Source: Rhodosorus marinus CCMP1338 (lineage: Eukaryota > Plantae > Rhodophyta). Taken from it: a stretch of DNA of 64,000 nucleotides. A program made the translations under genes and the position numbers. This document shows, one piece after another, positions 1 through 64,000 of the stretch (position 1 is the first letter of the stretch; each line of letters starts with the position of its first letter). Below the pieces are notes generated by a model. That model was not told the origin of the DNA. It saw only the letters and a program-made list of their open reading frames with translations, and ran no database searches. The stretch covers positions 558,001-622,000 of the forward strand of contig JAMWBK010000005.1 in NCBI GenBank assembly GCA_029953675.1, written 5' to 3'.

Positions 1-1724
1 ACAAAATCTACACCCCCCACCCCCACCCCCACCCCGATAGAAGTCAAATCCCCAAAAAACTGTTGTAAACGAGATTTGATACACCCTCAAGATGAGCATT
101 CGAAATGAATGGAAGTGGACTTTAGTATAATAATTTTGAAGAAAACAAACATACCTACCCTGAAGAAATTTTTTCCTGCTGATTTCCGCAAGGCCGCGAG
201 CGATGAGGAAGAGGCATCGACCAATTTTCGAGTTAATTATTTCTGCTTTTCTATTTCCGTGAGTAAGCCCTCTGCTCGGAGTTGACGCAAGCATTTCCGT
301 CAAGTCCCTCGAGACATGTGGCATAAGATCATTGGTCAAAAAAATGGTTTTTTAAAAAACATTTTGCTTGTTTGCCGCGGAGAAAGAAATACGGTATAAA
401 ATATCATTAGGTATTAAGAAAAACGAAACAAAAAATTTCATGGCTTCGATATTGTACCATCGGATGTGTGCTAACGGCTTGGCGTGCCCTGGTGACTGTT
501 GGATCACTGGGTCACATTGACATGGTCCGTTGTGGGGACCAATACTTGATGTTTGCCCAAGGCTTGGGCAAACGTCTAGGTGTCATCTGGTAGATATTGC
601 TTCCGTACGTAGAATTTTTAGCTCGGCTCGACCCTGTAGCGGTGCTCGCGGTTGGATTCAACTGACCCTAGCGGACAATTCCTGGCTGCAGCATAATCTC
701 CCCGTAGCGTTCGCCACCATACCTTCGCACACAGATGATTGTACAAAGCTGCCGCAGATAAATGACCCAGGGTGTTATGGGTATCCGCGTCGATGTCATT
801 TCCCTCTTCTGGTACGACCGATATTCTTCGTGTTCGGTCCATTTGTTTTGAGTAGACTCCGGTTACAGGGTCAAACTCCATTCCTTCAGTCTCCCAACAT
901 CCCAAAGCATCGCACTATTATTTTCCCGCTTCCTCTATACGCCACGGAGCTGCTGAGGCTCGTATGCGAAGGCACAAGGAGATGCGTACGCGGATGCGTT
1001 GACGAATGCACAGCGGAAACCTAACGCATCGTCTAGTCAAGTTGAGTCATTGCGCTTCTGGACGGTATGGGAGCTGCTTAGCTCAAAGACTGCATCGGAG
1101 AGCGCCACTCTGCATGCTACGGTCATTACACGGCTCTGAGCTTTATGCTCTGGCTCATGAACGCCGGCTTGTTGCTTGAAGCGCGTCCTCGGTTGTTCAG
1201 TATTCTCAGGGGAATCCGTCTCTGATAAATGCACTTATCTTGGATTATCCACTCTGGAACGTGTTCCACTAGCCGCTCCGACGACATTAGGTCTACCTTC
1301 GGAAGTCGCGATAATGCATCATCCACGACGTTAATCCTCTTACCGGGACAACCAGCTATTGCGTTACCAGCCAAACTGCTGTATTCCAAAAGCTGAAAAT
1401 CGATAGTATCAGTCAATATCGTTCAGTCATTATGTTTAATTTTGTCCCAGTGTCCCATTGTCCCATTTATGAGAACAGTTAAGTTACCGACGTTGTTAAC
1501 CGGTCGACGGGAAAGAGGATGAGAAAAGGTTCCAGTGCGCGAATGGATTATGTTCCATTTCTGAAGGGGCGGTAAGCTTGTTTTAAGCGTTTTAGAACTA
1601 GCAAAGAATGGAAATTTGAAAAGGAAGTGCCTTGAAGTGGTGGTGGCTGAGAGAAGTGTTCGTTCGTGCTGACGAGCGAGCGCGGGGGGTTTACTGTTCT
1701 TGTTTTGTTTTTGTTCTTCTGGAT

Positions 1725-4700
1725 ATGGCTGTGACGAGGAGGAGGAGGGGGTCTGCTGTTCAGGACGTGGAAAAGCCTGAGGAATCTGGGACTGGTGAGG
1801 ATGAAGAGCTGAGTGAGGTAGAGGAGTCTGTGGAGGATGGGGAGGAGTCGACACTGAAGCCTCGGATTATGGATGAGATGAGCGAAGGGCACGCCGTTGC
1901 GGAAGAGAAGGTCTTGATAGGTGCAGTGTCTGGGGAACATGAAAGCGATGAATACGAGGAGGATTCGGAGTTGGACGACCTCAATAGCAACTCAGACGAC
2001 GAGGACTTTGATCCGGAGGCGCTCGAGAGGATTCAAAATGCTGCTGTTTCAGGCGTACAGAAGAAGCGAAGGAGGGCTGTCGAGGCCCTCGATGTGAGCT
2101 CAAAGGAGGACCCCTTAATGGTCGGATCAGGAAAGAAAAGGGCCACAGTATCTGCGCTTTTAGATGCGTTGGAGGGGAGCGAAGACCTAGGAGGTAGTGT
2201 TGAGAGGGAGCTGAGGAAGTTGAGCGATGGGGGGGTCCTCGAACCAAACCTTGACAAGATCCAATCGCAGCGAATTGAGCGGGATGTAGCTTATGGGAGA
2301 ACAACAGACGTTGTAAGTAGACCTTGTAGTCGAGGGGCGGTCAAACGTACGTGTGGAGAGCTATTAATGACACGGTTTTGATACAATGCGCACAGGTTTC
2401 CAAATGGCAATCGCTTGTCAAGAAAAATCGGGAAGCGAAGCACTTGAAGTTCCCGATGAACGCTCCACCCCGTCAAACCCCATCAACGGCACAGCTGGCG
2501 ACTTCTTACAAGGCCCAGAATGAGACAGAGTTGGAGATTGATAGAATCCTTAAGGAGAGCGGCATGCTCGACGACAAGAAAGCTGCCGCAAGCGAGGACC
2601 TGGAAATGAAAGAGCTCACTAAGGAGGAGGTATGTATCCAACCAAAAGACCAAGTCTAGTATCTGAGAGTGGTTCCTGACCAGCGGGGCTCCTCAACTCA
2701 AACACGAATCTTGGTTGTGGAATCAAAAGGTCGCGGCGCGTAGAGGAGAGCTCCGGAAAATGAAAGCCCTAATGTTTTATTACGAGAAGAAAATGAAGCG
2801 CATCAAGAAAATTAAGAGCAAAGGCTATAGACGAGCACATAAGAAGGAGCGGATGAAGCAAGAAGAACAAGCTGAGAAGCACCGAGCAGAAAATGATGAT
2901 GGTAAGGTGTTGATGCTTAGCGATCAGTATCCAAGCGGAGCTGAGACGAGATTTGAAAGCCGAGTTGGTTTTAGTAGCACAGGAGGATTGCGGGTTTTCT
3001 CCATGATTGATGAAAAACCTGTACTTAAAAATCCCTACCAACTCCTCGTGCTCTTGTTTCCAACGTTTTTACCTGCTCAGATTATGCTACTGAGCGAGCG
3101 ATTGAACAGGAGAGAGAGAGGGCCGAGGAAAGAATGTCTCTTCGTCATAAGAACACGTCAAAGTAAGTTGGTGCTGAACTCGGTCGTTCCATTGCATTAG
3201 TTCGCTCAGCGAACTACGCGTTTTTGACTCCTTGCTTTCGACTAGGTGGATCAAACGCCAAATCATCAGAGGCACTGGAAAGTTCGATCCTGGCTCACGG
3301 CAGGCGATTGCCGAACAGCTCGATGTGGGAGAAAAGCTGAAGAAGAAGCAGAGGCAGAGTTCGATCCTAGAAAGAGGTGGTGAAGAAGAAGATGCTGACT
3401 CTGGTGAAGACGTAGGGATGGAGGAGACCCGAGAGCAGCTTGAGAAGGAGGCTAAGGAAGTGGAGAAGGGCCCATTGGGCGCTGCCAAGAGCAGCTTGTT
3501 CTCTATGAAGTATGTCATTTTGTCGTTCTTTAATACCCGACGCTGTAGTCGCGAATGTGGGTGTTGATACCTGCGTTTCTGGATCTTCAGGTTCATGCAG
3601 AAGGCCATGGAGAAGAGGAAAGACGAGGCACGTGAGCTACTGGGGGAAGTTGATGGAGAGGATCAGGGACAAAGCAAGCCCGTAGTTACAGGAAGAGTGA
3701 AGTTCTCTGAGAAGCAGCCAGACAAGAAGGAGGGGTACGCCCGTGCTTCTGACGACGAAGAAGAAGATGTGGAGGAGAACCTCCGTGCGCGAGTGGACGA
3801 TATGAAATCAACTGAAGAGGCGAATGTTAACGTGGAAGGTATTTTTGCAAGGCAGGACGGCAAGTCCGCGGTTTATGAAATCAAACTCCAACTTTCATTG
3901 TGTTTTTAGAATCCAGCCAGGTTGACATTGTGTCAGCCGGAGCGCAAAGTCGGAAAGGAGTTCAGACTAGACTCTCAGGTCGCTTAAACGTTGAAACAAA
4001 GCAGATGACCACCTCCGACCTCGAGGTGGAGAACACGGATAGGGTGAAGACCAGCCTCATACAGGTACTTTCCAATCTTGCTCAGTCGAAAGCGTCGCTG
4101 ACTTTTCCACCACATCCCCAGGTCGGAAACTCGAACGCTCAGGAGCTGAAGCCGAAAAAGAAGAATCCTTGGTTGACTCTTGATGAACCCCTGGAGCAGG
4201 TGCTCGGCAACAAGCACAGGAACGCTGACGCTATTGAAGCGAGTCAAAAAATTCAGAGCTCGGTTGTGACCGCTTCCGAGCGAGAACGCGCAGCAAATAC
4301 CGCCAAGGAAACGGCAAAGCGGAAAGGCATGGAACTAGTGAAAATGGCCTTTGCCGGGGCAGGCGCGGAGGTAGAAGAATTCAAGAAGGACAAAGAGGCT
4401 GAGGTACGTTGATGAGTTACGGAATGGCCGTGAGTGCGTGCGCTTCACTTACCATGAATTAGCGAATTTCTTTGCCAACAGATCAGCAGCCAGCTGCCGA
4501 AACCTGAAGACACTGTGGCGGTCGTGCTTCCGGGGTGGGGTAGTTGGGAAGGGAAAGGCGTGCGCCATTCCAAGGGGAAGCAGAAGTTCGCCAAGCAGGC
4601 GATGGTAACGTACGAGAAGGCAAAGGAAGACATCATTAAGAAACGCAAGGATACTGTAAGCAAGGCCTGCACTCGGAAGTACGTATCATGTAGATTCTGA

Positions 4701-5011
4701 AAGTGCTCCTCCTCCGCTACTGTTATTATACATAGGCACCAAAACTCGAGCACGTTATCTTGACAGAGAAGCGCCTAAAGCGTGCGTCGGATTTGGTTGT
4801 TCCTACAGTCCCGTTTCCCTTCAAGTCCGCGAAACAGTATGAAGCGTCGCTCTCCATTCCTCTGGGACGAGATTGGATCGCTCCCGGTGCCCATAGGGCT
4901 GCTGTTCAGCCTCCGACTGAGACAAGACAGGGGATGATGATTGACCCGATCAAGTTTGGAGGAAAGAAAGGGAAGATTCGGGATGCCAAGCGGAAACCTT
5001 TAGGAATCTAA
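1725..5011 (+). CDS. UTP14: U3 snoRNA-associated protein 14 (SSU processome), multi-exon
   Basis: Splicing intron 2313-2395 gives RTTDV|VSKWQSLVKKNREAKHLKFPMN. Also RIKKIKSKGYRR, LPGWGSW and the C-terminal VPFPFKSAKQYEASLSIPLGRDW...MIDPI, all characteristic Utp14 motifs. ATG at 1725 is in frame with ORF 1632-2381. Confidence 0.95.
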
Positions 5012-5155
5012 CTGCGTCATAACTTAATAATCAAAAACCTACAAAACTCTAAATAGGTTTGTTTTTCCCGCGTTGATCCGGAGTCGCTTTTCATAGGCAT
5101 TGAACATTCATTTGCATTCTGGTAGATCCAGAGCTAGTTCACAGGCGAGCCCTAG

Positions 5156-6059
5156 CTATGGTAGATCTCTTAGCCTGCGAAGCTCGACTCCAATAGACTT
5201 AAAGTTTCCATCGAGAGCAACGCAGGGCTTGGCAACTCGTACAACCACCTCCTCAGGCTTCTCGTGACTAGTAGGGTTTGAGTTGGTGTGCTGTCAGATC
5301 CCCTAACAAAAAAGGTTCAATGCCAGGAGAACTGTTTAACTGAGATCCAGCGTACTCTGATAGGATTTCATCCGCAATCTGTCCAGCTACTGCCTCCACC
5401 GTATTCTTCGGCTTACCGCGGACGATTCTCTGTGATGAAACGAAAAAATACCAAGTGTTGGGGAACTCGGAAGGACGATACATGTGCTCTCCACGAGCGA
5501 TGGATGTCAAAGAATCCGCTGGTTTACCTGTATAGTAGCAAAGACTTTGGCATAGTCTACTGTATCCTCAACCGAATCGGACCTCGCGGCAGCTGTGAGG
5601 TTCAAGCGCTACGTATTTAGGAGAGAAATCCGATTCAGTTGAAAGGGAAGCGGAGGAAGATGCATACGACAATTTCATTTTGCTTCCAATTAGCTGTGCT
5701 GCTTACGATCTTAACATCTACTACAAACTTCTGGCCAAGTCCTAACATAGAAATCACGCACCAGTTCCTTTGCGTGAGAGTTGGACAGGTTGCTCCATCG
5801 TCCACGAGAAAAAAGGTTCTCTGTGTATAGACGCCTCTCGCTACTATTTTGGGATCGCTTACGTTTCTCCTCCTCGAACACGCCATGTCTTCCGAACGTC
5901 GTAGCGCCTTCGATAAAAATCCTGCGCTGCGAGAAAGTTCAGTCGAGCTCTTCAGATCGTTTCAAGAATTTCGCCTTAGAGACGCGCAAGAGAAACAAGT
6001 TACCAGTCAGAGGCAGCTCTTCGAGTAGACAGTAGCCTACTAAAACTTCTGCTCGTCAT
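5156..6059 (-). CDS. folB: Dihydroneopterin aldolase (FolB family), about 6 short exons, with an Arg/Ser-rich N-terminal extension
   Basis: Manual splicing on the minus strand gives MTSRSFSRLLSTRRAASDWIFIEGATTFGRHGVFEEEK / LGQKFVVDVKI / LNLTAAARSDSVEDTVDYAKVFATIQ / IVRGKPKNTVEAVAGQIADEILSEY / EVVVRVAKPCVALDGNFKSIGVELRRLRDLP*. These match the FolB motifs (GxHGV, GQxFxxD, SDxxxDTxxY, KP...GVE) in order. Confidence 0.9.
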
Positions 6060-6424
6060 TGCCAAGTGAGAGTTATGAGGTGGATGATGCAAACCATCCT
6101 CAAGATTCCTATCGCGAGACGTATTTCAACACTTGGTATCCACCTCGAGCGACGTCTTCTTGAGCGTCGCTCGAGGTTAAAAACAAAATCGGGAGCCTTA
6201 CTGTTTCTGTTCAGCGTTTCCGTGGAAGAGTGAAGCCCAAGAGAATCTGGAGAGCTTCTGCTGAACTGTGAGCTGGAGTCTCACGGGTTTTCAATCTTTC
6301 ATGGATGGAGTCGTTTCCGATTGGAAATGAGAATGCCAAAGTTGGTTTATATTTCAGGCTCTGTTTATTTTATTAGTGTGGAGTCTGTTATACAAGGGGA
6401 AACCTTCTATTTTCGTTGATGCGG

Positions 6425-6904
6425 TCATGAATCCTTCTTCTGCTGACTGTTGCTGGAGCCCTGAGATGCCGTGTTTTGGGTTGGAATGCTGCGAAGCAAG
6501 GCAGGAATCAAGTCGATCATTTCCGAGGTTGCTGCTCTGTTCGTCTCTTTGATACTGTCTCGGATCAATTCCGAGTTGCCAAGTCCAAGGATCTCCGCTT
6601 GTTCAATGTAGTATCTCGCCTGACTCACCCGACCGGCGGACGTATGAAAGCGGATGACAATCGAGAAGCTTTCTGCGTTCGGCTTTGGCCCAAACCATTG
6701 CATGTCGCCAATGAGCTCGTCAATACTTGATGGATTAATCCTCGATGTGCTGACATATCCAAGCGCAGCGTTCCATACCCGGATGTCCCTTTCCAGCCCG
6801 GCGTCCACGAGCGACTGGAAAACACCCAATACCTGACCCTTCAGCCCGATCTTCTGTAGAGTACGGAACGCGCTTAGCGCAACCTGTGCCGTCGGCCTTT
6901 TCAT
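6425..6904 (-). CDS. PPR-like helical repeat protein (3' exon; 5' exons probably extend towards ~7300)
   Basis: ERDIRVWNAALGYV and PKPNAESFSIVIRFHTSAGRVSQA resemble PPR motifs. Likely acceptor GCACAG| just before VALSAF; 5' structure unresolved. Confidence 0.55.
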   Translation of the reverse strand: MKRPTAQVALSAFRTLQKIGLKGQVLGVFQSLVDAGLERDIRVWNAALGYVSTSRINPSSIDELIGDMQWFGPKPNAESFSIVIRFHTSAGRVSQARYYIEQAEILGLGNSELIRDSIKETNRAATSEMIDLIPALLRSIPTQNTASQGSSNSQQKKDS

Positions 6905-7559
6905 TTTAACTTCCCAAATTCGAATGCATTATTGTCCTCAGTGACCAGGCTCACGATACAGAGTACAGGTCCAGCACGAAAGAAAACTTGGCCAAGTCCA
7001 CTAAATACTCCAGTGCCAGAACAATTCACCGACGATAAAGGTCCTTCAAACCAACAGCAAAGCCGAGCTCAAACCTTCCTCCGCGTGCTCACAAGAGGCG
7101 ATTCTCCACCCTTCACGTCTGCAGATTCCCACAGCACCGCCGCTCAGTTCTCGCAGACGCTTCCGAGACAAGCAGGTTCAGGAAAAAACACAAAAACGAT
7201 AGTTCTCAACTCTCTTTCCAGTTTAGACTCTTTCATAAACCCATTAGATTGTCTTAAAACGAACCACTAGAGAATGGGTTTCCTCCAGACCATTGTCAAC
7301 CCCCGCACTCTGCTCATTCCTTCTCGTTTCCTCTTCCTCGCTTCGAACCTCGTCAACAAGCGCGTTCTAAACAGTACATAATATAGTACTATTATTGTAC
7401 TACACCCACATATATATTTATAAAAAACATGCTTTGTGAAAACGGCTTAAATTTTCGAGAAAAAAAGCTCAAAATTTCTTTTACAATTCTCTATGGAGAC
7501 TTTGTGTTGTGGGAAACGGCGTCTTTCTCGGTTTGGCGAAGGAGCCGAAAGGCGTAACC

Positions 7560-8390
7560 GTTGCTTATGAAAGAGCTTGATGTAGAGTAAAAGTACTATG
7601 AAACTTTGAAAGACTTGCGGGACTGTGTTTTCCGTGTAGTATCCCTTATAAAAACAATCCATGAATGATGGAGAATTCAGAGAGTGAGCGGTAGTTGGAA
7701 TGCCACACCGGTTTTGTCTGTTAGAAGTGAAGAAGGTGTGTAGACCAGCACGAGTTTTGGTCTTCTAAAGAGCTTGATGTAGACGGAAGCGTTTGTCTCA
7801 TTACAAATAGCGAAGAATTTTGTATATGAAAGCCCGAACTTTCTTCAACCGCTCCCCGCAGCAAGCGAGGATTCTTGTCTTCGGATCTGTTCTCAGGAGA
7901 CGAAGAAGGCGGAACGCGGATCTGTTCCTTCAAGAAAGAGGTTTGATGTAGAGTAGAAGGAACTGGGAAGTACCAAACATTTTCATATAAACTAGAGAAC
8001 AAACACCATGTGCGTTGGTCAAACTGCTTGAACAGAGAAAGAGAAACGCATCCTCCCCATTCTCAAAAAGCTCTATTTTTCTTCAATAATTCACGGTTTT
8101 AGACGTTGCTGTGGAAACGCGCGTTTTGGCTTTAAAAGTGACGAAGAAGACGGGAGTGGTCGGAGTTGCTTTTGAAGAGCTTCATGTAGCGCAGAATTAG
8201 GGGTTTTCTTTCTCTGAAATGGGATTTTTTTACATATATTAACCGCCGTCTCCATCTAAGAGCTCAAAATCTCTTCGACAAGTCAAGTTTTGAGACCAGG
8301 CGGAAGACGGGTTCGGTGTTGGGTTTTTGAGGTGGCGCAGAGGACGGAAGGTGGAAGCATTGCTTTTCAAGAGCTTAATCTAGTGTAGAA
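7560..8390. repeat. Degenerate tandem array, five copies of a TTGCTTTTxAAGAGCTTGATGTAG-like core, ~170-240 bp spacing
   Basis: AAGAGCTTGATGTAG or close variants start at 7571, 7768, 7936, 8175 and 8369. Confidence 0.7.
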
Positions 8391-8719
8391 AAGGAAACAA
8401 ATGTGTGTATGAGAAAGGCTTACAATCGATTAGCCAGGTTTTTGGGTCTGTGCAGACCATAGGACTTACCTCAGCTTTTTGGGAGGAGACGGAGTTAACC
8501 GTTCCCCGTATTTTGAAGGATACCAGAGGTTTTCGTTTTGACCCCACTTTGTGGGTTGCTCCCATCTCTTCTGGAGGAGTGCCGTTGTGGTACTTTGGCC
8601 AAGCTGGTTGAATTGGGCTGGTCGTTCTTCGATGGACGTTTATGAATACGTTTGAGCAGGCTAATTCCAGTTGTCCGTTGCTTAGCCTTTTTTGCAGGTG
8701 CAGCTAGGTTTCATATAGC

Positions 8720-11069
8720 ATGGTTCGACCTAGTTTTAGGCCCCGGCCTATTGATCTGAACAAACCATTGCCGATTGTTAAGACGACCAAGGATCTGAAA
8801 CACGATGAAGACAATGTTGCCGTTGCCAGGGCACTGCCCGCAATGGCTACTGGCGTTGATCCTACTGAGGAAGAGGTTTGTATTGCGTTTCGTCCCTGTA
8901 TGACCGGGACAAGGCTAAGGCTCATTTGAAATTTTTTTGCGTGTGTATCCTGGTGCTGAATCCCTCCACAGGAAAGACATTTGCAACAGGCTTTGGTTGC
9001 CTCAATCTATGGCGAGGATAAGAAAAAGGGCCTGAGCGAAATTCCCATCCCCGTTGTCAAGCAGAGAAACTATGACACCTCCGGGATGCCAAAGTTTTCC
9101 CTGCCGCAGGAGTACATCAATTTCAGTAAGACGAGCTCCAACCACGCATGTACACGGACACGCCCAACCTAACGCCATGATTTCTGCTGGCAGGTAAGAA
9201 TGACGAAGAACTAGACTCTGTGACAGTAGAATACGAGGTAGACCCTATCGACGAAAAATTTATCCGAAACGTGAAGGCGCAGAAGAATCTTGATGTAACC
9301 GCTGATGAGCTAGAGGTTGCAATGGACAGGCTCGAGAAGATGCAGGGTCGTCCGGTGAGCTTCTCCCTCCCTCCGCAAGTTGTATCGGCGCTGCGTTCTG
9401 ACTCTACTGCTTACTTGCTCTGGGATAGGCCGAAATCATTCCGTACTCAGTGATGAAGGGCGTTTTGACGGATGCTTTGCCTCCTTCAACCCCAGATATG
9501 CTGAAGAAGAACATTTATGTTCATTGGGTGGACCGACGTACGCTGGAGAGAGGAGGAAAACCGTTTCTGCGATTTCTGCAGCCTCCGCCCGACCTTAACG
9601 ATCAGAATCCCGCAGTCGCTTTTCGTCAACGGGATGATTTCCCCTTCAGTTCTGGTCGTTCGAGACAATACCGCCAGAACACATACGACAATTACAAACG
9701 ACTTGTTGCCCTCAGGTTAGCCTTCATACCAAATGCTCGCTCCACTCAGTTCAAGACGCCGAGCTCACTTCAGATTTGGCTTAATACTGTCGCTCCAAAT
9801 GTAGGGCCGACTTCAACAGCTTGCGGAAGATCGTGGAGAAGGTTTACAGTCGCGAGATTTTGAAGAGGGAGCTCGTTGAGAACAGGCTCGAGATGAAGAG
9901 AATGACTATCGCTAGACAGTTGTTGCCTGAGAATCTGATTGCCGCGGAGACGGCTCGGAGAAAGCAGGCGGCCGCTAACGGAGAGAAAGCGTTCAATTCT
10001 GCTGCAGTTTTATCGAAAAAGAATGTACGGGCGTACGACGCGTCCAAGGAGGCCATTGCAGCTCCTGTGAAGAAGAAGAAGAGACAAGTTTCTACTAAAG
10101 GAGCAGGGATGGAGAGAATCCAAAGTAAGCGATGTCCAATTGTTCTCACATTTACCACGGCTTTCAATTCACCATGAGTAACATCAGCACCCAAGCCACT
10201 TGAGGCGACCGGCTAAACCTGAAACTCCTTCTTTCAAAACTATTAAGTGGATTCGCTGTTCATGGCGAAGGGAAACTCTCAGCCGGGGTTGGACCAGTAC
10301 TCCTTCGACGAGAAGGGCAGGGCATTTCTCAGACAGATGCGCTATATCTCCGGACACTTTGCTGCTCACGGAGTCAGCCCTTTTGATCACCGTGTATTTT
10401 CTGCCGCTGCCGAGCGTGTTCAGCTGAAGGACTCCCAAAAAGAATCATCGATCATCGATTTTCCTGGTCAGGTAACCGCTAGTCCACAATATCCCCAGTT
10501 CAGTTTCACCACAGTTTCGAGCTTGGCCTGATGCTTTGCCTATGTCTCACCGCTCTCAGCTAAAGTTTGTTGGAGGAGTTGACAAGCTTCAACTTCGCGC
10601 TGTGCCGAGGGCCGGGCGACTGGGAAGGGTATTTTTTGATCCTGTTCCTCCTGAGAGGCCTGGTGCCATAACTTACTCTGCAAGCGTAGCACGAGGCGGG
10701 GCCTACTCGGCGTCTCTTCCTTATGAACTACACCCGGAGGTGATCGCCAACGGTTTAAAAACGAGCAAGTTTGTATAGAGTCGAATTCTGAAATTTTTTT
10801 CATTCGTCGACGATGAACAGCTCCTTCATCAAATAGGTTCGCGGGACAAAGTAACATCAACCTTCAAGCCGCTTGAGCCGATCGGCTACGTTGGTGGAAC
10901 CGGCAACCAGAATGCGGCAAAGCCAAAGGCTGGAAACGCTGAGGTGCCACCGATGGCTGTTTCCAAACCCACCAAAGAGCCCAGTTCGAGCGTCGATAGC
11001 TCGGGTTCTAGAGGTTCCCTACCGTTCTATGTCCCTCCGCGAAAATCGATTATTCTCGGCTTTGAGTAG
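8720..11069 (+). CDS. EPL1: Enhancer of polycomb-like protein (NuA4/TIP60 subunit), multi-exon
   Basis: MVRPSFRPRPIDLNKPLPIV start, EYEVDPIDEKFI, EVAMDRLEK and IYVHWVDRR...LQPPPDLNDQNPAVAFRQR are EPL1/EPC motifs. A last exon 10837-11069 (SRDKVTSTFKPLEPIGYVGG...ILGFE*) was added by manual splicing. Confidence 0.9.
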
Positions 11070-11348
11070 CTTTGCAAGGAATCCAGCAGAGCATTATTTA
11101 AGAAATTGAAGGCAAGAATCTGCAACATCTCGAGAGCGACCCCGTTCGGCCTCACCCCTACGTGGACACCAGGGCAGTTCTGACGTAGGCGCTGAGGTCT
11201 GGTTGGCCATTCTTCGCTGAACTAGTAAACTGAAACGACCGCTCTAAAGCAGAGTGAAAATTAACAAGTTTTCTGATCCATGGAGCTTCTAAACCAACTC
11301 ATTATACATTTCATAAGCTCCCGTCGTTGGAGATCAGGTACAGTTTTT

Positions 11349-12991
11349 TCACGGGTTTACAAGCATACTCGAGATATGCAGCATTCCGTCGATAGTATAT
11401 CTGTGCCATCGCCAGAATCTGTCGCAGGCCTGAATCTTAGTATCTGGGGTACACACAATTGTGTACTCAACTTCTTGGTCTACGGGCAGCTTCTGCGGTA
11501 GTTTGAGTAGCTTGAGCTGCGGTAGTTCGAGTCGACATTGTACAAGGGTATTGCAACCGGTCACAACTAGTGCCTCCAGCGACGAGTGAGTGACGTTTAG
11601 GCTCCGCATTCCAGCGCACTTGAGGTTGAGGAATTTCAGCTTTTTGCATTCTGCCAACCCGATGATATCAGACTGCGCACTGAGCCTCTTGCATCCGGCA
11701 AGACTCAGAGAAGTGAGGTTTGGGCAACGCAATTCAACTTGCTGGAGTGATGAGCAGTCGTGGAGATCGATAGAGGTCGCTGCGTGACCGATGACAGTCA
11801 CTCGTTCGAGCAAACGATGTGCAGAGAGTTTGAATTCCACAGCGCGCGGACTTTCAACGCGCATAGATACCACGCTATGCCACCTGTTTCCGTCATACGA
11901 CAGAGTTGCGATTTGTCAGATACAATTCGATCTCTCGCGTCGTCCAACGAGAGCCAATGACACGGCATGAAGACTGTTGTTACCCGGACATATGTACTAC
12001 CCCTTCAAGGATGGGAGCACGTCGACTGGCTAGATGCAAATTTCGACCGATCCGCCGAATTCCGTTTGCGCGAACAGAGCTGACAAGGCCAAACAATGTC
12101 CTCAAACCGGTGTCCGTAACGTTTGGACAGTCGGATATGTCAACTGACGAAAGACTGTGAGGCCATAGTTTTGGCAACTAGTAGCGCAGACCGGGAGCGT
12201 GAGACAATGTTAGGAATCGCGAGGCATTTTTTTAGAGCCAAAAGACCCAATCTAGAACTCCAGGTTTCTGATCAAGATACCTCGTAGCAGAGAAAGGCAT
12301 CATCCACAAAACCGCAGCATTGAAGCCCGAGATGCGTTATATTCGGACAGCGCATCGCGAGGTTCCTTATGTCTGTCGCTGAGATTGGATGGCCCTTTAC
12401 ATCGAAGCTCTTCAAGTATTCCGAAGTGTAGTTCTCCATAACAAAACTGCAAATATCTGGAAAGGAGTTGGTCCTTGTTGTTGTTGTTTTCCAACGAGCG
12501 ACAAGGAATTTAGCCATGAGCACTCAAAACACAAACGCGTTTGATCATTGCATGACCCACCATTTCCAATAGTCGAACGACAGGCCTACCAGATTCTTGA
12601 AAAGCCTGAGGACCGAGAGAACAAGCTCCTGACTGGGAGTTTCGTCCATGCCTCGGAGGAAATGCCCGAACCTGAGCTGCGTACGCTCATCGGCCCACTT
12701 CTGCACAGTCAGACGGAAGCTCTCATTAACCTGTTCGATACTCGGGAGTGAAGACCGGAAAGAGTTTTCCCAAGAGTAAGAAGGGAGCGAGAACATCTTC
12801 CTTGCTTCATGGCAAGCGTGCTCAACCTGGGCCAAGTTCAGCATCGAGCCAACACCAGAGTACCTGACAATGATCGTCATTATCTCAGGTGGCAACTCAG
12901 GAAGCACAACCACATTTTCGGAAGTTTCCGATCGGTCCATATGGTTTGCCCCGTTGGCTGGACTCCGGTCGTCCACAAATTTAGTCTCCAT
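11349..12991 (-). CDS. F-box/LRR-repeat protein, multi-exon
   Basis: F-box-like LPELPPEIMTIIVRYSGVGSMLNLAQV, followed in downstream exons by cysteine-containing LRRs (CPNITHLGLQCCGFVDD, LSSVDISDCPNVTDTGL, CPNLTSLSLAGCKRL, CKKLKFLNLKC). Confidence 0.85.
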
Positions 12992-13399
12992 CAAGTACTT
13001 GGTCTCCAGGGTAGTCGTCTTACATATTCATACAACAAAGCCTAGTGGTCAGTATCTCTTTCTCACGCTGTCGTTAGAACTCCATTGCCATACCTTCACG
13101 CCCGCCTGCACAAAGTTTGTACCGACGTGGTGCAATTTATTGGAACATCGCCAGCCAACAATCGAAGTGCGAACTTTCAAGTCATCTACATATTTCCATT
13201 GCAGCAGAACAATGACGTTGTCAGGGAGTCCGATGGATACCTTCCGAGAAAGGGAAAGGCAATTGTAAGCCTGGAACAAAACTCCAAAACCGGGATGGCA
13301 ATCAGCACTGTGGATTAGGGTTTTCCGCCCATGAAGAGGAAAGCCCAGACTTTGGAATAGTTTTGAGGAAGAAACCGATGTCCACTACTTAATCTAACA

Positions 13400-14030
13400 G
13401 TGCACTGGTTCTATTCAGTTCTTTCCAACACGGATTGATATGCTAGTAACATATCACAGTCGACTACTAGCCCCTTTTGTTTTCATTCAATCTTTACCAG
13501 CTGATTGCCAATTCAAAATCTGCTTCAACGGATTTTGTTGCGAACTGAGAACTGTATCGAAATAAGCGGAGGATCTCGGAACGATTAGACTTCTGTCGTG
13601 GAAATCTATATTCGCTCCGGTTCGATTCAGCTCGTTCCAACGGAGATAGACATCCAGTGATATATAATAGTCGATACTACTACTCGTTGCATCCTTACCA
13701 CTTCTCATTGACAACGTTAAAAGTCTGGCTCTTAACGGATTTTGATTCAACTGTTTCGCGCCGCAAAGCATTGGGCAGGGATGTGATTTCTGCGTCGAAA
13801 TATCTGGAGTCGTTCTGGTTCGATGCAGCTTGTTCCAACACAGATAGGTATCCAGTCGTATATTGTAGTCGACTACTACTGATTCCATCCTTAAGCCGCT
13901 TATATTGTCAACTTAAAAATATACTTTACGGCTATTGATACAAACTGTTTCGTGTAACAGTTCATTGGGGAGCGATGTGACTTCTAGCTACTAGTAGCCA
14001 GTGTTTTAGATCGAATAGGTAGATTATCGC
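13400..14030. repeat. Degenerate tandem repeat, ~200 bp unit, 3-4 copies
   Basis: GTCGACTACTA at 13459, 13670 and 13868 (spacing 211 and 198), each preceded by a GTTC(T/G)ATxCAGxTxxTTCCAAC-like block. A fourth partial copy (CAAACTGTTTCG...GATGTGA) lies near 13940-13985. Confidence 0.8.
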
Positions 14031-14397
14031 GTAAGTAAAATCATAACCAGCTATTTCCACTCTTCATCTGCCTTTGTCCAATTCCTTTTAACACTTCGAA
14101 ACTGTTTCGGTCCTGAGTAGCGAGCTGGTGGAGGAAATTAGCAAGCTCCTGTTGACTTCAACGGAGTAGCTATACCATCCAGCTTGATCTATTCTCACTA
14201 GCGTGCGCCAGTTCGGTACCTAAGACAGTATTGCTTACGCAAAGTTCACCACCGGAAATCTTGACATACTCTAGGAACGAGCATCGACTCGTCGCGGATT
14301 AGATTCTTCAGGGTGGGTTCTGAGTTTTTTATAAATTTAGAAAAGGGTATATGTAGTGTTGTCATGTGCCGTCCGATAACATTTACCGATATGGTAC

Positions 14398-14940
14398 CGA
14401 TATTTTTCGACGTGGATAGAATATTGAAAAAAGTATAAAAAGGAGGGGTGTCTGATTGCAAATTCTTCAAAAAACATGTCCAATTGCCTGTCCGATAAGC
14501 AGGACCGATAAAATCGTCCGATATTCAATCAACGATAGTCCAATAATCAATCATCTTGAGTCCAGTTATTGAATCATGATTACTTCTTGGCATGGCTCGT
14601 TTATCATGAATCATCATTACTTCTCCGGGTGACTGCTTGGAGCTATCGATATTTTCGATGTGCATAGAATATTGAAACAAAGTATAAAAAGAAGGGGTGT
14701 CTGATTGCAAATTCTTCAAAAAAACAGGTCCGATCACTTGTCCGATAACAGGACCGTTAAAATGGTCCGATGTTCAATCAACGTTAGTCTAATAATCAAT
14801 CATCTTCACGCCAAGAAGTAATCATGATTCAGATATTGAATTATGATTATTTCTTGGCGCGGCTTGTATATCATGAATCATCATTACTTCTCCGCCTGTC
14901 CAGCCGGCACTATTATGTAATGAATCATGATTACTTCTAG
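14398..14940. repeat. Tandem duplication with ~249 bp period, rich in TGAATCATGATTACTTCT motifs
   Basis: CGATATTTT(T)CGA...AGGGGTGTCTGATTGCAAATTCTTCAAAAAA...GTCCGATAA...AATAATCAATCATCTT occurs from 14398 and again from 14647. Confidence 0.9.
14809..14859 (+). other. 23-bp hairpin (two G-T wobbles, 5-nt loop) inside the second duplication copy
   Basis: CGCCAAGAAGTAATCATGATTCA-GATAT-TGAATTATGATTATTTCTTGGCG. Confidence 0.85.
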
Positions 14941-15875
14941 ACCAGACAGGCTGGCAAGCATTGGTGAAGATTGCGCGTTAAGGTGGCAAGGACTTGTAGA
15001 ACAAGGCGTATCCCGACGGGCGTTTTCTCGTGTCCTCCTGTAGCGTGAGAACTTTGGGGATCGAATACATGGGTTGGTCGTGTTTCAGTGTCCTCTTGAG
15101 TTAACCCAGTGGCGGACTTCAACCACCCTTATTCTCGAGGCCAGTTCTTTTGTGCCGTTCGTATTCCTTAGCCCCCAGGGGACTTACGCTCGGAGCAAGC
15201 CGACTGGACTGGCTCTTCGAGTCGCATGATCAGTAGCTTCAGTATTTTGGTAACCACGGGTTGCTTCAAGACATGTGTACCTAAGAATGAACTTGGAGAA
15301 TTCTTGTGCCCCGCAATGCCGATGCTTGTGACATCAAGCTCAGAGGCTGGATGACCCCCTCCGAAGTCCTGTATATGCGAGGAGCAACAAGTACAGTTAA
15401 GGTTGCAGCTATTGAATGATATGCGTTACGGAGCGGTTGCTTGTGAGATCAAAAGGTTCTTCCACTATTAGCATTCGTACATGAGGCTTGAGACTTGAGG
15501 CTTGGTTTATTAAGAACATTACTATGAGTACTGCTAGTCAAAAAATGCCCCCAGAGTTCTCACACCCTATCACAAGATGGTTGGCCACCGCCTTATCTCC
15601 TCTTTCAACCCCTGGCCCTAAGCGATCCTCTTGCACGCACGCTCCTAGTACTTGTTTGGCATGAAGTAATGCACCTTCCGATGATCAAATGCTTGACACC
15701 AAATCTGTCTGTGCGCAGGAGATATTAAGCAGCGCCAGAGATTCAAGTAGACTGTCAAGGAGTATTCCGGTTGGGGCCAACCACGAGCGCCCCAAAGTCG
15801 TTCGTTTTGCCACAACATTCTGAACAGGACCAGCAGCGAAAAACTCCGAAAAGCTTAAAAGAGCCAATGAATTCT

Positions 15876-17131
15876 TCACTGCTCTGGCTGGGTCTGTTTC
15901 GGAAGGTACCTAACCCCGGTTTTACAAAAAGCTTTGGCGTCGCAAGCTGTGCAGTCAGCTTTTTGGGACTGGCAGATGATCTTCCCATGCTGAATAAGCA
16001 AGAGGTGTAAATCATACTTCATATCATCCGGTACCCGCCTGTTTAGAAATTCATAGGTTTCCTCCCTTGTAGCAGAGTCCGGGGTCCAACCAAGGCGCTT
16101 AGAGAGACGATTCACATGCTACCAAGAAAAACAACATGACGAAACGCAACGTTGTCGGCTTAGATTCGCTCTCGACACTCTAATTGGAGACCTGGCGTAC
16201 CGTATCCACGGGAAAATCGTTCCTCTTCAGAGTGAATAGCAACACGCACGAAATTGTCTTTGGTCCAACGCCTTTGAACCGCGATAGTTGTTCCTTGATC
16301 TTCTCGGTGGATTCATTTCGAAGATGCTCAAGGCTTATCTCTCCGTTTCTGCCTTTAATCTCGCGGAAAATGTCCTTGATTCTCTTCGTCTTTATCTTGG
16401 ACAGTCCACCACTTTTGATCGTTTCAGCTACTTCGTCATCGTCGGCGTCCAGGAGTTCCTCCCAGTTGGTGAACCTTTGCTAAACGAAGGGAAAAGTATG
16501 GAGGGCCGGCAACATTGTTAGGCCTACCTCGACTTCTCAGTTTCCCAGATGGTAGTGCCTAACCTTGAGAAGCTGGAAACACCTGTGCGAATTCACATCG
16601 GTCGTATTTTGGGATAGAATAGTTCCCACGAGAGAGTCTACCACGCTATGATCCGATGGTTTATGAGGAATTACCCCGTGCGTGTACTCAAGTGAAGTTT
16701 TGACGGACCGAAAGAGCTGCTCGGTGGGAGCCCAGCTCCTTGACGCCCATACATCCTCGACGTCTACCGGCAGCTTATTTTTCGATTCTGTGTTACTATC
16801 TGCTGTGCATAGAGCTGCATTTAGTACTACTTTCGTCCATATGCCTCTTTCCTGATTGGCTCCATTCGGCAATCATACCGACAACGGAACCCTGTATGGT
16901 TTTCCTCCTCTTTCTGCTCTGCTTCTTTCCGTCAGCTTCATAGACCACTGGCTCCTGTTGAAGGTCGAGCAAGCTCTCATCCTGTTCACTCTCTAGCTGG
17001 GACTCCGACTTTGCGTGTCGTACCAATGTGGCCCTGGGCCGATTTCGCTCTTTGGGATGACGAGCAAAGAACTCCAGAGAGTTGCTGGCCGCTTTTTCTC
17101 CAAGAAGCCTTGTGGATCTTCTCAACGCCAT
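15876..17131 (-). CDS. HhH-GPD / endonuclease III-family DNA glycosylase with 4Fe-4S cluster (resembles the At3g47830-type subfamily)
   Basis: VVDSLVGTILSQNTTDVNSHRCF; KGVGPKTISCVLLF...FPVDTHVNRLSKRLGW (HhH Lys and Asp retained); HGKIICQSQKADCTACDAKAFC (C-x6-C-x2-C-x5-C). Start taken as MALRRSTRLL at 17131. Confidence 0.9.
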
Positions 17132-17426
17132 TGGCGAGATAAAGCCTGCCTTTACATCAGAAGCTCTCCCCATACATTTCACAAGCCGACGCCCTTTGCT
17201 ACCATGCAAACCTGTGGTGTCCCAGCGACCGCTGGATCCGAAGTGTACTTCCTCTACTAATTGGTAACCTGGATTCCACGCAATTTTTTTGTTTTTACTT
17301 GAATCGTTGAGAATGGCACTCAAGGAATATGCCAGACAAAGATTTTTGTTGCAACAACAACGCTGAAAGCCTTAGCAGAGTTTCTCTTCCTTCACTCTGA
17401 AGGCGCCATAACCCCAGGCATCAGCT

Positions 17427-19263
17427 TCAAGCAGCCACTTCGAACAGACTCTTCATCGAGGAATGCGTCTGACCTTCATAGACCCCATCCTCAATACCTG
17501 CAAGGCCAAAGTCTGCTTGGAACGCGAGCAGCGCTTCCTCAGTGTGCGGGCCGAACTGAGTCTGCTCGATAGTTCCCAAGTAGTTGAGGTTGAGGTAGCC
17601 CAAATTCGCCAAGCAGCGGTGGAGCTGCTCAACGTGGTTCCCTTGATCGCCTCGGCGCAGAGGGTGCTGTGGTACGGACGACTGCTGCATTGGAGCCGGC
17701 TCGGTCGCGGTAGGAGCGGCCGAGAAGTGCTGGTTCCAACTAGTCGAACCTTCTCGCGGCCCAGTTTCGTCCTCACCGAAGCCGGAGTACTCTCCCATAC
17801 GGGCAGTCACGGTCCTTAGTAGCGCGCGAATAGCGCTCTCCTGAATAATGAGCTCTGCCGCCGATCCAATCACACCGGCCACTTCTTGAGAGACTAGACC
17901 TTCCACGCTACGTCGTACGTCGGCGGAAAACTGGCGAGACTGCTCCGGCGTTGGCGCTACCGAGGCATCGCTCCCGACCGCACAGTTTACAGCCATGGCT
18001 AGCCTAGGCAGAATTGTCGGCAATGACATTGCCAGCATTGGAAGTTGACCTGTACAGTACCGTTGAATCAGCACACCCATCCTTTAGGCGGACGAAGCAA
18101 GATGGATATCTCTTCTTACCTGAACGTTGTACTGCTGCAGCCGCCTGGGAAATCGCGGCCTGGGCGCCCGGGGACAAGGTTTCCAAATTGCCCATAAGGC
18201 TCTCAATGCCATCGAGATTAAAATTTCCGTCATTGAATCCTGAAAAAGGGCTCGACCATAAGAATGAGCTGAGGGTTACGGGTCGCATGCAGTGGTGGGG
18301 TGGTGGGGCAAGATTCTAGCTTACCAGAGAAGCTATCGCCGAAGTTGAATTGTCCGAGCGGGAACTGGGGGGCCTGTCCGGGATAACTGGAGAATGGATA
18401 GCCGCCCCTAGAGCCTTGATAAGACCTGGCTCGAGGCTCAGTTCCGGGCTCGGTATGTGGCGGAGGCGGGGCCTGTGAAGGTGGGTGTGGTGGTCCAGTT
18501 GGTGGTGGTGGCGGCTCGTGCGGTGGCCCCGATGGTGATGGCGGCGCGTGCGGTGGTGTATGCATGTGTCCTGGTGGCGGCGCGTGCGGTGGTGCGTGCA
18601 TGTGTCCCGATGGCGGTCCATGCGGTGGTGCGTGCATGTGTCCCGATGGCGGTCCCTCCGGTGGCGGTCCATGCGGTGGTTCGTGCATGTGCCCTGGTGG
18701 CGGCCCATGCGGTGGTGCGTGCATGTGCCCTGGTGGCGGCCCATGCGGTGGTGCGTGCATGTGCCCTGGTGGCGGCCCATGCGGCGGTGCGTGCATGTGC
18801 CCCGGTGGCGTCCCATGCGGCGGTGGTCCCCCAGCTCGCTGTTGAACAGGAGCGGGCTTCGGCGGAGGGCCAGCCTTCACATTACCAGCGGAAGCTTCAG
18901 GGTGAGGTCCTTAGCACATGAAACATAGAGCCAATTAGCAAGAGAAAAGACATCAATTCGAAGCTGCCTTATAGGGTATAGTCAGACGGTCTTTCGCTTA
19001 CCCGTATTCCCAGCTTTCCGGACGCTCAACTTCAGGAGACTGGCTCCAGACGACTCCAAAAGCACCAGCGCTTCCTCCAATTCCGAATCCAGCTCGAGAG
19101 TGATGAGATCACCATCATCATCCTTGTACTTCATACCAAATCCCCCTTCCTCCAGGTTGTAGGTCTTCCGAATCTGAGACTGAAGATCCGCGACTCCATC
19201 AACCCGCACGCTGAACCGACGAATATCTCCGTCAAGCTCGCACTTAACCTTCAAATCCTTCAT
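17427..19263 (-). CDS. PB1 domain + His/Pro/Met-rich repeat + C-terminal peptidoglycan-binding-like (PG_binding_1) domain protein, 4 exons
   Basis: Exon 1 is a PB1 domain with the basic Lys (KVKCEL..DIRRF) and the acidic OPCA motif (KYKDDDGDLITLELDSELEEAL). The C-terminal LRRGDQGNHVEQLHRCLANLGY...FGPHTEEALLAFQADFGL...DGVYEGQT fits the PGBD pattern. GT donors at ..AATACGG|GTAAG, ..CTCTG|GTAAG and ..GTTCAG|GTAAG. Confidence 0.85.
18545..18830 (-). repeat. Coding minisatellite, 36-bp unit x7 (GHMHAPPHGPPP)
   Basis: GCATGTG recurs about every 36 bp (one 51-bp spacing) between ~18560 and ~18800. Confidence 0.95.
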
Positions 19264-20577
19264 CGTCTCAAACACAAAACCCCTCCCCTCCCCCCCACCC
19301 CGAAAACACAAAATTCTACGACAACAGAATACACACAAAAAGCCAAAACAACTCCTTCAAACAGACCAAAGCAAAAATTCAAAAACTCCCAAACTCACCC
19401 TCCTAACCACCCAATTCAACCCATCTCTCACCCCACCCGATCACACTCACCAACCTCCTGTACTTATATAGATATGAACTCGACACCCAAATTCCACTAT
19501 TGAAGCAAAGTGCTGTCAACTGTCAAAATCTGGAAACCCCTAAATACTGCCAATCTTCAAAAATCAGCTCAAAAACAAACCAAAAAAAAAACAATTTCAT
19601 TCTCGTATCTCAGCGTTAATTACATTCGATTTGGACACGTGTGATAAATTAATTCGTAAATAATTTATTTTTTGGAACGCGTGTTGTGTTTTGATTGATT
19701 ACATTTTTGATAATTTCTTCATCATTGGTTGTACTAGGCTCCATTACAGACCTGAATTTTTAATTATAAATGGTTGGTGCTTGGAATGAAGTTGAAAATT
19801 CTAGTATTATCTCCGGCTCATGAATTTTTTGTTCTGTTTTTCTTTTGTTTGGTTGTTGTGGGTGATGAGGAGGTACGGCGACACTGGTTGATGGTTGTGA
19901 ACGCGAGGGTAACTGTGGTGAAGATAGAGCATGTTAGTGCTTACTGGCAGATGACAGTATCTCGCTTATACACCAGTCCCCAACCCCCTAAACATCCAAC
20001 CCAGTTGCACCTGGGGCTGCCTGCTGGTGGAGACTTGTAGTACTGAATCCTGAATCCTTTGGTGTACTGAACCTATCAATGGCTCGGATTCCACGTTCAG
20101 CAGCTTGTACTTTCGAATTGTGCTGATAGCTATACCACAGCGAAGTGGAAGAGTTCTCGACCTACTTGGCAGGTTTTGCTAGTGGGCTTCAAAAGAACTC
20201 GGAAGTTTTAGATTCGGGTTCTTTCAGCCCAAATCAACTGTAATTGTCCACTGCTTCGGACGCATTGCCTTTTAAAGCGCAGAAACTCCATACCAGGTCT
20301 GGTACACCGGTTCTTGACTGAAGGGTTAACCACCCAGTACGATTTTGCCTACTACGAAGGACATCCCTGCACACGTCTTCGCATCTTGATGGTTAGGCTT
20401 TCGAATAGAGTACTAAGTAGCATCGTGCTAAGGTTGATTATGTTCAGTTGTATCAGTATAATGTAAAATATCGCAGACTGTTTCCTAGACGCGAGCACCC
20501 TCACCATTAGTTGATAAATAGAAGATCCTACTCTTCCCGGTAGTGTATTGGCAATCCGAACTGCGCCGGATTGCGTT

Positions 20578-23500
20578 CTAAAATTTCGAGATCGCTTTAT
20601 GCACACAGAGATTAATAGCTTCCGCGATGACTTCTTCATCCGAATGAGTACGGTCAAGGAATGCAGTTATCTTGCGGTAAATTCTTACAGCATCTTTCTC
20701 CATGAAGTCCGGGAGAGTGTTCTCCGTGTAAGTTACTGTACACTCGCGATTGTTCTCCTTGCGATCGACCTCCAAAAAACTACCAGTGATGTTCACTACG
20801 ACCAGGCCTAACTGGGCAAACACGGGATTGACATAAGAGACAAATCTGAATGGCTTCCGTCGTATCAATACCAGACTTACCGTTCGCATGGAAGTATTGT
20901 ACGTAATTGTCACTGGCACTGTTCACTAGAAAGTTGCAGTGGAGTAAGAGAAATTCGTGAAGAACAAGAGCTTGAAACGGCGATACGACATGGTTGAGCT
21001 GATTCTCGAAAGCTCCAAGGCTTTTGCTAAAAAGAAAGACCGGAACAGACAGCATCCTGAACCCCAATTGCTTTGCTCGCCTTTCGAATGTCTGAGTGTA
21101 GTCAGATACAACGTTTCCATCGCACGCGATCCAATTGATGTTGATATGAAAGCAAGTCTCCAAACTGAAAAAGGAGTCGCAGCTCAGCATTATCCACTCG
21201 TTTTCCAAACCCCTAAACGGCTGCATACCGACCATAAACTTCAATGGTTCCTTCGCAGAGTACCCATGGCGCCACGGTAACAAGATCTTACGTCCATTCC
21301 GCATGATCTCAACATGCTCAGGGCTAGTCTTTGTCATCAGCTCAAAGAGTTTGACGAAGTTTGAAAAGATTTCACCATCACCACCTCTCTCCGCTTGAGT
21401 CGGTTCTCCAGTGAGAGGTCCAGGAGCGGCTCTATTGGCGAGCAAAACGAACGAAGCTTTCCGACATATTTCGTGGCTCACGAGGTCCAAGTTGACGTCC
21501 AGTCCGTCAACAAGAATTTGATCCAGCTTGTTCCAATTCACCCTTTCAGGTCCATACTCAAAAACAGTTGAGCGAGCCAGAAACGCGTTCTTGGCCCGTG
21601 ACCATAGGCAGTAGCCATATTGCTGTTTCTTAGATGCAGCTTCGTCGATGCGAACACGCCGTATAACTCGAACTCCACGGGATTCTGGTTCTACGATCAG
21701 CTCATGAAACTGTTCCCCCTTGGTCAAATAAACACTTTTGGTAGCTCTCACTCGTGACAGGTGCGAGATGGCATTCTTATTCTGGGTCTGCTCACCCTCC
21801 GGAGACAAAAAAGTTTCATCCGATATTCCGGTCACGACTTGATAGTCCATGACCATACGTTGACAAATGAGCTCCTTGACCAGAGCAACCAATTCTTCCT
21901 CCTCGGCTGATACTTTTCCCGTTGACAACAGATATCCATACTCTTCAGATCCCCTCACACGCAAAAGATGCTCATCTGGTGTCCACGTTGTAGTTAGTGG
22001 CAAAATGGACGGGTCGACAAATGTCTTCCACAGCGTCTCCTCTGGCAGGACTAGTGGACTGTCGGAGGATTCTCTATCTTCGACGATCATTGCCTTTTCG
22101 TGGTCAGTCGCGTAGAGGTGCGTATTATAGGGTGCCACTCGCACTGAGATGTCGTCGAACTCAGCATCCAAGATCCTCGTCGCGGCGAAACGCGCTAATT
22201 GCTCATTACCGCTGGTGGATCCTCCGCCGCTGAGGTGGTCAATCAATGCTCTCGGGCTCGGGGAGCCCCTCCAGTCCGTCTTCATATGTAATCCCCGTTG
22301 CAGGCTTGAGTCCTTCGAACTTAGACTAGAGTGGGTAATGCGATTGGTGAGACCAAGGTCGTACTTGCCTCGCATGCTCGCAATCGTCCTGCAGTCGATT
22401 AGAGAGTAGAGTGTCCAAGGAAACAAGAAGACACGCGTTAGGTTCCAAGAGTAGAATGGCAACTCTCGCGTGACGGGACGAATTCAATCACACCTTCGGG
22501 AAGGCAAGCCAGCGAGCCTCGAGGTGTTCTGTTGATCCGCACTTCGGGCAAGATCCCTCATCCGAGAGTACTCCGTCATATCTCCCTCCTGTCTGAAGGG
22601 CGAGTAATACTCGTCTCCGTACTCCACGCTTGAGTTTGTGTCGTCTTCCATCATCCCGCGATCCTCGTTGTTCGGAGGACTAGGAGGGACGAATATTGCG
22701 TCATCGTGCTTGCGAAATTCTTTCTGACTGTTCAACCGGATATCCTCCGCGTGCCCATCGTCAAAAAAAGGCACCACAGGCTTTTCCAGAGGAGCTTGGA
22801 GGAGGGCATAGTCGTCAAATCTCTTGCAGCAGAAGCGGATTCGTAACCAGGAATCGGGCACCGTAAACTTCTGAAAGGCCACTTCTTGAACCGTTTCTCC
22901 TAATTGTTCATGGGTTTCACCGGTAACACCCCGGACAGCCTGCTCGACTGGAAACTTGCTGCCAGAAGGCAAACTGGAAATTTCTGAATTATTGCTCCTA
23001 GTCTCAATCAGCTTGAACTCTCTTTCGTCCAGGAAGAGAATCGGGACTTGATGACCAGGTGGACTCGACAATGAAATCGTCTCACAGACTGCGGCACCAG
23101 AACGAATGAGGTCTCAGATTCCGTGGTTGGCCGGCGTTGGAACATTTATGCACCGCACCGGGCAACCTACCCATTCCGGTGTCCAGAAGCCTTCGTTTGG
23201 TAATCTCTGCGAGAAGCTTATCGACTTTCATAACTCCGTTTCCTGCTGTCATTAGGATAATGCTAGTTCCTGTATAGGGAAAGGCCCGATCCATTTTTAG
23301 GTCGTTCCAGTTGTTCAGTGTCAGGTTGAGTGCTTCAAGCGTGTTCCCCTCCATGGCCGACGAAAGAGTCCCATACTCGGAGGAGTGAGCTCCCTTTTCG
23401 CTCTCATCATGGAAGCCACCAGTGGGAGCCCAGTTAACGGTGGAGGGGAAAACTGAAAACTCGTGCTTGATCCGGCGCAAAATCGACGCCGAGTCCTTTG

Positions 23501-24737
23501 AAAAATCGCTTGATTTCACCTTGTCAAGAACGACTTTAAACACGTCGAAAAAGCGACTGTCCGACTTCGATTCGTCCCGAGCGTCGTCCACGTTCCGGCC
23601 AGTACCTCCAACAAACACTGGCTCGCGCAGCAAAAAATCAGACAGGTCTTTAGCGGGCGAAGGTGCAGCTGATTCCATCACTCAGAATACGGATTCTTTT
23701 ACCTCTGGCAAAGAAAACAACAGTGAGCGTGTGGTTTACATCAGCTTCGTTCCAAGTCTCTGCAATCTTCTGGATAAGCTCATACAACAGCTCATAGTGC
23801 AGTCTACCATCTCCGGCTTGCTCCCACATTTCCCTCGATATCTGTTCAGAAGCGCAGCACGAATTTTTGTATAGCGTCAGCTATGCGACATGAGGCTGAC
23901 TTAAGATCGTACCCCGCCAGTTCCGCTATAGCTTACCTGTACTAGCCAGAAGAGGTTTGCGCTCTTCGAGCGGAACGTAATAGTAGTTTCCGTGGAGACG
24001 AGGCCACCGTTGACGCTTTCGTTTTCAGTCCTCAAGTCTTTGACCCGGACCTTGACGAGGCCCATCGCGAGTTGCTTGTGGATATGCAGCCAAGAGTCAG
24101 CGAGGAACAGCTTCAGCCGCCACATCTCACTAGAACTGATGTACTGATCCTTCAACGTTAACTCAACAGATTCAACCAGGGCGTTTTCCTTCGGAACTTT
24201 CTCAACTTCCACAATCTGGATTGGCAGCGTTGTTTTCTTGAGCTTCAAATTGAAGAGTGGCTTCCAATGATGAAGAATGTGCAGGTCAGTCAATGTAACG
24301 GGTTACCTTACCATCTGCGCAGATAGCTTGAAGATATCTGCGACGACAGAGAGGATAGAGATCTCTGCTGGAAGTCTTTTAACCGACGAAACTTTAAGGA
24401 CGAAGTTGTCTGGCAATTTTTCAGAGTTTTGGTCTGGAGGTTTGGTCAAAATTCACCAATTGCGGGGATCAGTCAATACCTTGAAAAACATTAGAAATCA
24501 TTAATCCGTTCCTTCCCTACCTTCATTCTCCATGACGGATATCCTAACCATGTCACCTTCACGAACATCTGGAAAGAAATCCGGATTGACGAGAAGCTCG
24601 TCACCTCCCAAATAGTTCTGGTCATGAAGCCTCAACCTGAACTGAGTCTTTTTCGCCGATTCATGTTTGCTGACGCCCCTCTTCGACACCGTATTGCCAC
24701 GGTCCCCCCGTACCCCTTGCCTTCTCGACGGCAACAT
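20578..24737 (-). CDS. DEPDC5: GATOR1/SEACIT subunit DEPDC5/IML1 orthologue, multi-exon
   Basis: N-terminal LRLHDQNYLGGDELLVNPDFFPDVREGDMVRI; SABA-region GNTLEALNLTLN...TGTSIILMTAGNGVMKVD..LAEITKRR; VNWNKLDQILVDG; C-terminal EWIMLSCD...CFHININWIAC...FERRAKQLGFRMLSVP...QYFHANG. The 3' end at 20578 is the best guess. Confidence 0.88.
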
Positions 24738-25676
24738 CGTCCTGAGTATCTTCTCAAAGTCAACAAAACAGAAGAGCGCGACGGTCCAACGCCCAGGAAC
24801 AGAGATTTCTCAAAACATGTACACATTTAAGCCTACGAGACCCTGGAAGAAGCCTCGTAGACCCCATAGAAACGAAGCAAGTCCCCTTCCGACATTCCTT
24901 GTCTACCTACTAGCACTCGTTGCCATCCATAAAGTCAAGTAGTCTCTCCCCCAAACTTTTTCATACCTACTCATAGACAAATGGATAAATATTTATTTAT
25001 TTAATATAAATATTATCTTAATAAAAAATTAAAATCGGGTATCTCCTAAATGTATTTATAATACTATAGTTATTGTCAGCAACGAACCGGTGAAATTGTG
25101 CCATTTAAATCGTATTTTTGTAAAATAATATGTATTATGAATATTTCAGTCGTAATGTCTTTTATGCGTCCACAGTCTAAACTATGTGGCCAATTGTTGT
25201 TTCATGGAGTAGCAGTAGAGGCATTGTAGACGCTTGGAGCGATTGGATGAAAGCGCGATGACGATCATCCAGTAAATTCCCTTAAACTGCTACAGAAGAT
25301 GTACGCTTCAACGATCGCCTAGTATCTGACACGACAATAGTACATTAGCCGTGTTCTACTCTGTCCGCCGCAGGTAGGAGGGAGAGCGCATAGGACAAGT
25401 ATGAACTTTAAGAGGGCAGAGTATTCTTGATCCAAAACGTTCTTTGCTGCTGTGCGGACTCCCCCGACTTGTGGAGTGCGTCAGATTCGACTTGCCCGAC
25501 GAACATTCATTTGCGAAACATCACGGCTGGGCGAGAAGCTGTGTGAATTGAAGGGCCATAGGCTTTTTCTATTCTTGAAATTCGATGAACACTAGCACCC
25601 CTCTGCAACCTTAATACTTTGCACGATTCTACACCTCTTGACAAACTGTTCTAGCCTGTACATGTCTTGGTCGGTT

Positions 25677-26987
25677 CTACATCTTTGCGGCCGGCATCTG
25701 CCCGAGGTCCTCAAGAACGACGCTGATCTCAAGCACTCGTCCCTCTCGAATCACTTCCAGAATCACGGACTCACCGACCTACCATGTATTCGAAACAAAC
25801 CGCTTTCGTGAGTTTTCCAAAGGGCCTGTGAACAGGAGCACGCGTTGCTTCCTAAAAGTACGTACCTTCTTTCGGTCAAGGTGTCGAAAGATATCTACGA
25901 TACGATCAGTCCTGTTTCCGTCCAGTTTTACAACGACATCTCCCAAGTGAAGTTTCCCACTTGCATCCCTCTTTGTCGATTTGATGCCAGCTTTCTCAGC
26001 TGCACCGGCTTTTCTGGTCCCCAGAACTAGGAGTCCATCTTCAATACCCAGCCGCCGACATAGCGCCTCAGGAGCGAAAAAAACTCCCAGCGCTGGTCTC
26101 ATCACATGTCCCCCGCAGAGGATCTCACGGACAACTGTTTCCAGAGTCGAGGCTGGAATCGCGAAACCAACGCCGGCAAAAACTCCAGAAGGAGATGCAA
26201 TCGCAGAATTCATTCCTATAACAAATCCCCTAGAGTTCAGCAGAGGACCACCAGAGTTTCCAGGATTAACAGCTGCGTCGGTTTGGATTATGTTGAACAT
26301 GGGCCGCCCAGCAGTCTTTCTGGTGATCTCCCTTCCAAGGCCAGAAACGACTCCTGCAATGCAAAACATAAAGCACCAGAGATTAGGGATCGGCCTTGAA
26401 AGAGCAAGTACATCAACGGTTCCTCACCAGTTGTCAGGGTGTGCTCGAGTCCGAATGGATTTCCAATGGCGAAAACCTTTTGTCCTACGAACAGTTGTTG
26501 TTGGGCCTTGACGCGGACTAGCGGGTCAGGCATTTCAAGACCACTTTCTGACTCAAGCCTCAGAATTGCAACGTCCCGCTCTTCATCAGCCCCCACCAGT
26601 TCAGCCGTGAAGTATTTGTCATCGGGCAACGAAGCTGTCCGTACCCGAATCTCGGCAGCGTCGTTGATGACGTGATTGTTCGTTACTACATGGCCACGGT
26701 CGTCCCAAACGAACCCGGTCCCTTAATCATCAAAAGAGCACGTTCAACGTTAGCCAGCCCAGCAAGGGAGCGAAGAAAACACCACCGCAGAAATACATAC
26801 CAGTACCCTTCGGCGTCTCAGCCTTTGACCCGGAATTATCAAGCGCCAAGTCCCTCTTCGTCAGCGACAGAATGTTCACAACGCCAAACTTGGCCTTGTA
26901 AAACATCTCAACAACCGCTCTCTCCTCTTCACGCAACTCATCCATCCCATTCTCCTCACGGGACGATCTCGCATCCAATACACCCAT
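25677..26987 (-). CDS. Deg/HtrA (Deg1/Deg8-like) serine protease with PDZ domain, multi-exon; 5' end uncertain
   Basis: Triad intact: GHVVTNNHVI, RDVAIL, IQTDAAVNPGNSGGPLLNSRG. Also VGQKVFAIGNPFGLEHTLTTG and a PDZ domain (GDVVVKLDG). Last exon VGESVILEVIREGRVLEISVVLEDLGQMPAAKM* ends at 25677. Confidence 0.92.
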
Positions 26988-27269
26988 CCTTTCTATACAA
27001 AAGGCATTAAGTAAACACCTCCGTTCTACGCAAAATCCGAGTGTAAAAGTAACCAGCTCTCCTTCTTGATTGCTCGTTTGGTTACAAAGGGCAATATCAA
27101 CTCAGTTCTAAGAACAAAACAAGTAAAAACCTCCCACCTCCCAGAATCCTACCAAACCCTTCCCCCCAGCACCGCAGAATCCAAAACCGATGACTTCATC
27201 CTCATCTTAGTTCCTCTTGAAGAACATGACTGTACTATCTTCTTCTCGTCCTGAAAAAGCCCTTTACGA

Positions 27270-27940
27270 ATGGCTAAAGGATCCTTGAGAAGAATGCTCA
27301 ACCGAATCCAGTCCATCGTCTTCATCCCGAGATATCTATCTCATCTTAATTCAGTCTCCTCATCATCTGAGTCCTAGCTCCTTTTTCCGCATGACAGGTC
27401 TACGTTAGGGTACACGGAATCACAAAGGATGAAGGAGGTGGGCTTGCAATCGCTAAAGGAGTCTTGAGAAGCATGCTCGAATGAATCTTGTCCATCGTCT
27501 TCATCATGAGATATCTATCTGCTCATCCCCATTCGCTCTCCTCATCGCTGAGTAAAGCTCCTTTCCCCGCAGGACAGGTCTAGGGTATACGGCATCACTA
27601 AGGATGAAGGAGGTGGGCTTGCAATCGCTACAGGATCCTTGAGAAGCATACTCGAATGAATCTTGTCCATCGTCTTCATCGTGAGATATCTATCTGCTCA
27701 TCCCCATTCGCTGTCCTCATCATCTGAGTAGAGCTCCTTTCTCTGAACGACAGGTCTTTGGTACACGGAATCACCAAGGACGAAGGAGGTGGGCTTGCAA
27801 ATGGCTAAAGGATCCTTGAGAAGACTGGTCTACTGAATCTTGTCCATCGTTTTCATCATGATATATCTATTTGCTCAACCTCACTCACTCTCCTCATCAT
27901 CTGAGTAGAGCTCCTTTCCGTAGATGATAGGTCTAGGATT
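27270..27940. repeat. Tandem array, ~177 bp unit, four high-identity copies
   Basis: GCTA(A/C)AGGA...CTTGAGAAG starts at 27273, 27452, 27627 and 27804 (spacing 179, 175, 177). Shared blocks TCCATCGTCTTCATC, TATCTAT, GCTCCTTT and GAAGGAGGTGGGCTTGCAA. Confidence 0.95.
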
Positions 27941-29100
27941 CATGGACTCCTTGGGATGCGGGTGAGCGAACAGTGGAGTAGTTGCCGCTTGCAGATAGCT
28001 TCTTCTCCATAAAGGAGATAGAGAGATCAGTTTAATCGGAAGCTAAGGTTCCCGGGTGATGTTCGCCGGGAGGGGCCCAGGGAACGCGCCTCCGGAACTA
28101 GGCCAGCCTACAGCGCCGGACTCAAGGAAGTACCACTGTCGTGAAAGAGCATCAGGGCGGTCACAGTAACACTCACCGCAAGGAAGCACCCCAAGCGCTA
28201 TCTAAGAATTCGAGGTTGGTAAGGTTCTCAGTATACAATCATGCTCGGGCATAGTATTCGTAGCAGTAGCGTAGCCTTAAAGCAACCCATCGCACGATTG
28301 CTGTCGTTTTCAAGTCGCCTTAGTCGTCTTTATAAAGCTTGAGGAGTTAGGTGCCTGTTGGATATGGGCTCCTTTGTCTTAGGTGAGAGGAAGCAGCCCT
28401 CCCCCCGGAGGTAGCCGAGGCTGCTAAAGTGCCAACATCTTTGTCCTTGTAACCAAACGTGCTTTTTTGGCCAGGTTTGTCCATTCTTTTCGTCTCCAAC
28501 CGAAAAAAGCTGAATTACAAGCGGAAAACAGGGGAGCTTTGAGAATGCACGTTCCTCAATCGCAACTCTCTACATGGAACCCCACGGGATCCATATCCAG
28601 TTTGTCACATCAACAAAGAAGCTCGTCTAGCGCTCTGATAAAAGCTTTACGAGAACAGAATCCTTTTCGTAAGGATGACTAGCTGCAATGCAATCTGTAT
28701 CTACTGCACCATTTATAATTTGCTCAGACTGAAGCTTCATGGCCTTCGTCTTCATCGAGGTGCCAATTCATGCACACCGCACGACGTCCAAGTCAAATGG
28801 CGGGGGGGAAGAAGGGAAGTCGAAATTCTGTATCTGAAAAACGAACTGAGTAGAAGACGTTTGATGAAGCGCCTCTATCGGTAGGAAAGACATAGCTTTG
28901 GTTTGGCAGTGAAGGACCTGGTCTGTCCCACTGCTTGCCATATCGAGGTGGGGCAACAGTTGTAAACGACAGAATCGAAACGACTACTTTAGCTTGTGAG
29001 GGGAGATTATGAGGAGGGATTTTGAGGACATAGAGAGACTGAGAACTACTGAGTGGCTAAGTGAGGAAAGCATAGAGTTTCTCTTGTAACAAAATCGAAC

Positions 29101-31728
29101 ATGGGTTTCGTGTTTGCTGGTTCTGTTCGCTACGACGTTTCTGAACGAGGTTTTCGATGCGTTCAGTCGATATCTGAAGGAAGGTGGAGGTGTGGAAAGC
29201 CGGTGTTGTTTGCACACAAGTCGAGGTTCGTATTCAACCTCTTTCATTTGTCGTGTTTTTCTTACTAGTCTTTAGCCGGCTTTTTTTCTGATCTTTTTTT
29301 CTGGTTGTCGTCCATGTCCACAGAAGCGAGAGTGACAGAAACTCGGAGGCACACCATGGCAGGCGCAGCAGGAGAGATTCCGAGGTTGGCGGTAATGATT
29401 TGAACCTTGAGGCACTCACAAGCGAGCTGCACGCGTTGGGGCCCAGGGCACGAAGTGATGTTGTACTTTACAAGAGGTTTCATCACGCGATTGAGGTAGG
29501 GGATAAGGCGGAAAACTCTGAACTTGCCTTTTCAAAATTTATATCAACGAGAGTTTCGTCATTAGCACTATGGCAGTCAAGGCTAGAGCGTCGGACTCGA
29601 AAAGACTGAAATCCCTAGAATGAATGTCCGTTATCAGGTCTGCTTTGCTCGTGGCGCGGTAGCCCAGGCCATGGAAGTTCTCGCTCTGATGGAGTCAAAC
29701 CTGGCATTCGTAAGGAAATCTACTTACGCAGTAGTCGCCAGTCGGCTTGCCAACTTCCAGCAAGTCGAGCTATTGGAAGCAATGCTGACCCGAATGTGGC
29801 AGAGGAGTACGAAAAGCGCATCAACCCTATGATTCCAAAAGAGCAGGAGTCAACTCTAATGACTGAGAGATCCGTTGCGCGCTTTTCTGAATTTCCAGAT
29901 GAAGAAAAATCAATGCCGGATGAGAGAATGTGTGCATTGGCGGTAAACGCGGCTTTCTCCACAAGGCGATCTGACGTTGCCTTGAGAATTCTTGAAGGAA
30001 TGCGTGCCGAAGGTGTTGAGGAGGGGCCTCTGACAGTGTCCGTTATGGCAAAAGGTAAGAAGGAATCGAACGAGAAGAAAGGCTGGGCAAGCTTTGATAT
30101 ACGATAGACTCAGCACCTGGCAATGAAATCGGCAAACTTAGGATACGGGAGGATGAAGCAGCCATCGGCGGTTACAGAGCTCTTGAACAGTGCTCAACAG
30201 AGAAATGTTGATCTAGATATCGTTGCTTGGAATTCAGCCGTGGATGCCTACACGAGATGCGGTCAACTGGACAAAGCACACGAGCTCATTGAAAGTACGT
30301 CCAAGAGGTTGCTTCTGTTTTCATGTTCGTCAAGGGTTTAAATCTAACCAAACGCCGCTCCCAACCTTGTAGAAATGAAAGCTCAGAAGGTCTACCCAAA
30401 TGAAACGACTTTCAATACGCTAATAAAAGGTGCAGGTAGGGCAGGGCGAATAGACTCAGCGTTCGATTACCTCTCGGAGATGCGACGGAATGCGTGCCGT
30501 CCAAATCACGTTACGAAAAATTCGTTGATTGATGCCTGTATGCGTGTTGGGTTATGGGACCGCGCCATAGAAATCCTGGATCAAATGCTAGAAGAAGAAT
30601 CGGAGCGCAAGCTTGCGCTCATTGGGTATACCTCCGTTTGCGCTGGTATGTTATGACTGGGGCATTAGAGTGTCGAAACTCCCGTTCTTTGGAATTTCGG
30701 CCTCAACCCATATGAATTTTCTGCCCGCAGGTCTTGTAAAGTGCGGAAGAGAAACTGATGCTCTCGGGCTGATGAGTGAGATGGAGAGTAGAGGCGTAGA
30801 CCCGGACCCTGTCGCGTACAGTTCCGTCATCAACTCTCTGATTGGTGTTGGGAATATCGACATTGCGTGGAACCTGTTCGACATTGCGATTGAGAGGTTT
30901 GAGGATGATGAGGAAATCTATGCTACGATGGTTGTGGGGCTGTGCAAAACCTGCGAGCCGAAATTTGTTTACCAAGCAGCTGAACTTCTCGAACATGTCG
31001 TACGTATTACTTGCGCTGCATCACACTCTCAACAGACTGAAAAGAGTTAAAGGATGTTTCTTTCTATGATGTGACTTTTGGAACAGGATTCTGTTTCAAC
31101 TCATAATGCAGTGGTTGACGGCTTCGCCAAGATCGGAAGACTAGCAGAAGCCGAGGACTGTATCAAGTTTATGCGCCAACGGCTTGTTGGGCCCAATGTG
31201 GTCACCTATACAGCATTAATCGACGGGTACGGGCGCAGTCGTGATATTGAGAACGGGTTGCGTTTGTTTCGAGAAATGTGTAACGAAGGTATTGCTCCAG
31301 ATCTGATCGCTTTTAATGCCGTCATTGCTTCACTTGTGAGATGCGGAAGTGTAGCCCTTGCCATGCAGTTGTTCGAAGAAATGTGCGCGAGAAAAGGTGC
31401 AATCACACCCGACTTCAAGACGTACTCGGTTCTCGTGCAGGCGCATTTTTACGACGGCTATTTTGAGAAGGGCTGGGAAATTTTCGAGATGATGACCGAT
31501 AGTGGACACAAACCCAATCAGCGGATGCTCGAATCGATTTTGAAGCGGGTTCTACAATCGTCGAAACCGGACAGAGGAACTATATCTCGCTTGCTCGAGG
31601 AGATGACGTCAGCAGGAGTATCGCATGGCACAATGCGCTTCTGGCGGATTCAGGCGAGTAAGACTCTGTCGCGTTGGGAGATCTCTGGAGAGGAGCACGT
31701 CGAGGACAATGGGCGAAACAAGCCGTGA
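29101..31728 (+). CDS. Pentatricopeptide repeat protein, probably plastid-targeted, multi-exon
   Basis: Many canonical PPR motifs (DIVAWNSAVDAYTRCGQLDKA, PNETTFNTLIKGAGRAGRID, PNVVTYTALIDGYGRSRD, PDLIAFNAVIASL, PDFKTYSVLVQAH). The first exon starts MGFVFAGSV at 29101. Confidence 0.92.
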
Positions 31729-31894
31729 AGACGTCCTCCAAGGAACTAACTTTGTGCTAATATATTTTGTTCATTTGCTGACTTGAATCTCCACACGCTG
31801 CAGTGTTTTAGTATGCGTGAAATCAATCTTGGATAAGTAAAATAGTGATGCCTAAAAATCCCGCTCACAACTGGTGGTCAGACGCGAAAGAGAG

Positions 31895-34800
31895 CTACGT
31901 GGATGTGTTGAGCGCTTCACGCTGATCTTGAATAAGTAGATCGCTTGAGCCACGTGAATTTCGAACCAGGTCAATGCTTGTCGCAATCGAAGCGACCTCC
32001 TCGCAAACCGTCTGAGTTATGAAGAACACGCTGTCCTTCCCCAGCCGTGTGCTGAGGCTGACAAATCGTTCCTTCCCTTCACAGTCAAGATGCAATAGAC
32101 TTTCATCGAAAACGATCGTGTTCATGCGGGGGCTGTCGGCAATAGAAAGTGGTCCAGGTCAGAAGAAGAATGAAGGACAACGAAACAAACGTACAAGTTT
32201 GCAAGGGACTAATTCATACCATCGGCGGTTCTGGATCAAGTGAAGGAATCCAAGCGAAAACGAAAGTGAGATCCTATGCCTTTGCCCTCCGCTTAACTGC
32301 CTGAGCGTCCTTCTCACGTACTCCCGATTATCGTTTTGAGTTAGTATGATCTTCTCGATCTTCTCTACACCAGATTCACTGGCCTTCGTCTCCCTACTCG
32401 GTGACAGTTCCAGCTTCAACGTTCCATCCGAGATCTCGTCCAAGTACCTAACGGAGGTGGCTTGAAGATCAGCATCCTGATATCGAAACTTGCAAAAAGC
32501 AGTTTCCCGAGACGAATGCTCTCGTACTCTTGGCATGAGAGCTCCAGTTCACGCAATGCGTTTTCGATGACAAAATTTTGACATCCAGTCGCGCTGAAGC
32601 ACTCCTCCAGTTCCTCATAGGACAACGCATCGCGATTCAAACACGATGTTGTCTCGTCTAGTTCCAGCCGACGCTTCTCCGTCTGCGCCAGAGCCTCCTG
32701 CAGAGTCTCAAATTCCCTCTGCTTCTTCTTCAGCTCTTCACGATACTTGCCGAGCTCACTGTCCAACTCCTTGTCTCGATGTTCCAGCTGCATCATCTGC
32801 GGTCATGAATCAACGCAATTGCCATGTGCACTTAGCCTGGAGCATGCATCATAGCGACGTCAGGAATTCATCATTCTCACCTGCATGGACACTTCAGCAT
32901 GCTCGGATCTCTTGCTTCTCGCCTGTTCAAGCTCAGCTCGTAAACGATCGTACTCGGCCCTCCAGCTTTCACCTTCCTTTTGCAGCGATGTGAGATGATT
33001 GCTAAGGTTGAACACGTCCAGGCTCGACCGTTCAGACATGGTTTCTCCTTGCACGGCGCAGAGCTTCGTCAAAGTCGTAAAATTCATGTCCTCATAAGCC
33101 TGGAGTACGTGTGGAAGCCATATTAAGATTAAAAACTATGTAAGACACGGTTCCGCAAGTCCATTTGTATTGGTGCTGTTCGCTGTGCAACTGCTTACGT
33201 CCATTGGGAGCTGAAAATTGTGAACAAGCAGTTCTGCATGAGGGTTGCGCTCCCGACGAGAAATTTCGATCTTGCGGAACGTCTCTCCTCGAAGAACTTG
33301 TTCAGACTCTATGTTCGTCAGTTCCTTCTGAAGTTGTCTTTCCTGCTCGATCAGTTGCTTCATGTTCTCAGAATTACGTCTGTTATACTCTGCCTCAACT
33401 CCTTCCAGCTCGCTAGACAGCCTTTGTATTCTGGATAAGAGATCTTGTGTTGTTCTTGATCCGGCTTCCATATCCAACTTCACACGTTCAAGTTCCTTAA
33501 CGACAGCTTCTCTAACTCACGAAGAGACCAAACCTCTCAGTCATCTTCGCGATGCGAAGTGACATGGAAACGGGTGTGCAGAGCGCTTACCTCTGGCGCA
33601 AAAAGGTCTCAGCATCAACAGGTTGCAAGCACTTGTCACATGTGCCTTTCAATCCATCAGCAGTTTCTACAAAGTCCGGTCTTTGCATGGTCGACTGAAG
33701 TCTCGCCGAAAGGGCATCGTGATGTGCCCGCTGCGCAAAAAACAAGTTTCGAGCTGATTTGCGGTCCCTTTCCAGCGACTCCACCGCTCGTCGCAATTCG
33801 ACTGCTCTTTCCTCGTTGCCTGGACAATAAAGCGCAAGTATAGACTTAGTGAAAACTTGGCAGGTAAGAGGTTTCACCTTAGACCGCATCACACTTACAA
33901 AAATGCCCCTTGTGCTGCATGTGGGTATCCAGCCTGGCACGAACAGATTCAAGCTCCGCACACAGCTTGTCAGAGTCCAACTCGATAGAATTCATTGTGC
34001 GAAGTTCGTCGCGATATTTTTCAATCTTCATGATTCGGTTCTCCTCCCAATCCTTTCCTCGCTCCATGAGAGTCTCTCCGGTGCGGACCTTGCAAACAGA
34101 GCCCACGCGGTGCATCTGGTTAGATGGGTAGTCCCCGGAACGCATGAACAAGGTCTCCCTTCTTACCAGGTCTTGGAACCGTCTGAGCTCATTCTTCGCT
34201 GCTTCTAAAGCGACCTTTGCTCTTGTCAGTCTCTGATCGTGCTCTCGGAGCTTCTCCTCGATCTCAGAGACAGCGCTTTTGTGTTCCTCTACTCGTCTCC
34301 CGTGGTCCTCAGCTTCCTCAACCAGTTTCAGGATCATTGATCGCTCTGCCGCTAATTCACGCCTCGATACAGATACACGCGCACTGGCTTCATCGTACCT
34401 CCTGTTCTCGTTGGTAAGAAACGTTTGAAGACGGATAAGGCAATCAGACGGGCAAGCTCGCTGAAAGATCAGGAGTCGATCCATGAAAGCCACTTACGAC
34501 TGTTCTTCTTCGAAACTTGCCCTTGCATCTTCTAGAAGCGTTTTCTGGCTTGGAATTGCTGCCTGGAGGTGCTCCAAGACCGCTAGCTTTCTCTCGAATT
34601 CAAGACGAGCGTCTTTCTTCATTTTGTTGCAAATCCCTCTCAGCTCGCGCCATCTGAAAATGGGTCAACTCTGATTCCTCAGATGCCAGCAGGAACGTGT
34701 TGCAAACACTGTGGGACAACGTACCTCTCCAGCGGTACAATTCGCGCTATTTCATCCTTCAAGGCCTTGTCCGTCAACTCCAAAGCGCTTCGAGTAGCAA

Positions 34801-37320
34801 GATTTTGCCCAAAGTAAAACGTCCTTGAAAGCAGCGATGCACCGAGCAGCGATTCGAGTACTGCTTGAGTGTCATCTCTCGTTTGCCTCGTCAAATTTTC
34901 GCCCTACGGGAAGAAACGCTCTTTGTTACTTCAAGCTGGGATAGAAACTGCAACCGCATGGATTGGATTTCGAGTTGAACGACGTACATCGAGGATCACT
35001 TCTAGGGAAGACTCTATACGGCGCCCCTTTCGCCTGAGACTCCGTCTTACTCGAAAATTTCTTCCATCCAGCATCCCTTCAACCTATCGCATGATAGCGG
35101 GGCCCTCAAACGACAAAGCCTAGAATTCGAGTTTATACACGTTCTTAAACTCACCTGTACAAAGCCATTCTCGCTATTGTCATTAAGCATCTCTGTGCTT
35201 AGGCCAGTGACCCTCGTCCCATCCGGTCGAATATCAGTAAACCCAGTTAAGCACCAGAGCGGTGCGACCATCATCGTCGTTTTGCCAGCGGCATTACTAC
35301 TCAAGCCGGTGCTGCTAGAGTTCTCTCCAACGACAAGGACTACCCCCCGATTGTTGGCAGGGTAAGATACCTGGGGATACAGTGATGACAACAACCCAAA
35401 ATTGCGATTAAGATCGTAATCGATCCGTTATCTGAAAGATTTTTCAACAGTCCTAAACACTGACCAACTTCTCGAAGGATCCAAACCCTTGAAAGCTAAC
35501 TGTGACCAACTCCAGTCTAGAGCTTTGTCGACCCTCTGCAGGAACGACGTCGGAGTCGCTGTTCAAGTAGTCACCTATGATCCTCAACCCGCTTGAGACG
35601 ATCTCCTTGGAGCAACCTGGCAAGCAAGAGCGGAGACCATTCATCTTCCTGGATGGCGAGTCTGTCTCCAAGCTACCAGTTCGCATACCTTTGATATCTG
35701 CGTACTTTTTGAACACCCGCTCAAGCGATAGTGACTCTGCATTCTCAATGCGTGCTTTGCTGGTCGGCTTGGGCTTCCTCTTCAGCTGTAGCTTCGCGCC
35801 CTTTTTCACTACCTTTCTCACAATCGATTCCACGTCGTCATGTCCTGTCGACTGCAACTCCAAGGCCAGGAGATCGTTGGCACGGAGCAAGTCTTTCCAA
35901 TGACGAGACAGTTACAACTCGACACCGTCAGCTAAAAACGAACAGTTTCTCGAACGAGGATCCATTGAAATCATTCAATAGATCTGGACACGGTCATTTC
36001 ACCTATGGTCTTTTCAAGATGATCCATCGACTTGAGCCGGAAATGCCTCGGGCCAAAGTCTATAGGTATCTCCTGCTGTACAGTCCATTGACTATCCAAA
36101 ACGAGAAGTGCCTTGCTTTGGCCAGCCTCCGACAACGAAACTTGGTATGGTGAACCGAGGTATCTAATTCTTGTTCCAGGAATAGTCTGTGGTTTGTGAA
36201 AATGACCCGAATAGACCACCGCGTCTCGATGGAAAAGCCTATTAGGCTTTGCTCCCAATACTGAAACATGTCCTGGAGGAAAGTAGAACGGCATTGAAAC
36301 CCTGGCCTCAGTTACACATGTTCGCACCTGTGGGGACGGATAATTTCGCCTCTGGAAGTGACATTTTAGATCGTACCGTTCTTCATGTCTGCCCCGTATA
36401 CGTCGATATGGCAGAAGATGGCCTTGGCGTTGGCTGCTTGCTCTGAACCCAATGCCTTGCGAAGCTCAGCTTCGTTCCTCCTAAACGGCAGCCAGAGGGC
36501 ATCGAGAAAGAGCGTTGGTCTGGATAATACCATTACGCGGTCCTCACCCGCAGCCAACGCAATAGGTTCCAGCGCATTGAGTTCGCCATCGAACGAGACT
36601 TGGTCATGGTTGCCGCTGATCATAATCATTGGCTGGAAGTTTTAGAAGGTTCGCCAACGTAAGCTTTGACAGGGTTGAAGCGTCCATGACGATCTATGGA
36701 AGTGAACGCGTGTCTATTCTGTACCTGTGTCCATCGTGAGAATTCCTCCAAGATCAAGTTGAGAGGTTCTACCGGCAGATCCCCCCTGGAGTGCCAAAAA
36801 TCACCAAGAAACACAACGCCTGCTTCACGGCGGAGGGCTTGCTCGTGGACGTATCTCAGCACTTGAAGACACGTTTGGATTGTAGATCTCCGGACGTGAA
36901 GGTCTGTGAACGCGATCCATTCTCTGCAGTTTTTGAAACTCTCCGGGCATGTATCGATGACGTCGACACTTGAATCACCGTCTAGTGCGGCAGCCGAGTG
37001 CCATACCACAAATTTGCAACAAAATAGTTAGCTTGTTTTGGAACGACACGAATCCCAGCCGTATGAGCTTCTTGATCAAAAACCAGCGCTGTTCTGAACC
37101 CACCTTGAAACGGGTGCTGTGTCGCATTCCCGGTTTCCTTCGGGATACCCTCTCCCAGATCTGGTCCATGGCCATCTTTCTCGGTTACGGGGACCTTGGA
37201 AGCGACGATCCCACTTCGGGATCTCCTAACCTCGTTCTGGGCCTTCCTCAACCGATCCTTTCTCACAAACGTTGGACATCCGAACCCGATCCATGGAGCC
37301 AGAACGAAGCCAGCGACCAT
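31895..37320 (-). CDS. Single-chain SbcD-SbcC (Mre11/Rad50-like) nuclease-ATPase fusion with N-terminal organelle presequence, many exons
   Basis: Phosphoesterase motifs FTDLH, FLGDFWH, ISGNHDQ, CHIDV, YSGHFHKPQ and YLGSPYQ. These are followed by LELVTVSFQGFGSF, extended Walker A GENSSSTGLSSNAAGKTT, coiled coil, zinc hook CDKC (~33629-33640), coiled coil, signature LSGGQ and Walker B/D-loop IVFDESLLHLD. N-terminus MVAGFVLAPW. Confidence 0.9.
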
Positions 37321-37983
37321 TTGCGAACCGTCGAACAAGACTGATATCAGATGTGCATGTGCAGGACTTCACATGTCCATCTGGCACTAATCTGCTCCGT
37401 CAAAGAACTCTCCGAAGAGCTTCACGCAAAGTCCCTACGCCAAAAGAAACTTCCCAACAGCTCAAAGCTTTCCACCACTGTTTTTTCCGCGTGTCCCAAA
37501 CGTACGGGTTTTCTGGGACAGGAGCCGCGGAGTTTCCCGCCTCAAGCAAAACAAAACTAGCGAGCTGATATCCTGAGTGGACTACCGTCGATAGACCTAT
37601 CAAACTTGCTCTCTCCACATCCATATCTGATTGTGAGCGCCTTGGGTATACAGTTCTCTAAGAGTTTTATGGCACCCAGGTGACTGCGCGAAGGTAGGAG
37701 TTCCAAACGCTCAACAACAAGCTCGTTTGGGTAGTCCCTCTGGAAGAACCTTCGTGACCTCTTGCTGGATATCATAGAGCTGCAGCTCTGATTTCGCCCG
37801 GAGCGCTTCCAATTGCCCCCTCTCAAGAAAGGCATTGACGACTTCGAGACCGATGAGCGTACGTGGGACAAACGTGGGACTGTCCCAAAAGGAAGCATTT
37901 TTTTCTTTTTGAAGTTGTCAGTTCGATCGGTTTACGGCCGTTGCCACTTGCAAAAAGGTCGCGCTGGTTGAAGGTAAGGGACA

Positions 37984-39527
37984 ATGGCAGTGTTCGGCTT
38001 TGTTCACGAGACACAAAAACAATACAGCTCAGCAGGGATGGATTCTTACTGTACATTATTCTTCAACGTTTCCGTGGGAATACGAAGTACTCAGGGAGGA
38101 TGGCGGGGGAATCGACGAGTATCGATGCTGAGCAAAGATGTGGGACATCGTGTTCTTATTCTGGGAGGGACAGGACGTGTTGGACAGTCGATTTGTAGGG
38201 AACTACAACGCCGGTCGAGGCATGAATCAGTGAACTTAGATATATGCATAGCTGGTGAGCGTTAGGTTGGAGTTGTGGACCAGGATAGGAGGAGCCCCTT
38301 TGCTGATAACACCCTAGCTCTCACGTGTGGCAGGAAGGAATGAAAACGTCGGAGAAGAGATCGTGAGAGAGAGCCCCAGTCTGCAGTTTAAAAAAGTTGA
38401 CTACCGTGACAAGGATGCATTAGTTGCTGCTATGAAAGAAGTGGATCTTGTTGTCCACTCTGCAGGACCATTCCAACAGCGGCAGAGCGCTGAGGTTTTG
38501 GAAGCCGCCATCAGTGCTGGTGTTAACTACCAAGATGTTTGCGACGATGTCGATCACATGGAGATGTCGCGAGGTCTTCACAATGATGCAGTAGAGAGCA
38601 ACATAACTGCGGCAGTCTGTACAGGCATTTATCCGGGGATCTCCAATATGATGGCCGCCAAAGCCATTAGGGATCTCGATGTAGACCCGGAGCAAGTGAC
38701 ATTCGACTATTTCACTGCGTAGGCGAGCCCCAGAGCATTGCGTCCTCTAGACACAAGCTGTTCCCCTTTGACTTATCTGAGAAACATAATGTGTCGTTAA
38801 TTCAGTGGAACAGGAGGTGCGGGTCCAACCATCCTCTCGACAACGTTCCTTCTGTGCGGAGAAGACGTTAGAATCTATGTCGACGGGAAACCGACCATTA
38901 GGAAACCAGCCAGCGGAGTAAGAACCGTCGATTTCGGTGAACAGGTTGGGCACAAGAACGTATTTCTGCTAAATCTGCCGGAGGTCCTCTCTATAGCCGA
39001 GGTGTACAAAGTCCCTAACATCAGGTAAACTGAGATCAACCGTACTTCATCTGTAAGCCGAATCTCGCCCCGTTGCTTTCGGTGCTCACGTTGTCGCACA
39101 CACTTTTTTCAGCGCTCGATTTGGCACAGCGCCAGGTATATGGAATGTGCTAACGAGGTTTATGGCATACGCTGTCCCGAAGAACATACTCACCAACCAG
39201 GCACTAATTGCCAAGTTCTCGGAATTTATCGGTCCACTAGTCCGAGCTGTGGACGCGATTGTTGGTGGTACGACGGCCATGAGGGTCGAAGCTGTGGGAA
39301 CTGACGGTTCCTCGAGATCCCTTCTGTATGGCCACGAGGAGCTATCTGAATGCGTCGGTATTGCTGCGGCTGCCTTCACATGGCATCTGCTCACGAACAA
39401 GAATCTGCCAAAGGGTGTCTTGTACCCCGAGGAGCTGTTGAGTGACCCAGAAGAATTTGAGGCTGTCCTGGAGAGTGGTGTTAGAACCGCGTTCGATTGG
39501 AAAACGTTTACAGATAATTCCTTGTGA
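37984..39527 (+). CDS. Saccharopine dehydrogenase-like oxidoreductase, plastid-targeted (CPLD49/At1g50450-like), multi-exon
   Basis: MAVFGFV presequence; Rossmann VLILGGTGRVG; VVHSAGPFQ, YQDVCDD, GIYPGISNMMAA, FDYFTAGTGGAGPTILSTTF, LNLPEV, ARFGTAPGIWN. Confidence 0.85.
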
Positions 39528-42278
39528 TGAGATGTGTCTGCGCGACTTGATTCAGTGCTTTGAAGACCGAAAAGCGCGAAAACACGAAACATGCCCGTTC
39601 TCATATTCTCAGGCCCTTGCGTGCGCTCTCAATCTAGAACGTGCCAGCGACTGTTCCAGGTCGCAAGGGGGTGCAAGGAGCAACTGCCTGTGGCTGGGAC
39701 CTAAGTTGTGACCTCTAGCGGAATGAGAACTCAACAGGCTAGAGGTCTTGAAACGACAATTTGGGGCTGTTCTGTGGGAGTTTGACAGAGACTCTTTGCT
39801 GATAGTTTGTACGCCGATCGTCTGTATGAGTATCTCGCCAGCCTCATCGGCCGTCGCCACGGAAATTAGACCAAAAAAACAAAAGAGCCAGAAGAGCGAA
39901 GCTTGACGAGGAGCGGCTCTTCTCCGGCATGTCTTAACCATCAAAAAGGCCTAGCCATTCACTGGCGATGTCGACTGGGTATTCACTCGGTTTACCAAAG
40001 TGTGCCGCGGGAGGTGTATAAAGAAATCCGTGGAGATCACGCGCCAGAAACGAAGAGCATACAAAGTCATCCGTATATGGCACGGTACACAGGTTCTCCA
40101 TCCCAGAAGACCAAAAAATACCGACCCCCGTCAATCCCTCTCCTCAAATAGACTGGAAGAGAAAATCAACAACGAAACATAAGCACATCAAATGGCCAAA
40201 CAAATTTTCTTCTGCTAATTGAATAACGAACGCAACGAGAACGACCGCGTTTAAGAAAGAAAATTCTCACTTTCGTCCTTGATACGCAAATTCATCCCTA
40301 AAGCAAGAACCATTTCTTATGAAAACTACTTTAAATTCATATATAATTCAAATACGTTTGGTCTTCGGCGTATATTCCCAAAAGTAAATAAAAACGAAGC
40401 CTGCTAGAGCTTTTCCCCTCATTTTTAAGAATAAAAAACGTATAGTTCTAAATATGATGGATTTTAATGGAAGGAAAGAATAGTATTTGTTGAATTTATA
40501 GGCTCGGGAATTCGCTTCTTGGTTTTTACAATCAGTGAAACTGTATTTATTCGAATTGTTTTTATTAGTTTAAAAATACGGTGGGTTGTATAGTAAATAC
40601 AATGAAGAGATATCTTGTCGTGACGAAATCCGACTTTTTTATTCCAATATATTGTATATACCCACTAGATTTTTTTACCGCAGTGGTTCGAAACCACCTA
40701 ACTTTGAAGGAACTAAGAAATAATTTTTAAAATAAAGCTGTTCTGAAATTCTTTCGCTTGTCACATAGCAGGGGTGGTAGGTAAGAATAGTCTCGACTTC
40801 TATCTCCAAGTGTAGATCGTCCAGTTCCTCATTTTTTTTGTCTATTCTTATTCCGATTCTCTTTTCTTGACCCGTTGCAAAGTCTTTGCTTTAGTTTTAG
40901 AAAATTTCAACTTTTCTTATATACGAATCTACGGCCAGGCATTGGAGTCTAAGGAGGCGGGGGGGGGTGTTGCCCCAGAGAATAGCTATAGAAAACTATA
41001 CCCCAGGTGTGGAAGACCTTGGTTTTGCGCTAGAATACAAAAAAAGAAATTTAATGACAGAAGAGGAAATCTATTTTCGCTTGCCAGGGGTATAAATGCG
41101 GACAATAATGAAAAACAAATAGAGGGGTGATTTTCTATACTAGATGGATTCTCCTTTTTCAGTTGTGGTGACAAGCAGAGCAGATCACATGCTCCCGAAA
41201 AAGAAGAAGAAAACGAACCACATATCCGAGGATTTGGCAAAATGGCAACAGGAAGCATAAGATTAAATGACCCATCCGGAACAACGGGGGGGGTATAAAA
41301 ATCACAAAACACGTTAATCCGCAGTAATATACCATTTTTCGAAAGTTAGGTGAGAATGTTGGATGTCTTAGGGGGGTAGAATCTGGCAAAATATCGAGCT
41401 CTTTTTTCCATGATTGGGTGAAAATGATACCGCAGAAAGGCTGGAGGATTTCTGTGAGACTCCGTAGGGGGGAGGAACGGATGCTACCTGAAATTGCATG
41501 AAGAGATTCTTACCTGGGAAACAGTTGGAATTGTTTTGAATCATGGAGTGTCCTACGTCAAGGGCTTGTTCAGTAGAACAGTTCCCGAGGGAAGGGGGGG
41601 GTGGTTTACAAGGGTTGATTGAAATAGTGTCTGTTTTCAAGATGCTGACGTTGTTTGAGAAGAGGCGAGAGGGGTGGGGGTGAAGAGTGGTATGAGGATA
41701 GTCACATATGGGAAGGATCTAAGGTTTTCGGACAGAACAAGGATAGAAGGTGGTCGTGGCCGTTGAAAAATTTTGTGAGCTCTGATAAAATGAATTGTCT
41801 TTATCTAGGAAGTGGATGGGGAAAAGTTGGGTGGAGATGACCTAGGTTGAAAGGGACGGGGAAGGGGGGGTTGGTGAAACTGGCCGCGGGTTGGAAGAAT
41901 GGGATTTTGTTCGGTCCAGGGAGGAGGAGGACAAAAAGGATTTTTTTAGGGTAAAGGCAGGTTGTTGTCAACTGGGTCTTTTTCTCTTGGAGGGGGGGGG
42001 GGGAAGGGAGGGTGGGTAAGACAGCTGAGCGGCATTGTAAGTGTTTGGTTGTTTTGCGTGAGCGGTTTGTCTGGTTTTGGTTTTGTTGTTTTTTTTGCAA
42101 TCTTTTTTGTGGCCCAATGACACGAGGATGGTTTCTGCAGGATAGGATTTGAGGAGCCTGGGATGGAGTTTTAGCTAAAGGACTGGTTGACTGGGAGAAA
42201 ACAAAAAACCAGAAAAGGAAGGGATTTGTGTTTGCTTTTTTTTCCTTCTGGTGGAGTACGGAGGAGGAGGGGGGGAGT

Positions 42279-44086
42279 ATGGCTAGACGCTTGGGGACAA
42301 TCGCTTTTGGCGAGGACGAAAGGGAAGCTGCGGACGAGTTTGTACAGGCTTTGACGACGGACTCCCAGACGGAGTCAGTAGCGGAGACAGAAGGCGAGGA
42401 CGAATCTGGGGAGGAAGAACAGGCCCCAAGCAGAGATCAGGACTCTGAGGACGAACTTATTCCTGCGGCGCAGGTGTTGATGCTCCCTCCGGCAGATCAC
42501 TCTGGAATTGAGTCAACTATGCAGAACATCTTCTCGCTGGTACACTCTGGCATTGATTCGTTTACCAGCAGCTATGCATCGTCAGCTCTCGGGAATGAGG
42601 GAGTGATCTCGCAGCTGAAGAGACGCAAGTTCCTGGTCAGCAAGCAGGTCGAGGAGTCTTTTCGTACCTGTCCCCGTGACGTCTTCGTTCCAGACTCGCA
42701 GAAGGCAGTCTCTTATGACATGTCACCGTTGAGATTGACCGAGTACGAGTTCAACATTTCTGCTCCAGATGTGTATGCTAATGCGCTCGAGGTTCTAGAA
42801 TTTAAGGAGGGCGACAGGTTCCTTGATATTGGAAGTGGCTGCGGGCAGCTTACGGCTATGGGGGCAGTGCTCTGTGGGAAGACTGGCAGCGCTCTTGGAA
42901 TCGACTTGAGCGAGAAGACTGTCAGCTTTGCGAGGTCGAACGTTGAGAAGCTTAAAGTCGAAAGCCCGAGATTCGTTGAGAAGGCCTGTGATGTCGAGTT
43001 CATGATTGCCAACGTGTTCCTCCTGGACGTGGAGTCGCTGCCATCGAAGGACAATGACGGACGATTTGATAAGATTCACTGTGGTGCTAGCTGCCCGCCT
43101 AGTCGGCTAAATGCTCTTGTCGCATTACTTCGACCTGGTATGTGTCATGGGTCCCAGCGACGCTTTTCAAAATAGCATTTATCTGACAAATTCTGTACTT
43201 GTGCAGGTGGAAGTCTTGTTACTCCTTGTGGAAAGGTCATGCTCTTGACGAAGAAGCATATGAACGGATCAACGACTCAGAAGAATGTCGCAGCGGTAAT
43301 ATACGGACCGCTGATTGTTCCGAGCGATCTAGAGGTTATAATGCACATGTATAGGCTCTCCATTGGGAAGGCTTCTCGTCTGGAGGGGCATGAGACCATG
43401 ATAGAAGCTGACCTGAACGGCATGGTGGCAGTCGAGGAAGTAAGGGATTTGTTCATGAGCCATGAGGGCAGCGACTTCACTTTTGTCGTTGAAGAGAACG
43501 GAATGGAGTACAAAATTCCAGCCCACAAGGCTATCCTGTCCTCTAGGTCGGGGCATTTTCGTGCCCTGTTCAATTCCAATATGAAAGACTGTGTCTGTGC
43601 GAGCACCACACCCCCAGAAGAGTACAGCAAGGCAGACCTGATAGAGTGTCTGCGATACATGTACACTGAGACGGTGAGTCCTAGAAAACGTTACCTTTTA
43701 CAATGGATGTTTTGGCCAGAGTTATTCCTCATTCGTCGTGTTCAATGCTTTAGGCTAACGTTAAGGTGGAAAACTGCGTGCAGCTGCTACGCCTGTCAAA
43801 GTTTTACGATGTGTCCGCGGGAATCTTTCGACTGTGCGAAGAGGTATTGTACTCCAGCCTGGACACGTCAAATGCAGCTAGTATTCTTCACTTGAGTAAT
43901 TGGTACTCTTGTGAAAGCCTGAAGAACTGTACCACACAGTTCATACTGGACAACCTGGATGAAGTTCGTCGTTCGGAAGATTGGAGTCACCTCGATCGCG
44001 ATGTCGTCGAGGACGTTCTGATAGAGTCCTCGAAACGGAACCACATGATCACTCACCTAATAAACTCTTTTAGCCAGAGTACATGA
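42279..44086 (+). CDS. Protein-L-isoaspartate O-methyltransferase-like (PCMT/PCMTD) domain fused to a BTB/POZ (+BACK-like) domain, 3 exons
   Basis: FRTCPRDVFVP, NISAPDVYANALEVL, FLDIGSGCG (SAM motif I), FDKIHCGAS, LLRPG|GSLVTP and YGPL. These continue into SDFTFVVE...IPAHKAILSSRSGHFRALFNSNMKD...LRYMYT (BTB) and NCVQLLRLSKFYDV...LDTSNAASIL...LKNCTTQFILDNL. Confidence 0.9.
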
Positions 44087-44492
44087 ACCCTTGTCCATAT
44101 ATATGTGCTCGTAGGTGTCTACAGTAAAGAACTATAGTTTTGATAACGCGGACGGCCGGGCTCTATCTCGTAGTGGTCAGTTTTCTCGGTGGTGAACCGT
44201 GTCCAATTGATATCCCTGGTTGCAGGTTACGCTGCCTTTGACAGCGCGCCACTTTACATATATCAAAACTCACAGGGGAATTCAACCCGGCGTGGAGGTC
44301 TTCAATGCACACATGAAACTTATGTGCAGAAAACTCGATACCCCCCGGGAATAAAATCTCGACTCTAGTTAGTCCACATCCACAAACAATTCCTTACAAC
44401 CTGGCATCTCTCTAAAAAACTCAGCAGCGCAGGCAATCCCAGCAATTTCCATCCGGATCCTTTGCTCTGCCGATACAGCGTTGTGCACGCAC

Positions 44493-45491
44493 CTACCCGG
44501 AACCGGAGGCAGGACCAGTACCACCTTTTCCGTCCGTCCGGTCTGCCTGGTTCGAGGCGACCAGCTGGTTGGTTATGTACACAATTCTCATCCACTGGCT
44601 CCTGATTGAAGCGGCGTCAGCGGAAATTTCAGGTTGTCCGGGTTGCTTCTTCAAGGTAATCTCCATTTTCAATCCATCGAAACTGAACCCTTTCTTGTAC
44701 GCCTCGCTGACGTCGTCAACAAGACCCTATCGTAGCAGACGGAGGCGTTAGAGGGCTTTCGCCGACGACTAGGAGGAGGCATAGGAATTACCTGCAACGA
44801 CGGAACAAGCTCATCCTTCGGCACGGTCATATTTTTGTTTTCAGATGGAAATCGAAGCTTCTGCAGTGCCAGGTAAACAAGGATAATCCACACGTATCTG
44901 GTCTTCTTTTCGTTCTCATTCAACTGAATAAACTTGTTGATCTCCTCGGCGTTGGGCCCTTCGTAAATATCCTGCACCATATGGTAACCAGGCGTACGAG
45001 GCGATTGGTTAGTCAAAAGTTGAACGCAAACTATGCGACTACGAGTTGCGCGCACCTTCGCCATAGAAATTTCCATTTGCAATGCAGGAATGCTAAATCC
45101 TTTCTTGTAAGCCGCCATGACACCCAGGATAAAGGACTGAAGTGCGAGATTGTACGGCTCTCCCAAGCCTTTGGTCAAGAGCACGAACCAAACCTGCTCC
45201 CCAATACAATTGGCGGTGGAGACTTAACAAGTTCAGAGATCCGTAGGTGATCTGAAAGTACAGCTCAGTGATCCTTACCTTCCTAAAGCTCCCATCGATA
45301 ACCTTCGAAATCGTCGTCGATACATCGTCGCCTTTACTGTCACCAAACGGACCGAGCCCAGCTCCAGAACTGCCTTCCCCCAAACATCTCACCACCCTAC
45401 CCGCTCGCCTCGTAATCACCCCCTTGGACGACCTCACAAGAGCAGGAGCTTTTCTATGAAACGCTACTCCACCAACAAACCCTACAACCAT
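44493..45491 (-). CDS. Plastid-targeted protein of unknown function with an internal two-fold repeat, 4 exons
   Basis: Transit-peptide-like MVVGFVGGVAFHRKAPALVRSS...RVVRC. Repeat 1: AYKKGFSIPALQMEISM...RYVWIILVYLA. Repeat 2: AYKKGFSFDGLKMEITL...RSQWMRIVYIT. Confidence 0.75.
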
Positions 45492-45931
45492 AGTTTCCCA
45501 AGCCCCACCCAAACAAAAAATCGCCAAAAAGCCTTTTCTGTTGTTTGCCTCCCAAAGCAAACCAACGCTCGAACACCAACCCCCACCACCCCTCCACCAA
45601 ATAGCAACCTCACCAAAGCAAAGCCTACCTCCTCCTTATCCTCCCACTTCTCCACCTCCCCTCTCTAACTATACATCACCTCCACTCCTCCCCCATCTCA
45701 CACTCATCCATGAAGCCCAAAACCTAATGCCCCCCTCATCCATCCCCTCCAACCTCAAAGAGAGCTAATCACAATTTTCACATTTCATGGAGCAAAACGA
45801 CTCAACCCCTTCCCGTCCACAAAACAAACCTCCCCCCCCCCCAAAAAAAAACCAAACTAACTTTTAATATTAGAATAAAAAGATACTATGTCATTCAATT
45901 TAAACCTCAAAAACCATATATTTAATCTAAT

Positions 45932-46144
45932 ATTAAATTTCTTATAAGCCAATATTTATGAATAATTAGGACAGATGTTTTTATATCATTTGTTTAACTA
46001 GACCGTTCTTCCTTTTAATTTAATAGAAAGATGCAGTCCCCTCTCAACTTTTACGTTAATACAATATATTTCACCGAAAATTAAATTTCATATAAGCCAA
46101 TACTCATGAATCATTAGGACAGGTGTTTTTATATTATTTGTTTA
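45932..46144. repeat. AT-rich 65-bp direct repeat, two copies 148 bp apart
   Basis: ATTAAATTTCxTATAAGCCAATAxTxATGAATxATTAGGACAGxTGTTTTTATATxATTTGTTTA at 45932 and 46080. Confidence 0.85.
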
Positions 46145-47119
46145 TTATATGTATCGAATTAGTTTGGTTTTTATTAAATATTTATAGGTTTGATGAATAA
46201 TTTATGGAATATGAGCGTTTAATTTTAGGATACAATATTTTAATACGTTTTCATTGGATAAATTATTGATTGAGAGGGGGTTCACGGTCCGTGGAAATAT
46301 CTTTTATTCTAATTTCAAGGGCGATTTAGTGTTTGTGGAAAAGAACTAGATAAATACAGGAATGTTGAGCAGTGGAAAGGAATGAAAATGAGGATACAGC
46401 TGTCTTATTTGTTGTTGATTTTGGTAATATTTATTCCCCGCTTTTTTTAAAAAGATAAAAAGGTATTTTGTTCATACATGAAATATGGTATTTTTGTGGA
46501 TCTGTCGAATACTTTTGTATTTGATAAATTACTAAGATCTTCGCAAATGGTGGGTTGTGTGGCAACTTGGGAGTCGAGAGGAGGTTGGTAGCCGAAAACT
46601 AATTGCGAGAGGTAATCCGGGTTCCCCGGATTACCTCCAGACGATGCCTATCAACCTGTCTGGAGTCTTCCTCCTCAAATTTTTAGTATTTTTCCCCGCC
46701 TGGATTCCTGGTACTTCTCACTATCGATTGCACTATGGTGAGTTGCTGCAGCAGATGCCGCACAGCTTTGTATGCGGGAGAAGCTGTGCATAACCTGGTG
46801 CATGGACTGAGAGCCGCTGGGTTGTTTTCAGGGTTTCGACATTTTCAGCTGTATAGGGGTTGGCTTGCGAGTCAGGAGCTTGGGCACGTAGAATACATGC
46901 GGTTAAACGCATTTTCTCAATGACCCGTACGAGCGTGCAGAAGAGCGCGTTTCCGTGAGCAGGGTGCTTACTTTGGCTGTCTTGGAGTTTAGCTTCTCGA
47001 GGTGCAAGCTACGTTTTATTAAATACGAAAGCCCTCCAATTTCGCAACGGAACAACCTTCCTCCACAAATAATTACAAATAAAACAAACCATAGATACTG
47101 TCCAGCTCCCAACCGATCA

Positions 47120-48019
47120 TCAACAACGCCTGGACTCAGTCTGCAATCCCGGTCGCACTGCCAGTCCCATCGAAGCGTCAATCACAGCACCATGGAACAT
47201 CTTTGAAGCTGGACTTGTTGACAAATAGAAAATGTTCTCTGCGACATGTGTCGGGGAAATGAGGACTCCTTTAGGCATACCCGCAATAAAGCTATCCGGA
47301 TCGTCGAGTTGGCTCAGTGTACTCTTCTGGAACATTTCAGTCTCAGTCGCTCCAGGTGAAATACAGAAAATATCTACATTACTGTGTACGTTATCGGCGG
47401 CAAGATGCTTGGAAAGATAAGCAACTGCAGCCTTTGACATTAGATCCGCGGCGTGATACTCGGGGAAGACCGCGGCTGATCCTCCACCAACAGAACCGAC
47501 GAAGACAACAACTGTTCTTTCCTCCTGTTTCCGCAACGGAATGAGACCACGGCTCACCCACAAGGGTCCCAACGAATTCACTCTCATTAAAGCCGTATCC
47601 TTCTCAAACTCAGTTGCACCCTCTCCACAGTATGAGTCTACGGTCGCAGACCCCAGGGCTGCGTTGTTAATAATAACATCCACGTGAGGCACTTCAGCGT
47701 CCTCCAACCAAACTTTGGTCTCAGCAACAAACTCGCTAACGCTCTTTTCGTCACCCTGGTCTAGTCGAACCGCCGTCACGTGCACATATTTACTTTTCAA
47801 AGCAGCCACCCCGTCGAGGTTCCTTAGATAAGTAAACAAAACCCTATGCCCTTCCCGCGCGAATTCCTCGACAATGGCCTTTCCAATCCCCGAGCTTCCA
47901 CCAGTGACCACAACATTCAACCTTCTCGCAAAAACCATCGACTCCGGTGTGTCCGGACCTCTCGAGGACAATCTCGAGGAAAAACTCGATGTACTCGCGA
48001 GATCTAGTCGCTCATTCAT
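47120..48019 (-). CDS. Short-chain dehydrogenase/reductase, intronless, non-canonical active site
   Basis: VVTGGSSGIGKAI (TGxxxGIG), IINNAALG, VNSLG, FVGSVGG, ADLMSKAAV, ISPGATETEM, GAVIDASMG. One uninterrupted ORF. Confidence 0.9.
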   Translation of the reverse strand: MNERLDLASTSSFSSRLSSRGPDTPESMVFARRLNVVVTGGSSGIGKAIVEEFAREGHRVLFTYLRNLDGVAALKSKYVHVTAVRLDQGDEKSVSEFVAETKVWLEDAEVPHVDVIINNAALGSATVDSYCGEGATEFEKDTALMRVNSLGPLWVSRGLIPLRKQEERTVVVFVGSVGGGSAAVFPEYHAADLMSKAAVAYLSKHLAADNVHSNVDIFCISPGATETEMFQKSTLSQLDDPDSFIAGMPKGVLISPTHVAENIFYLSTSPASKMFHGAVIDASMGLAVRPGLQTESRRC

Positions 48020-51000
48020 CTTCAACCAAACCCAATTCCCAAACCAGACGATAACTTCAAAAGCCCTCCCCAACGTGTTTATACAACGCAGCACCACGGA
48101 ACACCCAAAAGCAAAACTCCGAAAACAACAATGTCCTACAATGTAACTCCACTCGACACCCAAAAGCGAAAAACTCGTAAAAACAAGTGCCCTCACTCAA
48201 GAAAGGATATTATGCCCTCCTTACCACAGGTCATCTCAGGTACTCCACCTTTCTCACTCCTCCCCCACAACCCCTCCTTCCTATTTCGGAACTGAAGACC
48301 TGCTTATAGACTCTTTCGTCCAAGCCCTCCTTTCTGACAATTTATCTGTCCTTTTCTTCCTTTTTTTCCGCGACACAAGTCAAACAGGAAACTCTCCTCC
48401 GTTTCCTCTTGCAAGGAACAAGCAAAAAAAAAAAAATAATATATTGAAATTGAACCATTCGGATTTGGGAGAAAAAATTTGTGTAATTGTGTACCATTTC
48501 CATATAAAAACAAATATAAAAAAGGAAAATGGCAGAGCATTATTAAAGACAGCAAATGGGCTACACTTTTCCTGAAGACGAGACAGAAAAAGGGGGGGGG
48601 TTGAGGGGGTTAGGTGTTTTCGGTCGTTGGGAGAAAGCTACTAAATGAGTTTTGTTTTTAGCACGCTATGGCTTCTTTTCATGGGAATCGTGTTCCACCC
48701 GCTTTACCCCTTGTTTGAAGCGAATATCAATATATAGAAGTACAAAACTAAATTTTGAACGTGGTTAATATCATGCCAACTATTCGCCAAAACAGTTGGT
48801 ACTTACAAAAAACTTTTTAAAAACAACAAAAGCTTTTATCCGGGAAAAATAAGTTTTCTTTCACCTACACTGGACGGGGATTATTTGCCCACAATTTTTC
48901 CTGTGTTTTCGAAAAAATAGGTCCAACAATGAAGAAACAATTGGCCGACCACCAAAGAGCTCGTTGGGGGGGGGGAGGGAGGGCTTGGGCGGCCTTCCAA
49001 ACAAACTTCTCTAGATAATGCATTGCAACTGAATTTAGAAGATAAAAGGAGCCTATATTTCTTAAATTAGACTATTTAAGAACAAGAATTCTATATCTGT
49101 TCATGTCAGATACAGTTCCTGACAAGTCCAACCGAAGACGGCAACCGATGCCGTCAAATGAAACTCTTCTCAAAAACCAAAATAAATCGTTCTTACTTCG
49201 CCATTTTGTTTCGGTAATCCAATCAACTATCGCGGATATGACGTAGGTTGTCCCGATGATATAAAACCTAAGGGAATACTACTTTTAACCGAGGACGTCT
49301 AAAGTCCCTACCTCCACTCCTGTGTGGCTATCTGAAAAAGTGAATATTACATGTGATGGCTCCAGACCCTGACACTCTTCTTTTCGTCCATATTACGATC
49401 AGTAGTTCAATTGATGTGGGGGGGGGGGAGAGGGTTCATTGGGCACGTCAATGAATTTTGTTACTATTTTTGTTTGGTTTTATTAAGTTTTTCGGTTCAC
49501 GAACAGGAAGCTTTGGCCAAGAAAAAATACCCCCCTAAAACTTTCCCGTCGGTCCTTCTTTCATGGAGGGGGTGCATTAATGACCTCTGTTTGTTTTGTT
49601 TTGGCCTTCTTTCCCACTGCGTCCAAAAGCCTTTTTTTTATTGAATTTGTTTTATGAAAACGGCCGATTAACTGGCGTTGTATCCATTAGCGAAAACAAG
49701 ACCTTACGGAAGAGAGTGGACTCGGAGATTGGTGTTCTAAAAAAGGGGGGGAAATGGGGTTCATCAGAATAATTTTTTTTGTTGGAATGGGCAGTTCTAT
49801 TGCGCAAGCGGTGACGAAGAGGTGTGGAGGGGGGGGAGGGGGGGAGGGGACAATTCAACGTAGTGCCTCATTTCGAGAAAACTACTACTACTAAAGAAGT
49901 TTTCTTTTCAGCCCACTGTAGAAAGCTGTATACGGGCATGAACGTATCATTTTCCCCCTACCCATCAACAAGAGTAAGCCTCCCTCTGGTTGTGAACAGG
50001 AAGTGTGTCCGCTGTGATTGCTTTGGAAGGTATTTGGCTTGTCGATAGGAAAAAGTTCTCCTCGGCGTGACTGTATATGTCTCTTTTCGCCAAGCAAAGC
50101 GAAAAATTGCTTTGAAATCGAGGTGGTTGAAAGGCCTGCCACCCGCTTGTACGCCTTGGTCCGCTTGCCAAAGTCCTGAGCACGTAGCCTATTTCCATCT
50201 ACGTGTTTCCTCTGCAAGCGATGGGCTCTCTCTCTCTCTTGAACGAGACCACTCAACGGGCAAGTGTTTCTTGAATTCTTTCTTCTTCGAGGCCGAGCGA
50301 AGCGCATCAATACGGCAAGAGTGTGAGTTGAGTGTGGGAGAGTTGCTAGGTTTTGAATAACTCTTTTAACTTGTGAAGCGAAAATTATCCTTGTAGTGTT
50401 TGAGGGAATGATGCGCCCGCTCACTGTCAGGTTACACTTGCTCATACAGAAGATGGGGAATCCTGAAATCTCGATTCGAAACAACTGCTCCTGAGGAAGC
50501 GCGAGTTTGCGTAAGGGGAAAGAAAGTCAAATACTGAGGGAATGACCCAGGACAGCAGGACCGAGGACCAAGGACCCCCCTCTCCCCTCCCCCCCCCCGC
50601 CCGGATTCCGGCCCCCAGCATCTGCCACAAATGGCAAAGGGGCATCGATTTGGGAAAACGGCCGTCAAGCCGTCCAGCTAATGCCATATAGTAGTTGCGG
50701 TGTGCAGGTTTCCATGATTGGCTGCTTTGACGCAGGTCCATAGGTAAGTTTGCAAGATGGAGCGACCGCCCTGATCGTCGTTGCCTAGAGTGAACAAAAC
50801 TTGACAGTACCAACACGGGCCACCCCTCCCTTCCTAGTGCACCTCATTCGGGGATTTCAACCCCCGATTAAAACAACCCATCCGATGACGGGAAGTTGAA
50901 CGAAGCTCCGCTGATTTGCCTATTAAATTGAATAAGCGAACGTCGCAAAACTTCAAGTTGAGGAATGGAGCGGCCACTGTGGAGGAGTTGGGCTAAACAA

Positions 51001-51858
51001 CCCTGTCCACCTTCCCTCGACCGAAAGAAATCAATATCGTCCATTTTCGTTTTCCTCATCTATTCGAGTAAATTGAATACGTACTAAAATAATCAAAAAA
51101 ATCAAATTCAGCTTCCAGAGACATGTCCTAGTAAACCACTCAAAAAAACGGAATTTAAATCTACCAAAGGAATTTTTCTGACCTCATTGTCGTGTTTTGT
51201 GTAAATCGCTTTTCATGGCCATGAGAATTCTTCGTTCAAAACGGAACATTGGGAATGCTTGCTGAGATAAGAAGGAGAGCTACTGGTTGAAGACAAAAAA
51301 ACAATTATTTTTATCTCGACTTTCTAAAGGGGATGTTCTAGTTGTGAACAATACAATACGGAGGGAGGGGGGGTGGCATTGTAAACCCCTGAGATGCCGT
51401 ACCCGTGAATTCCGAGGTTCGAATTTATGTATAATTTAGTAAGTTTTCGTATCTTAATGAGATATTTAATAGGGGCGGGGGAAGTGAGTATTGTAAAAGC
51501 AGTACTATTCAGTATTATTATTGAAAAATTGGGTTTGAGACTATTGAGCCGCGGTAAAACTTTGGCAGTGTTCGCACCCGGCGCTTTTGGGCGCCATTCG
51601 GGGGGTGGCTTTTCGTTGACACTGCCTTCGCTGCCGCTCTTGGCTGTAATCAATTGGGACGCGATTGGAATCAACTCGAATAGGGCTTTAGTTGGGTACT
51701 CGAAGAGGAAGCGCAATTGATTCGTCTACTATATAGAAGAAGAGAGTGGCGCTAAGCTGTGAGTCCATGAATGCAGGGGTCATCTTGCAAAGTTTCCGCG
51801 TAAGCTTTTCCCTAGATAGTAGTAGCACTAGAGATACGCTGCAGTAGGCAGCTGCCCA

Positions 51859-52170
51859 GTAAAGTTTACGGTTACCGTGACGGTCTTGCAAATCGTAGGG
51901 ACGGAAGGAATAGCGAAGCACGGGCGACACTAAACCGGTCCTTATGGAAAGGGAATGCACTACTTGCCAAGCAGGCGCGCCGAATTGACGAAGTGAACGA
52001 TGAAGGGGGATCATCCCTGTAGTAGAACATAGCAACACAACCCGTTAGGGGTTTTTTAGCGCGTACATAGACTCCTTATTTCCTCCTGACGGGCTCCACT
52101 AGGGGGTCCTATAGTAAAGCGTTCAGGGTTACCTTGACGGTCTAGCAAATCGTAAGGACGGGAGGAATAG
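51859..52170. repeat. ~55-bp direct repeat, two copies ~255 bp apart
   Basis: GGTTACCxTGACGGTCTxGCAAATCGTAxGGACGGxAGGAATAG within 51859-51913 and 52114-52170. Confidence 0.8.
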
Positions 52171-53860
52171 TAAATTTATTTATGCGAAACGGGGTAACCC
52201 TTTGCGTGTACCCACTTCTCGATTTACGGAGATATGGCAACGTATCAGGCCGAGGAAGAGAAAAACCTCAAGAAAGAGAGAAAAGGAGTTGGAAAGTGCG
52301 TGGAGACAGATCGCGCTTGTGAGGCGCTGGCGCAGTTTTTATAGGTCACAAGGACATTGTGGCGGCGTTGCTGAATCCTCGATGAAAATCGTGTGGAGTA
52401 AGCAATCCCTTCATATCCCAAAAAGCCATCCGAGCATTGAAAAGTTAGACAAATGCCCCATATCTAAGATGGGCTGCGGCATACCACAACCGCCCCCGCT
52501 TGACGTGGGAGTTGGTTTGGTTGCAGAAGGAAGGTGAGCAGCTCGCCGGGCTGGGCCTTGAGAAAAGCTGTTGCTTCTCAAGGAGGTCCAGCTCTGCACT
52601 GAGTTCCAGCTCAGATATGCATGCTCCACGAAGTTTTATCATATCGCATTGGGGCTGATCGCTTCAACGAGGCACGCCTTATTGAGCCCCAGGCCCACTT
52701 TACCATATCACATCCCCACTCGCGGCCGGTCATATTCGATTCTGATTTTGAAAACCATCGCTACCGCTGCTTGCGCTACAAGATGCGTCCCAAAAAATAC
52801 AATCCATCTGGGACCTCAACACAGGCCGATTATCAGGACTTACTCGCAACGGAAGATTTCACCGGCGCGTTTTTTCACAGTGACCCGTTCATTCCAAAGT
52901 TTGCAAAAGGTCAAGGGATTGATCCTGAGAACGAACTCATTTGCATTGATAACAAGGCTCATTGATCTCTTTTTGAATAAGGTCGCTCACCTGTTCGTCG
53001 GTCTAGCGGATGATGGGACTACCGGATGATCCTGTAAGGAACGGGTCAATGCGTTGCATTCCCAAATCCCCTGGTCACCCCTTGCTGGAAAGGTCCTAGG
53101 GTAACTCGTGACGGCAGAAGTAGTCCATTTTCTGAATCTCGCAACGCAAACGCAGACTATGACGTCTCAATTACTTACTTTACGGAGCTTCGCAGTCCCT
53201 GGCGTTCTTCTCAGGCATGTGTGATCAACTCTATGTGATCACCGTGAGCGTTAAGTGCTGAGCCTTTAAAGAATTTAGGTCGTCAAATACAGCAGGAATC
53301 CAGAGGCGTGATGCTCTCGACGACTACCAGCTACGTCTGAGGTCGCGAACGGGCTGGATGCCGGGTTCAACAGGGTTTGGGACTTAACCAAAGACACATA
53401 GTCCGATCAAGGACCTGTACTACCGGCGCGTTTGGAAATCACAAATCCATCCTGCCCTGTAAAGGCGCGTGGAAAAGGACGTGCGTCTTGATCTGCGAAA
53501 GTGCAGTTCAGTCGGACATCTTCGCGGTACACCGGCAAGTTAGCCTTGGCTGCACCCTGGAACATCAAGCTGACCGCATTTCGGGCCGATGAGGTCCCAT
53601 ATTAATTCCAATCTGGCTACGCACTCTGGACTAGGCACGTATACTGATCCCCAGTACCAACAGGGTCAAGAGACCGCGCTCTATCTTGCGAGATTAGGTG
53701 ATTGCCGATTATCACATGCTCTGGATGCGTCTCAATGGCCATCGTCAAAATATCCTGCGGGCCACAAAGCTTCTCTCACTAACCTTTAATATCATAAATA
53801 ATGGCTATCCACATCATGCGAGTTCTTCACATAGTCCCGCGTTTCGGTCTTATGCACGTT

Positions 53861-54922
53861 TCAGGGTCGGTTTGGGAGTGCCATTACTTTTGCTAATTTC
53901 TTCCTCTCCATTTTTGCCAGTTTCGCACCGTACGATAGTCCGATGTACCCCGCAATATTGTTCGCTAAGTTCAAACTGTCAGCTTCAACACCTCTCTGCT
54001 CAGTATCAAAAAATGATACAACACCTTCGCATTTCCCTGAAACTGCGACTGGAACAGCAAATCCAGTTTGGATACCGTAGCGTGTTGCAGTGCCCGCGCG
54101 AATAAAAACTTCAGGGTTGCTTAGGTTGGTCAGGGTCTCTGCCGCCATGGACTTGTAGACCCTGCCGATGAGCCCCACTCCAGGTTCGAAGCTCACCTTT
54201 CGGCTCGTCTCCTTGAAAAGCTCAACTGAAGAGTAGCCGTTGTCGAAATCAGCACCAATATGCGCACCCTTCAACCTCAATCGCATCACCGAGTCAGTCC
54301 TCGTTACCGAAGTAAGCCACACCTCGGCATACTTCCATCGACGCTTCTTGCACACAAGTTTCATCATTGGGCAAAGAGCCGTGAAGAGACAGTCGGACTG
54401 CTGAACAACTCTGTCCACCCAGGAGAGCATGTTCTTGTGCGAGCTCAGAGCAACTTCCATGTCAAGCGTAATCACCGCCTGCTTGTACTCGCGAATTAGC
54501 CTAAGCGAAGTTTGTAAAATCCTGGACTTCGATTGAGGCTTAGTCGCCGTCTCGGAATCCAACGTCACAACAAGGTCCGTCAATTCCTTGAATTTGTTCC
54601 CTACATTTGCGCGATACTTCCGGGAGTGCTCCTTATGCGCCTGTTTTCTTCCAATCGGCTCGTCGCTGACAGCACTCTGTTCCTCGTCCCTAAGCCTCTT
54701 CTGCCCAATAGCTTCCTTTGAATCATCGCCACTCCCCCTGGAGGGATCACTGTCCGCGAGCAATTGCTCAACATCTGAGTTGGCATACTCAAAGTTGTTC
54801 ACCTCCAAAAACAGCGCCCGCGGATCTTGCCATTCGTTCTTGCTAGGAGCACTCTGTTCCGGAGTCTTTTCCGCGGTCGCGAAACTTACCAGCTCCATAT
54901 CGCCGAAGATTGGTTCGAACAT
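53861..54922 (-). CDS. bHLH-GAF domain transcription factor, intronless
   Basis: Basic/HLH RKQAHKEHSRKYRANVGNKFKELTDLV...PQSKSRILQTSLRLIREY. This is followed by a GAF-like region WKYAEVW...FEPGVGLIGRVY...FIRAGTATRYGIQTGFAVPV...EGVVSFF...LANNIA. Confidence 0.8.
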   Translation of the reverse strand: MFEPIFGDMELVSFATAEKTPEQSAPSKNEWQDPRALFLEVNNFEYANSDVEQLLADSDPSRGSGDDSKEAIGQKRLRDEEQSAVSDEPIGRKQAHKEHSRKYRANVGNKFKELTDLVVTLDSETATKPQSKSRILQTSLRLIREYKQAVITLDMEVALSSHKNMLSWVDRVVQQSDCLFTALCPMMKLVCKKRRWKYAEVWLTSVTRTDSVMRLRLKGAHIGADFDNGYSSVELFKETSRKVSFEPGVGLIGRVYKSMAAETLTNLSNPEVFIRAGTATRYGIQTGFAVPVAVSGKCEGVVSFFDTEQRGVEADSLNLANNIAGYIGLSYGAKLAKMERKKLAKVMALPNRP

Positions 54923-57732
54923 CTTGTCCACGATTAGGTTAGCCACCTTTAAAGACTGCAAACCTCAACCGCACCTTCCGCAAAAACACACACGCGCACC
55001 AGGGGCAAGAGCACCGCAACCAAGCCAAACCAATCCCCCTCAATCTAAGCACTCACAAACCCTCCCAATAAAAAACGAAAACCCTCCCCAAACGCAAACC
55101 AAATCAACCCGGCCTAACACAAACCTTCAACAATCCTTCTCCTTCCCCAACCCTCCCAAAACATATATCATCCCACAGCAATTCTTCTCTCCGAGCTAAC
55201 TACCGCCCGCCTTCCTCCCTCCCAACCCCTTTCGCTGCATAAAGACTAAGTTGGCTCTCCACACTCAGCCCAGCAGCCCCATCCCATCCCTTCTCTTATA
55301 TTCCTCCACCGCCTCCCCCCCCCCGCCAACCCCTCCTCCTTACCCTACAAAAACGCCCAACAAATCTGTCCATCCCCACTCCCCCTACCCATCTCCAGTC
55401 GCTCTTTACCTTTCTCAACCATACCCTTTCCAAAACAACCCCACAAATTTCGAGCTCAGCTCCGCAAGAATTTCGCCTTTTTCGAAAAACAAATCCACCC
55501 ATCGACCCCCCTTGATTGTACAACTAAAATTGTCTCTAAATAGTGACATGAATGATAGCCCGGTAATATTGTATTTGCAATATTTTATAGCATTTTCGCA
55601 TGTAAGCATGGTGGTGGGGGTTAAACAGGACACAGAAGAAAACAAAAACGAAAAAGAGTCCTTTCCGACGAAGAAAGGCATGGTCGGAGAACATGGAAAA
55701 CGAGGAAAAGAAAATTATTCATAATACATATTCATATGCTGGTCAACGAAATAAAGTGATCTTCATATGGACACGTGCTTTAAATATGTTGGTGAAAAAG
55801 TTTACAGTCTGTCCTCATGAATATTTACCGCTTCTTGGTTGGTGGATGGCTTTTGTGGCGAGCGGGGATAAGGTTGGAGAGCGAGTATCTAACTAGTTTT
55901 GGTCATTGGTCTTAAAAAACAATAATTACGTTAATATTGTTGATGAAGTTTTACCAAATCAAATATATAGAATCTTAGAATTTGAAATATATCTAGATTT
56001 AGCCTACCATGCAGTTGTCGGCATATGAAGGAGAGAAAAAAAGGGGGGGCGGGGTGACCACGGAGGGGTACATGGTTCGATTTCCACCCCTTAACCTGAT
56101 GTTTGTAGTTTTGTTTATATTAGTCAATCTTCTTTCCATGCCATTTTCCGAAATGGAGGGGCAAATCGTCTGCCCCTTCCGTAGCTTTTCTCACCCTCTA
56201 TCGTTTTATATCTAATATTGGTGAAATATTAAAGAAATATTCTTGTGTGCGTTGGGGGGGGTAGTGAGGGGGAGCTGAATATCTTGTGCAGCTTTCTGGG
56301 CTACCAAAAAAAAAAAAGCTTTTAGGAAGGTGATATAAAATAAAAATAAACAGCGACTTTTTCGGCAATAACGTAACCGTGGGTCTAAAAACAGATACGA
56401 AAAAGACAAGTTTGAAAAAAAAAGGATAAATTCTGTGGCATTTGCTGAGTGTAAGATGAGTGTTTCTCGATGTTGGAGGTGTTGGCGTTTGATGTTTGGG
56501 CGGTGAAGTGCAGCACACTTGGCCGGTAGGGCAGTGCGCATAGCGGTGAGGGGGTTATGGAGCTTTTAGGTTTTTGGGGGATGACGTCTACGTATCCGTG
56601 TCCATAGCCCAACGTTTGCCAGCAGCTTAAGCTCCTGATACTGATTCCTTATAGTTGGGCAGCTCGCGCATTTGCAAGTTTGTACATCTTACCGGAGGCC
56701 CAGTAATCTGCTTTCTTTGTCACAATATCGTAAGGCCCCAGTTCAGCCTGAGGACGATTGATCTCCGCACTTTTTGGCGTGCATGCTCGGAACAAGATGC
56801 AACCACTTCTTGAGGACTAAAACTGACATCGCGAACTGACCCGATTGGGAAGAGAGTCAAAACTCGTGCTCGTGAATTGAAGAGCGAAGTCCGACGATCC
56901 TCTTTAGAACGATCCTACCCTCGGTCCTTGGTCTTGGGAATTTGTGTGAGAATGTCCCGCATCCTCCAGAAGCCAATACGCTAGCTCTGTATATCCACTT
57001 ATGGATCTTCGGAACTGGCTTCTTCCTTCTTGAAAATCAATCAGGTTTTTGGTAGAAATTCGGCCCAAATTTTTTCCTTGTACAGTGACTGTTAGAGCAG
57101 ACAGGCAGCGAGGATCAGGGCAGCTGATTGCCCGGCAAACGGTGGGGGGTCCACGCGGAAGATTCAGGCCCAAATTGCTTCTTGCCTCATCGCTTGGAAT
57201 TCTGATTAACAGCGGGTGGCTTAAGGTAGGGACTATGGGGGCTGCAAGGAGCAAGTCTAGCTAAGGAGGTTGTCCGTGGCTCCCTCGCGGCGAGCCCAAG
57301 CACATTGCAGGCTGTCGAATTTTGGAAGAGATAAACTGCGCTTAGTGAGCTGGTTTTTCCGTTTTGTTTGCACGTTGGTGACGGTTTCCAGTTTGTAGCG
57401 CATACTGCAGAGTTTTACGTATAGATTAGTTTATGGGGGAAATTTGGAAGTCTACGATCAGGAATTGCACATGCTGCATGATCTATTGAGGTGACTGAGG
57501 TGGTCATCAGCTTCATCTAGAACTTGGTCTTGGGGAGGAGCTTTTCGTGTTGGCTCACCACTTCGACACAATGTCAGCCCTCCGTAACGCCGTCCGACGA
57601 CGATTGCTACAAAAGTCGTGACCTTCCCCCGTGCAGTTTTCAGTAGTTTTCCGAAGTCCGCGTGCCGGGCATATCCCGCGCTCCGTCCACTTAGAAGGTT
57701 TGCTCAGCGGCAGGAACCTTTTGCTTCCTGCC

Positions 57733-57777
57733 TGCGGGGACGATTGACCCGTCTGCTACGGGTCAATCGTCCCCGCA
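57733..57777. other. Perfect 20-bp inverted repeat with 5-nt loop
   Basis: TGCGGGGACGATTGACCCGT-CTGCT-ACGGGTCAATCGTCCCCGCA. Confidence 0.95.
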
Positions 57778-59041
57778 AAAGCACCAGAACAAAGGAAAAT
57801 TATCCGTCCAGCTGCTTCCGGACAATGAGAGCGAGTTGTGGAGGCCGTTGCTTTAAGGCTTGTCCTGCTCAGATTTCCTGACGTGGAAATTGCGAGAAAC
57901 ATTTCACGCGAGTGGTCAGCCATACCCTCAACAAGCTACAGTTGCTAGAGAACCATCTCGCGAACAAACACGCCTCGAGCCGCTCTATATCGCACGCCAG
58001 ACTCCATTAGAAGACCATTTCAAGAGCTCGCTACTGTCCACATGTTACCCCAACTCAAAAGGGAAGCTGTAAAGGGGTAGTTGCCGTGTCGATGTAGCAT
58101 GCACAAAACGGTGCAGCTGTTCCAAAGAGATACCGTCCTCCCATTAAAACCGGGACTTAAAGAACAAATTCACCGAATTGAGTCTGTACAAGGTGCCCTT
58201 CTTCGGCCCGTACTCCCAACTGCCGCCTCACGTTCTCTGGCTGGCACTTAAGAACCAAAATCAACACCTTCCGATACCTTTCCAACGAGCGGACCATTCG
58301 TACAATGTACTAACATTTTTGTACACCAAAATACGTTGAAGCGTAAGCTACTTGATTGGTCATCTGAGATATTGAAAAAAATGAAATTTATTGGAAATGA
58401 TTTCAGATACGATTCCTCGCGAGCTATATTAACAAACTTTAGCCTTAATCATGCGATCATCCCGGAACAAAAATAAGGGCAGCTGTCCCAATATATTGAT
58501 TAATGGAAATTAATAAGCCTGATTGAAAAGGGCATAAGGAAAAGGTACCGCTAATTTATTTCTTTTATACGATTATCTTGAATAGACAGACTATTCATAA
58601 TAATGAAAGTTCTTGGACAAGATCATGACATTGCTTCTTGGTTGGGATTCTTCAGGTGGTGAGAGTTTACCTGGATTGGAAAGGCTGGAGGAGTGAGGAG
58701 GGACGAGGGAGGTTGTAGAGGGGACTAGTTGAGGCCTTTTCTGGGATGATTATAGCTGATTAAGAGCCATAAGAGTTTTGCAGCGAGATTTTTTGTTCTC
58801 TTAAAATATTCTGTTCTTTCAGGAACGAATTACATCTGGAGTTTTTGGGCGTTTTTTTAGGGAGTGGGAAGGCGGGGGAGGGCTGTTGTTCGCGTCCGTG
58901 TTTTGCATTTGGTCGGTGAGGCCGTTGTTCGTTTTTCAAAACCGCTTGGCTTGTTCTCGTGACGCGAAGGGCGCTCCAGTGTGTGCCAGTTTTGGCAAGG
59001 CTTGTATTCTTTCCGAAGGTGCTGATAAACGAATAAAAGGT

Positions 59042-60519
59042 ATGGATAGTGCGGCTGTACAACAGGGCCAGATGGTGGAGATGACCACCTCGAATCTCGA
59101 GAGGACCGCGTTGCAGACGTTGACCGCACGATGTGTGGAAAATGGATATCGCCCAAACGCGCAAGAAACTTCAGTGATTAGGAAGTACGGAAATGTAGCG
59201 GCTCGAAACGGGATTATCTATGGCGGTGGGTGAGTTTTATTCGTTCTTTGTCCCGAAAGCTGCTGTGGAGAACGCGAGACGAGAAGATCGAAGTATTTGA
59301 ACAAGTTGCTCCTCTTCCGAATGTGGCGCAGGACCATCATTGCAACTGGCGTAACTATGGGAACGTTCCTCAAGGGTTACCGAGTTACTCGATGGCGGTG
59401 GCCGATTGGATTCATCATAGGGAATTTCATGGTAGATTTTGCTAACCGGGGCATAAAAAGGGGCTACTTACAGGATCTACTCAAACTGCAAGATACCCCC
59501 ATGGCCAACGAAGCTAAAATCGTAATTGAGGAGCTTGAAGGCAAGAACGGTCCATGGTATAGACAATATGGACCTTCGGTAAGACCAATACAATCATCCC
59601 CGACGCCTGCATAGTTCTTTTGCTTCGTGTACACTGAGATCTGAACCTCATTTGCTTCATCAAACACTTGCCCATACAGACTTATGATACCGGTGGTTTT
59701 GACCAAGGAACATCCGGGGCACCTATTGAGCGTGTTGCTGGCAGTGGCGGTAGGCAGAAACCAAGAGGACGGCCGCTTGGACAAAGGGACTGGGATCCTG
59801 CTAGTCAACGACAGGAAAATATGCCTGAAAACTTGCCAAACGAGAGGCCCATTCAACCTCCAATCCAAGGTCGAACTGACCCCGGTCCTTACGGACGAAC
59901 CGATTCTGATTCGTTTGGAACGAGAGATCGAAGTAGGAAGAGTTATGGACTGGACGAATACGATAATCGTAGAACGCCAGAGCCTGCAGAATATGGAAGA
60001 CATGAGGACTCGGATATCAGTACTAGATCTCGTGCTCCGAACTCCGATTATCCCTTATCTGATCACGTAGGTGGAGATTACCCTGGTCAAAGTGGGTAAG
60101 TGACCTCGAAACAAACCTCCTTAGCTCTCTTGAGATGGGTTTGCTTCTTTCCAGTACATTCGTCATTGTGCTTAGCAGGATGTTCTTTCGTCTTTCTGCT
60201 CTTTAGAGCACAAAGTTGGGACTCGGGGGGAGATTTCGTATCCAGTGAGGAAAAGAGCTATGGCGGGTATGGTGGCTATGGAGGAGATTCCGGCTATTCA
60301 GATGATCGGAATCGATACTCTGATCCGTTCGGTAGTGGCGGTAATTCGGGGATGTCAACACGGGAAAATGGCTACGATGGCTTCTCCGGAGAGTCCTCAA
60401 CAACACTAACTGGCGCCCAAAGGCGTGCCTTGGAACGAAGGCAAAAACGAGAGGAGCGGCACCAACGGAACCTTCATTATGATGACTCGGGCTCTGCGGA
60501 TGATGATGTGCTACGCTGA
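59042..60519 (+). CDS. Uncharacterised membrane protein (hydrophobic hairpin + long Gly/Ser/Asp/Tyr-rich tail), possibly OCIA-domain-like, 4 exons
   Basis: Four ORFs joined by GTGAG/GTAAG donors; two hydrophobic segments, then LLKLQDTPMANEAK and a disordered tail ending DDDVLR*. Confidence 0.7.
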
Positions 60520-60964
60520 AGTATCCAGATCGACGGGTTTCACCCCCGATCTCGAAATACTGAGCAAGACTGGATGAAGGTACGCGCTGGAGACTCTGCC
60601 CCGCGTTGTAAGTAGCAGCTGCGGGTCGCCATGGTCAGATCCAGGGATCGAAGAAGTCTCTCTTCTTAGAGGTTTTGTGATTGGCATGCAGGACGGCTTC
60701 CCACGCGGACGATATACACTTATATTTAACTCCATGGGAAGCTGCATGCTCCTATCAGATAATATCAATGAACAATCAATTACGTCTAGCACAATCTAGT
60801 ATTCATGAGCGCAGTTGTCACATGGTAAGCCAGCGACTCCCTAGCACAGCTATGGAGCATGCTCTTGTCCTATCTCGTGCAAACTTCCACAGTGAAGGTA
60901 CCCCATAATGGGTAGGGTTATTTTGTTTCGGTGAACGCCTCGGTTCAGTAGGAAGACATGAAAA

Positions 60965-62311
60965 CTACTCCGAGTCGCTGCTGTCTCTCTCGGGTATGAC
61001 TCCTCGCAGGCGGTAGTCGTCAGACATCTCCTTCCCACTGGATTCTTCCTCTTCCGGATCGTAGCTGTTGTCGGTGGAGTCCTCCTCTTCGAGCACGGTG
61101 AACCCTGCCGGGGGAGCCGAGCTTGATCCTGGTGCAGTGTAGAGAGCGACAGATTTGAGTGAACTGTGACAGGCGATTGGAAGACAGTCAACCCATGAAC
61201 TTACCACCAGCCTTGGACGACGAGCTTGCTCCAGCAACCCCTGAACTTCCGGCTGGACCTTGAGAAGACGATCCAACGCCATCACGTTTTCTCTTCTCGG
61301 CAGACAGGTTCGACAGGTACTTTTGGATCGGGCTCAGTTCTGATTTCTCCAAGCCAGAGAATTCTATCTGTGGAGGGTGAAAGAATACCAGAATAGAACA
61401 GATCGCCCAGTCCGACTCGTTAAGCAAGAGGTCTTGCTTGCGTACTCGAGCCATCTGTCTGCGGGGCTGCTCACCTTCCCATCATGTTTCGTCGTTATCT
61501 TTAGTTCAAACGAGCTCACTGCACTGGATTCAATTCCAGCGTCCTCAATTTCTCCGGCCGGAATGAAGGTGGTGGGTTTATGGATGAAGAAGAATCCATT
61601 CTGGGTTGGGTACAGAAGGCCCTGACTCGCTTTGACTCGACAGGATACCATGTATCGTCCACTGTAAGAAAGAAATTGTCTTGTTGTACACTAAGCAAAC
61701 CAGGGCAGGAAACACGTTGATGCCTTTAGCATCTGAGAGCCCTCAAACCGCGTTTCGAATGTGGGTATTTGACGTGCTCTTACAATAGATCTTTCAGCAA
61801 CACCCACAGAATCCAGCAGTTCCGTAACTGCAGTGTACAAGTTTCGAGATTGTTGGTCATTGATCTCATTAACGACCTCGATGGACTCCCGATATCCGGC
61901 GGAGATGTACTTTGTCATTGACCTTCCAACTTGGTGCGGTTCCTTCAAGACAAATAGCAAGGTGCTGGTGCCAGATTTGGACTCTGGAGGTAGTACTGCC
62001 AATAGCCGAATCTTCGAGTACTCGACTTCTGCAAGAAGTTCTTCACGTCTTGCCGCTGGAGATACCATTAAGGCGGAGGTGCCAAATATCAATTCACTCT
62101 TTCCTCGGGGCAGGAGCATTTGGACCTCAAAGCTGGCCCTTGCTCCTTCATCTTTAGTTCTCATTCGTTTCGGGGCGTTCTTTGGTTGATCTCCATGATT
62201 CGTTGCCGACTTAAGCAGATCCAATACCAGTTCAGCTCGACGAGCCGCATCAGCGCAATCAACCAATTCGGTAACCTGGTATAGAGATCGGGGTGGATCA
62301 GCGATTTTCAT
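60965..62311 (-). CDS. Rtt106/SSRP1-type double-PH histone chaperone-like protein with acidic tail, multi-exon
   Basis: FEVQMLLPRGK (cf. SSRP1 TPRGR); VSCRVKASQGLLYPTQNGFFFIHKPTTFI...SSFELKITTK...IEFSGLEKSE (Rtt106/PH2 motif); acidic C-terminus EEEDSTDNSYDPEEEESS. Confidence 0.8.
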
Positions 62312-63740
62312 TCCGGAGAAAGCAGTTGATCAGCTTCTCCTACTTCTCAGAAAAACTCTCAAAGCCTTTCATAAGCAAAAGCAATCAAAGACTGTACTCT
62401 AAGATAAAGTTCCAAAGAGCTGATTCAATGCTTCTTCTTTCTCACCTTCTTTCTCAGCTGAGGGTTCGCATTGAGATATTCATCAAGCTCCTTCAACATG
62501 GCTATTTCTCAACTAAGAAAAGAAACTGAATCGATGATAAAAGAGGATCAGATTCGGTGTTCTTCAGTCTTCTCAACTTTCCATTCTTATCCCCATCCCC
62601 ATTTCCGCTGAACCTAAATCGACCGATCACTGGAAAATGGGACACTAAAAAAATCTCTCCAACTGAAGAGCAAGTTGTCCAACATTTCGGGTCGATAGAC
62701 AGAGCTTGGCGAGCGGGACAGAGGAGCTTATTCAGTCCTCCAAGGTTTCCTGTTTTCAATCTCTCCTGGACCTTTTGATACTGCTCTGTCTAGTCATAGA
62801 GGAATCTGACTGTTGGATTCGGCATTCTAGCGGTGCTGCCTCTGAAGTCAAGATTTTGGCGGCAACACCTTGCTATTTGTCTTGAAAGAACCTCATCAAC
62901 CCTAAACAATCATTCGCTGGAAATTCAATGACAACGTACACATTTGCTGCATGTCATGAGTGCACTGGGCTCTGCGATCATACCAAGGATCAACAATCGC
63001 GAAGCTATACGCTGGTTGTTCTCAGGACCGAACCTCTGGCCTGAATGGACGATCCAATGTACGTACGGAAAGGATTGTTGAATGAGTATCGATGGACTGC
63101 GTCGATTAGCACAGCAATACGACTTGTTGGCAGCGGTGACCGCGAACCAAATCAATTCGTTCGCGTTGCCTCCTGAAGACGTGCAGCCGAAATGTGCTCA
63201 TCGCACGGGGTTTGCTGGAAATGGCAACCATGTGGGTCCTAGAGTCCGCATGCGTTAGCCGCTCCATGCATCAACCTGGAAGGATCATGTGTCGCTTCAG
63301 GATGAGACCGTCTTCATTTTGGGCTACATAGGACAAGGCCAAGCAGGGCTGTATTGCCCCATCAGAACATCAACGAGCGCGGAGTTACCAGCGGTGGCTC
63401 GGGTGACATTCAATGTGGTCATCAAATGTTCAAAGGGTTAGTACAGTTAATGTCTGTACTAACCTTTTCAACGAAGGAAACGTGAGAACCCCATGGGGAT
63501 ATGCCCTGACAGCCGTTGGAAACCATCGGTCTTCATCAGCTTCTAGTTTGCAGGTTCTATAATTTATTCCAGTTCTCGGCCGTGGATCTGCTTGCGCAGT
63601 GAGTCACTCCCTCGAGGTTCAGGAAATCCTTTCAAACAGCCTAACAGTTACGCATGTTTTCGGATTGCCCGATTTGGTGAAATGAGTCGACGGAAGTTAA
63701 GAGGGCGAGCTGGAGGTTAGGAAAACAGAGATTGAAAGTG

Positions 63741-64000
63741 TTAGATCTTAATCAGCACCGCTCCGTTGGGGCTATCCTTGATCTGGTAACCCTCGGCGGC
63801 AATCTGGTCGCGAATTTGGTCAGCTAGAGAAAAGTCTTTAGACTTTCTGGCCTCTGTGCGCTGCACCAAAAGTTCCTGAAGAGCGTCTGGGATAACTTGG
63901 TCTGTACCATCTGTACCATCTTCGTCAGAGACGTTTCCGACAGTTGGGACTTTGTAAAAAACACCCAAAACCCGATCAAAATCAAGGATGCAGTCGTCCA
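63741..64000 (-). CDS. cysS: Cysteinyl-tRNA synthetase, C-terminal exon (gene continues beyond window)
   Basis: LDFDRVLGVF...ELLVQRTEARKSKDFSLADQIRDQIAAEGYQIKDSPNG is the CysRS anticodon-binding C-terminus. Confidence 0.85.
   Translation of the reverse strand, partial: DDCILDFDRVLGVFYKVPTVGNVSDEDGTDGTDQVIPDALQELLVQRTEARKSKDFSLADQIRDQIAAEGYQIKDSPNGAVLIKI

What the first reader, a model, noticed from the sequence alone, without database searches (positions are those of the whole stretch)
17427..19263. PB1 polymerisation scaffold fused to a peptidoglycan-binding-like domain
The PB1 domain has both the basic Lys and the acidic OPCA motif, so it can self-polymerise as in p62/NBR1. Where those receptors have a C-terminal UBA domain, this protein has a bacterial-type PG_binding_1 fold. 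With no signal or transit peptide it should be cytosolic. Hypothesis: an intracellular cell-wall-fragment or glycan sensor that clusters via PB1 filaments, i.e. an algal pattern-recognition scaffold. If the host is a red alga this is doubly odd, because red algae are reported to lack plastid peptidoglycan and core autophagy genes.
Basis: partly seen in the sequence, partly recalled or inferred. Interest (0 to 1): 0.8.

Follow-up and report, generated by a model that had tools for sequence, protein, structure and literature searches.

The report
Red-algal PB1 scaffold with peptidoglycan-binding-like tail
This is a real, expressed gene of the red alga Rhodosorus marinus whose protein joins a self-assembling PB1 domain to a bacterial-type "peptidoglycan-binding" fold, and it belongs to an undescribed family whose named members are all red algae and which resembles the p62/NBR1 scaffolds of other eukaryotes; its ligand is still unknown.

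Summary
A four-exon gene lies on the minus strand (19263 to 17427, three GTAAG..AG introns). It encodes 529 aa, identical to NCBI NDN08_001137 of Rhodosorus marinus. Transcript contigs from close relatives carry one continuous ORF from PB1 to the C-terminus, with an in-frame stop before the ATG. So the splicing is real and there is no signal or transit peptide.

Pfam, AlphaFold2 and Foldseek all support:
- a type-AB PB1 (K7, R15/R16, OPCA motif);
- a disordered segment of about 200 aa, mostly Pro/His-rich (GHMHAPPHGPPP repeats);
- a confidently folded helical domain of about 125 aa with no known relative;
- a C-terminal PG_binding_1 fold. This is the most constrained part (dN/dS 0.04-0.10).

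New here: the protein belongs to a family of about 30 sequence clusters. Every named member is a red alga (Chondrus, Agarophyton, Gracilaria, Hildenbrandia). The usual architecture is PB1, linker, helical domain, ZZ finger, PGBD. The Rhodosorus lineage has lost the ZZ.

The most likely mechanism is a p62/NBR1/TFG-like polymerising scaffold that presents many copies of the C-terminal binding module. I rate it a new variant of a known kind, of moderate interest.

The parts
17427..19263 (-). Whole coding region (ATG 19263 to stop 17427) of the 529-aa PB1...PGBD protein, NDN08_001137 of Rhodosorus marinus
   Evidence: Gene model built. It is 100% identical to the NCBI protein. Splicing is confirmed by transcript contigs L005-L007.
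19015..19254 (-). PB1 domain (aa 4-83, in exon 1 = 19002-19263), type AB: K7, R15/R16 and OPCA motif Y46..E61
   Evidence: Pfam PF00564, E 4.7e-12. pLDDT 93-96 with a beta-grasp topology. Foldseek TM 0.74-0.86 to aPKC, NBR1, AtNBR1 and p62 PB1 domains. Family-invariant K7, R16, Y46, D48, D52.
18910..19001 (-). Intron 1 (92 nt, GTAAGC...AG)
   Evidence: The junction matches the transcripts.
18325..18909 (-). Exon 2 (aa 88-282): disordered region. It holds Pro/His-rich repeats (GHMHAPPHGPPP, 7 GHMH units) and then a G/F/Y/Q/N-rich stretch.
   Evidence: Composition P64 H26 G22 of 159 aa. pLDDT below 60 and no secondary structure.
18537..18829 (-). 36-nt tandem repeat array that encodes the GHMHAPPHGPPP units
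   Evidence: Tandem Repeats Finder: period 36, 90-96% matches. Total protein length differs between strains, 529 vs 594, 586 and 562 aa.
18240..18324 (-). Intron 2 (85 nt)
17775..18216 (-). Conserved all-helical domain (aa 291-414), interrupted by intron 3 (18050-18119). No Pfam family and no structural neighbour.
   Evidence: pLDDT 84-96, seven helices. It aligns across the family. Pfam found nothing there in 36 members. Foldseek against PDB and BFVD gave no credible match. dN/dS is 0.14-0.28.
18050..18119 (-). Intron 3 (70 nt). The ortholog on L003 appears to have an intron at the same place.
   Evidence: P0007 is an ORF that reads through an insert between ..RASG and QLPMLAMS.
17667..17774 (-). 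Disordered linker (aa 415-450) at the position where most family members carry a ZZ zinc finger. The ZZ is absent here.
   Evidence: pLDDT 30-40. Alignment A4 shows the ZZ columns empty for this protein and for P0007. Exon 4 is one continuous ORF, and the transcripts also lack a ZZ.
17430..17666 (-). C-terminal PG_binding_1 (PGBD-like) helical bundle, aa 451-529 (Pfam match aa 459-520 = 17457-17642)
   Evidence: Pfam PF01471, 34.5 bits vs cut-off 23. pLDDT 82-96. Foldseek: SleB N-domain TM 0.81 with rmsd 2.6 A, plus CtpB, SleC and phage endolysin PGBDs. dN/dS is 0.035-0.10, the lowest in the gene.

Best explanation
This is an expressed nuclear gene of the red alga Rhodosorus marinus. It encodes a leaderless, hence presumably cytosolic, modular scaffold protein.

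Shown:
- The N-terminal PB1 has both the basic face (K7, R15/R16) and the acidic OPCA face, as in self-polymerising PB1s (p62, AtNBR1, TFG, aPKC).
- A disordered segment of about 200 aa follows, Pro/His-rich and then aromatic/Gly-rich.
- Next come a conserved helical domain of unknown kind and a bacterial-type PG_binding_1 fold.
- The protein belongs to a family whose named members are all red algae. The canonical architecture is PB1, linker, helical domain, ZZ, PGBD. The Rhodosorus lineage lost the ZZ.

Inferred mechanism: head-to-tail PB1 polymerisation, possibly helped by the sticky disordered linker, produces a multivalent assembly. That assembly displays many copies of the C-terminal helical-plus-PGBD module, so a weak single-site affinity becomes high avidity. 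This is how p62 filaments use their UBA domains. Here it would work without ATG8, because red algae are reported to lack the core autophagy genes.

The PGBD-like domain is the most constrained part and is probably the ligand-binding end. Its ligand is unknown. I rate a protein, peptide or endogenous ligand as at least as likely as bacterial peptidoglycan fragments.
For: - Gene model and expression.
- Domains: Pfam, AlphaFold2, Foldseek.
- PB1 class: K7, R16, Y46, D48 and D52 are invariant and R15, G51 and E61 nearly so in 13 family PB1s. The family PB1 profile hits aPKC-zeta, AtNBR1, TFG and p62 first.
- Family: a profile search found about 30 clusters that match the whole helical-ZZ-PGBD module. 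Of 36 aligned members, 22 have PB1, 30 have ZZ and 32 have PG_binding_1. Both Chondrus paralogs and the Agarophyton protein are PB1 + ZZ + PG_binding_1.
- Taxonomy: every named member is Rhodophyta.
- Orthology: L003 is colinear with the window, including the downstream HhH-GPD gene.
- Purifying selection: dN/dS is 0.035-0.10 for PGBD, 0.15-0.22 for PB1, 0.14-0.28 for the helical domain and 0.29-0.75 for the linkers.
- Literature: red algae are reported to lack core ATG genes (PMC11449223, PMC9582228) and plastid peptidoglycan synthesis and hydrolysis (PMC4015805).
Against: - No oligomerisation or binding was measured. Type-AB residues permit polymerisation but do not prove it.
- The tools gave no multimer prediction.
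- This protein lacks the ZZ, so the analogy to p62 is weaker for it than for its relatives.
- The PGBD keeps the canonical PG_binding_1 sequence signature, so peptidoglycan binding cannot be dismissed.
- About three quarters of family members come from unlabelled read assemblies. Restriction to red algae is therefore shown only for the named ones.
- Absence of ATG8 in Rhodosorus itself was not checked here.
Confidence: 0.55

Rival explanations
1. One reading: a cytosolic sensor of bacterial cell-wall fragments. The PGBD binds muropeptides or peptidoglycan that reach the cytosol, and PB1 filaments cluster the signal, making a NOD-like pattern-recognition scaffold of red algae.
For: The C-terminal domain passes the PG_binding_1 threshold and keeps its consensus positions (GD.G..V..L...L..LGY ... 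FGP.T..A...FQ...GL ... G.Y...T). Its nearest solved relatives by sequence and fold are bacterial and phage cell-wall enzymes, including SleB, SleC, an L,D-transpeptidase, a DD-carboxypeptidase and endolysins. It is the most constrained domain. Red algae are reported to make no peptidoglycan of their own, so any peptidoglycan ligand would be foreign.
Against: There is no binding evidence. The best structural match is a domain of the protease CtpB. From my own knowledge, CtpB uses it for protein-protein contacts, and metalloproteinase prodomains share this fold without binding peptidoglycan. No known signalling output domain is present. In most relatives the PGBD sits directly after a ZZ finger. 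The ZZs closest to it in the PDB include solved complexes with N-terminal peptides: HERC2 with the H3 tail, PRT1 with N-degrons and p62 with an Arg-Glu peptide. That points to protein ligands.
Confidence: 0.2
2. A repurposed descendant of an NBR1/p62-type receptor. After red algae lost ATG genes, a PB1-ZZ protein kept its role as a reader of protein N-termini or degrons, feeding an ATG8-independent route such as the proteasome, vacuole or condensates. The PGBD-like bundle would replace the UBA as a protein-binding module. The Rhodosorus copy would be a ZZ-less derivative.
For: To my knowledge the PB1 plus ZZ combination is otherwise typical of p62/NBR1. The family PB1 is closest to AtNBR1, p62, aPKC and TFG. 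The family ZZ is closest to HERC2, MIB1, PRT1 and p62 ZZs. It keeps the Asp of CD.C and the YDLC motif. No AIM/LIR candidate is present, which fits loss of ATG8.
Against: Neither the FW/NBR1 domain nor a UBA was detected in any member. Domain order and spacing differ from p62/NBR1, because the ZZ is next to the C-terminus rather than next to PB1. Common descent was not tested by phylogeny. The protein in this window has no ZZ at all.
Confidence: 0.15
3. A heterotypic adaptor rather than a homopolymer. The PB1 pairs with the PB1 of another protein, such as a kinase or transcription factor, and the rest of the protein recruits a partner. No filaments form.
For: Type-AB PB1 domains such as aPKC also form specific heterodimers, and aPKC-zeta is the top hit of the family profile. 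In locus L002 a second gene with a closely similar PB1 lies convergent to the family member P0004.
Against: Both faces are conserved across the family. That is what homopolymers need. A pure type-A or type-B partner would need only one face.
Confidence: 0.1
4. An annotation artefact: two unrelated genes, PB1 and PGBD, wrongly joined, or bacterial contamination.
For: None was found. This was considered because PG_binding_1 is mostly bacterial.
Against: Three independent transcript contigs carry the continuous ORF. The gene has three spliceosomal introns and lies on a 3.19-Mb contig. The same fusion is present in Chondrus, Agarophyton and others.
Confidence: 0.01

Closest known systems
p62/SQSTM1 (selective autophagy receptor and signalling scaffold)
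   Same: An N-terminal type-AB PB1 with the Lys, double-Arg and OPCA residues. A long disordered middle. A small helical-bundle binding domain at the extreme C-terminus. Family relatives also have a ZZ finger. p62 PB1 and ZZ are among the closest solved sequences.
   Different: The C-terminal domain is PG_binding_1, not UBA. There is no LIR/AIM. The ZZ is absent in this protein and, in relatives, sits just before the C-terminal domain rather than just after PB1. There is an extra conserved helical domain. The host lineage is reported to lack ATG8.
NBR1 / plant AtNBR1
   Same: A PB1 that forms filaments in AtNBR1. AtNBR1 PB1 is the second-best hit of the family PB1 profile (E 4e-11), with Foldseek TM 0.74-0.80.
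   Different: No FW (NBR1) domain, no UBA and no AIM. It is not an NBR1 ortholog by domain content.
TFG (PB1 plus Pro/Gln-rich disordered scaffold)
   Same: An N-terminal PB1 followed by a long Pro-rich low-complexity region. TFG PB1 is the third-best hit of the family profile (E 1.6e-10).
   Different: As I recall, TFG has a coiled coil and no folded C-terminal domain. Here there are two folded C-terminal domains.
Bacterial and phage PG_binding_1 domains (SleB N-domain, CtpB domain, L,D-transpeptidase 4lpq, DD-carboxypeptidase 1lbu, endolysins)
   Same: The sequence signature and helical-bundle fold.
   Different: Those domains are extracytoplasmic and are attached to cell-wall enzymes. This one has no leader peptide, follows PB1 (and in relatives ZZ) domains, and is found in an organism reported to make no peptidoglycan.

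Membership tests
PB1 domain, type AB (type 1/2) | Pfam PF00564 score above the gathering threshold | tested here: met
   46.1 bits vs 23.6.
PB1 domain, type AB (type 1/2) | Ubiquitin-like beta-grasp fold superimposable on solved PB1 domains | tested here: met
   pLDDT 93-96 with bb-a-bb-a-b topology. TM 0.74-0.86 to aPKC, NBR1, Par6, AtNBR1 and p62.
PB1 domain, type AB (type 1/2) | Both a conserved basic Lys on strand 1 (plus the Arg pair) and the acidic OPCA motif | tested here: met
   K7, R15, R16 and Y46-KDDDGD-...-E61 are present. K7, R16, Y46, D48 and D52 are invariant in the family. The RRF motif aligns to p62.
PB1 domain, type AB (type 1/2) | Head-to-tail homo-oligomerisation | not testable with these tools
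   Needs SEC-MALS or EM, or a multimer prediction.
p62/NBR1 selective autophagy receptors | ZZ zinc finger | tested here: not met
   There is no ZZ in this protein or in the Rhodosorus transcripts. It is present in 30 of 36 relatives.
p62/NBR1 selective autophagy receptors | C-terminal UBA domain | tested here: not met
   PG_binding_1 occupies that position. No member has a UBA hit.
p62/NBR1 selective autophagy receptors | LIR/AIM motif for ATG8 binding | tested here: not met
   The only [WFY]xx[LIV] core is inside the folded PGBD and has no acidic context.
p62/NBR1 selective autophagy receptors | FW (NBR1) domain, for NBR1 proper | tested here: not met
   No Pfam hit in 36 members.
p62/NBR1 selective autophagy receptors | ATG8 conjugation system present in the organism | not tested
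   Only the 64-kb window was available. The literature reports no core ATG genes in red algae (PMC11449223, PMC9582228).
PG_binding_1 (PF01471) peptidoglycan-binding domains | Profile score above the gathering threshold | tested here: met
   34.5 bits vs 23.
PG_binding_1 (PF01471) peptidoglycan-binding domains | PGBD-like helical-bundle fold | tested here: met
   pLDDT 82-96. SleB N-domain TM 0.81, rmsd 2.6 A. CtpB and SleC match with probability 1.00.
PG_binding_1 (PF01471) peptidoglycan-binding domains | Binds peptidoglycan | not testable with these tools
   Needs a sacculus pull-down or muropeptide ITC.
PG_binding_1 (PF01471) peptidoglycan-binding domains | Extracytoplasmic location (signal peptide or attachment to a cell-wall enzyme) | tested here: not met
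   PB1 starts at residue 2. An in-frame stop lies upstream of the ATG in the transcripts. No enzyme domain is present.
Red-algal PB1 / helical / ZZ / PGBD family (defined here) | Conserved helical domain followed by a PGBD, matching the family profile | tested here: met
   The profile matches aa 283-415 (E 2e-47) and aa 410-529 (E 2e-50). See alignment A4.
Red-algal PB1 / helical / ZZ / PGBD family (defined here) | ZZ finger between the helical domain and the PGBD | tested here: not met
   It is absent here, in the ortholog P0007 and in P0084. I read this as lineage-specific loss.

The most novel reading that the evidence does not exclude
Red algae lost the ATG machinery and plastid peptidoglycan. 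They nevertheless kept and diversified a p62/NBR1-derived polymerising receptor in which the ubiquitin-binding UBA was replaced by a bacterial-type peptidoglycan-binding domain. This would be an ATG8-independent cytosolic system that captures or senses bacterial cell-wall fragments (or bacteria) through avidity on PB1 filaments. It would be a previously unknown form of algal innate immunity.
Probability: 0.12. Interest if true: 0.85.

Novelty: new variant of a known kind. Interest (0 to 1): 0.55.

Why it matters
PB1 scaffolds such as p62 and NBR1 are central to selective autophagy and signalling. Red algae are the best-known free-living eukaryotes reported to lack the autophagy core.

A conserved family in red algae pairs a polymerising PB1 (and usually a ZZ finger) with a bacterial-type peptidoglycan-binding fold and a helical domain that has no known relative. 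This offers a concrete handle on two questions. The first is what a p62-like scaffold does when there is no ATG8. The second is what a "peptidoglycan-binding" domain does inside a eukaryotic cytosol with no peptidoglycan of its own.

If the ligand proves to be bacterial wall fragments, it would be a new kind of algal pattern-recognition system. If the ligand is a protein, it redefines the PGBD fold as a eukaryotic protein-interaction module. Both outcomes can be tested with recombinant domains.

Tried and rejected
It returned only 3 hits besides the protein itself. Two of them (P0002, P0004) nevertheless revealed the family.
2. The word-indexed search with the 19-sequence profile A4 returned only the Rhodosorus-clade proteins. 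The exhaustive profile search was what recovered the family.
3. The helical domain (aa 291-414) has no Pfam family in any of 36 members, no PDB sequence match and no credible Foldseek match in PDB or BFVD (the best were globins at probability below 0.2). It stays unassigned.
4. The AIM/LIR scan found no plausible motif.
5. Literature searches for PB1 together with a peptidoglycan-binding domain, PG_binding_1 with PB1, peptidoglycan-binding domain with Rhodophyta, and PG_binding_1 with algae found nothing relevant. The PB1 evolution survey PMC7051960 mentions neither red algae nor this architecture.
6. A chimeric gene model or contamination was rejected on transcript evidence.
7. A secreted cell-wall protein was rejected because there is no N-terminal extension.
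8. A metalloproteinase-prodomain type of PGBD-like fold was considered. No such protein appears among the PDB hits shown; the PGBD matches there are bacterial or phage proteins.
9. A second family member or PB1 gene in the window was sought with six-frame profile searches. None was found.
10. The taxonomy of unlabelled Logan contigs could not be resolved. GC content is uninformative.
Full report
**1. What is at the coordinates**

The interval 17427-19263 is exactly one minus-strand coding region. Its ATG is at 19263 and its stop codon ends at 17427.

I rebuilt the gene from the raw sequence. GTAAG donors lie at 19001, 18324 and 18119. The first in-frame AG acceptors give exons 19263-19002, 18909-18325, 18239-18120 and 18049-17427, with introns of 92, 85 and 70 nt.

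The product is 529 aa. It is 100% identical over its full length to NCBI 'hypothetical protein NDN08_001137 [Rhodosorus marinus]', which UniRef calls a 'PB1 domain-containing protein'. That gene lies on a 3.19-Mb contig. The host is therefore a red alga.

**2. Is the gene model real?**

That test fails to refute.

Three transcript contigs (L005, L006, L007) each carry one uninterrupted ORF. Their C-terminal products P0005 and P0006 are 90% and 84% identical to the window protein, and P0005 carries an MMETSP label. The ORF runs from MKDLKVK.. (MTDLKVK.. in L006/L007) through the Pro/His repeats to ..SLFEVAA*. The sequence across the three junctions matches my model.

In L006 and L007 an in-frame stop lies immediately upstream of the ATG. 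There is therefore no hidden N-terminal extension. PB1 begins at residue 2, with no signal or transit peptide.

A genomic contig from a more distant relative (L003, protein P0007, 41% identity) is colinear with the window from the Pro-rich exon through the downstream HhH-GPD (endonuclease III-like) gene. Its ORF call reads straight through an insert at the position of intron 3.

**3. Domains**

- **Pfam.** PB1 at aa 4-83 (E 4.7e-12, 46.1 bits vs cut-off 23.6). PG_binding_1 at aa 459-520 (E 2.3e-8, 34.5 bits vs cut-off 23).
- **AlphaFold2, full length with a 36-sequence family alignment.** PB1 aa 1-85 has pLDDT 93-96 and a beta-grasp topology. Residues 87-290 are disordered. A seven-helix domain at aa 291-413 has pLDDT 84-96. 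Residues 413-445 are disordered. The C-terminal bundle at aa 450-529 has pLDDT 82-95. The C-terminal half modelled alone agrees.
- **Foldseek against PDB, PB1.** It matches aPKC-zeta and aPKC-iota, NBR1, Par6, AtNBR1 (crystal and filament entries) and p62, with target-normalised TM 0.74-0.86.
- **Foldseek, C-terminal domain.** It matches the SleB N-terminal domain (TM 0.81, rmsd 2.6 A, 28% identity), a domain of CtpB and SleC. In the viral library it matches phage endolysin PGBDs.

**4. PB1 type**

The sequence shows K7 on strand 1, the R15-R16 pair and the OPCA motif Y46-K-D-D-D-G-D-L-I-T-L-E-L-D-S-E-L-E-E-A. The RRFS motif aligns with that of p62.

K7 lies eight residues before R15. The family-conserved Lys has the same spacing to the first Arg in the PB1 alignment and in AtNBR1 as aligned.

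In 13 family PB1 domains, K7, R16, Y46, D48 and D52 are invariant. R15, G51, E61 and L62 are nearly so.

The family PB1 profile finds aPKC-zeta (4.8e-13), AtNBR1 (4e-11), TFG (1.6e-10), aPKC-iota and p62 first. These are type-AB PB1s according to PMC7051960. Both interaction faces are conserved, which is what head-to-tail polymers require. Polymerisation itself remains an inference.

**5. The disordered middle**

Exon 2 encodes seven GHMH-containing 12-residue units (GHMHAPPHGPPP). They come from a 36-nt tandem repeat at 18537-18829.

An aromatic, Gly/Gln/Asn-rich stretch follows (..GGYPFSSYPGQAPQFPLGQFNFGDSFSGFNDGNFNLDG..).

Total protein length differs among the Rhodosorus-type sequences, while the GHMH core is kept in each unit. 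In other family members the linker is 63-449 aa long and of varied low-complexity composition.

**6. A family, and a missing ZZ**

The first search already showed two proteins (P0002, P0004) that match PB1, ZZ and PG_binding_1 (P0004 only weakly for ZZ and PG_binding_1).

I then ran an exhaustive profile search with the C-terminal module against 1.84 billion representative proteins. About 30 clusters matched the whole module in one stretch. The remaining top hits were multi-repeat PGBD proteins that matched only the PGBD columns.

Of 36 aligned members, 22 have PB1, 30 have ZZ and 32 have PG_binding_1 by Pfam. Nothing else recurs. Some members that lack PB1 are probably truncated ORF calls.

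The named members are:
- Chondrus crispus XP_005718433 and XP_005712059, both PB1 + ZZ + PG_binding_1;
- Agarophyton chilense;
- Gracilaria domingensis KAI0564437, annotated 'putative peptidoglycan binding protein';
- Hildenbrandia rubra.

All are Rhodophyta. The rest come from unlabelled read assemblies, so restriction to red algae is shown only for the labelled ones.

The canonical architecture is PB1, variable linker, helical domain, ZZ, then about 25 residues, then the PGBD. Many members end in a ..VPPTAA tail.

The Rhodosorus protein, its ortholog P0007 and one other member (P0084) lack the ZZ. In Rhodosorus the corresponding 36 residues are disordered and lie within a single continuous exon, and the transcripts agree. 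I read this as lineage-specific loss.

In two members the helical domain is present in two or three copies, so it behaves as an independent module.

The family ZZ is closest to the ZZs of HERC2, MIB1, PRT1 and p62. The PDB entries for HERC2, PRT1 and p62 in that list are complexes with N-terminal peptides.

**7. Constraint**

I compared the window gene with the two transcript orthologs by the Nei-Gojobori method.

| Region | dN/dS |
|---|---|
| PGBD | 0.035 / 0.097 |
| PB1 | 0.146 / 0.222 |
| Helical domain | 0.143 / 0.282 |
| Disordered region | 0.291 / 0.366 |
| Second linker | 0.452 / 0.748 |

The PGBD is the most strongly conserved part. This argues that it is functional and probably the business end.

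**8. How it most likely works**

*Shown:* a leaderless protein with a type-AB PB1, a long disordered spacer and two folded C-terminal domains. It is conserved in at least four red-algal lineages outside Rhodosorus.

*Inferred:* PB1 head-to-tail assembly yields a multivalent scaffold, and the C-terminal helical-plus-PGBD module binds a ligand with avidity. This is how p62 filaments use weak UBA domains. The Pro/His and aromatic-rich linker may add condensate-forming or metal- and pH-responsive behaviour.

Red algae are reported to lack core ATG genes (PMC11449223, PMC9582228), and no AIM is present. The scaffold would therefore not act as an autophagy receptor.

**9. The ligand question**

In favour:
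- The domain is of the bacterial type, not the metalloproteinase type.
- It keeps the PG_binding_1 signature.
- It is strongly constrained.
- Red algae are reported to have lost peptidoglycan synthesis and hydrolysis (PMC4015805), so any peptidoglycan would be foreign.

Against:
- There is no binding evidence.
- The top structural match is a domain of the protease CtpB. From my own knowledge, CtpB uses it for protein-protein contacts.
- In most relatives the domain sits next to a ZZ of the peptide-binding kind.
- No signalling output domain is present.

I put the sensor reading at about 0.2. I treat 'ligand unknown, with a protein or endogenous ligand at least as likely' as the working position.

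**10. Comparison with known systems and novelty**

It works like p62, NBR1 and TFG-type PB1 scaffolds. It is not a member of the p62/NBR1 receptor family, because ZZ (in this protein), FW, LIR and UBA were all tested and not met.

It is a member of the PB1 and PG_binding_1 domain families by score and fold.

The combination, the helical domain and the family as a whole appear undescribed in the searchable literature. Four targeted searches found nothing relevant. The PB1 evolution survey PMC7051960 does not mention red algae or this architecture. The public records are 'hypothetical', 'unnamed' or generic domain labels.

I rate it a new variant of a known kind.

**11. Verdict**

Interest is moderate at 0.55. 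It is a clean, conserved and unusual architecture in a lineage where it bears on two known absences (autophagy and peptidoglycan), but no functional evidence exists yet.

Noticed in passing
window 18537-18829 (minus strand, exon 2): A 36-nt tandem repeat encodes GHMHAPPHGPPP units, with three His and one Met per 12 residues. Protein length differs among the Rhodosorus-type sequences (529 vs 562-594 aa), but the GHMH core is kept in each unit. This suggests a metal-binding (Cu/Zn) or pH-responsive role for the linker.
   Followed up: partly
alignment A4 (family C-termini); window protein ends ..SLFEVAA (17430-17450): Many family members end in a conserved extreme C-terminal tail ..(S/Q)(G/V)VPPTAA-COOH. 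The Rhodosorus clade ends ..VAA or ..VAAA. A conserved free C-terminus suggests a recognition motif, perhaps for a PDZ-like or tail-specific protease or a C-degron. One CtpB structure among the fold hits (4c2g) is a complex with a peptide ending Val-Pro-Ala, which may be coincidence.
   Followed up: no
alignment A4, ZZ columns (relatives only; absent in the window): The family ZZ keeps the CD.C and DLC..C pairs. The second Cys of the middle C..C pair is replaced (C.N[RV]), and there is no downstream His pair. The second zinc site of canonical ZZ fingers therefore seems to be lost.
   Followed up: partly
P0032 and P0046 (family members): The unassigned helical domain occurs in two and three tandem copies before the ZZ-PGBD. 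It therefore behaves as an independent, duplicable module.
   Followed up: partly
window 15867-17323 (minus strand): The downstream neighbour is an endonuclease III-like (HhH-GPD) gene with several exons. The same gene follows the ortholog on contig L003, so synteny is conserved.
   Followed up: partly
window 20780-22462 (minus strand): The upstream neighbour is a 560-aa ORF that matches the DEPDC5 C-terminal region (E 7e-7). DEPDC5 is a component of the GATOR1 nutrient-sensing complex that acts on TORC1. It is probably one exon of a larger gene.
   Followed up: no
L002 3430-4269 (minus strand), convergent with family member P0004: A 279-aa protein has what looks by eye like an N-terminal helix-turn-helix region and a PB1 (..KMKVSFRGDIRRLWF...YMDDEGDWVRLSSDTELSHAIENAGDGLLRLEMVP) very like that of its neighbour P0004. 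It may be a duplicated PB1 or a hetero-oligomerisation partner.
   Followed up: no
window 42228-43175 (+), 47120-48196 (-), 53861-54961 (-), 1632-2381 (+): Other ORFs in the window match, in that order, a PCMT-type methyltransferase, a short-chain dehydrogenase, a bHLH transcription-factor domain and (weakly) Utp14. These are ordinary eukaryotic genes with no evident link to the finding.
   Followed up: no

Follow-up and report, generated by a model that had tools for sequence, protein, structure and literature searches.

Does the red alga Rhodosorus marinus CCMP1338 encode both halves of an Mre11-Rad50-type DNA repair machine in a single polypeptide, and in which compartment would such a protein act? 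The question is raised by a locus in a 64,000-nucleotide stretch of contig JAMWBK010000005.1 (the window), for which an original prediction, made from the sequence alone, proposed an organelle-targeted fusion of SbcD and SbcC. The reading favoured here, with a probability of roughly 0.6, is that of an intact nuclear gene for an Mre11-Rad50-type machine that is contained in one chain, is of phage lineage and would act in the plastid.

Gene structure

The gene lies on the minus strand, from an ATG at 37320 to a stop codon that ends at 31895, and once 16 canonical GT-AG introns (71-122 nt) are removed, the 17 exons of the model encode 1333 amino acids without a stop (Table 1). A transcript-derived protein of Rhodosorus marinus (P0001; 1408 bits) aligns with residues 1-752 of the model at 86% identity with no gaps, which verifies the first ten exon junctions; the junctions in the C-terminal 580 residues, which P0001 does not cover, are based on fit to family consensus motifs. 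P0001 spans the nuclease, the linker and Walker A, and because it aligns gap-free through the nuclease-to-ATPase junction, that junction is real: as predicted, one intact frame holds both halves.

The fusion reading hinges on a phase-1 intron (35893..36002). Its predicted borders (ATA G/GT...AAAG/AC TTG) were correct: spliced across 36002-35893, the model reads ...HLEKTI-D-LLRANDLL, where P0001 has HLEKTIDSLRANDLL; the stretch EKTI-D-LLRANDLL matches EKTIDSLRANDLL of that transcript protein. The open reading frame at 35453-35890 does carry, without a stop, the linker on the nuclease side together with the first strand of the ATPase, and it contains an additional in-frame, stop-free 72-nt intron at 35688-35617 that the prediction missed, the 24 codons of which are absent from P0001. 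Another in-frame intron (34089..34166) is uncertain in the window gene; P0001 diverges directly past ...QDL and ends 15 residues on, the pattern expected of a retained intron, and splicing it out would remove the Pro/Gly-rich VRRETLFMRSGDYPSNQMHRVGSVCK and leave a protein of 1307 amino acids. In G+C content the gene matches its surroundings in the window, and ordinary nuclear genes lie next to it; it is intact and native to the red-algal nucleus.

Table 1. Coordinates of the gene, its exons and the domains and motifs of its product within the window.
Feature	Position	Strand	Basis or remark
Complete coding sequence (17 exons; product of 1333 aa)	31895..37320	-	spliced model; P0001 alignment over residues 1-752
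Exons 1-6	37320-37104, 36981-36725, 36632-36377, 36272-36003, 35892-35689, 35616-35465	-	spliced model
Exons 7-12	35370-35155, 35083-34988, 34903-34725, 34653-34498, 34401-33899, 33819-33591	-	spliced model
Exons 13-17, last including stop codon	33511-33199, 33099-32881, 32796-32528, 32447-32220, 32132-31895	-	spliced model
Candidate transit peptide: N-terminal extension of residues 1-90 (MVAGFVLAPWIGFGCPTFVRKDRLRK...)	36929..37320	-	split by intron 1 (37103-36982)
SbcD/Mre11-type metallophosphoesterase nuclease and capping domain, residues 91-335	35888..36928	-	Pfam, PHROG, motifs, AF2, Foldseek
Nuclease motifs I, II, III, IV, V	36910-36896, 36805-36791, 36614-36603, 36416-36402, 36207-36196	-	family alignment
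Phase-1 intron, 110 nt, between nuclease exon and exon of linker plus first ATPase strand	35893..36002	-	GTGAAATG...TTGGAAAG
Linker, residues 336-440, small beta/alpha module and helix-loop-helix before ATPase	35501..35887	-	AF2 helices; in-frame 72-nt intron 35688-35617
ATPase N-lobe, residues 436-640	34581..35515	-	Pfam AAA_23; PHROG 77 SbcC-like
First ATPase strand LELVTVSFQGFGSF; extended P-loop/Walker A GENSSSTGLSSNAAGKTT; Q-loop GQ	35515-35474; 35328-35275; 34810-34805	-	
Antiparallel coiled-coil arms, about residues 641-895 and 900-1149	32617..34580	-	homologue model
Possible further in-frame intron, 78 nt, GTAAGA...TTTGCAAG	34089..34166	-	divergence and end of P0001
CxxC zinc hook C896-D-K-C899	33640-33629	-	alignment
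ATPase C-lobe, residues 1150-1333	31898..32616	-	Pfam SbcC_Walker_B sub-threshold; alignment
Signature LSGGQ; Walker B IVFDE; D-loop SLLHLD; H-loop FFITQ	32296-32282; 32116-32102; 32101-32084; 32026-32012	-	

Domain architecture

The five nuclease motifs identified in a 30-sequence family alignment (D99/H101, GDFWH 132-136, GNHD 165-168, H233 and GHFH 266-269) are invariant in all 30 homologues, and Pfam Metallophos matches at 30.5 bits (cut-off 21.5). In the AF2 model of residues 1-640 the nuclease domain is confidently predicted (pLDDT 85-97); the best structure matches are SbcD of E. coli (Foldseek, 2e-14, TM about 0.55-0.6, the best solved structure) and S. aureus, followed by archaeal Mre11 and then Rad50 N-lobes. 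Two linker helices (390-401 and 405-420), with equivalents at 368-378 and 383-397 in the model of a Chloropicon homologue, form a predicted helix-loop-helix at the position equivalent to the Rad50-binding domain of Mre11.

The ATPase motifs in the same alignment are GEN-x7-SNAAGKTT (467-484), Q589, LSGGQ (1230-1234), IVFDE (1261-1265) and the D-loop (1266-1271). Invariant among the 30 homologues are S477, N478, G481 and K482 in the N-lobe, both hook cysteines, and L1230, S1231, G1232, G1233, D1264, E1265, L1270 and D1271 in the C-lobe, where H1269 and Q1295 are at least 90% conserved; Pfam SbcC_Walker_B scores 23 bits, under its 27-bit cut-off. The hook aligns with those of E. coli SbcC, T4 gp46 and phage relatives, and in the homologue model two long helices meet at it. 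All of these modules occur in one chain in the full-length model of the Chloropicon homologue (30% identical; pLDDT 83), which matches Rad50, SbcC and SbcD structures.

ABC ATPases normally need a histidine in the H-loop to hydrolyse ATP rapidly. The original prediction of a complete motif set holds for the nuclease, the hook and the rest of the ATPase but fails at this position, where the window protein and at least 90% of its family have glutamine (Q1295, FFITQ), aligned with the H-loop histidine of M. jannaschii Rad50, E. coli SbcC and T4 gp46. Because of this replacement the ATPase kinetics may differ from those of SbcCD. E. coli SbcCD shares the ATPase and hook layout, but unlike the window protein it consists of two subunits and has a canonical Walker A (ITGPTGAGKTT) and an H-loop histidine. 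The extended P-loop insertion, common to most viral relatives compared, is missing in E. coli SbcC and T4 gp46.

Affinity to phage and viral proteins

Phage profiles recognize the window protein strongly: PHROG 100 (SbcD-like) at 1.3e-28 and 101 bits, and PHROG 77 (SbcC-like) at 1.4e-44 and 154 bits across the whole ATPase part. Together with the 1408 bits to P0001, these scores rule out a chance resemblance. In contrast, none of the cellular NCBIfam SbcC, SbcD and Rad50 models exceeds 28 bits and all fall far under their cut-offs (SbcD, 28 bits against 450; SbcC, no match). Eukaryotic MRE11 is found neither in the top 50 structure matches of the window model nor in the top 60 profile matches; the family profile matches M. 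jannaschii Rad50 (8.7e-22), T. maritima Rad50 (2.6e-15), SbcC (1.5e-7) and Mre11/SbcD (about 5e-7). Nuclear MRE11-RAD50(-NBS1) belongs to the same superfamily, and a similarity to the RAD50 heads of Chaetomium and human is recognizable, but the coiled coil of the window protein is much shorter.

The best predicted-structure matches of the homologue model are viral fusions, namely that of Listeria phage LMTA-57 (1e-45) and mimivirid proteins named 'DNA repair exonuclease' (1e-36 to 1e-31). At only 13-18% identity in the structural alignments, these agree with the algal protein in domain order and in overall predicted fold, as does Mimivirus R555 by description. Fused viral open reading frames of 987-1111 aa share the extended P-loop with the algal family; viral contigs and phage records (863 of the latter) found by tblastn are 22-34% identical. 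Viral fusions have neither an N-terminal presequence nor introns, and coiled coils are shorter in the phage forms. In the two-gene systems (PHROG 100/77, T4 gp47/gp46, Herelleviridae and cyanophage pairs) the gene order, nuclease then ATPase, is the domain order of the algal proteins, and many phage pairs share GNHDQ, a G-x-N-x-DD-x4-SNGxGKS P-loop, an xHLD D-loop and a CxxC hook with them, although their polypeptides are separate and most retain the H-loop histidine. Viral forms of both kinds, two-gene and fused, share the xHLD D-loop and the extended P-loop with the algal protein. These comparisons support a phage-type protein, far closer to phage SbcD/SbcC-like pairs and viral fusions than to cellular SbcCD or MRE11-RAD50, and thus sharpen the earlier assignment to a phage or bacterial rather than nuclear type.

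A family of photosynthetic eukaryotes

Mre11/Rad50 fusion proteins of a 'moss-diatom-prasinophyte group' were described by Yoshida, Claverie & Ogata (2011, Virol J 8:427; PMC3175470), with the same architecture as the window protein (nuclease N-terminal and ATPase C-terminal in one chain). In that study the fusions fell outside all canonical clades, and the hosts examined retained separate canonical MRE11 and RAD50; four such eukaryotes were known, none a red alga, their distribution was termed sporadic, and plastids or organelles were not mentioned (PMC3175470). The window gene belongs to this known group. The original prediction, by which such fusions occur in mimivirus R555 and sporadically in eukaryotes and are essentially uncharacterised, agrees with that study (PMC3175470), and no bench work on the family is known. 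The predicted sporadic distribution, however, did not hold, for the group is one clade spread over photosynthetic lineages: red algae, streptophyte and chlorophyte algae, bryophytes, diatoms, brown algae, Chromera and Euglena. All named matches among the best 120 are photosynthetic eukaryotes, and when bacterial and archaeal genomes were scanned by pattern, no more than three loci, all weak, were confirmed. Relative to the group as first described, the taxon range is now wider, and organellar-type presequences and a red-algal member are added.

The algal clade has a bootstrap of 200/200 in a neighbour-joining tree from which eukaryotic and archaeal canonical sequences were left out, the 2011 study (PMC3175470) being relied on for those. 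Within this clade the window protein stands with Ostreococcus, mosses and liverworts, and diatoms, and in keeping with the 2011 study it lies outside the canonical SbcCD and MRE11/RAD50 families; a green subclade (138-187/200) and a subclade of diatoms, brown algae, Chromera and Euglena (193-195/200) are also found. The closest viral sister candidate has a bootstrap of at most 95/200, and no sampled viral group encloses the clade with support.

Localisation and competing explanations

Residues 1-45 of the window protein have a net charge of +7, with Phe at position 5, and the extension is predicted to be disordered (AF2 pLDDT 22-30 over residues 1-75). Phage and bacterial SbcD have no counterpart of the 90 residues; in them DxH follows the start by no more than about 10 residues. 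The first 18 residues are rather hydrophobic (Kyte-Doolittle 1.77), which is atypical for a primary-plastid transit peptide. Between the window protein and P0001 the first 60 residues are 63% identical, against 86% overall. At least 12 diatom-type (stramenopile-type) homologues begin with a hydrophobic signal peptide that ends in A, S or G directly before F (...IIIASS-FQLP, ...VPIASS-FQPS, ...VFVTS-FQQALP), reportedly the bipartite signal for complex red plastids (Kilian & Kroth 2005; Gruber et al. 2007), and an N-terminal Phe is reported to mark red-algal transit peptides (Steiner et al. 2005; Patron & Waller 2007). Green members have extensions rich in Arg, Ser and Ala and poor in acidic residues. 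The homologues strengthen the earlier suggestion of organelle targeting, which is plausible, and the homologue presequences, the taxon range and the basic, disordered extension indicate that the window protein is probably directed to the plastid. A literature search found no paper placing the fusion family in plastids, so that plastid localisation is uncorroborated.

The same enzyme might instead maintain mitochondrial DNA, in mitochondria or in both organelles. This is the strongest competitor, though clearly less probable than a plastid site: dual targeting is common among plant organellar DNA-maintenance proteins, residues 19-45 of the basic presequence could form an amphipathic helix, and some homologues have mitochondrial-looking N-termini (Nitzschia P0109 and several green algae), but a purely mitochondrial role leaves unexplained both the restriction of named matches to plastid-bearing lineages and the signal-peptide-plus-Phe motif. 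Action in the nucleus or cytosol, for example as a second DNA-break processor or a nuclease against viral DNA with the extension as a regulatory tail, is less likely still. The nearest relatives are viral replication and recombination nucleases, and SMC-type nuclease systems act in bacterial defence, but the PADLOC matches to DndD, JetC and LmuB are weak (at most 25 bits) and reflect generic SMC similarity; moreover, N-terminal extensions of organellar or bipartite character occur family-wide, the phyletic pattern follows plastids, and the hosts examined already own canonical MRE11/RAD50 (PMC3175470).

A recent viral insertion or decaying pseudogene without cellular function, suggested by the abundance of viral relatives and the preference of Yoshida et al. 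for lateral transfer by viruses (PMC3175470), is very improbable given 16 spliceosomal introns, host-like G+C content, an intact frame with every catalytic residue, an expressed orthologue in a relative (86% identity), a monophyletic algal family with green and complex-plastid subclades, and an intron position common to Riccia and Galdieria. Equally improbable is a false merger of two adjacent genes, nuclease and ATPase, for although the joining intron has an acceptor with a weak pyrimidine tract (TTGGAAAG) and phage relatives are often two genes, P0001 crosses the junction, the exon beyond it has no ATG-led restart, and dozens of algae have an annotated or assembled full-length protein in one piece, in several cases from a transcriptome.

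Proposed mechanism and origin

In order along the single chain, the protein consists of a presequence, an SbcD-like, putatively Mn-dependent nuclease with its capping domain, a helix-loop-helix tether and an SbcC/Rad50-like ABC ATPase, the two lobes of which are set apart by coiled-coil arms of about 250 residues meeting at the CxxC zinc hook. By analogy with E. coli SbcCD, archaeal Mre11-Rad50 and T4 gp46/47, two chains may dimerise via their nuclease domains and, with ATP, their ATPase heads, while zinc would link the hooks. The model is E. coli SbcCD, which depends on ATP to clamp and cleave hairpins and blocked ends: an ATP-driven clamp on a DNA end or hairpin may deliver the substrate to the nuclease site, where 3'-5' exonuclease and endonuclease cuts would open hairpins and clean blocked double-strand ends for RecA-type recombination. 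The ancestor may have resembled the viral nuclease-ATPase genes, been acquired early in photosynthetic eukaryotes and been handed on with plastids, in which the enzyme would serve the repair and recombination-dependent replication of plastid DNA.

Gene structure and transcript support

In a six-frame reading, the gene lies in open segments in all three minus frames, along which calcineurin-like nuclease motifs, the N-lobe of an ABC ATPase, a long low-complexity helical sequence, a CxxC motif and the C-lobe of the ATPase follow one another in that order. A first model of 16 exons, joined through canonical GT-AG sites, was revised after comparison with P0001, the top database match, a protein of 761 amino acids predicted from Rhodosorus marinus transcriptomes that contains Metallophos and AAA_23 domains. 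The final model consists of 17 exons and 16 introns of 71 to 122 nt and encodes 1333 amino acids. Its start codon is the first in-frame ATG downstream of the preceding stop, and both ends of the model coincide exactly with the gene limits of the original prediction, which had been made from the sequence alone.

Residues 1-752 of the final model match P0001 without gaps at 86% identity, which verifies ten splice junctions, including the phase-1 intron that had been proposed to join the nuclease to the ATPase. The exon before this intron is nuclease, and the exon after it carries the linker and the first ATPase strand. Both of these features do lie inside the ORF to which they had been assigned, but that ORF also contains a 72-nt in-frame intron, disclosed by P0001, that had been missed. 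Given an intact spliced frame and a transcript-derived orthologue that spans the nuclease-ATPase junction, the predicted fusion of both functions in a single polypeptide is upheld, and the transcript evidence contradicts the alternative of a separate nuclease gene and ATPase gene. Within the C-terminal 580 residues, junctions were placed solely by fit to the consensus motifs of the family. Three candidates were dropped on the basis of the alignment to P0001: a 47-nt intron after residue 667 and the acceptor TTTCAG/TA for intron 3, both of which the gap-free alignment ruled out, and a good-looking acceptor, TTTTTAG, near position 35932, which reads into a stop.

P0001 diverges from the window protein right after the residues QDL and ends 15 residues on. 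Because the departure falls exactly at a candidate 78-nt in-frame intron, which otherwise encodes a Pro/Gly-rich segment, VRRETLFMRSGDYPSNQMHRVGSVCK, within the coiled coil, and is followed so soon by the end of the protein, this stretch may be an additional, seventeenth intron, retained in the transcript of P0001. As a test of antiquity, intron positions were compared with those of the homologous genes of Riccia fluitans (L087) and Galdieria partita (L088), which have 20 and 3 introns, respectively. Almost all positions are lineage-specific. One Riccia intron and one Galdieria intron share an alignment column in phase 0, and the phase-2 intron of the window gene after residue 667 is two columns away from a phase-2 intron of Riccia in a poorly aligned stretch of the coiled coil; these matches are too few for any inference.

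Features of the nuclease-ATPase gene, its product and its surroundings (residues of the window protein; conservation scored on the 30-sequence family alignment)
Feature	Window position	Strand	Residues	Remarks
Nuclease-ATPase gene	37320-31895	minus		ATG at 37320; stop codon ends at 31895
Phase-1 intron	36002-35893	minus		verified by P0001
ORF with linker and first ATPase strand	35453-35890	minus
In-frame intron, 72 nt	35688-35617	minus		seen with P0001
Candidate intron, 78 nt, in frame	34166-34089	minus		GTAAGA donor; TTTGCAAG acceptor; inside coiled-coil exon
Nuclease motifs			D99, H101; G132-D133 of GDFWH; G165-N166-H167-D168; H233; G266-H267-x-H269	invariant
Walker A			S477, N478, G481, K482	invariant
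Q-loop			Q589	nearly invariant
Hook			C896, C899	invariant
Signature (LSGGQ)			L1230-S-G-G1233	invariant
Walker B			D1264-E1265	invariant
D-loop			L1270-D1271	invariant
D-loop His (xHLD)	32084-32101	minus	H1269	nearly invariant
H-loop Gln (FFITQ)	32012-32026	minus	Q1295	in place of switch His
PPR gene	30375-31728	plus		convergent
His/Pro-rich repeat ORF, just upstream of PG_binding_1 ORF	18230-18880 / 17427-18080	minus		PPHGPPPGHMHA, ~9 copies
PCMT ORF, then BTB/POZ ORF	42228-43895	plus

Catalytic motifs and predicted fold

All five nuclease motifs of the Mre11/SbcD type (DxH, GDxxH/D, GNHD/E, H and GHxH) are present in the window protein, which also scores over the cut-off of Pfam Metallophos. 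The two cysteines of the CxxC motif align with known hooks, and in the model of a homologue the antiparallel coiled coil that splits the ATPase lobes, with CxxC at its apex, appears as paired long helices; sequence and homologue model agree with the putative zinc hook of the original prediction. The further claim that every ABC-ATPase motif is present holds for Walker A, the Q-loop, LSGG, Walker B and the D-loop but fails at the H-loop, where a glutamine aligns with the switch histidine of M. jannaschii Rad50, E. coli SbcC and T4 gp46. At least 90% of the algal family members have glutamine at this position, and Galdieria retains histidine. The substitution may mean a modified hydrolysis step. 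The histidine of the D-loop is found also in viral loci L007 and L008. Two other viral relatives, L010 and L012, have the H-loop glutamine.

Structures were predicted with AlphaFold2 for residues 1-640 of the window protein with 13 homologues, and a Chloropicon homologue (P0041, 1049 aa, 30% identical) served as the full-length stand-in. In the window model the nuclease and capping domain is confident (pLDDT 85-97 for residues 80-375), residues 1-75 are disordered (pLDDT 22-30), and two helices at 390-420 directly precede the ATPase N-lobe. In this model and that of the Chloropicon protein, the two predicted helices correspond in position to the helix-loop-helix by which the nuclease C-terminus attaches to the base of the Rad50 coiled coil. 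The best solved-structure matches of the window model were SbcD of E. coli (2e-14) and S. aureus, followed by Mre11 of M. jannaschii and P. furiosus and then by Rad50 N-lobes; no eukaryotic MRE11 was among the top 50. The Chloropicon model (pLDDT 83) places nuclease, capping domain, helix-loop-helix, N-lobe, two long helices that meet at the hook, and C-lobe in one chain, and it matches Rad50 of Chaetomium, archaea, Thermotoga and human as well as E. coli SbcC and SbcD. A single-sequence search of solved structures gave marginal SbcD matches (E about 0.01), and the family profile gave Rad50 matches down to 8.7e-22.

Affinity to phage and viral proteins

No NCBIfam model of SbcD, SbcC or Rad50 exceeds its curated cut-off for the window protein. 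For SbcD the best score reaches 27.8 bits (cut-off 450) and for Rad50 17 bits (cut-off 1087), so the protein is not filed as canonical SbcCD or Mre11-Rad50. Phage profiles score far better: PHROG 100 (SbcD-like subunit) at 1.3e-28 and 101 bits, and PHROG 77 (SbcC-like subunit) at 1.4e-44 and 154 bits across the whole ATPase part. These scores agree with the earlier view that the protein resembles phage and bacterial rather than nuclear enzymes. Among phages, tblastn gave 863 matching records with identities of 22-28%; most come from cyanophages and from Herelleviridae-type phages that infect Firmicutes, and their nuclease and ATPase genes adjoin in the same order. The best match in a viral library of predicted structures was the single-chain recombination exonuclease of Listeria phage LMTA-57 (1e-45), and single-chain 'DNA repair exonuclease' proteins of mimivirids (among them Harvfovirus, Yasminevirus, Tupanvirus, Catovirus and Pyramimonas orientalis virus) matched at 1e-36 to 1e-31.

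On IMG/VR contigs the nuclease and ATPase occur either as two genes or as a fused ORF of 987-1111 aa. The contigs with a single fused nuclease-ATPase ORF (L006, L009, L010, L025 and L053) have close two-gene relatives (L004, L005, L007, L008, L012, L016 and L028), which indicates that the fusion arose, or was reversed, repeatedly among viruses. The extended P-loop singled out in the original prediction proves genuine and informative: most of the viral relatives compared share with the algal family the insertion G-x-N-x-D-D-x4-SNGxGK(S/T), which E. coli SbcC (ITGPTGAGKTT), T4 gp46 and a Calothrix SbcC lack. When 185,579 bacterial and archaeal genomes were scanned for a sequence pattern, three weak loci were confirmed among the matches listed (the C-termini of Calothrix and Nostoc SbcC, and a Rhodobacteraceae nuclease), with no sign of a cyanobacterial origin. 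As these loci are weak and the Calothrix ORF has a canonical P-loop, the scan provides no evidence for such an origin.

Distribution and phylogeny of the algal family

Fusions of Mre11 and Rad50 were described by Yoshida, Claverie and Ogata in 2011 from Mimivirus (R555), a phage, plasmids and some bacteria, as well as from six eukaryotes, of which four formed a supported 'moss-diatom-prasinophyte group' (PMC3175470). As in the window protein, nuclease and ATPase are in one polypeptide with the nuclease first; the fusions fall outside the canonical clades, their hosts retain separate canonical genes, and the distribution was termed sporadic, with plastids and organelles nowhere mentioned in the paper (PMC3175470). 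Since the fusion type is a published one, the window adds to a known kind a new member, from a red alga, together with its context, and not a new kind of system.

The named relatives among the best 120 (E < 1e-90) are all photosynthetic eukaryotes: red algae (Rhodosorus and Galdieria), streptophyte algae (Chlorokybus, Mesostigma and a third record), liverworts, mosses, many chlorophytes, diatoms, brown algae, Chromera and Euglena. E-values to moss, diatom and prasinophyte members range from 1e-90 to 1e-157. No vascular plants, oomycetes or apicomplexans are among these named best 120. A distance-based neighbour-joining tree was built from 45 sequences, with viral contigs, T4 gp47+46 and E. coli SbcD+C as outgroups; it covers neither canonical archaeal nor canonical eukaryotic sequences, and its algal members are relatives from the database search. 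Against these outgroups, 32 algal sequences including the window protein form one clade in 200 of 200 bootstrap replicates, within which a green subclade (138-187/200) and a subclade of diatoms, brown algae, Chromera and Euglena (193-195/200) are recovered; the tree does not resolve the red-algal position or the viral sister group. The original prediction had described such fusions as known from mimivirus R555 and eukaryotes and as essentially uncharacterised, in agreement with PMC3175470, but as sporadic in eukaryotes, which the single algal clade does not bear out. Tree and distribution fit one early acquisition that was followed by spread with plastids.

Several members of the family are unusual. 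Diatom, brown-algal, Euglena and many metagenomic homologues (P0069, P0081, P0076, P0116 and others) have an extra module of about 55 residues between presequence and nuclease, with the pattern W-x-V-GD-x-V...G-x-V-x-E-x-RG-x-GWY-x-V-x-L...K-x-R-x-x-Q-L. The module is absent from red and green members and has no Pfam match over threshold, only a weak match to RsgA_N. The Euglena gracilis transcript P0116 has this module and clusters with diatoms, brown algae and Chromera, although the plastid of Euglena is green in origin; P0116 may be a 'red-type' gene in a euglenid. Over-long homologues were also found in Elliptochloris (P0037) and among eukprot records (P0015 and P0002; SM000018S03588 and SM000026S08977; 1720-1920 aa), some of them with the unrelated Pfam domains PF22784, PF22785 and PF03405; they probably result from the merging of gene models rather than from true domain fusion.

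N-terminal extensions and cellular location

Phage and bacterial nucleases start a few residues ahead of DxH; nearly all full-length algal members have 50-250 additional N-terminal residues. By eye, the N-terminus of at least twelve members of the diatom (stramenopile) type is a strongly hydrophobic signal peptide, with Phe next after Ala, Ser or Gly (for example, IIIASS/FQLP, VPIASS/FQPS, VTISNS/FHYS and VFVTS/FQQALP, with the slash before Phe). A signal peptide with Phe at +1 (ASAFAP-type) is the import signal of complex red plastids. The extensions of green members are rich in Arg, Ser and Ala and poor in acidic residues. In the window protein the extension comprises 90 residues, with nine basic and two acidic residues within positions 1-45 and Phe at position 5; red-algal and glaucophyte transit peptides have an N-terminal Phe. 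It is predicted to be disordered and is 63% identical to that of P0001, versus 86% overall.

These features make a plastid location of the window protein reasonably probable, judged from its presequence and those of its relatives. Its first 18 residues are more hydrophobic than a usual primary-plastid transit peptide, and a mitochondrial or dual location has a lower but appreciable probability. The literature searched gave nothing relevant on plastid or chloroplast localisation of proteins of the SbcCD or Mre11-Rad50 type.

Genomic context

The neighbours of the gene are ordinary intron-containing nuclear genes (among them a convergent PPR gene, a divergent saccharopine-dehydrogenase-like gene, and SDR, DEPDC5-like, bHLH and PCMT-BTB genes), and its GC content matches that of the rest of the window, so a recent viral insertion or a pseudogene is unlikely. 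A part in anti-phage defence (Lamassu, Wadjet or Dnd) was rejected, the PADLOC matches being generic SMC of at most 25 bits. Rfam had no match anywhere in the 64-kb window.

Three other loci in the window were noted. The PPR gene and the nuclease gene face each other at their 3' ends, where the two stop codons are separated by 166 nt; the pentatricopeptide-repeat family typically acts on organellar RNA. The His/Pro-rich repeat ORF and the PG_binding_1 ORF (a putative peptidoglycan-binding domain), on the same strand, may be exons of one gene. The protein-L-isoaspartate O-methyltransferase (PCMT) ORF and the BTB/POZ ORF that directly follows it may also be one gene, with an unusual domain combination.

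Proposed role in plastid DNA metabolism

The gene, its single-chain product and its viral affinity are confirmed, and the interpretation originally placed on them is largely borne out. By analogy with E. coli SbcCD, archaeal Mre11-Rad50 and T4 gp46/47, two chains would dimerise through their nuclease domains and, upon ATP binding, through their ATPase heads, and the coiled-coil arms of about 250 residues each would join at the zinc hook. The ATP-bound heads would clamp a DNA end or hairpin and pass the DNA to the Mn site, where hairpins would be opened and blocked ends removed by exonucleolytic and endonucleolytic cutting. The covalent link between nuclease and ATPase would take the place of the helix-loop-helix tether as the sole connection. 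In the plastid, such processing would supply RecA-dependent repair and recombination-dependent replication.

Homologous recombination repairs plastid genomes and probably replicates them too. Factors of the RecA, Whirly, MSH1, RecG and MOC1 types are known, but no nuclease is known that acts on broken or hairpin-capped ends of plastid DNA. A tentative joint reading, with a probability of roughly 0.4, is that the algal family is this missing nuclease, a phage-derived, T4 gp46/47-like enzyme that was acquired once and inherited with plastids. The acquisition would have occurred near the origin of photosynthetic eukaryotes and been followed by inheritance via secondary endosymbioses, the family would drive recombination-dependent replication and repair of plastid DNA, and the H-loop glutamine and conserved D-loop histidine would mark an altered ATPase cycle. 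Loss in vascular plants is possible, as none is among the best 120 relatives.

Beyond the 2011 description (PMC3175470), the eukaryotic group emerges as a coherent clade of plastid-bearing lineages with organellar-type presequences, and with a diagnostic P-loop insertion in common with most of the viral relatives compared. On these grounds the family is a concrete candidate for a plastid DNA-end-processing nuclease, and a direct one, as a conserved single-chain enzyme of the Mre11-Rad50 type that occurs in bryophytes and in red, green and secondary-plastid algae. The question is tractable in existing models (Physcomitrium, Marchantia, Chlamydomonas, Phaeodactylum and Cyanidioschyzon), and the natural single-chain form could suit structural work on the Mre11-Rad50 cycle. 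Organelle DNA metabolism already includes phage-type parts, the T7-like RNA polymerase and the Twinkle primase-helicase. If the joint reading is true, the algal family would join them as another virus-like DNA-metabolism module recruited for an organelle.

What the first reader, a model, noticed from the sequence alone, without database searches (positions are those of the whole stretch)
42279..44086. PCMT-like isoaspartyl-recognition domain fused to BTB: a convergent damaged-protein E3 adaptor?
The methyltransferase domain resembles animal PCMTD1/2 in key motifs (ISAPDVYANALEVL, IHCGAS). PCMTD1 couples this domain to a SOCS box to recruit Cullin-5. Here the partner is a BTB(+BACK-like) domain, the classical Cullin-3 adaptor. 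This suggests an independently evolved CRL3 that recognises age-damaged (L-isoAsp) proteins or SAM-dependent substrates for ubiquitylation. I do not know of a characterised PCMT-BTB protein.
Basis: partly seen in the sequence, partly recalled or inferred. Interest (0 to 1): 0.8.

Follow-up and report, generated by a model that had tools for sequence, protein, structure and literature searches.

The report
Isoaspartate-methyltransferase-like domain fused to BTB
A red-alga gene joins a domain resembling the enzyme that spots age-damaged (isoaspartyl) proteins to a BTB domain that normally docks onto the Cullin-3 ubiquitin ligase, and it belongs to a widespread, unstudied family that probably tags such damaged proteins for destruction.

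Summary
Window 42279-44086 (+) is a three-exon gene of Rhodosorus marinus. Its 552-aa product is identical to NCBI NDN08_001143. It has a disordered acidic N-terminus, a PCMT-fold AdoMet-binding domain, then BTB plus a 3-box/short BACK.

It is not a one-off. An exhaustive profile search found at least 73 sequence clusters with both domains. Named members come from red algae, green algae, a glaucophyte and a heterolobosean.

The BTB keeps the Cullin-3 docking motif as phi-x-[D/E], here M412-K413-D414.

The methyltransferase domain keeps its AdoMet motifs and the pre-motif I Ser. The Thr found in the five canonical PCMT1 sequences compared is Asn here, as in 43 of 45 fusions. Animal PCMTD1 has His there, which blocks methyl transfer.

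Close relatives of this domain are also fused to SOCS boxes or RING fingers.

Best reading (about 0.5): a CUL3 substrate receptor that reads isoaspartyl damage.

"Convergent" is doubtful. BTB-fused, PCMTD and RING-fused domains group apart from PCMT1 (99% NJ bootstrap). A shared reader domain with swapped ligase modules is therefore more likely.

No biochemistry exists for this family. I rate it a new variant of a known kind.

The parts
42279..43137 (+). Exon 1 (codons 1-286 plus the first base of codon 287). Encodes the acidic disordered N-terminus and most of the PCMT-like domain.
   Evidence: The spliced product is identical to NDN08_001143.
43138..43206 (+). Intron 1, 69 nt, GTATGT...CAG, phase 1. 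It splits the codon for Gly287 in 'LLRPG|GSLVTPCG'.
   Evidence: Homologues are colinear and ungapped across the junction.
43207..43673 (+). Exon 2. Encodes the end of the PCMT-like domain (post-motif III LVTPCG, strands beta6-7), the linker and the first two thirds of BTB.
43674..43753 (+). Intron 2, 80 nt, GTGAGT...TAG, phase 0, inside the BTB domain after 'YMYTET'.
   Evidence: The alternative acceptor at 43765/43766 would delete ANVK. It is rejected because the annotated protein and all homologues keep those four positions.
43754..44086 (+). Exon 3. Encodes the end of BTB, the 3-box/short BACK and the stop codon TGA (44084-44086).
42279..42587 (+). Residues 1-103: acidic, poorly conserved, predicted disordered N-terminal region.
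   Evidence: pLDDT is about 30. This region is mostly gaps or unalignable among homologues.
42594..43313 (+). PCMT-fold seven-beta-strand AdoMet-binding domain (residues 106-322; spans intron 1).
   Evidence: Pfam PF01135, E 3.6e-31. PDB sequence hits to PCMTD1 9oma at 4e-22 and PCMT1 1i1n at 1.6e-14. Foldseek TM 0.83-0.90 to PCMT structures.
42753..42767 (+). Pre-motif I, N159-I-S161-A-P. Ser161 aligns with the pre-motif I Ser of PCMT1. Asn159 occupies the position that is Thr in canonical PCMT1 and His in PCMTD1.
   Evidence: Alignments. Column counts: Asn in 43/45 BTB fusions, His in all PCMTD-type, Thr in the PCMT1 references (two further PCMT1 sequences).
42822..42845 (+). Motif I, L-D183-I-G-S-G-C-G (AdoMet binding). 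The post-motif I acidic residue Asp209 lies at 42903-42905.
   Evidence: These positions correspond to the PCMTD1 AdoMet contacts N86 and E112 described in PMC12590147.
43215..43232 (+). Post-motif III, L-V-T-P-C-G (substrate-pocket wall). LVTPC is invariant in the seven closest homologues.
   Evidence: The role of post-motif III is taken from PMC12590147.
43449..43855 (+). BTB/POZ domain (residues 368-476; spans intron 2).
   Evidence: Pfam PF00651, E 2.6e-17. Best PDB matches are KBTBD2, SPOP and KBTBD4. Foldseek SPOP 4j8z TM 0.85, rmsd 2.2.
43581..43589 (+). M412-K413-D414, aligned with the phi-x-E Cul3-contact motif (SPOP M-E-E, KBTBD2 L-S-E, KBTBD4 L-K-E).
   Evidence: Alignments. Across 64 fusions the first position is M in 52 and L in 8, and the third is D in 41 and E in 22. 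The motif's role is described in PMC3616122.
43871..44083 (+). 3-box plus short BACK-like helical region (residues 482-552).
   Evidence: Pfam BACK at 23.4 bits (cut-off 20.9). BACK_BPM_SPOP at 21.8 bits, below its cut-off of 27.4. The region is helical in the model. It aligns with SPOP to residue 178 and KBTBD2 to residue 183.

Best explanation
The gene encodes a substrate receptor of a Cullin-3-RING ubiquitin ligase whose recognition module is a PCMT-like, AdoMet-binding domain.

Proposed mechanism:
- The BTB domain dimerises. Together with the 3-box it docks on the N-terminal domain of CUL3 through the M412-K413-D414 loop.
- The PCMT-like domain, loaded with AdoMet, captures L-isoaspartyl (beta-linked Asp) residues that arise spontaneously in ageing proteins.
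- The captured protein is then ubiquitylated by CUL3-RBX1 and degraded.
- Asn159 replaces the Thr of the canonical repair enzymes compared. The domain probably acts as a reader rather than, or more than, a methyltransferase, as shown for human PCMTD1, where the residue is His.

Shown here: gene structure; domain composition and fold; conservation of the AdoMet, pocket and Cul3-contact motifs; wide distribution of the architecture; repeated fusion of this domain clade to E3 modules.

Inferred: CUL3 binding, isoAsp as the ligand, weak or absent catalysis, and ubiquitylation.
For: 1. One gene, one protein. The spliced product equals the annotated NDN08_001143. Transcriptome-derived homologues carry both domains in one ORF: MMETSP1475, Purpureofilum, Erythrolobus, Pharyngomonas TSA and Flechtneria TSA.

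2. The architecture is under selection. 73 of the top 152 representatives (clusters at 50% identity) carry both domains. Pfam confirms BTB in 45 of 46. Named taxa are Rhodophyta, Chlorophyta, Glaucophyta and Heterolobosea.

3. The BTB is of the Cul3-adaptor type. Best sequence and fold matches are KBTBD2, SPOP, KBTBD4, KEAP1 and KLHL3. A BACK/3-box is present. The phi-x-E position is hydrophobic in 60/64 and acidic in 63/64. In KLHL3, E85A at this motif severely disrupts Cul3 binding (PMC3616122).

4. The reader domain looks functional. Motif I GxGxG, the motif I Asp and the post-I acidic residue are kept in 44-45 of 45 fusions, and the pre-motif I Ser in all 45.

5. The Thr seen in all five canonical PCMT1 sequences compared is Asn in 43/45 fusions. 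PCMTD1 has His there, and the Thr-to-His change abolishes most PCMT1 activity (PMC12590147).

6. Guilt by association. Of 53 non-BTB relatives, 10 carry RING fingers, 6 carry Yippee domains and 4 carry SOCS boxes. These include RING-PCMT-Yippee, PCMT-kinase-RING and PCMT-SOCS proteins.

7. Human PCMTD1 assembles a CRL5 and binds isoAsp only when AdoMet is bound (PMC12590147).

8. Cul3-BTB ligases are inferred to be ancestral in eukaryotes (PMC2785787).
Against: - No experiment exists for any member of this family.
- The third motif residue here is Asp, not the canonical Glu. Asp is untested for Cul3 binding.
- I did not verify a CUL3 gene in Rhodosorus.
- Asn is smaller than His and may not block the AdoMet-substrate channel. 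Motif I Asp and, in most of the family, SAPHxH / HVGA are PCMT1-like, so the domain may still be catalytically active.
- Even for human PCMTD1, ubiquitylation of substrates has not been demonstrated.
- BTB domains also serve purely as oligomerisation modules.
- The inter-domain geometry is not confidently modelled (pTM 0.49).
Confidence: 0.5

Rival explanations
1. It is a catalytically active protein-L-isoaspartyl O-methyltransferase (a repair enzyme). The BTB-BACK part only dimerises or oligomerises it, localises it, or makes the enzyme itself a CUL3-regulated protein.
For: All AdoMet motifs, the pre-motif I Ser, the motif I Asp and the post-I acidic residue are retained. Most of the family keeps the PCMT1-like SAPHxH and HVGA motifs. 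Over the catalytic core the Rhodosorus domain is nearer to human PCMT1 (distance 1.26) than to human PCMTD1 (1.76). Databases name several members plain PIMT. One family member (P0004) has Thr at the diagnostic position.
Against: The Thr present in all five canonical PCMT1 sequences compared is replaced by Asn in 43/45 fusions. The whole clade groups apart from canonical PCMT1 (99% NJ bootstrap). Its other members are fused to RING or SOCS modules. The Cul3-contact motif is under selection, which simple dimerisation would not need.
Confidence: 0.2
2. It is a CUL3 adaptor (or another BTB scaffold) whose PCMT-like domain reads something other than isoAsp. Candidates are another carboxylate-bearing degron or AdoMet/AdoHcy itself, which would make it a metabolite-gated ligase or methyltransferase with a different substrate.
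For: In PCMTD1, substrate engagement depends on AdoMet, which links the domain to methyl-donor status. The pocket residues after SAP differ from both PCMT1 and PCMTD1 in the red-algal subclade: SAP-[D/E]-V-Y. The seven-beta-strand fold is versatile, and there are weak Pfam hits to DOT1, PrmA and others.
Against: The pre-motif I Ser-Ala-Pro and post-motif III, which line the isoAsp pocket in PCMT1 and PCMTD1, are conserved. The best sequence and fold matches are all isoaspartyl methyltransferases or PCMTD1.
Confidence: 0.2
3. It is a gene-model artefact: two neighbouring genes, a PIMT and a BTB protein, wrongly joined.
For: No RNA data for Rhodosorus marinus itself were examined here. The domains are joined by a low-confidence linker at residues 342-359.
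Against: The linker and the first part of BTB lie in the same exon (exon 2) as the end of the methyltransferase domain, with one continuous reading frame. At least 73 clusters, including assembled transcripts from several phyla, have the same order of domains.
Confidence: 0.02

Closest known systems
Human PCMTD1/PCMTD2 (substrate receptors of CRL5; PDB 9oma; PMC12590147)
   Same: Both have an N-terminal PCMT-fold domain with intact AdoMet motifs and the pre-motif I Ser. Both have lost the canonical Thr. Both follow this domain with a cullin-docking module. PCMTD1 is the best PDB sequence hit (E 4e-22). Both fall in the same non-canonical clan apart from PCMT1.
   Different: The docking module here is BTB plus 3-box/BACK (Cul3 type), not a BC-box/Cul-box SOCS box (Cul5-elongin type). 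The diagnostic residue is Asn159, not His. Motif I has Asp183, not Asn. The protein lies outside the PCMTD subclade. It occurs in Archaeplastida and Discoba; the only PCMTD-type relatives placed taxonomically here are animal (human PCMTD1 and Elysia).
PCMT1 / PIMT (canonical protein-L-isoaspartyl O-methyltransferase; PDB 1i1n, 1kr5)
   Same: Same fold (TM 0.83). Same AdoMet motifs, the SAP motif, the motif I Asp and a post-motif III.
   Different: PCMT1 is a stand-alone protein of about 225 residues with Thr in pre-motif I. This protein has Asn, an extra conserved 'VPSD-x-E' helix after beta7, a disordered N-terminus and a C-terminal BTB-BACK. It groups apart from five canonical PCMT1 sequences.
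SPOP/BPM (MATH-BTB) and KBTBD/KLHL (BTB-BACK-Kelch) Cul3 substrate adaptors
   Same: A BTB with a 3-box/BACK, a phi-x-acidic loop, and a separate substrate-binding domain in the same chain. As in SPOP, the BACK is short and the substrate-binding domain is N-terminal to the BTB.
   Different: The substrate-binding domain is a methyltransferase fold, not MATH or Kelch. The third motif residue is Asp here rather than Glu.
Cereblon (CRL4 receptor that recognises C-terminal cyclic imides)
   Same: Conceptually it is also a cullin-RING receptor that reads a spontaneous, non-enzymatic damage mark derived from Asn/Gln chemistry (mentioned in PMC12590147).
   Different: It has an unrelated fold (CULT), a different cullin (CUL4-DDB1) and a different ligand.

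Membership tests
PCMT superfamily (Pfam PF01135 fold) | Significant match to the family profile and to the seven-beta-strand PCMT fold | tested here: met
   109 bits against a cut-off of 20.3. Foldseek TM 0.83-0.90 to PCMT structures.
PCMT superfamily (Pfam PF01135 fold) | AdoMet-binding motif I (acidic-x-G-x-G-x-G) and an acidic residue after beta2 | tested here: met
   LDIGSGCG at 182-189 and Asp209. Conserved in 44-45 of 45 fusions.
Canonical PCMT1/PIMT repair enzymes | Pre-motif I Thr-x-Ser-x-Pro with Thr (human T57) | tested here: not met
   The sequence is N159-I-S-A-P. Thr is present in all five PCMT1 sequences compared. It is Asn in 43/45 fusions.
Canonical PCMT1/PIMT repair enzymes | Methyl-ester formation on L-isoaspartyl substrates | not testable with these tools
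   Needs an enzyme assay.
Canonical PCMT1/PIMT repair enzymes | Groups with PCMT1 sequences in a tree | tested here: not met
   The split {5 PCMT1} | {all fusions + PCMTD} has 99% NJ bootstrap. The method is NJ only, and long-branch effects are possible.
PCMTD1/2 (CRL5 receptors) | C-terminal SOCS box (BC-box plus Cul-box) | tested here: not met
   Pfam finds BTB and BACK and no SOCS box. SOCS and BC-box motifs are found only in the PCMTD-type relatives.
PCMTD1/2 (CRL5 receptors) | His in place of the pre-motif I Thr, and Asn in motif I | tested here: not met
   Asn159 and Asp183 here. His and Asn occur in all BC-box proteins.
PCMTD1/2 (CRL5 receptors) | AdoMet-dependent, isoAsp-specific binding without catalysis | not testable with these tools
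   Shown for the human protein only (PMC12590147).
BTB-type CUL3 substrate adaptors | BTB fold | tested here: met
   PF00651 at 63.4 bits. SPOP TM 0.85, rmsd 2.2.
BTB-type CUL3 substrate adaptors | 3-box / BACK helical hairpin directly after BTB | tested here: met
   BACK at 23.4 bits, above the 20.9 cut-off. Helices at 483-551. Aligned with the SPOP and KBTBD2 3-box region. 16 of 46 family members pass for BACK and 14 for BACK_BPM_SPOP.
BTB-type CUL3 substrate adaptors | phi-x-E motif in the alpha3-beta4 loop | tested here: inconclusive
   M412-K413-D414 has Asp instead of Glu. Across the family the column is D in 41 and E in 22 of 64, so an acidic residue is selected, but Asp has not been tested for Cul3 binding.
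BTB-type CUL3 substrate adaptors | Physical binding to the CUL3 N-terminal domain, and a CUL3 gene in the same genome | not tested
   No complex prediction tool and no searchable Rhodosorus proteome were available. Cul3-BTB is inferred to be ancestral in eukaryotes (PMC2785787).

The most novel reading that the evidence does not exclude
Ubiquitin-dependent clearance of isoaspartyl-damaged proteins is an ancient, pan-eukaryotic pathway. On this reading a non-catalytic PCMT paralogue (Thr changed to Asn or His) became a 'damage reader' early in eukaryote evolution. It was wired to the ancestral Cul3-BTB ligase, and this is the form kept in red algae, green algae, glaucophytes and heteroloboseans. 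In other lineages it was re-wired to RING fingers (euglenids and others). In animals it was re-wired to the newly evolved Cul5-SOCS system, giving PCMTD1/2. The Rhodosorus gene would then represent the ancestral state of the human PCMTD ligases rather than a convergent copy.
Probability: 0.3. Interest if true: 0.8.

Novelty: new variant of a known kind. Interest (0 to 1): 0.6.

Why it matters
IsoAsp formation is one of the commonest spontaneous protein damages. Until 2022-2025 the only known countermeasure was repair by PCMT1. The proposal that human PCMTD1 marks such proteins for degradation is recent, and ubiquitylation by it has not yet been shown.

A large, conserved family in which the same kind of reader domain is hard-wired to a different cullin adaptor (BTB), and in other lineages to RING fingers, is independent comparative support for that degradation pathway. 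It extends the idea well beyond animals. It also provides simpler two-component systems (BTB adaptor plus CUL3, with no elongins) in which the pathway can be reconstituted.

Two further points are testable. The Asn versus His versus Thr position is a natural experiment on what turns a repair enzyme into a reader. AdoMet-gated substrate capture would link methyl-donor status to proteolysis.

Practically, database entries that name these proteins 'protein-L-isoaspartate O-methyltransferase' are probably misleading.

Tried and rejected
- Alternative acceptor for intron 2 (exon 3 starting at 43766). It is in frame, but I rejected it because the annotated protein and all homologues keep the four extra residues.
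- Word-indexed homologue search with the 46-sequence alignment returned 6 proteins, and with the methyltransferase domain alone returned 1. These were index limits and added nothing. The distribution therefore rests on the exhaustive HMM search plus 30 cluster look-ups. Most clusters come from unnamed Logan or JGI assemblies, so the taxonomic range is a minimum.
- 'Closer to PCMTD1 than to PCMT1'. This holds for the whole-domain HMMER score (82.7 against 59.6 bits). Over the catalytic core the reverse holds (1.76 against 1.26). I therefore dropped the claim of PCMTD orthology.
- Deep branching order inside the non-canonical clan. NJ bootstraps are 36-58%, too weak to say whether BTB or another module came first.
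- Literature searches for PCMT/isoaspartyl plus BTB found nothing relevant. The 2022 PCMTD1 paper (PMC9875861) is not held.
- tRNA and Rfam scans of the window found nothing.
- Small ORFs flanking the gene have no Pfam match.
- Antisense ORFs inside the gene are all 129 aa or shorter, and I did not pursue them.
Full report
**What is in the window**

The region 42279-44086 on the + strand is a eukaryotic protein-coding gene with three exons: 42279-43137, 43207-43673 and 43754-44086. The two short introns have canonical ends, GTATGT...CAG and GTGAGT...TAG. The spliced CDS is 1659 nt and encodes 552 residues.

That protein is 100% identical over its full length to NCBI 'hypothetical protein NDN08_001143 [Rhodosorus marinus]'. 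The window is identical to assembly GCA_029953675.1, contig JAMWBK010000005.1, over the 21.8 kb compared, and the annotated gene range equals the finding's coordinates. Rhodosorus marinus is a unicellular red alga of the class Stylonematophyceae.

The gene stands alone. A low-GC, purine-rich upstream region separates it from an NAD-binding epimerase-like gene. The next annotated gene downstream lies on the opposite strand and has no family match.

**Domain anatomy**

Pfam gives three hits:
- PCMT (PF01135) at residues 106-322, E 3.6e-31.
- BTB (PF00651) at residues 368-476, E 2.6e-17.
- BACK (PF07707) at residues 485-531, just above its curated cut-off.

An AlphaFold2 model built on seven homologues is confident in both domains (pLDDT mostly 85-95). 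It is disordered in residues 1-103 and in the linker at 342-359.

Foldseek against the PDB matches the N-terminal domain to isoaspartyl methyltransferases: human PCMT1 at TM 0.83, archaeal enzymes up to 0.90, and PCMTD1. It matches the C-terminal part to SPOP BTB plus 3-box (TM 0.85, rmsd 2.2 A) and to KBTBD2 in its CUL3 complexes.

By sequence, the best solved relative of the N-terminal domain is human PCMTD1 (E 4e-22), ahead of PCMT1 (1.6e-14). The best relatives of the C-terminal part are KBTBD2, SPOP, KBTBD4, KEAP1 and KLHL3, all Cul3 adaptors. One more intron, inside the BTB domain, is also needed.

**It is a family, not a curiosity**

A profile of the seven closest homologues was run with HMMER against 1.84 billion representative proteins. 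It found 225 proteins at E <= 1e-30.

I scored the best 152 with separate domain profiles. 73 carry both the methyltransferase and the BTB domain, 53 carry the methyltransferase domain only (many are fragments) and 26 carry BTB only. Pfam independently finds PCMT in 46 of 46 full-length fusions and BTB in 45 of 46.

Cluster look-ups and source names place the fusions in four groups:
- Red algae: Rhodosorus, Purpureofilum, Porphyridium, Erythrolobus, Galdieria.
- Green algae: Tetraselmis, Flechtneria, Micractinium.
- A glaucophyte: Cyanophora paradoxa.
- A heterolobosean: Pharyngomonas kirbyi.

Several of these sequences come from assembled transcripts, so the two domains are co-transcribed. 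Public databases call these proteins 'hypothetical', 'protein-L-isoaspartate O-methyltransferase' or 'PCMTD2'. Three full-text searches found no paper that discusses a PCMT-BTB protein.

**The BTB half**

Cul3 adaptors contact Cul3 mainly through a phi-x-E motif in the alpha3-beta4 loop and through the 3-box that follows the BTB. In KLHL3, E85A at this motif severely disrupts binding (PMC3616122).

In the HMMER alignments the Rhodosorus residues M412-K413-D414 align with SPOP M-E-E, KBTBD2 L-S-E and KBTBD4 L-K-E. Across 64 fusions the first position is Met in 52 and Leu in 8. The third is Asp in 41 and Glu in 22, so it is acidic in 63 of 64. The surrounding 'F-x-S-G-M-[RK]-[DE]-[AS]' stretch is among the best conserved parts of the domain.

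Asp and Glu interchange freely while everything else is excluded. That is what selection for a Cul3 contact would produce. Simple dimerisation would not require it. Asp itself is, however, untested.

**The methyltransferase half**

The AdoMet-binding motif I is present (LDIGSGCG, residues 182-189), as is the acidic residue after beta2 (Asp209). The positions that contact AdoMet in PCMTD1 (N86, T91, L94, E112, L113; PMC12590147) are occupied here by Asp183, Cys188, Leu191, Asp209 and Leu210. The Ser of pre-motif I is invariant, and post-motif III (LVTPCG) is conserved.

The informative position is the residue two before that Ser. It is Thr in all five canonical PCMT1 sequences compared: human, Drosophila, Plasmodium, Methanocaldococcus and Pyrococcus. 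It is His in PCMTD1, where it blocks the channel between AdoMet and the isoAsp carboxylate. The Thr-to-His change removes most PCMT1 activity (PMC12590147).

In Rhodosorus the residue is Asn159. Across the fusions it is Asn in 43 of 45, Thr in one and Arg in one. All BC-box (PCMTD-type) relatives have His.

The family has therefore lost the canonical Thr, like PCMTD, but by a different substitution. It also keeps the PCMT1-like Asp in motif I. Whether Asn permits methyl transfer cannot be decided from sequence.

**Relatives point to ubiquitin ligases again and again**

I scanned the 53 non-BTB relatives with Pfam. Ten carry RING fingers, six carry a Yippee/Mis18 domain and four carry a recognisable SOCS box. 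Several more have a BC-box by pattern. The architectures are:
- RING / split PCMT / Yippee, for example in the euglenid Urceolus.
- PCMT / protein kinase / RING.
- PCMT / SOCS box, the animal PCMTD type, for example in Elysia.
- EF-hand / PCMT, in Anaeramoeba.

The RING-Yippee proteins are of the Asn type (F-N-[IV]-S-A-P). The kinase-RING proteins are of the His type.

So at least three different E3 modules (BTB, SOCS, RING) are attached to PCMT-like domains that have lost the Thr. This is the strongest comparative argument that the domain serves as a substrate-recognition module for ubiquitylation.

**Homologous or convergent?**

I built a neighbour-joining tree of 75 non-canonical methyltransferase domains (the relatives with a complete domain, plus human PCMTD1) and five canonical PCMT1 sequences. 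It was restricted to the core shared by all. The five PCMT1 sequences separate from everything else with 99% bootstrap. An earlier version with three references gave 74%.

Inside the non-canonical clan the PCMTD and kinase-RING groups nest among BTB-fused groups, but support is weak at 36-58%. Over the core region the Rhodosorus domain is no closer to PCMTD than to PCMT1: mean distances are 1.58 and 1.61, and it is closer to human PCMT1 (1.26) than to human PCMTD1 (1.76). It is therefore not a PCMTD orthologue.

The simplest reading is one ancient non-canonical PCMT paralogue with exchangeable ligase-docking modules, not convergence of the reader domain. Cul3-BTB ligases are inferred to be ancestral to eukaryotes and Cul5-elongin ligases to be animal-specific (PMC2785787). 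The BTB form could therefore be the older one. NJ on long branches is not decisive, so I rate this novel case at about 0.3.

**Mechanism and confidence**

Best explanation (0.5): this is a CUL3 substrate receptor. The BTB dimer and 3-box dock on CUL3. The AdoMet-loaded PCMT-like domain captures isoAsp residues in damaged proteins, which are then ubiquitylated.
- Shown: gene model, domains, folds, motif conservation, distribution, and the fusion pattern.
- Inferred: Cul3 binding, the ligand, reduced catalysis, and the outcome.

Rivals:
- An active repair methyltransferase that uses BTB for oligomerisation or regulation (0.2).
- A BTB adaptor whose PCMT-like domain reads another ligand or AdoMet status (0.2).
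- A fused gene model (0.02). This is contradicted because the end of the methyltransferase domain, the linker and the first part of BTB share exon 2, and because of the transcript-derived homologues.

**Verdict**

The finding is real and well placed. 'Convergent' should be replaced by 'same reader clade, different cullin module', and the resemblance to PCMTD in 'key motifs' is partial.

The gene is already annotated, and the architecture is visible in databases. The family is uncharacterised, however, and it extends a very recent concept (PCMTD1 as a damage-reading ligase receptor) across much of eukaryotic diversity. I rate it a new variant of a known kind, with interest 0.6.

Noticed in passing
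P0067, P0068, P0071, P0076, P0077, P0088 (relatives, not in the window): Proteins of 730-920 aa with an N-terminal RING finger, a PCMT-like domain split by a long insert, and (in six of the 53 non-BTB relatives scanned, P0067 among them) a C-terminal Yippee/Mis18 domain. P0067 is from the euglenid Urceolus cornutus. They are of the Asn type (F-N-[IV]-S-A-P), like the BTB fusions. From my own knowledge, the Yippee fold is related to cereblon's CULT domain, which reads cyclic-imide damage. These could therefore be single-chain E3s with two damage-reading modules.
   Followed up: partly
P0033, P0084, P0060 (relatives, not in the window): His-type PCMT-like domains occur in tandem (P0033, P0060). 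In P0033 and P0084 they are followed by a protein kinase domain and a C-terminal RING finger. These come from unnamed ENA/Logan assemblies.
   Followed up: partly
P0057 (Anaeramoeba ignava); P0052 (Trebouxia sp.): P0057 is an EF-hand plus PCMT-like protein of 908 aa. P0052 is a green-algal Asn-type PCMT-like protein of 508 aa that sits inside the BTB-fused clade. Its C-terminal 210 residues match neither BTB nor any Pfam family.
   Followed up: no
P0013, P0038, P0045 (relatives, not in the window): Some PCMT-BTB family members show two BTB-like matches in tandem after the methyltransferase domain.
   Followed up: no
window 40000-42278: The upstream intergenic region has unusually low GC (0.41) and strong G-over-C skew (+0.22). 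It contains long G and purine runs, for example around 41860-42010. It may be a promoter or 5'-UTR region, or a repeat.
   Followed up: no
window 20780-22462 (-): A long ORF (560 aa) has a match to the DEPDC5 C-terminal region (PF19418, E 7e-07). It may be part of a GATOR1/SEACIT-type nutrient-signalling gene in a red alga.
   Followed up: no
window 53861-54961 (-): An ORF with a helix-loop-helix domain (E 6e-04) and a weak match to the N-terminal region of plant MYC-type bHLH factors (26 bits, below the cut-off). The assembly's annotation also calls a 353-aa gene here.
   Followed up: no
window 47120-48196 (-) and 38125-39527 (+): The neighbouring genes are a short-chain dehydrogenase/reductase (adh_short, E 9e-29) downstream and an NAD-binding epimerase-like gene upstream. 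No functional link to the finding is apparent.
   Followed up: partly
window 42279-42587 (residues 1-103): The N-terminus is very acidic (runs of E/D with S/T), disordered and not conserved in sequence. An acidic N-terminal extension of variable length (up to about 330 residues) recurs in the red-algal homologues.
   Followed up: no
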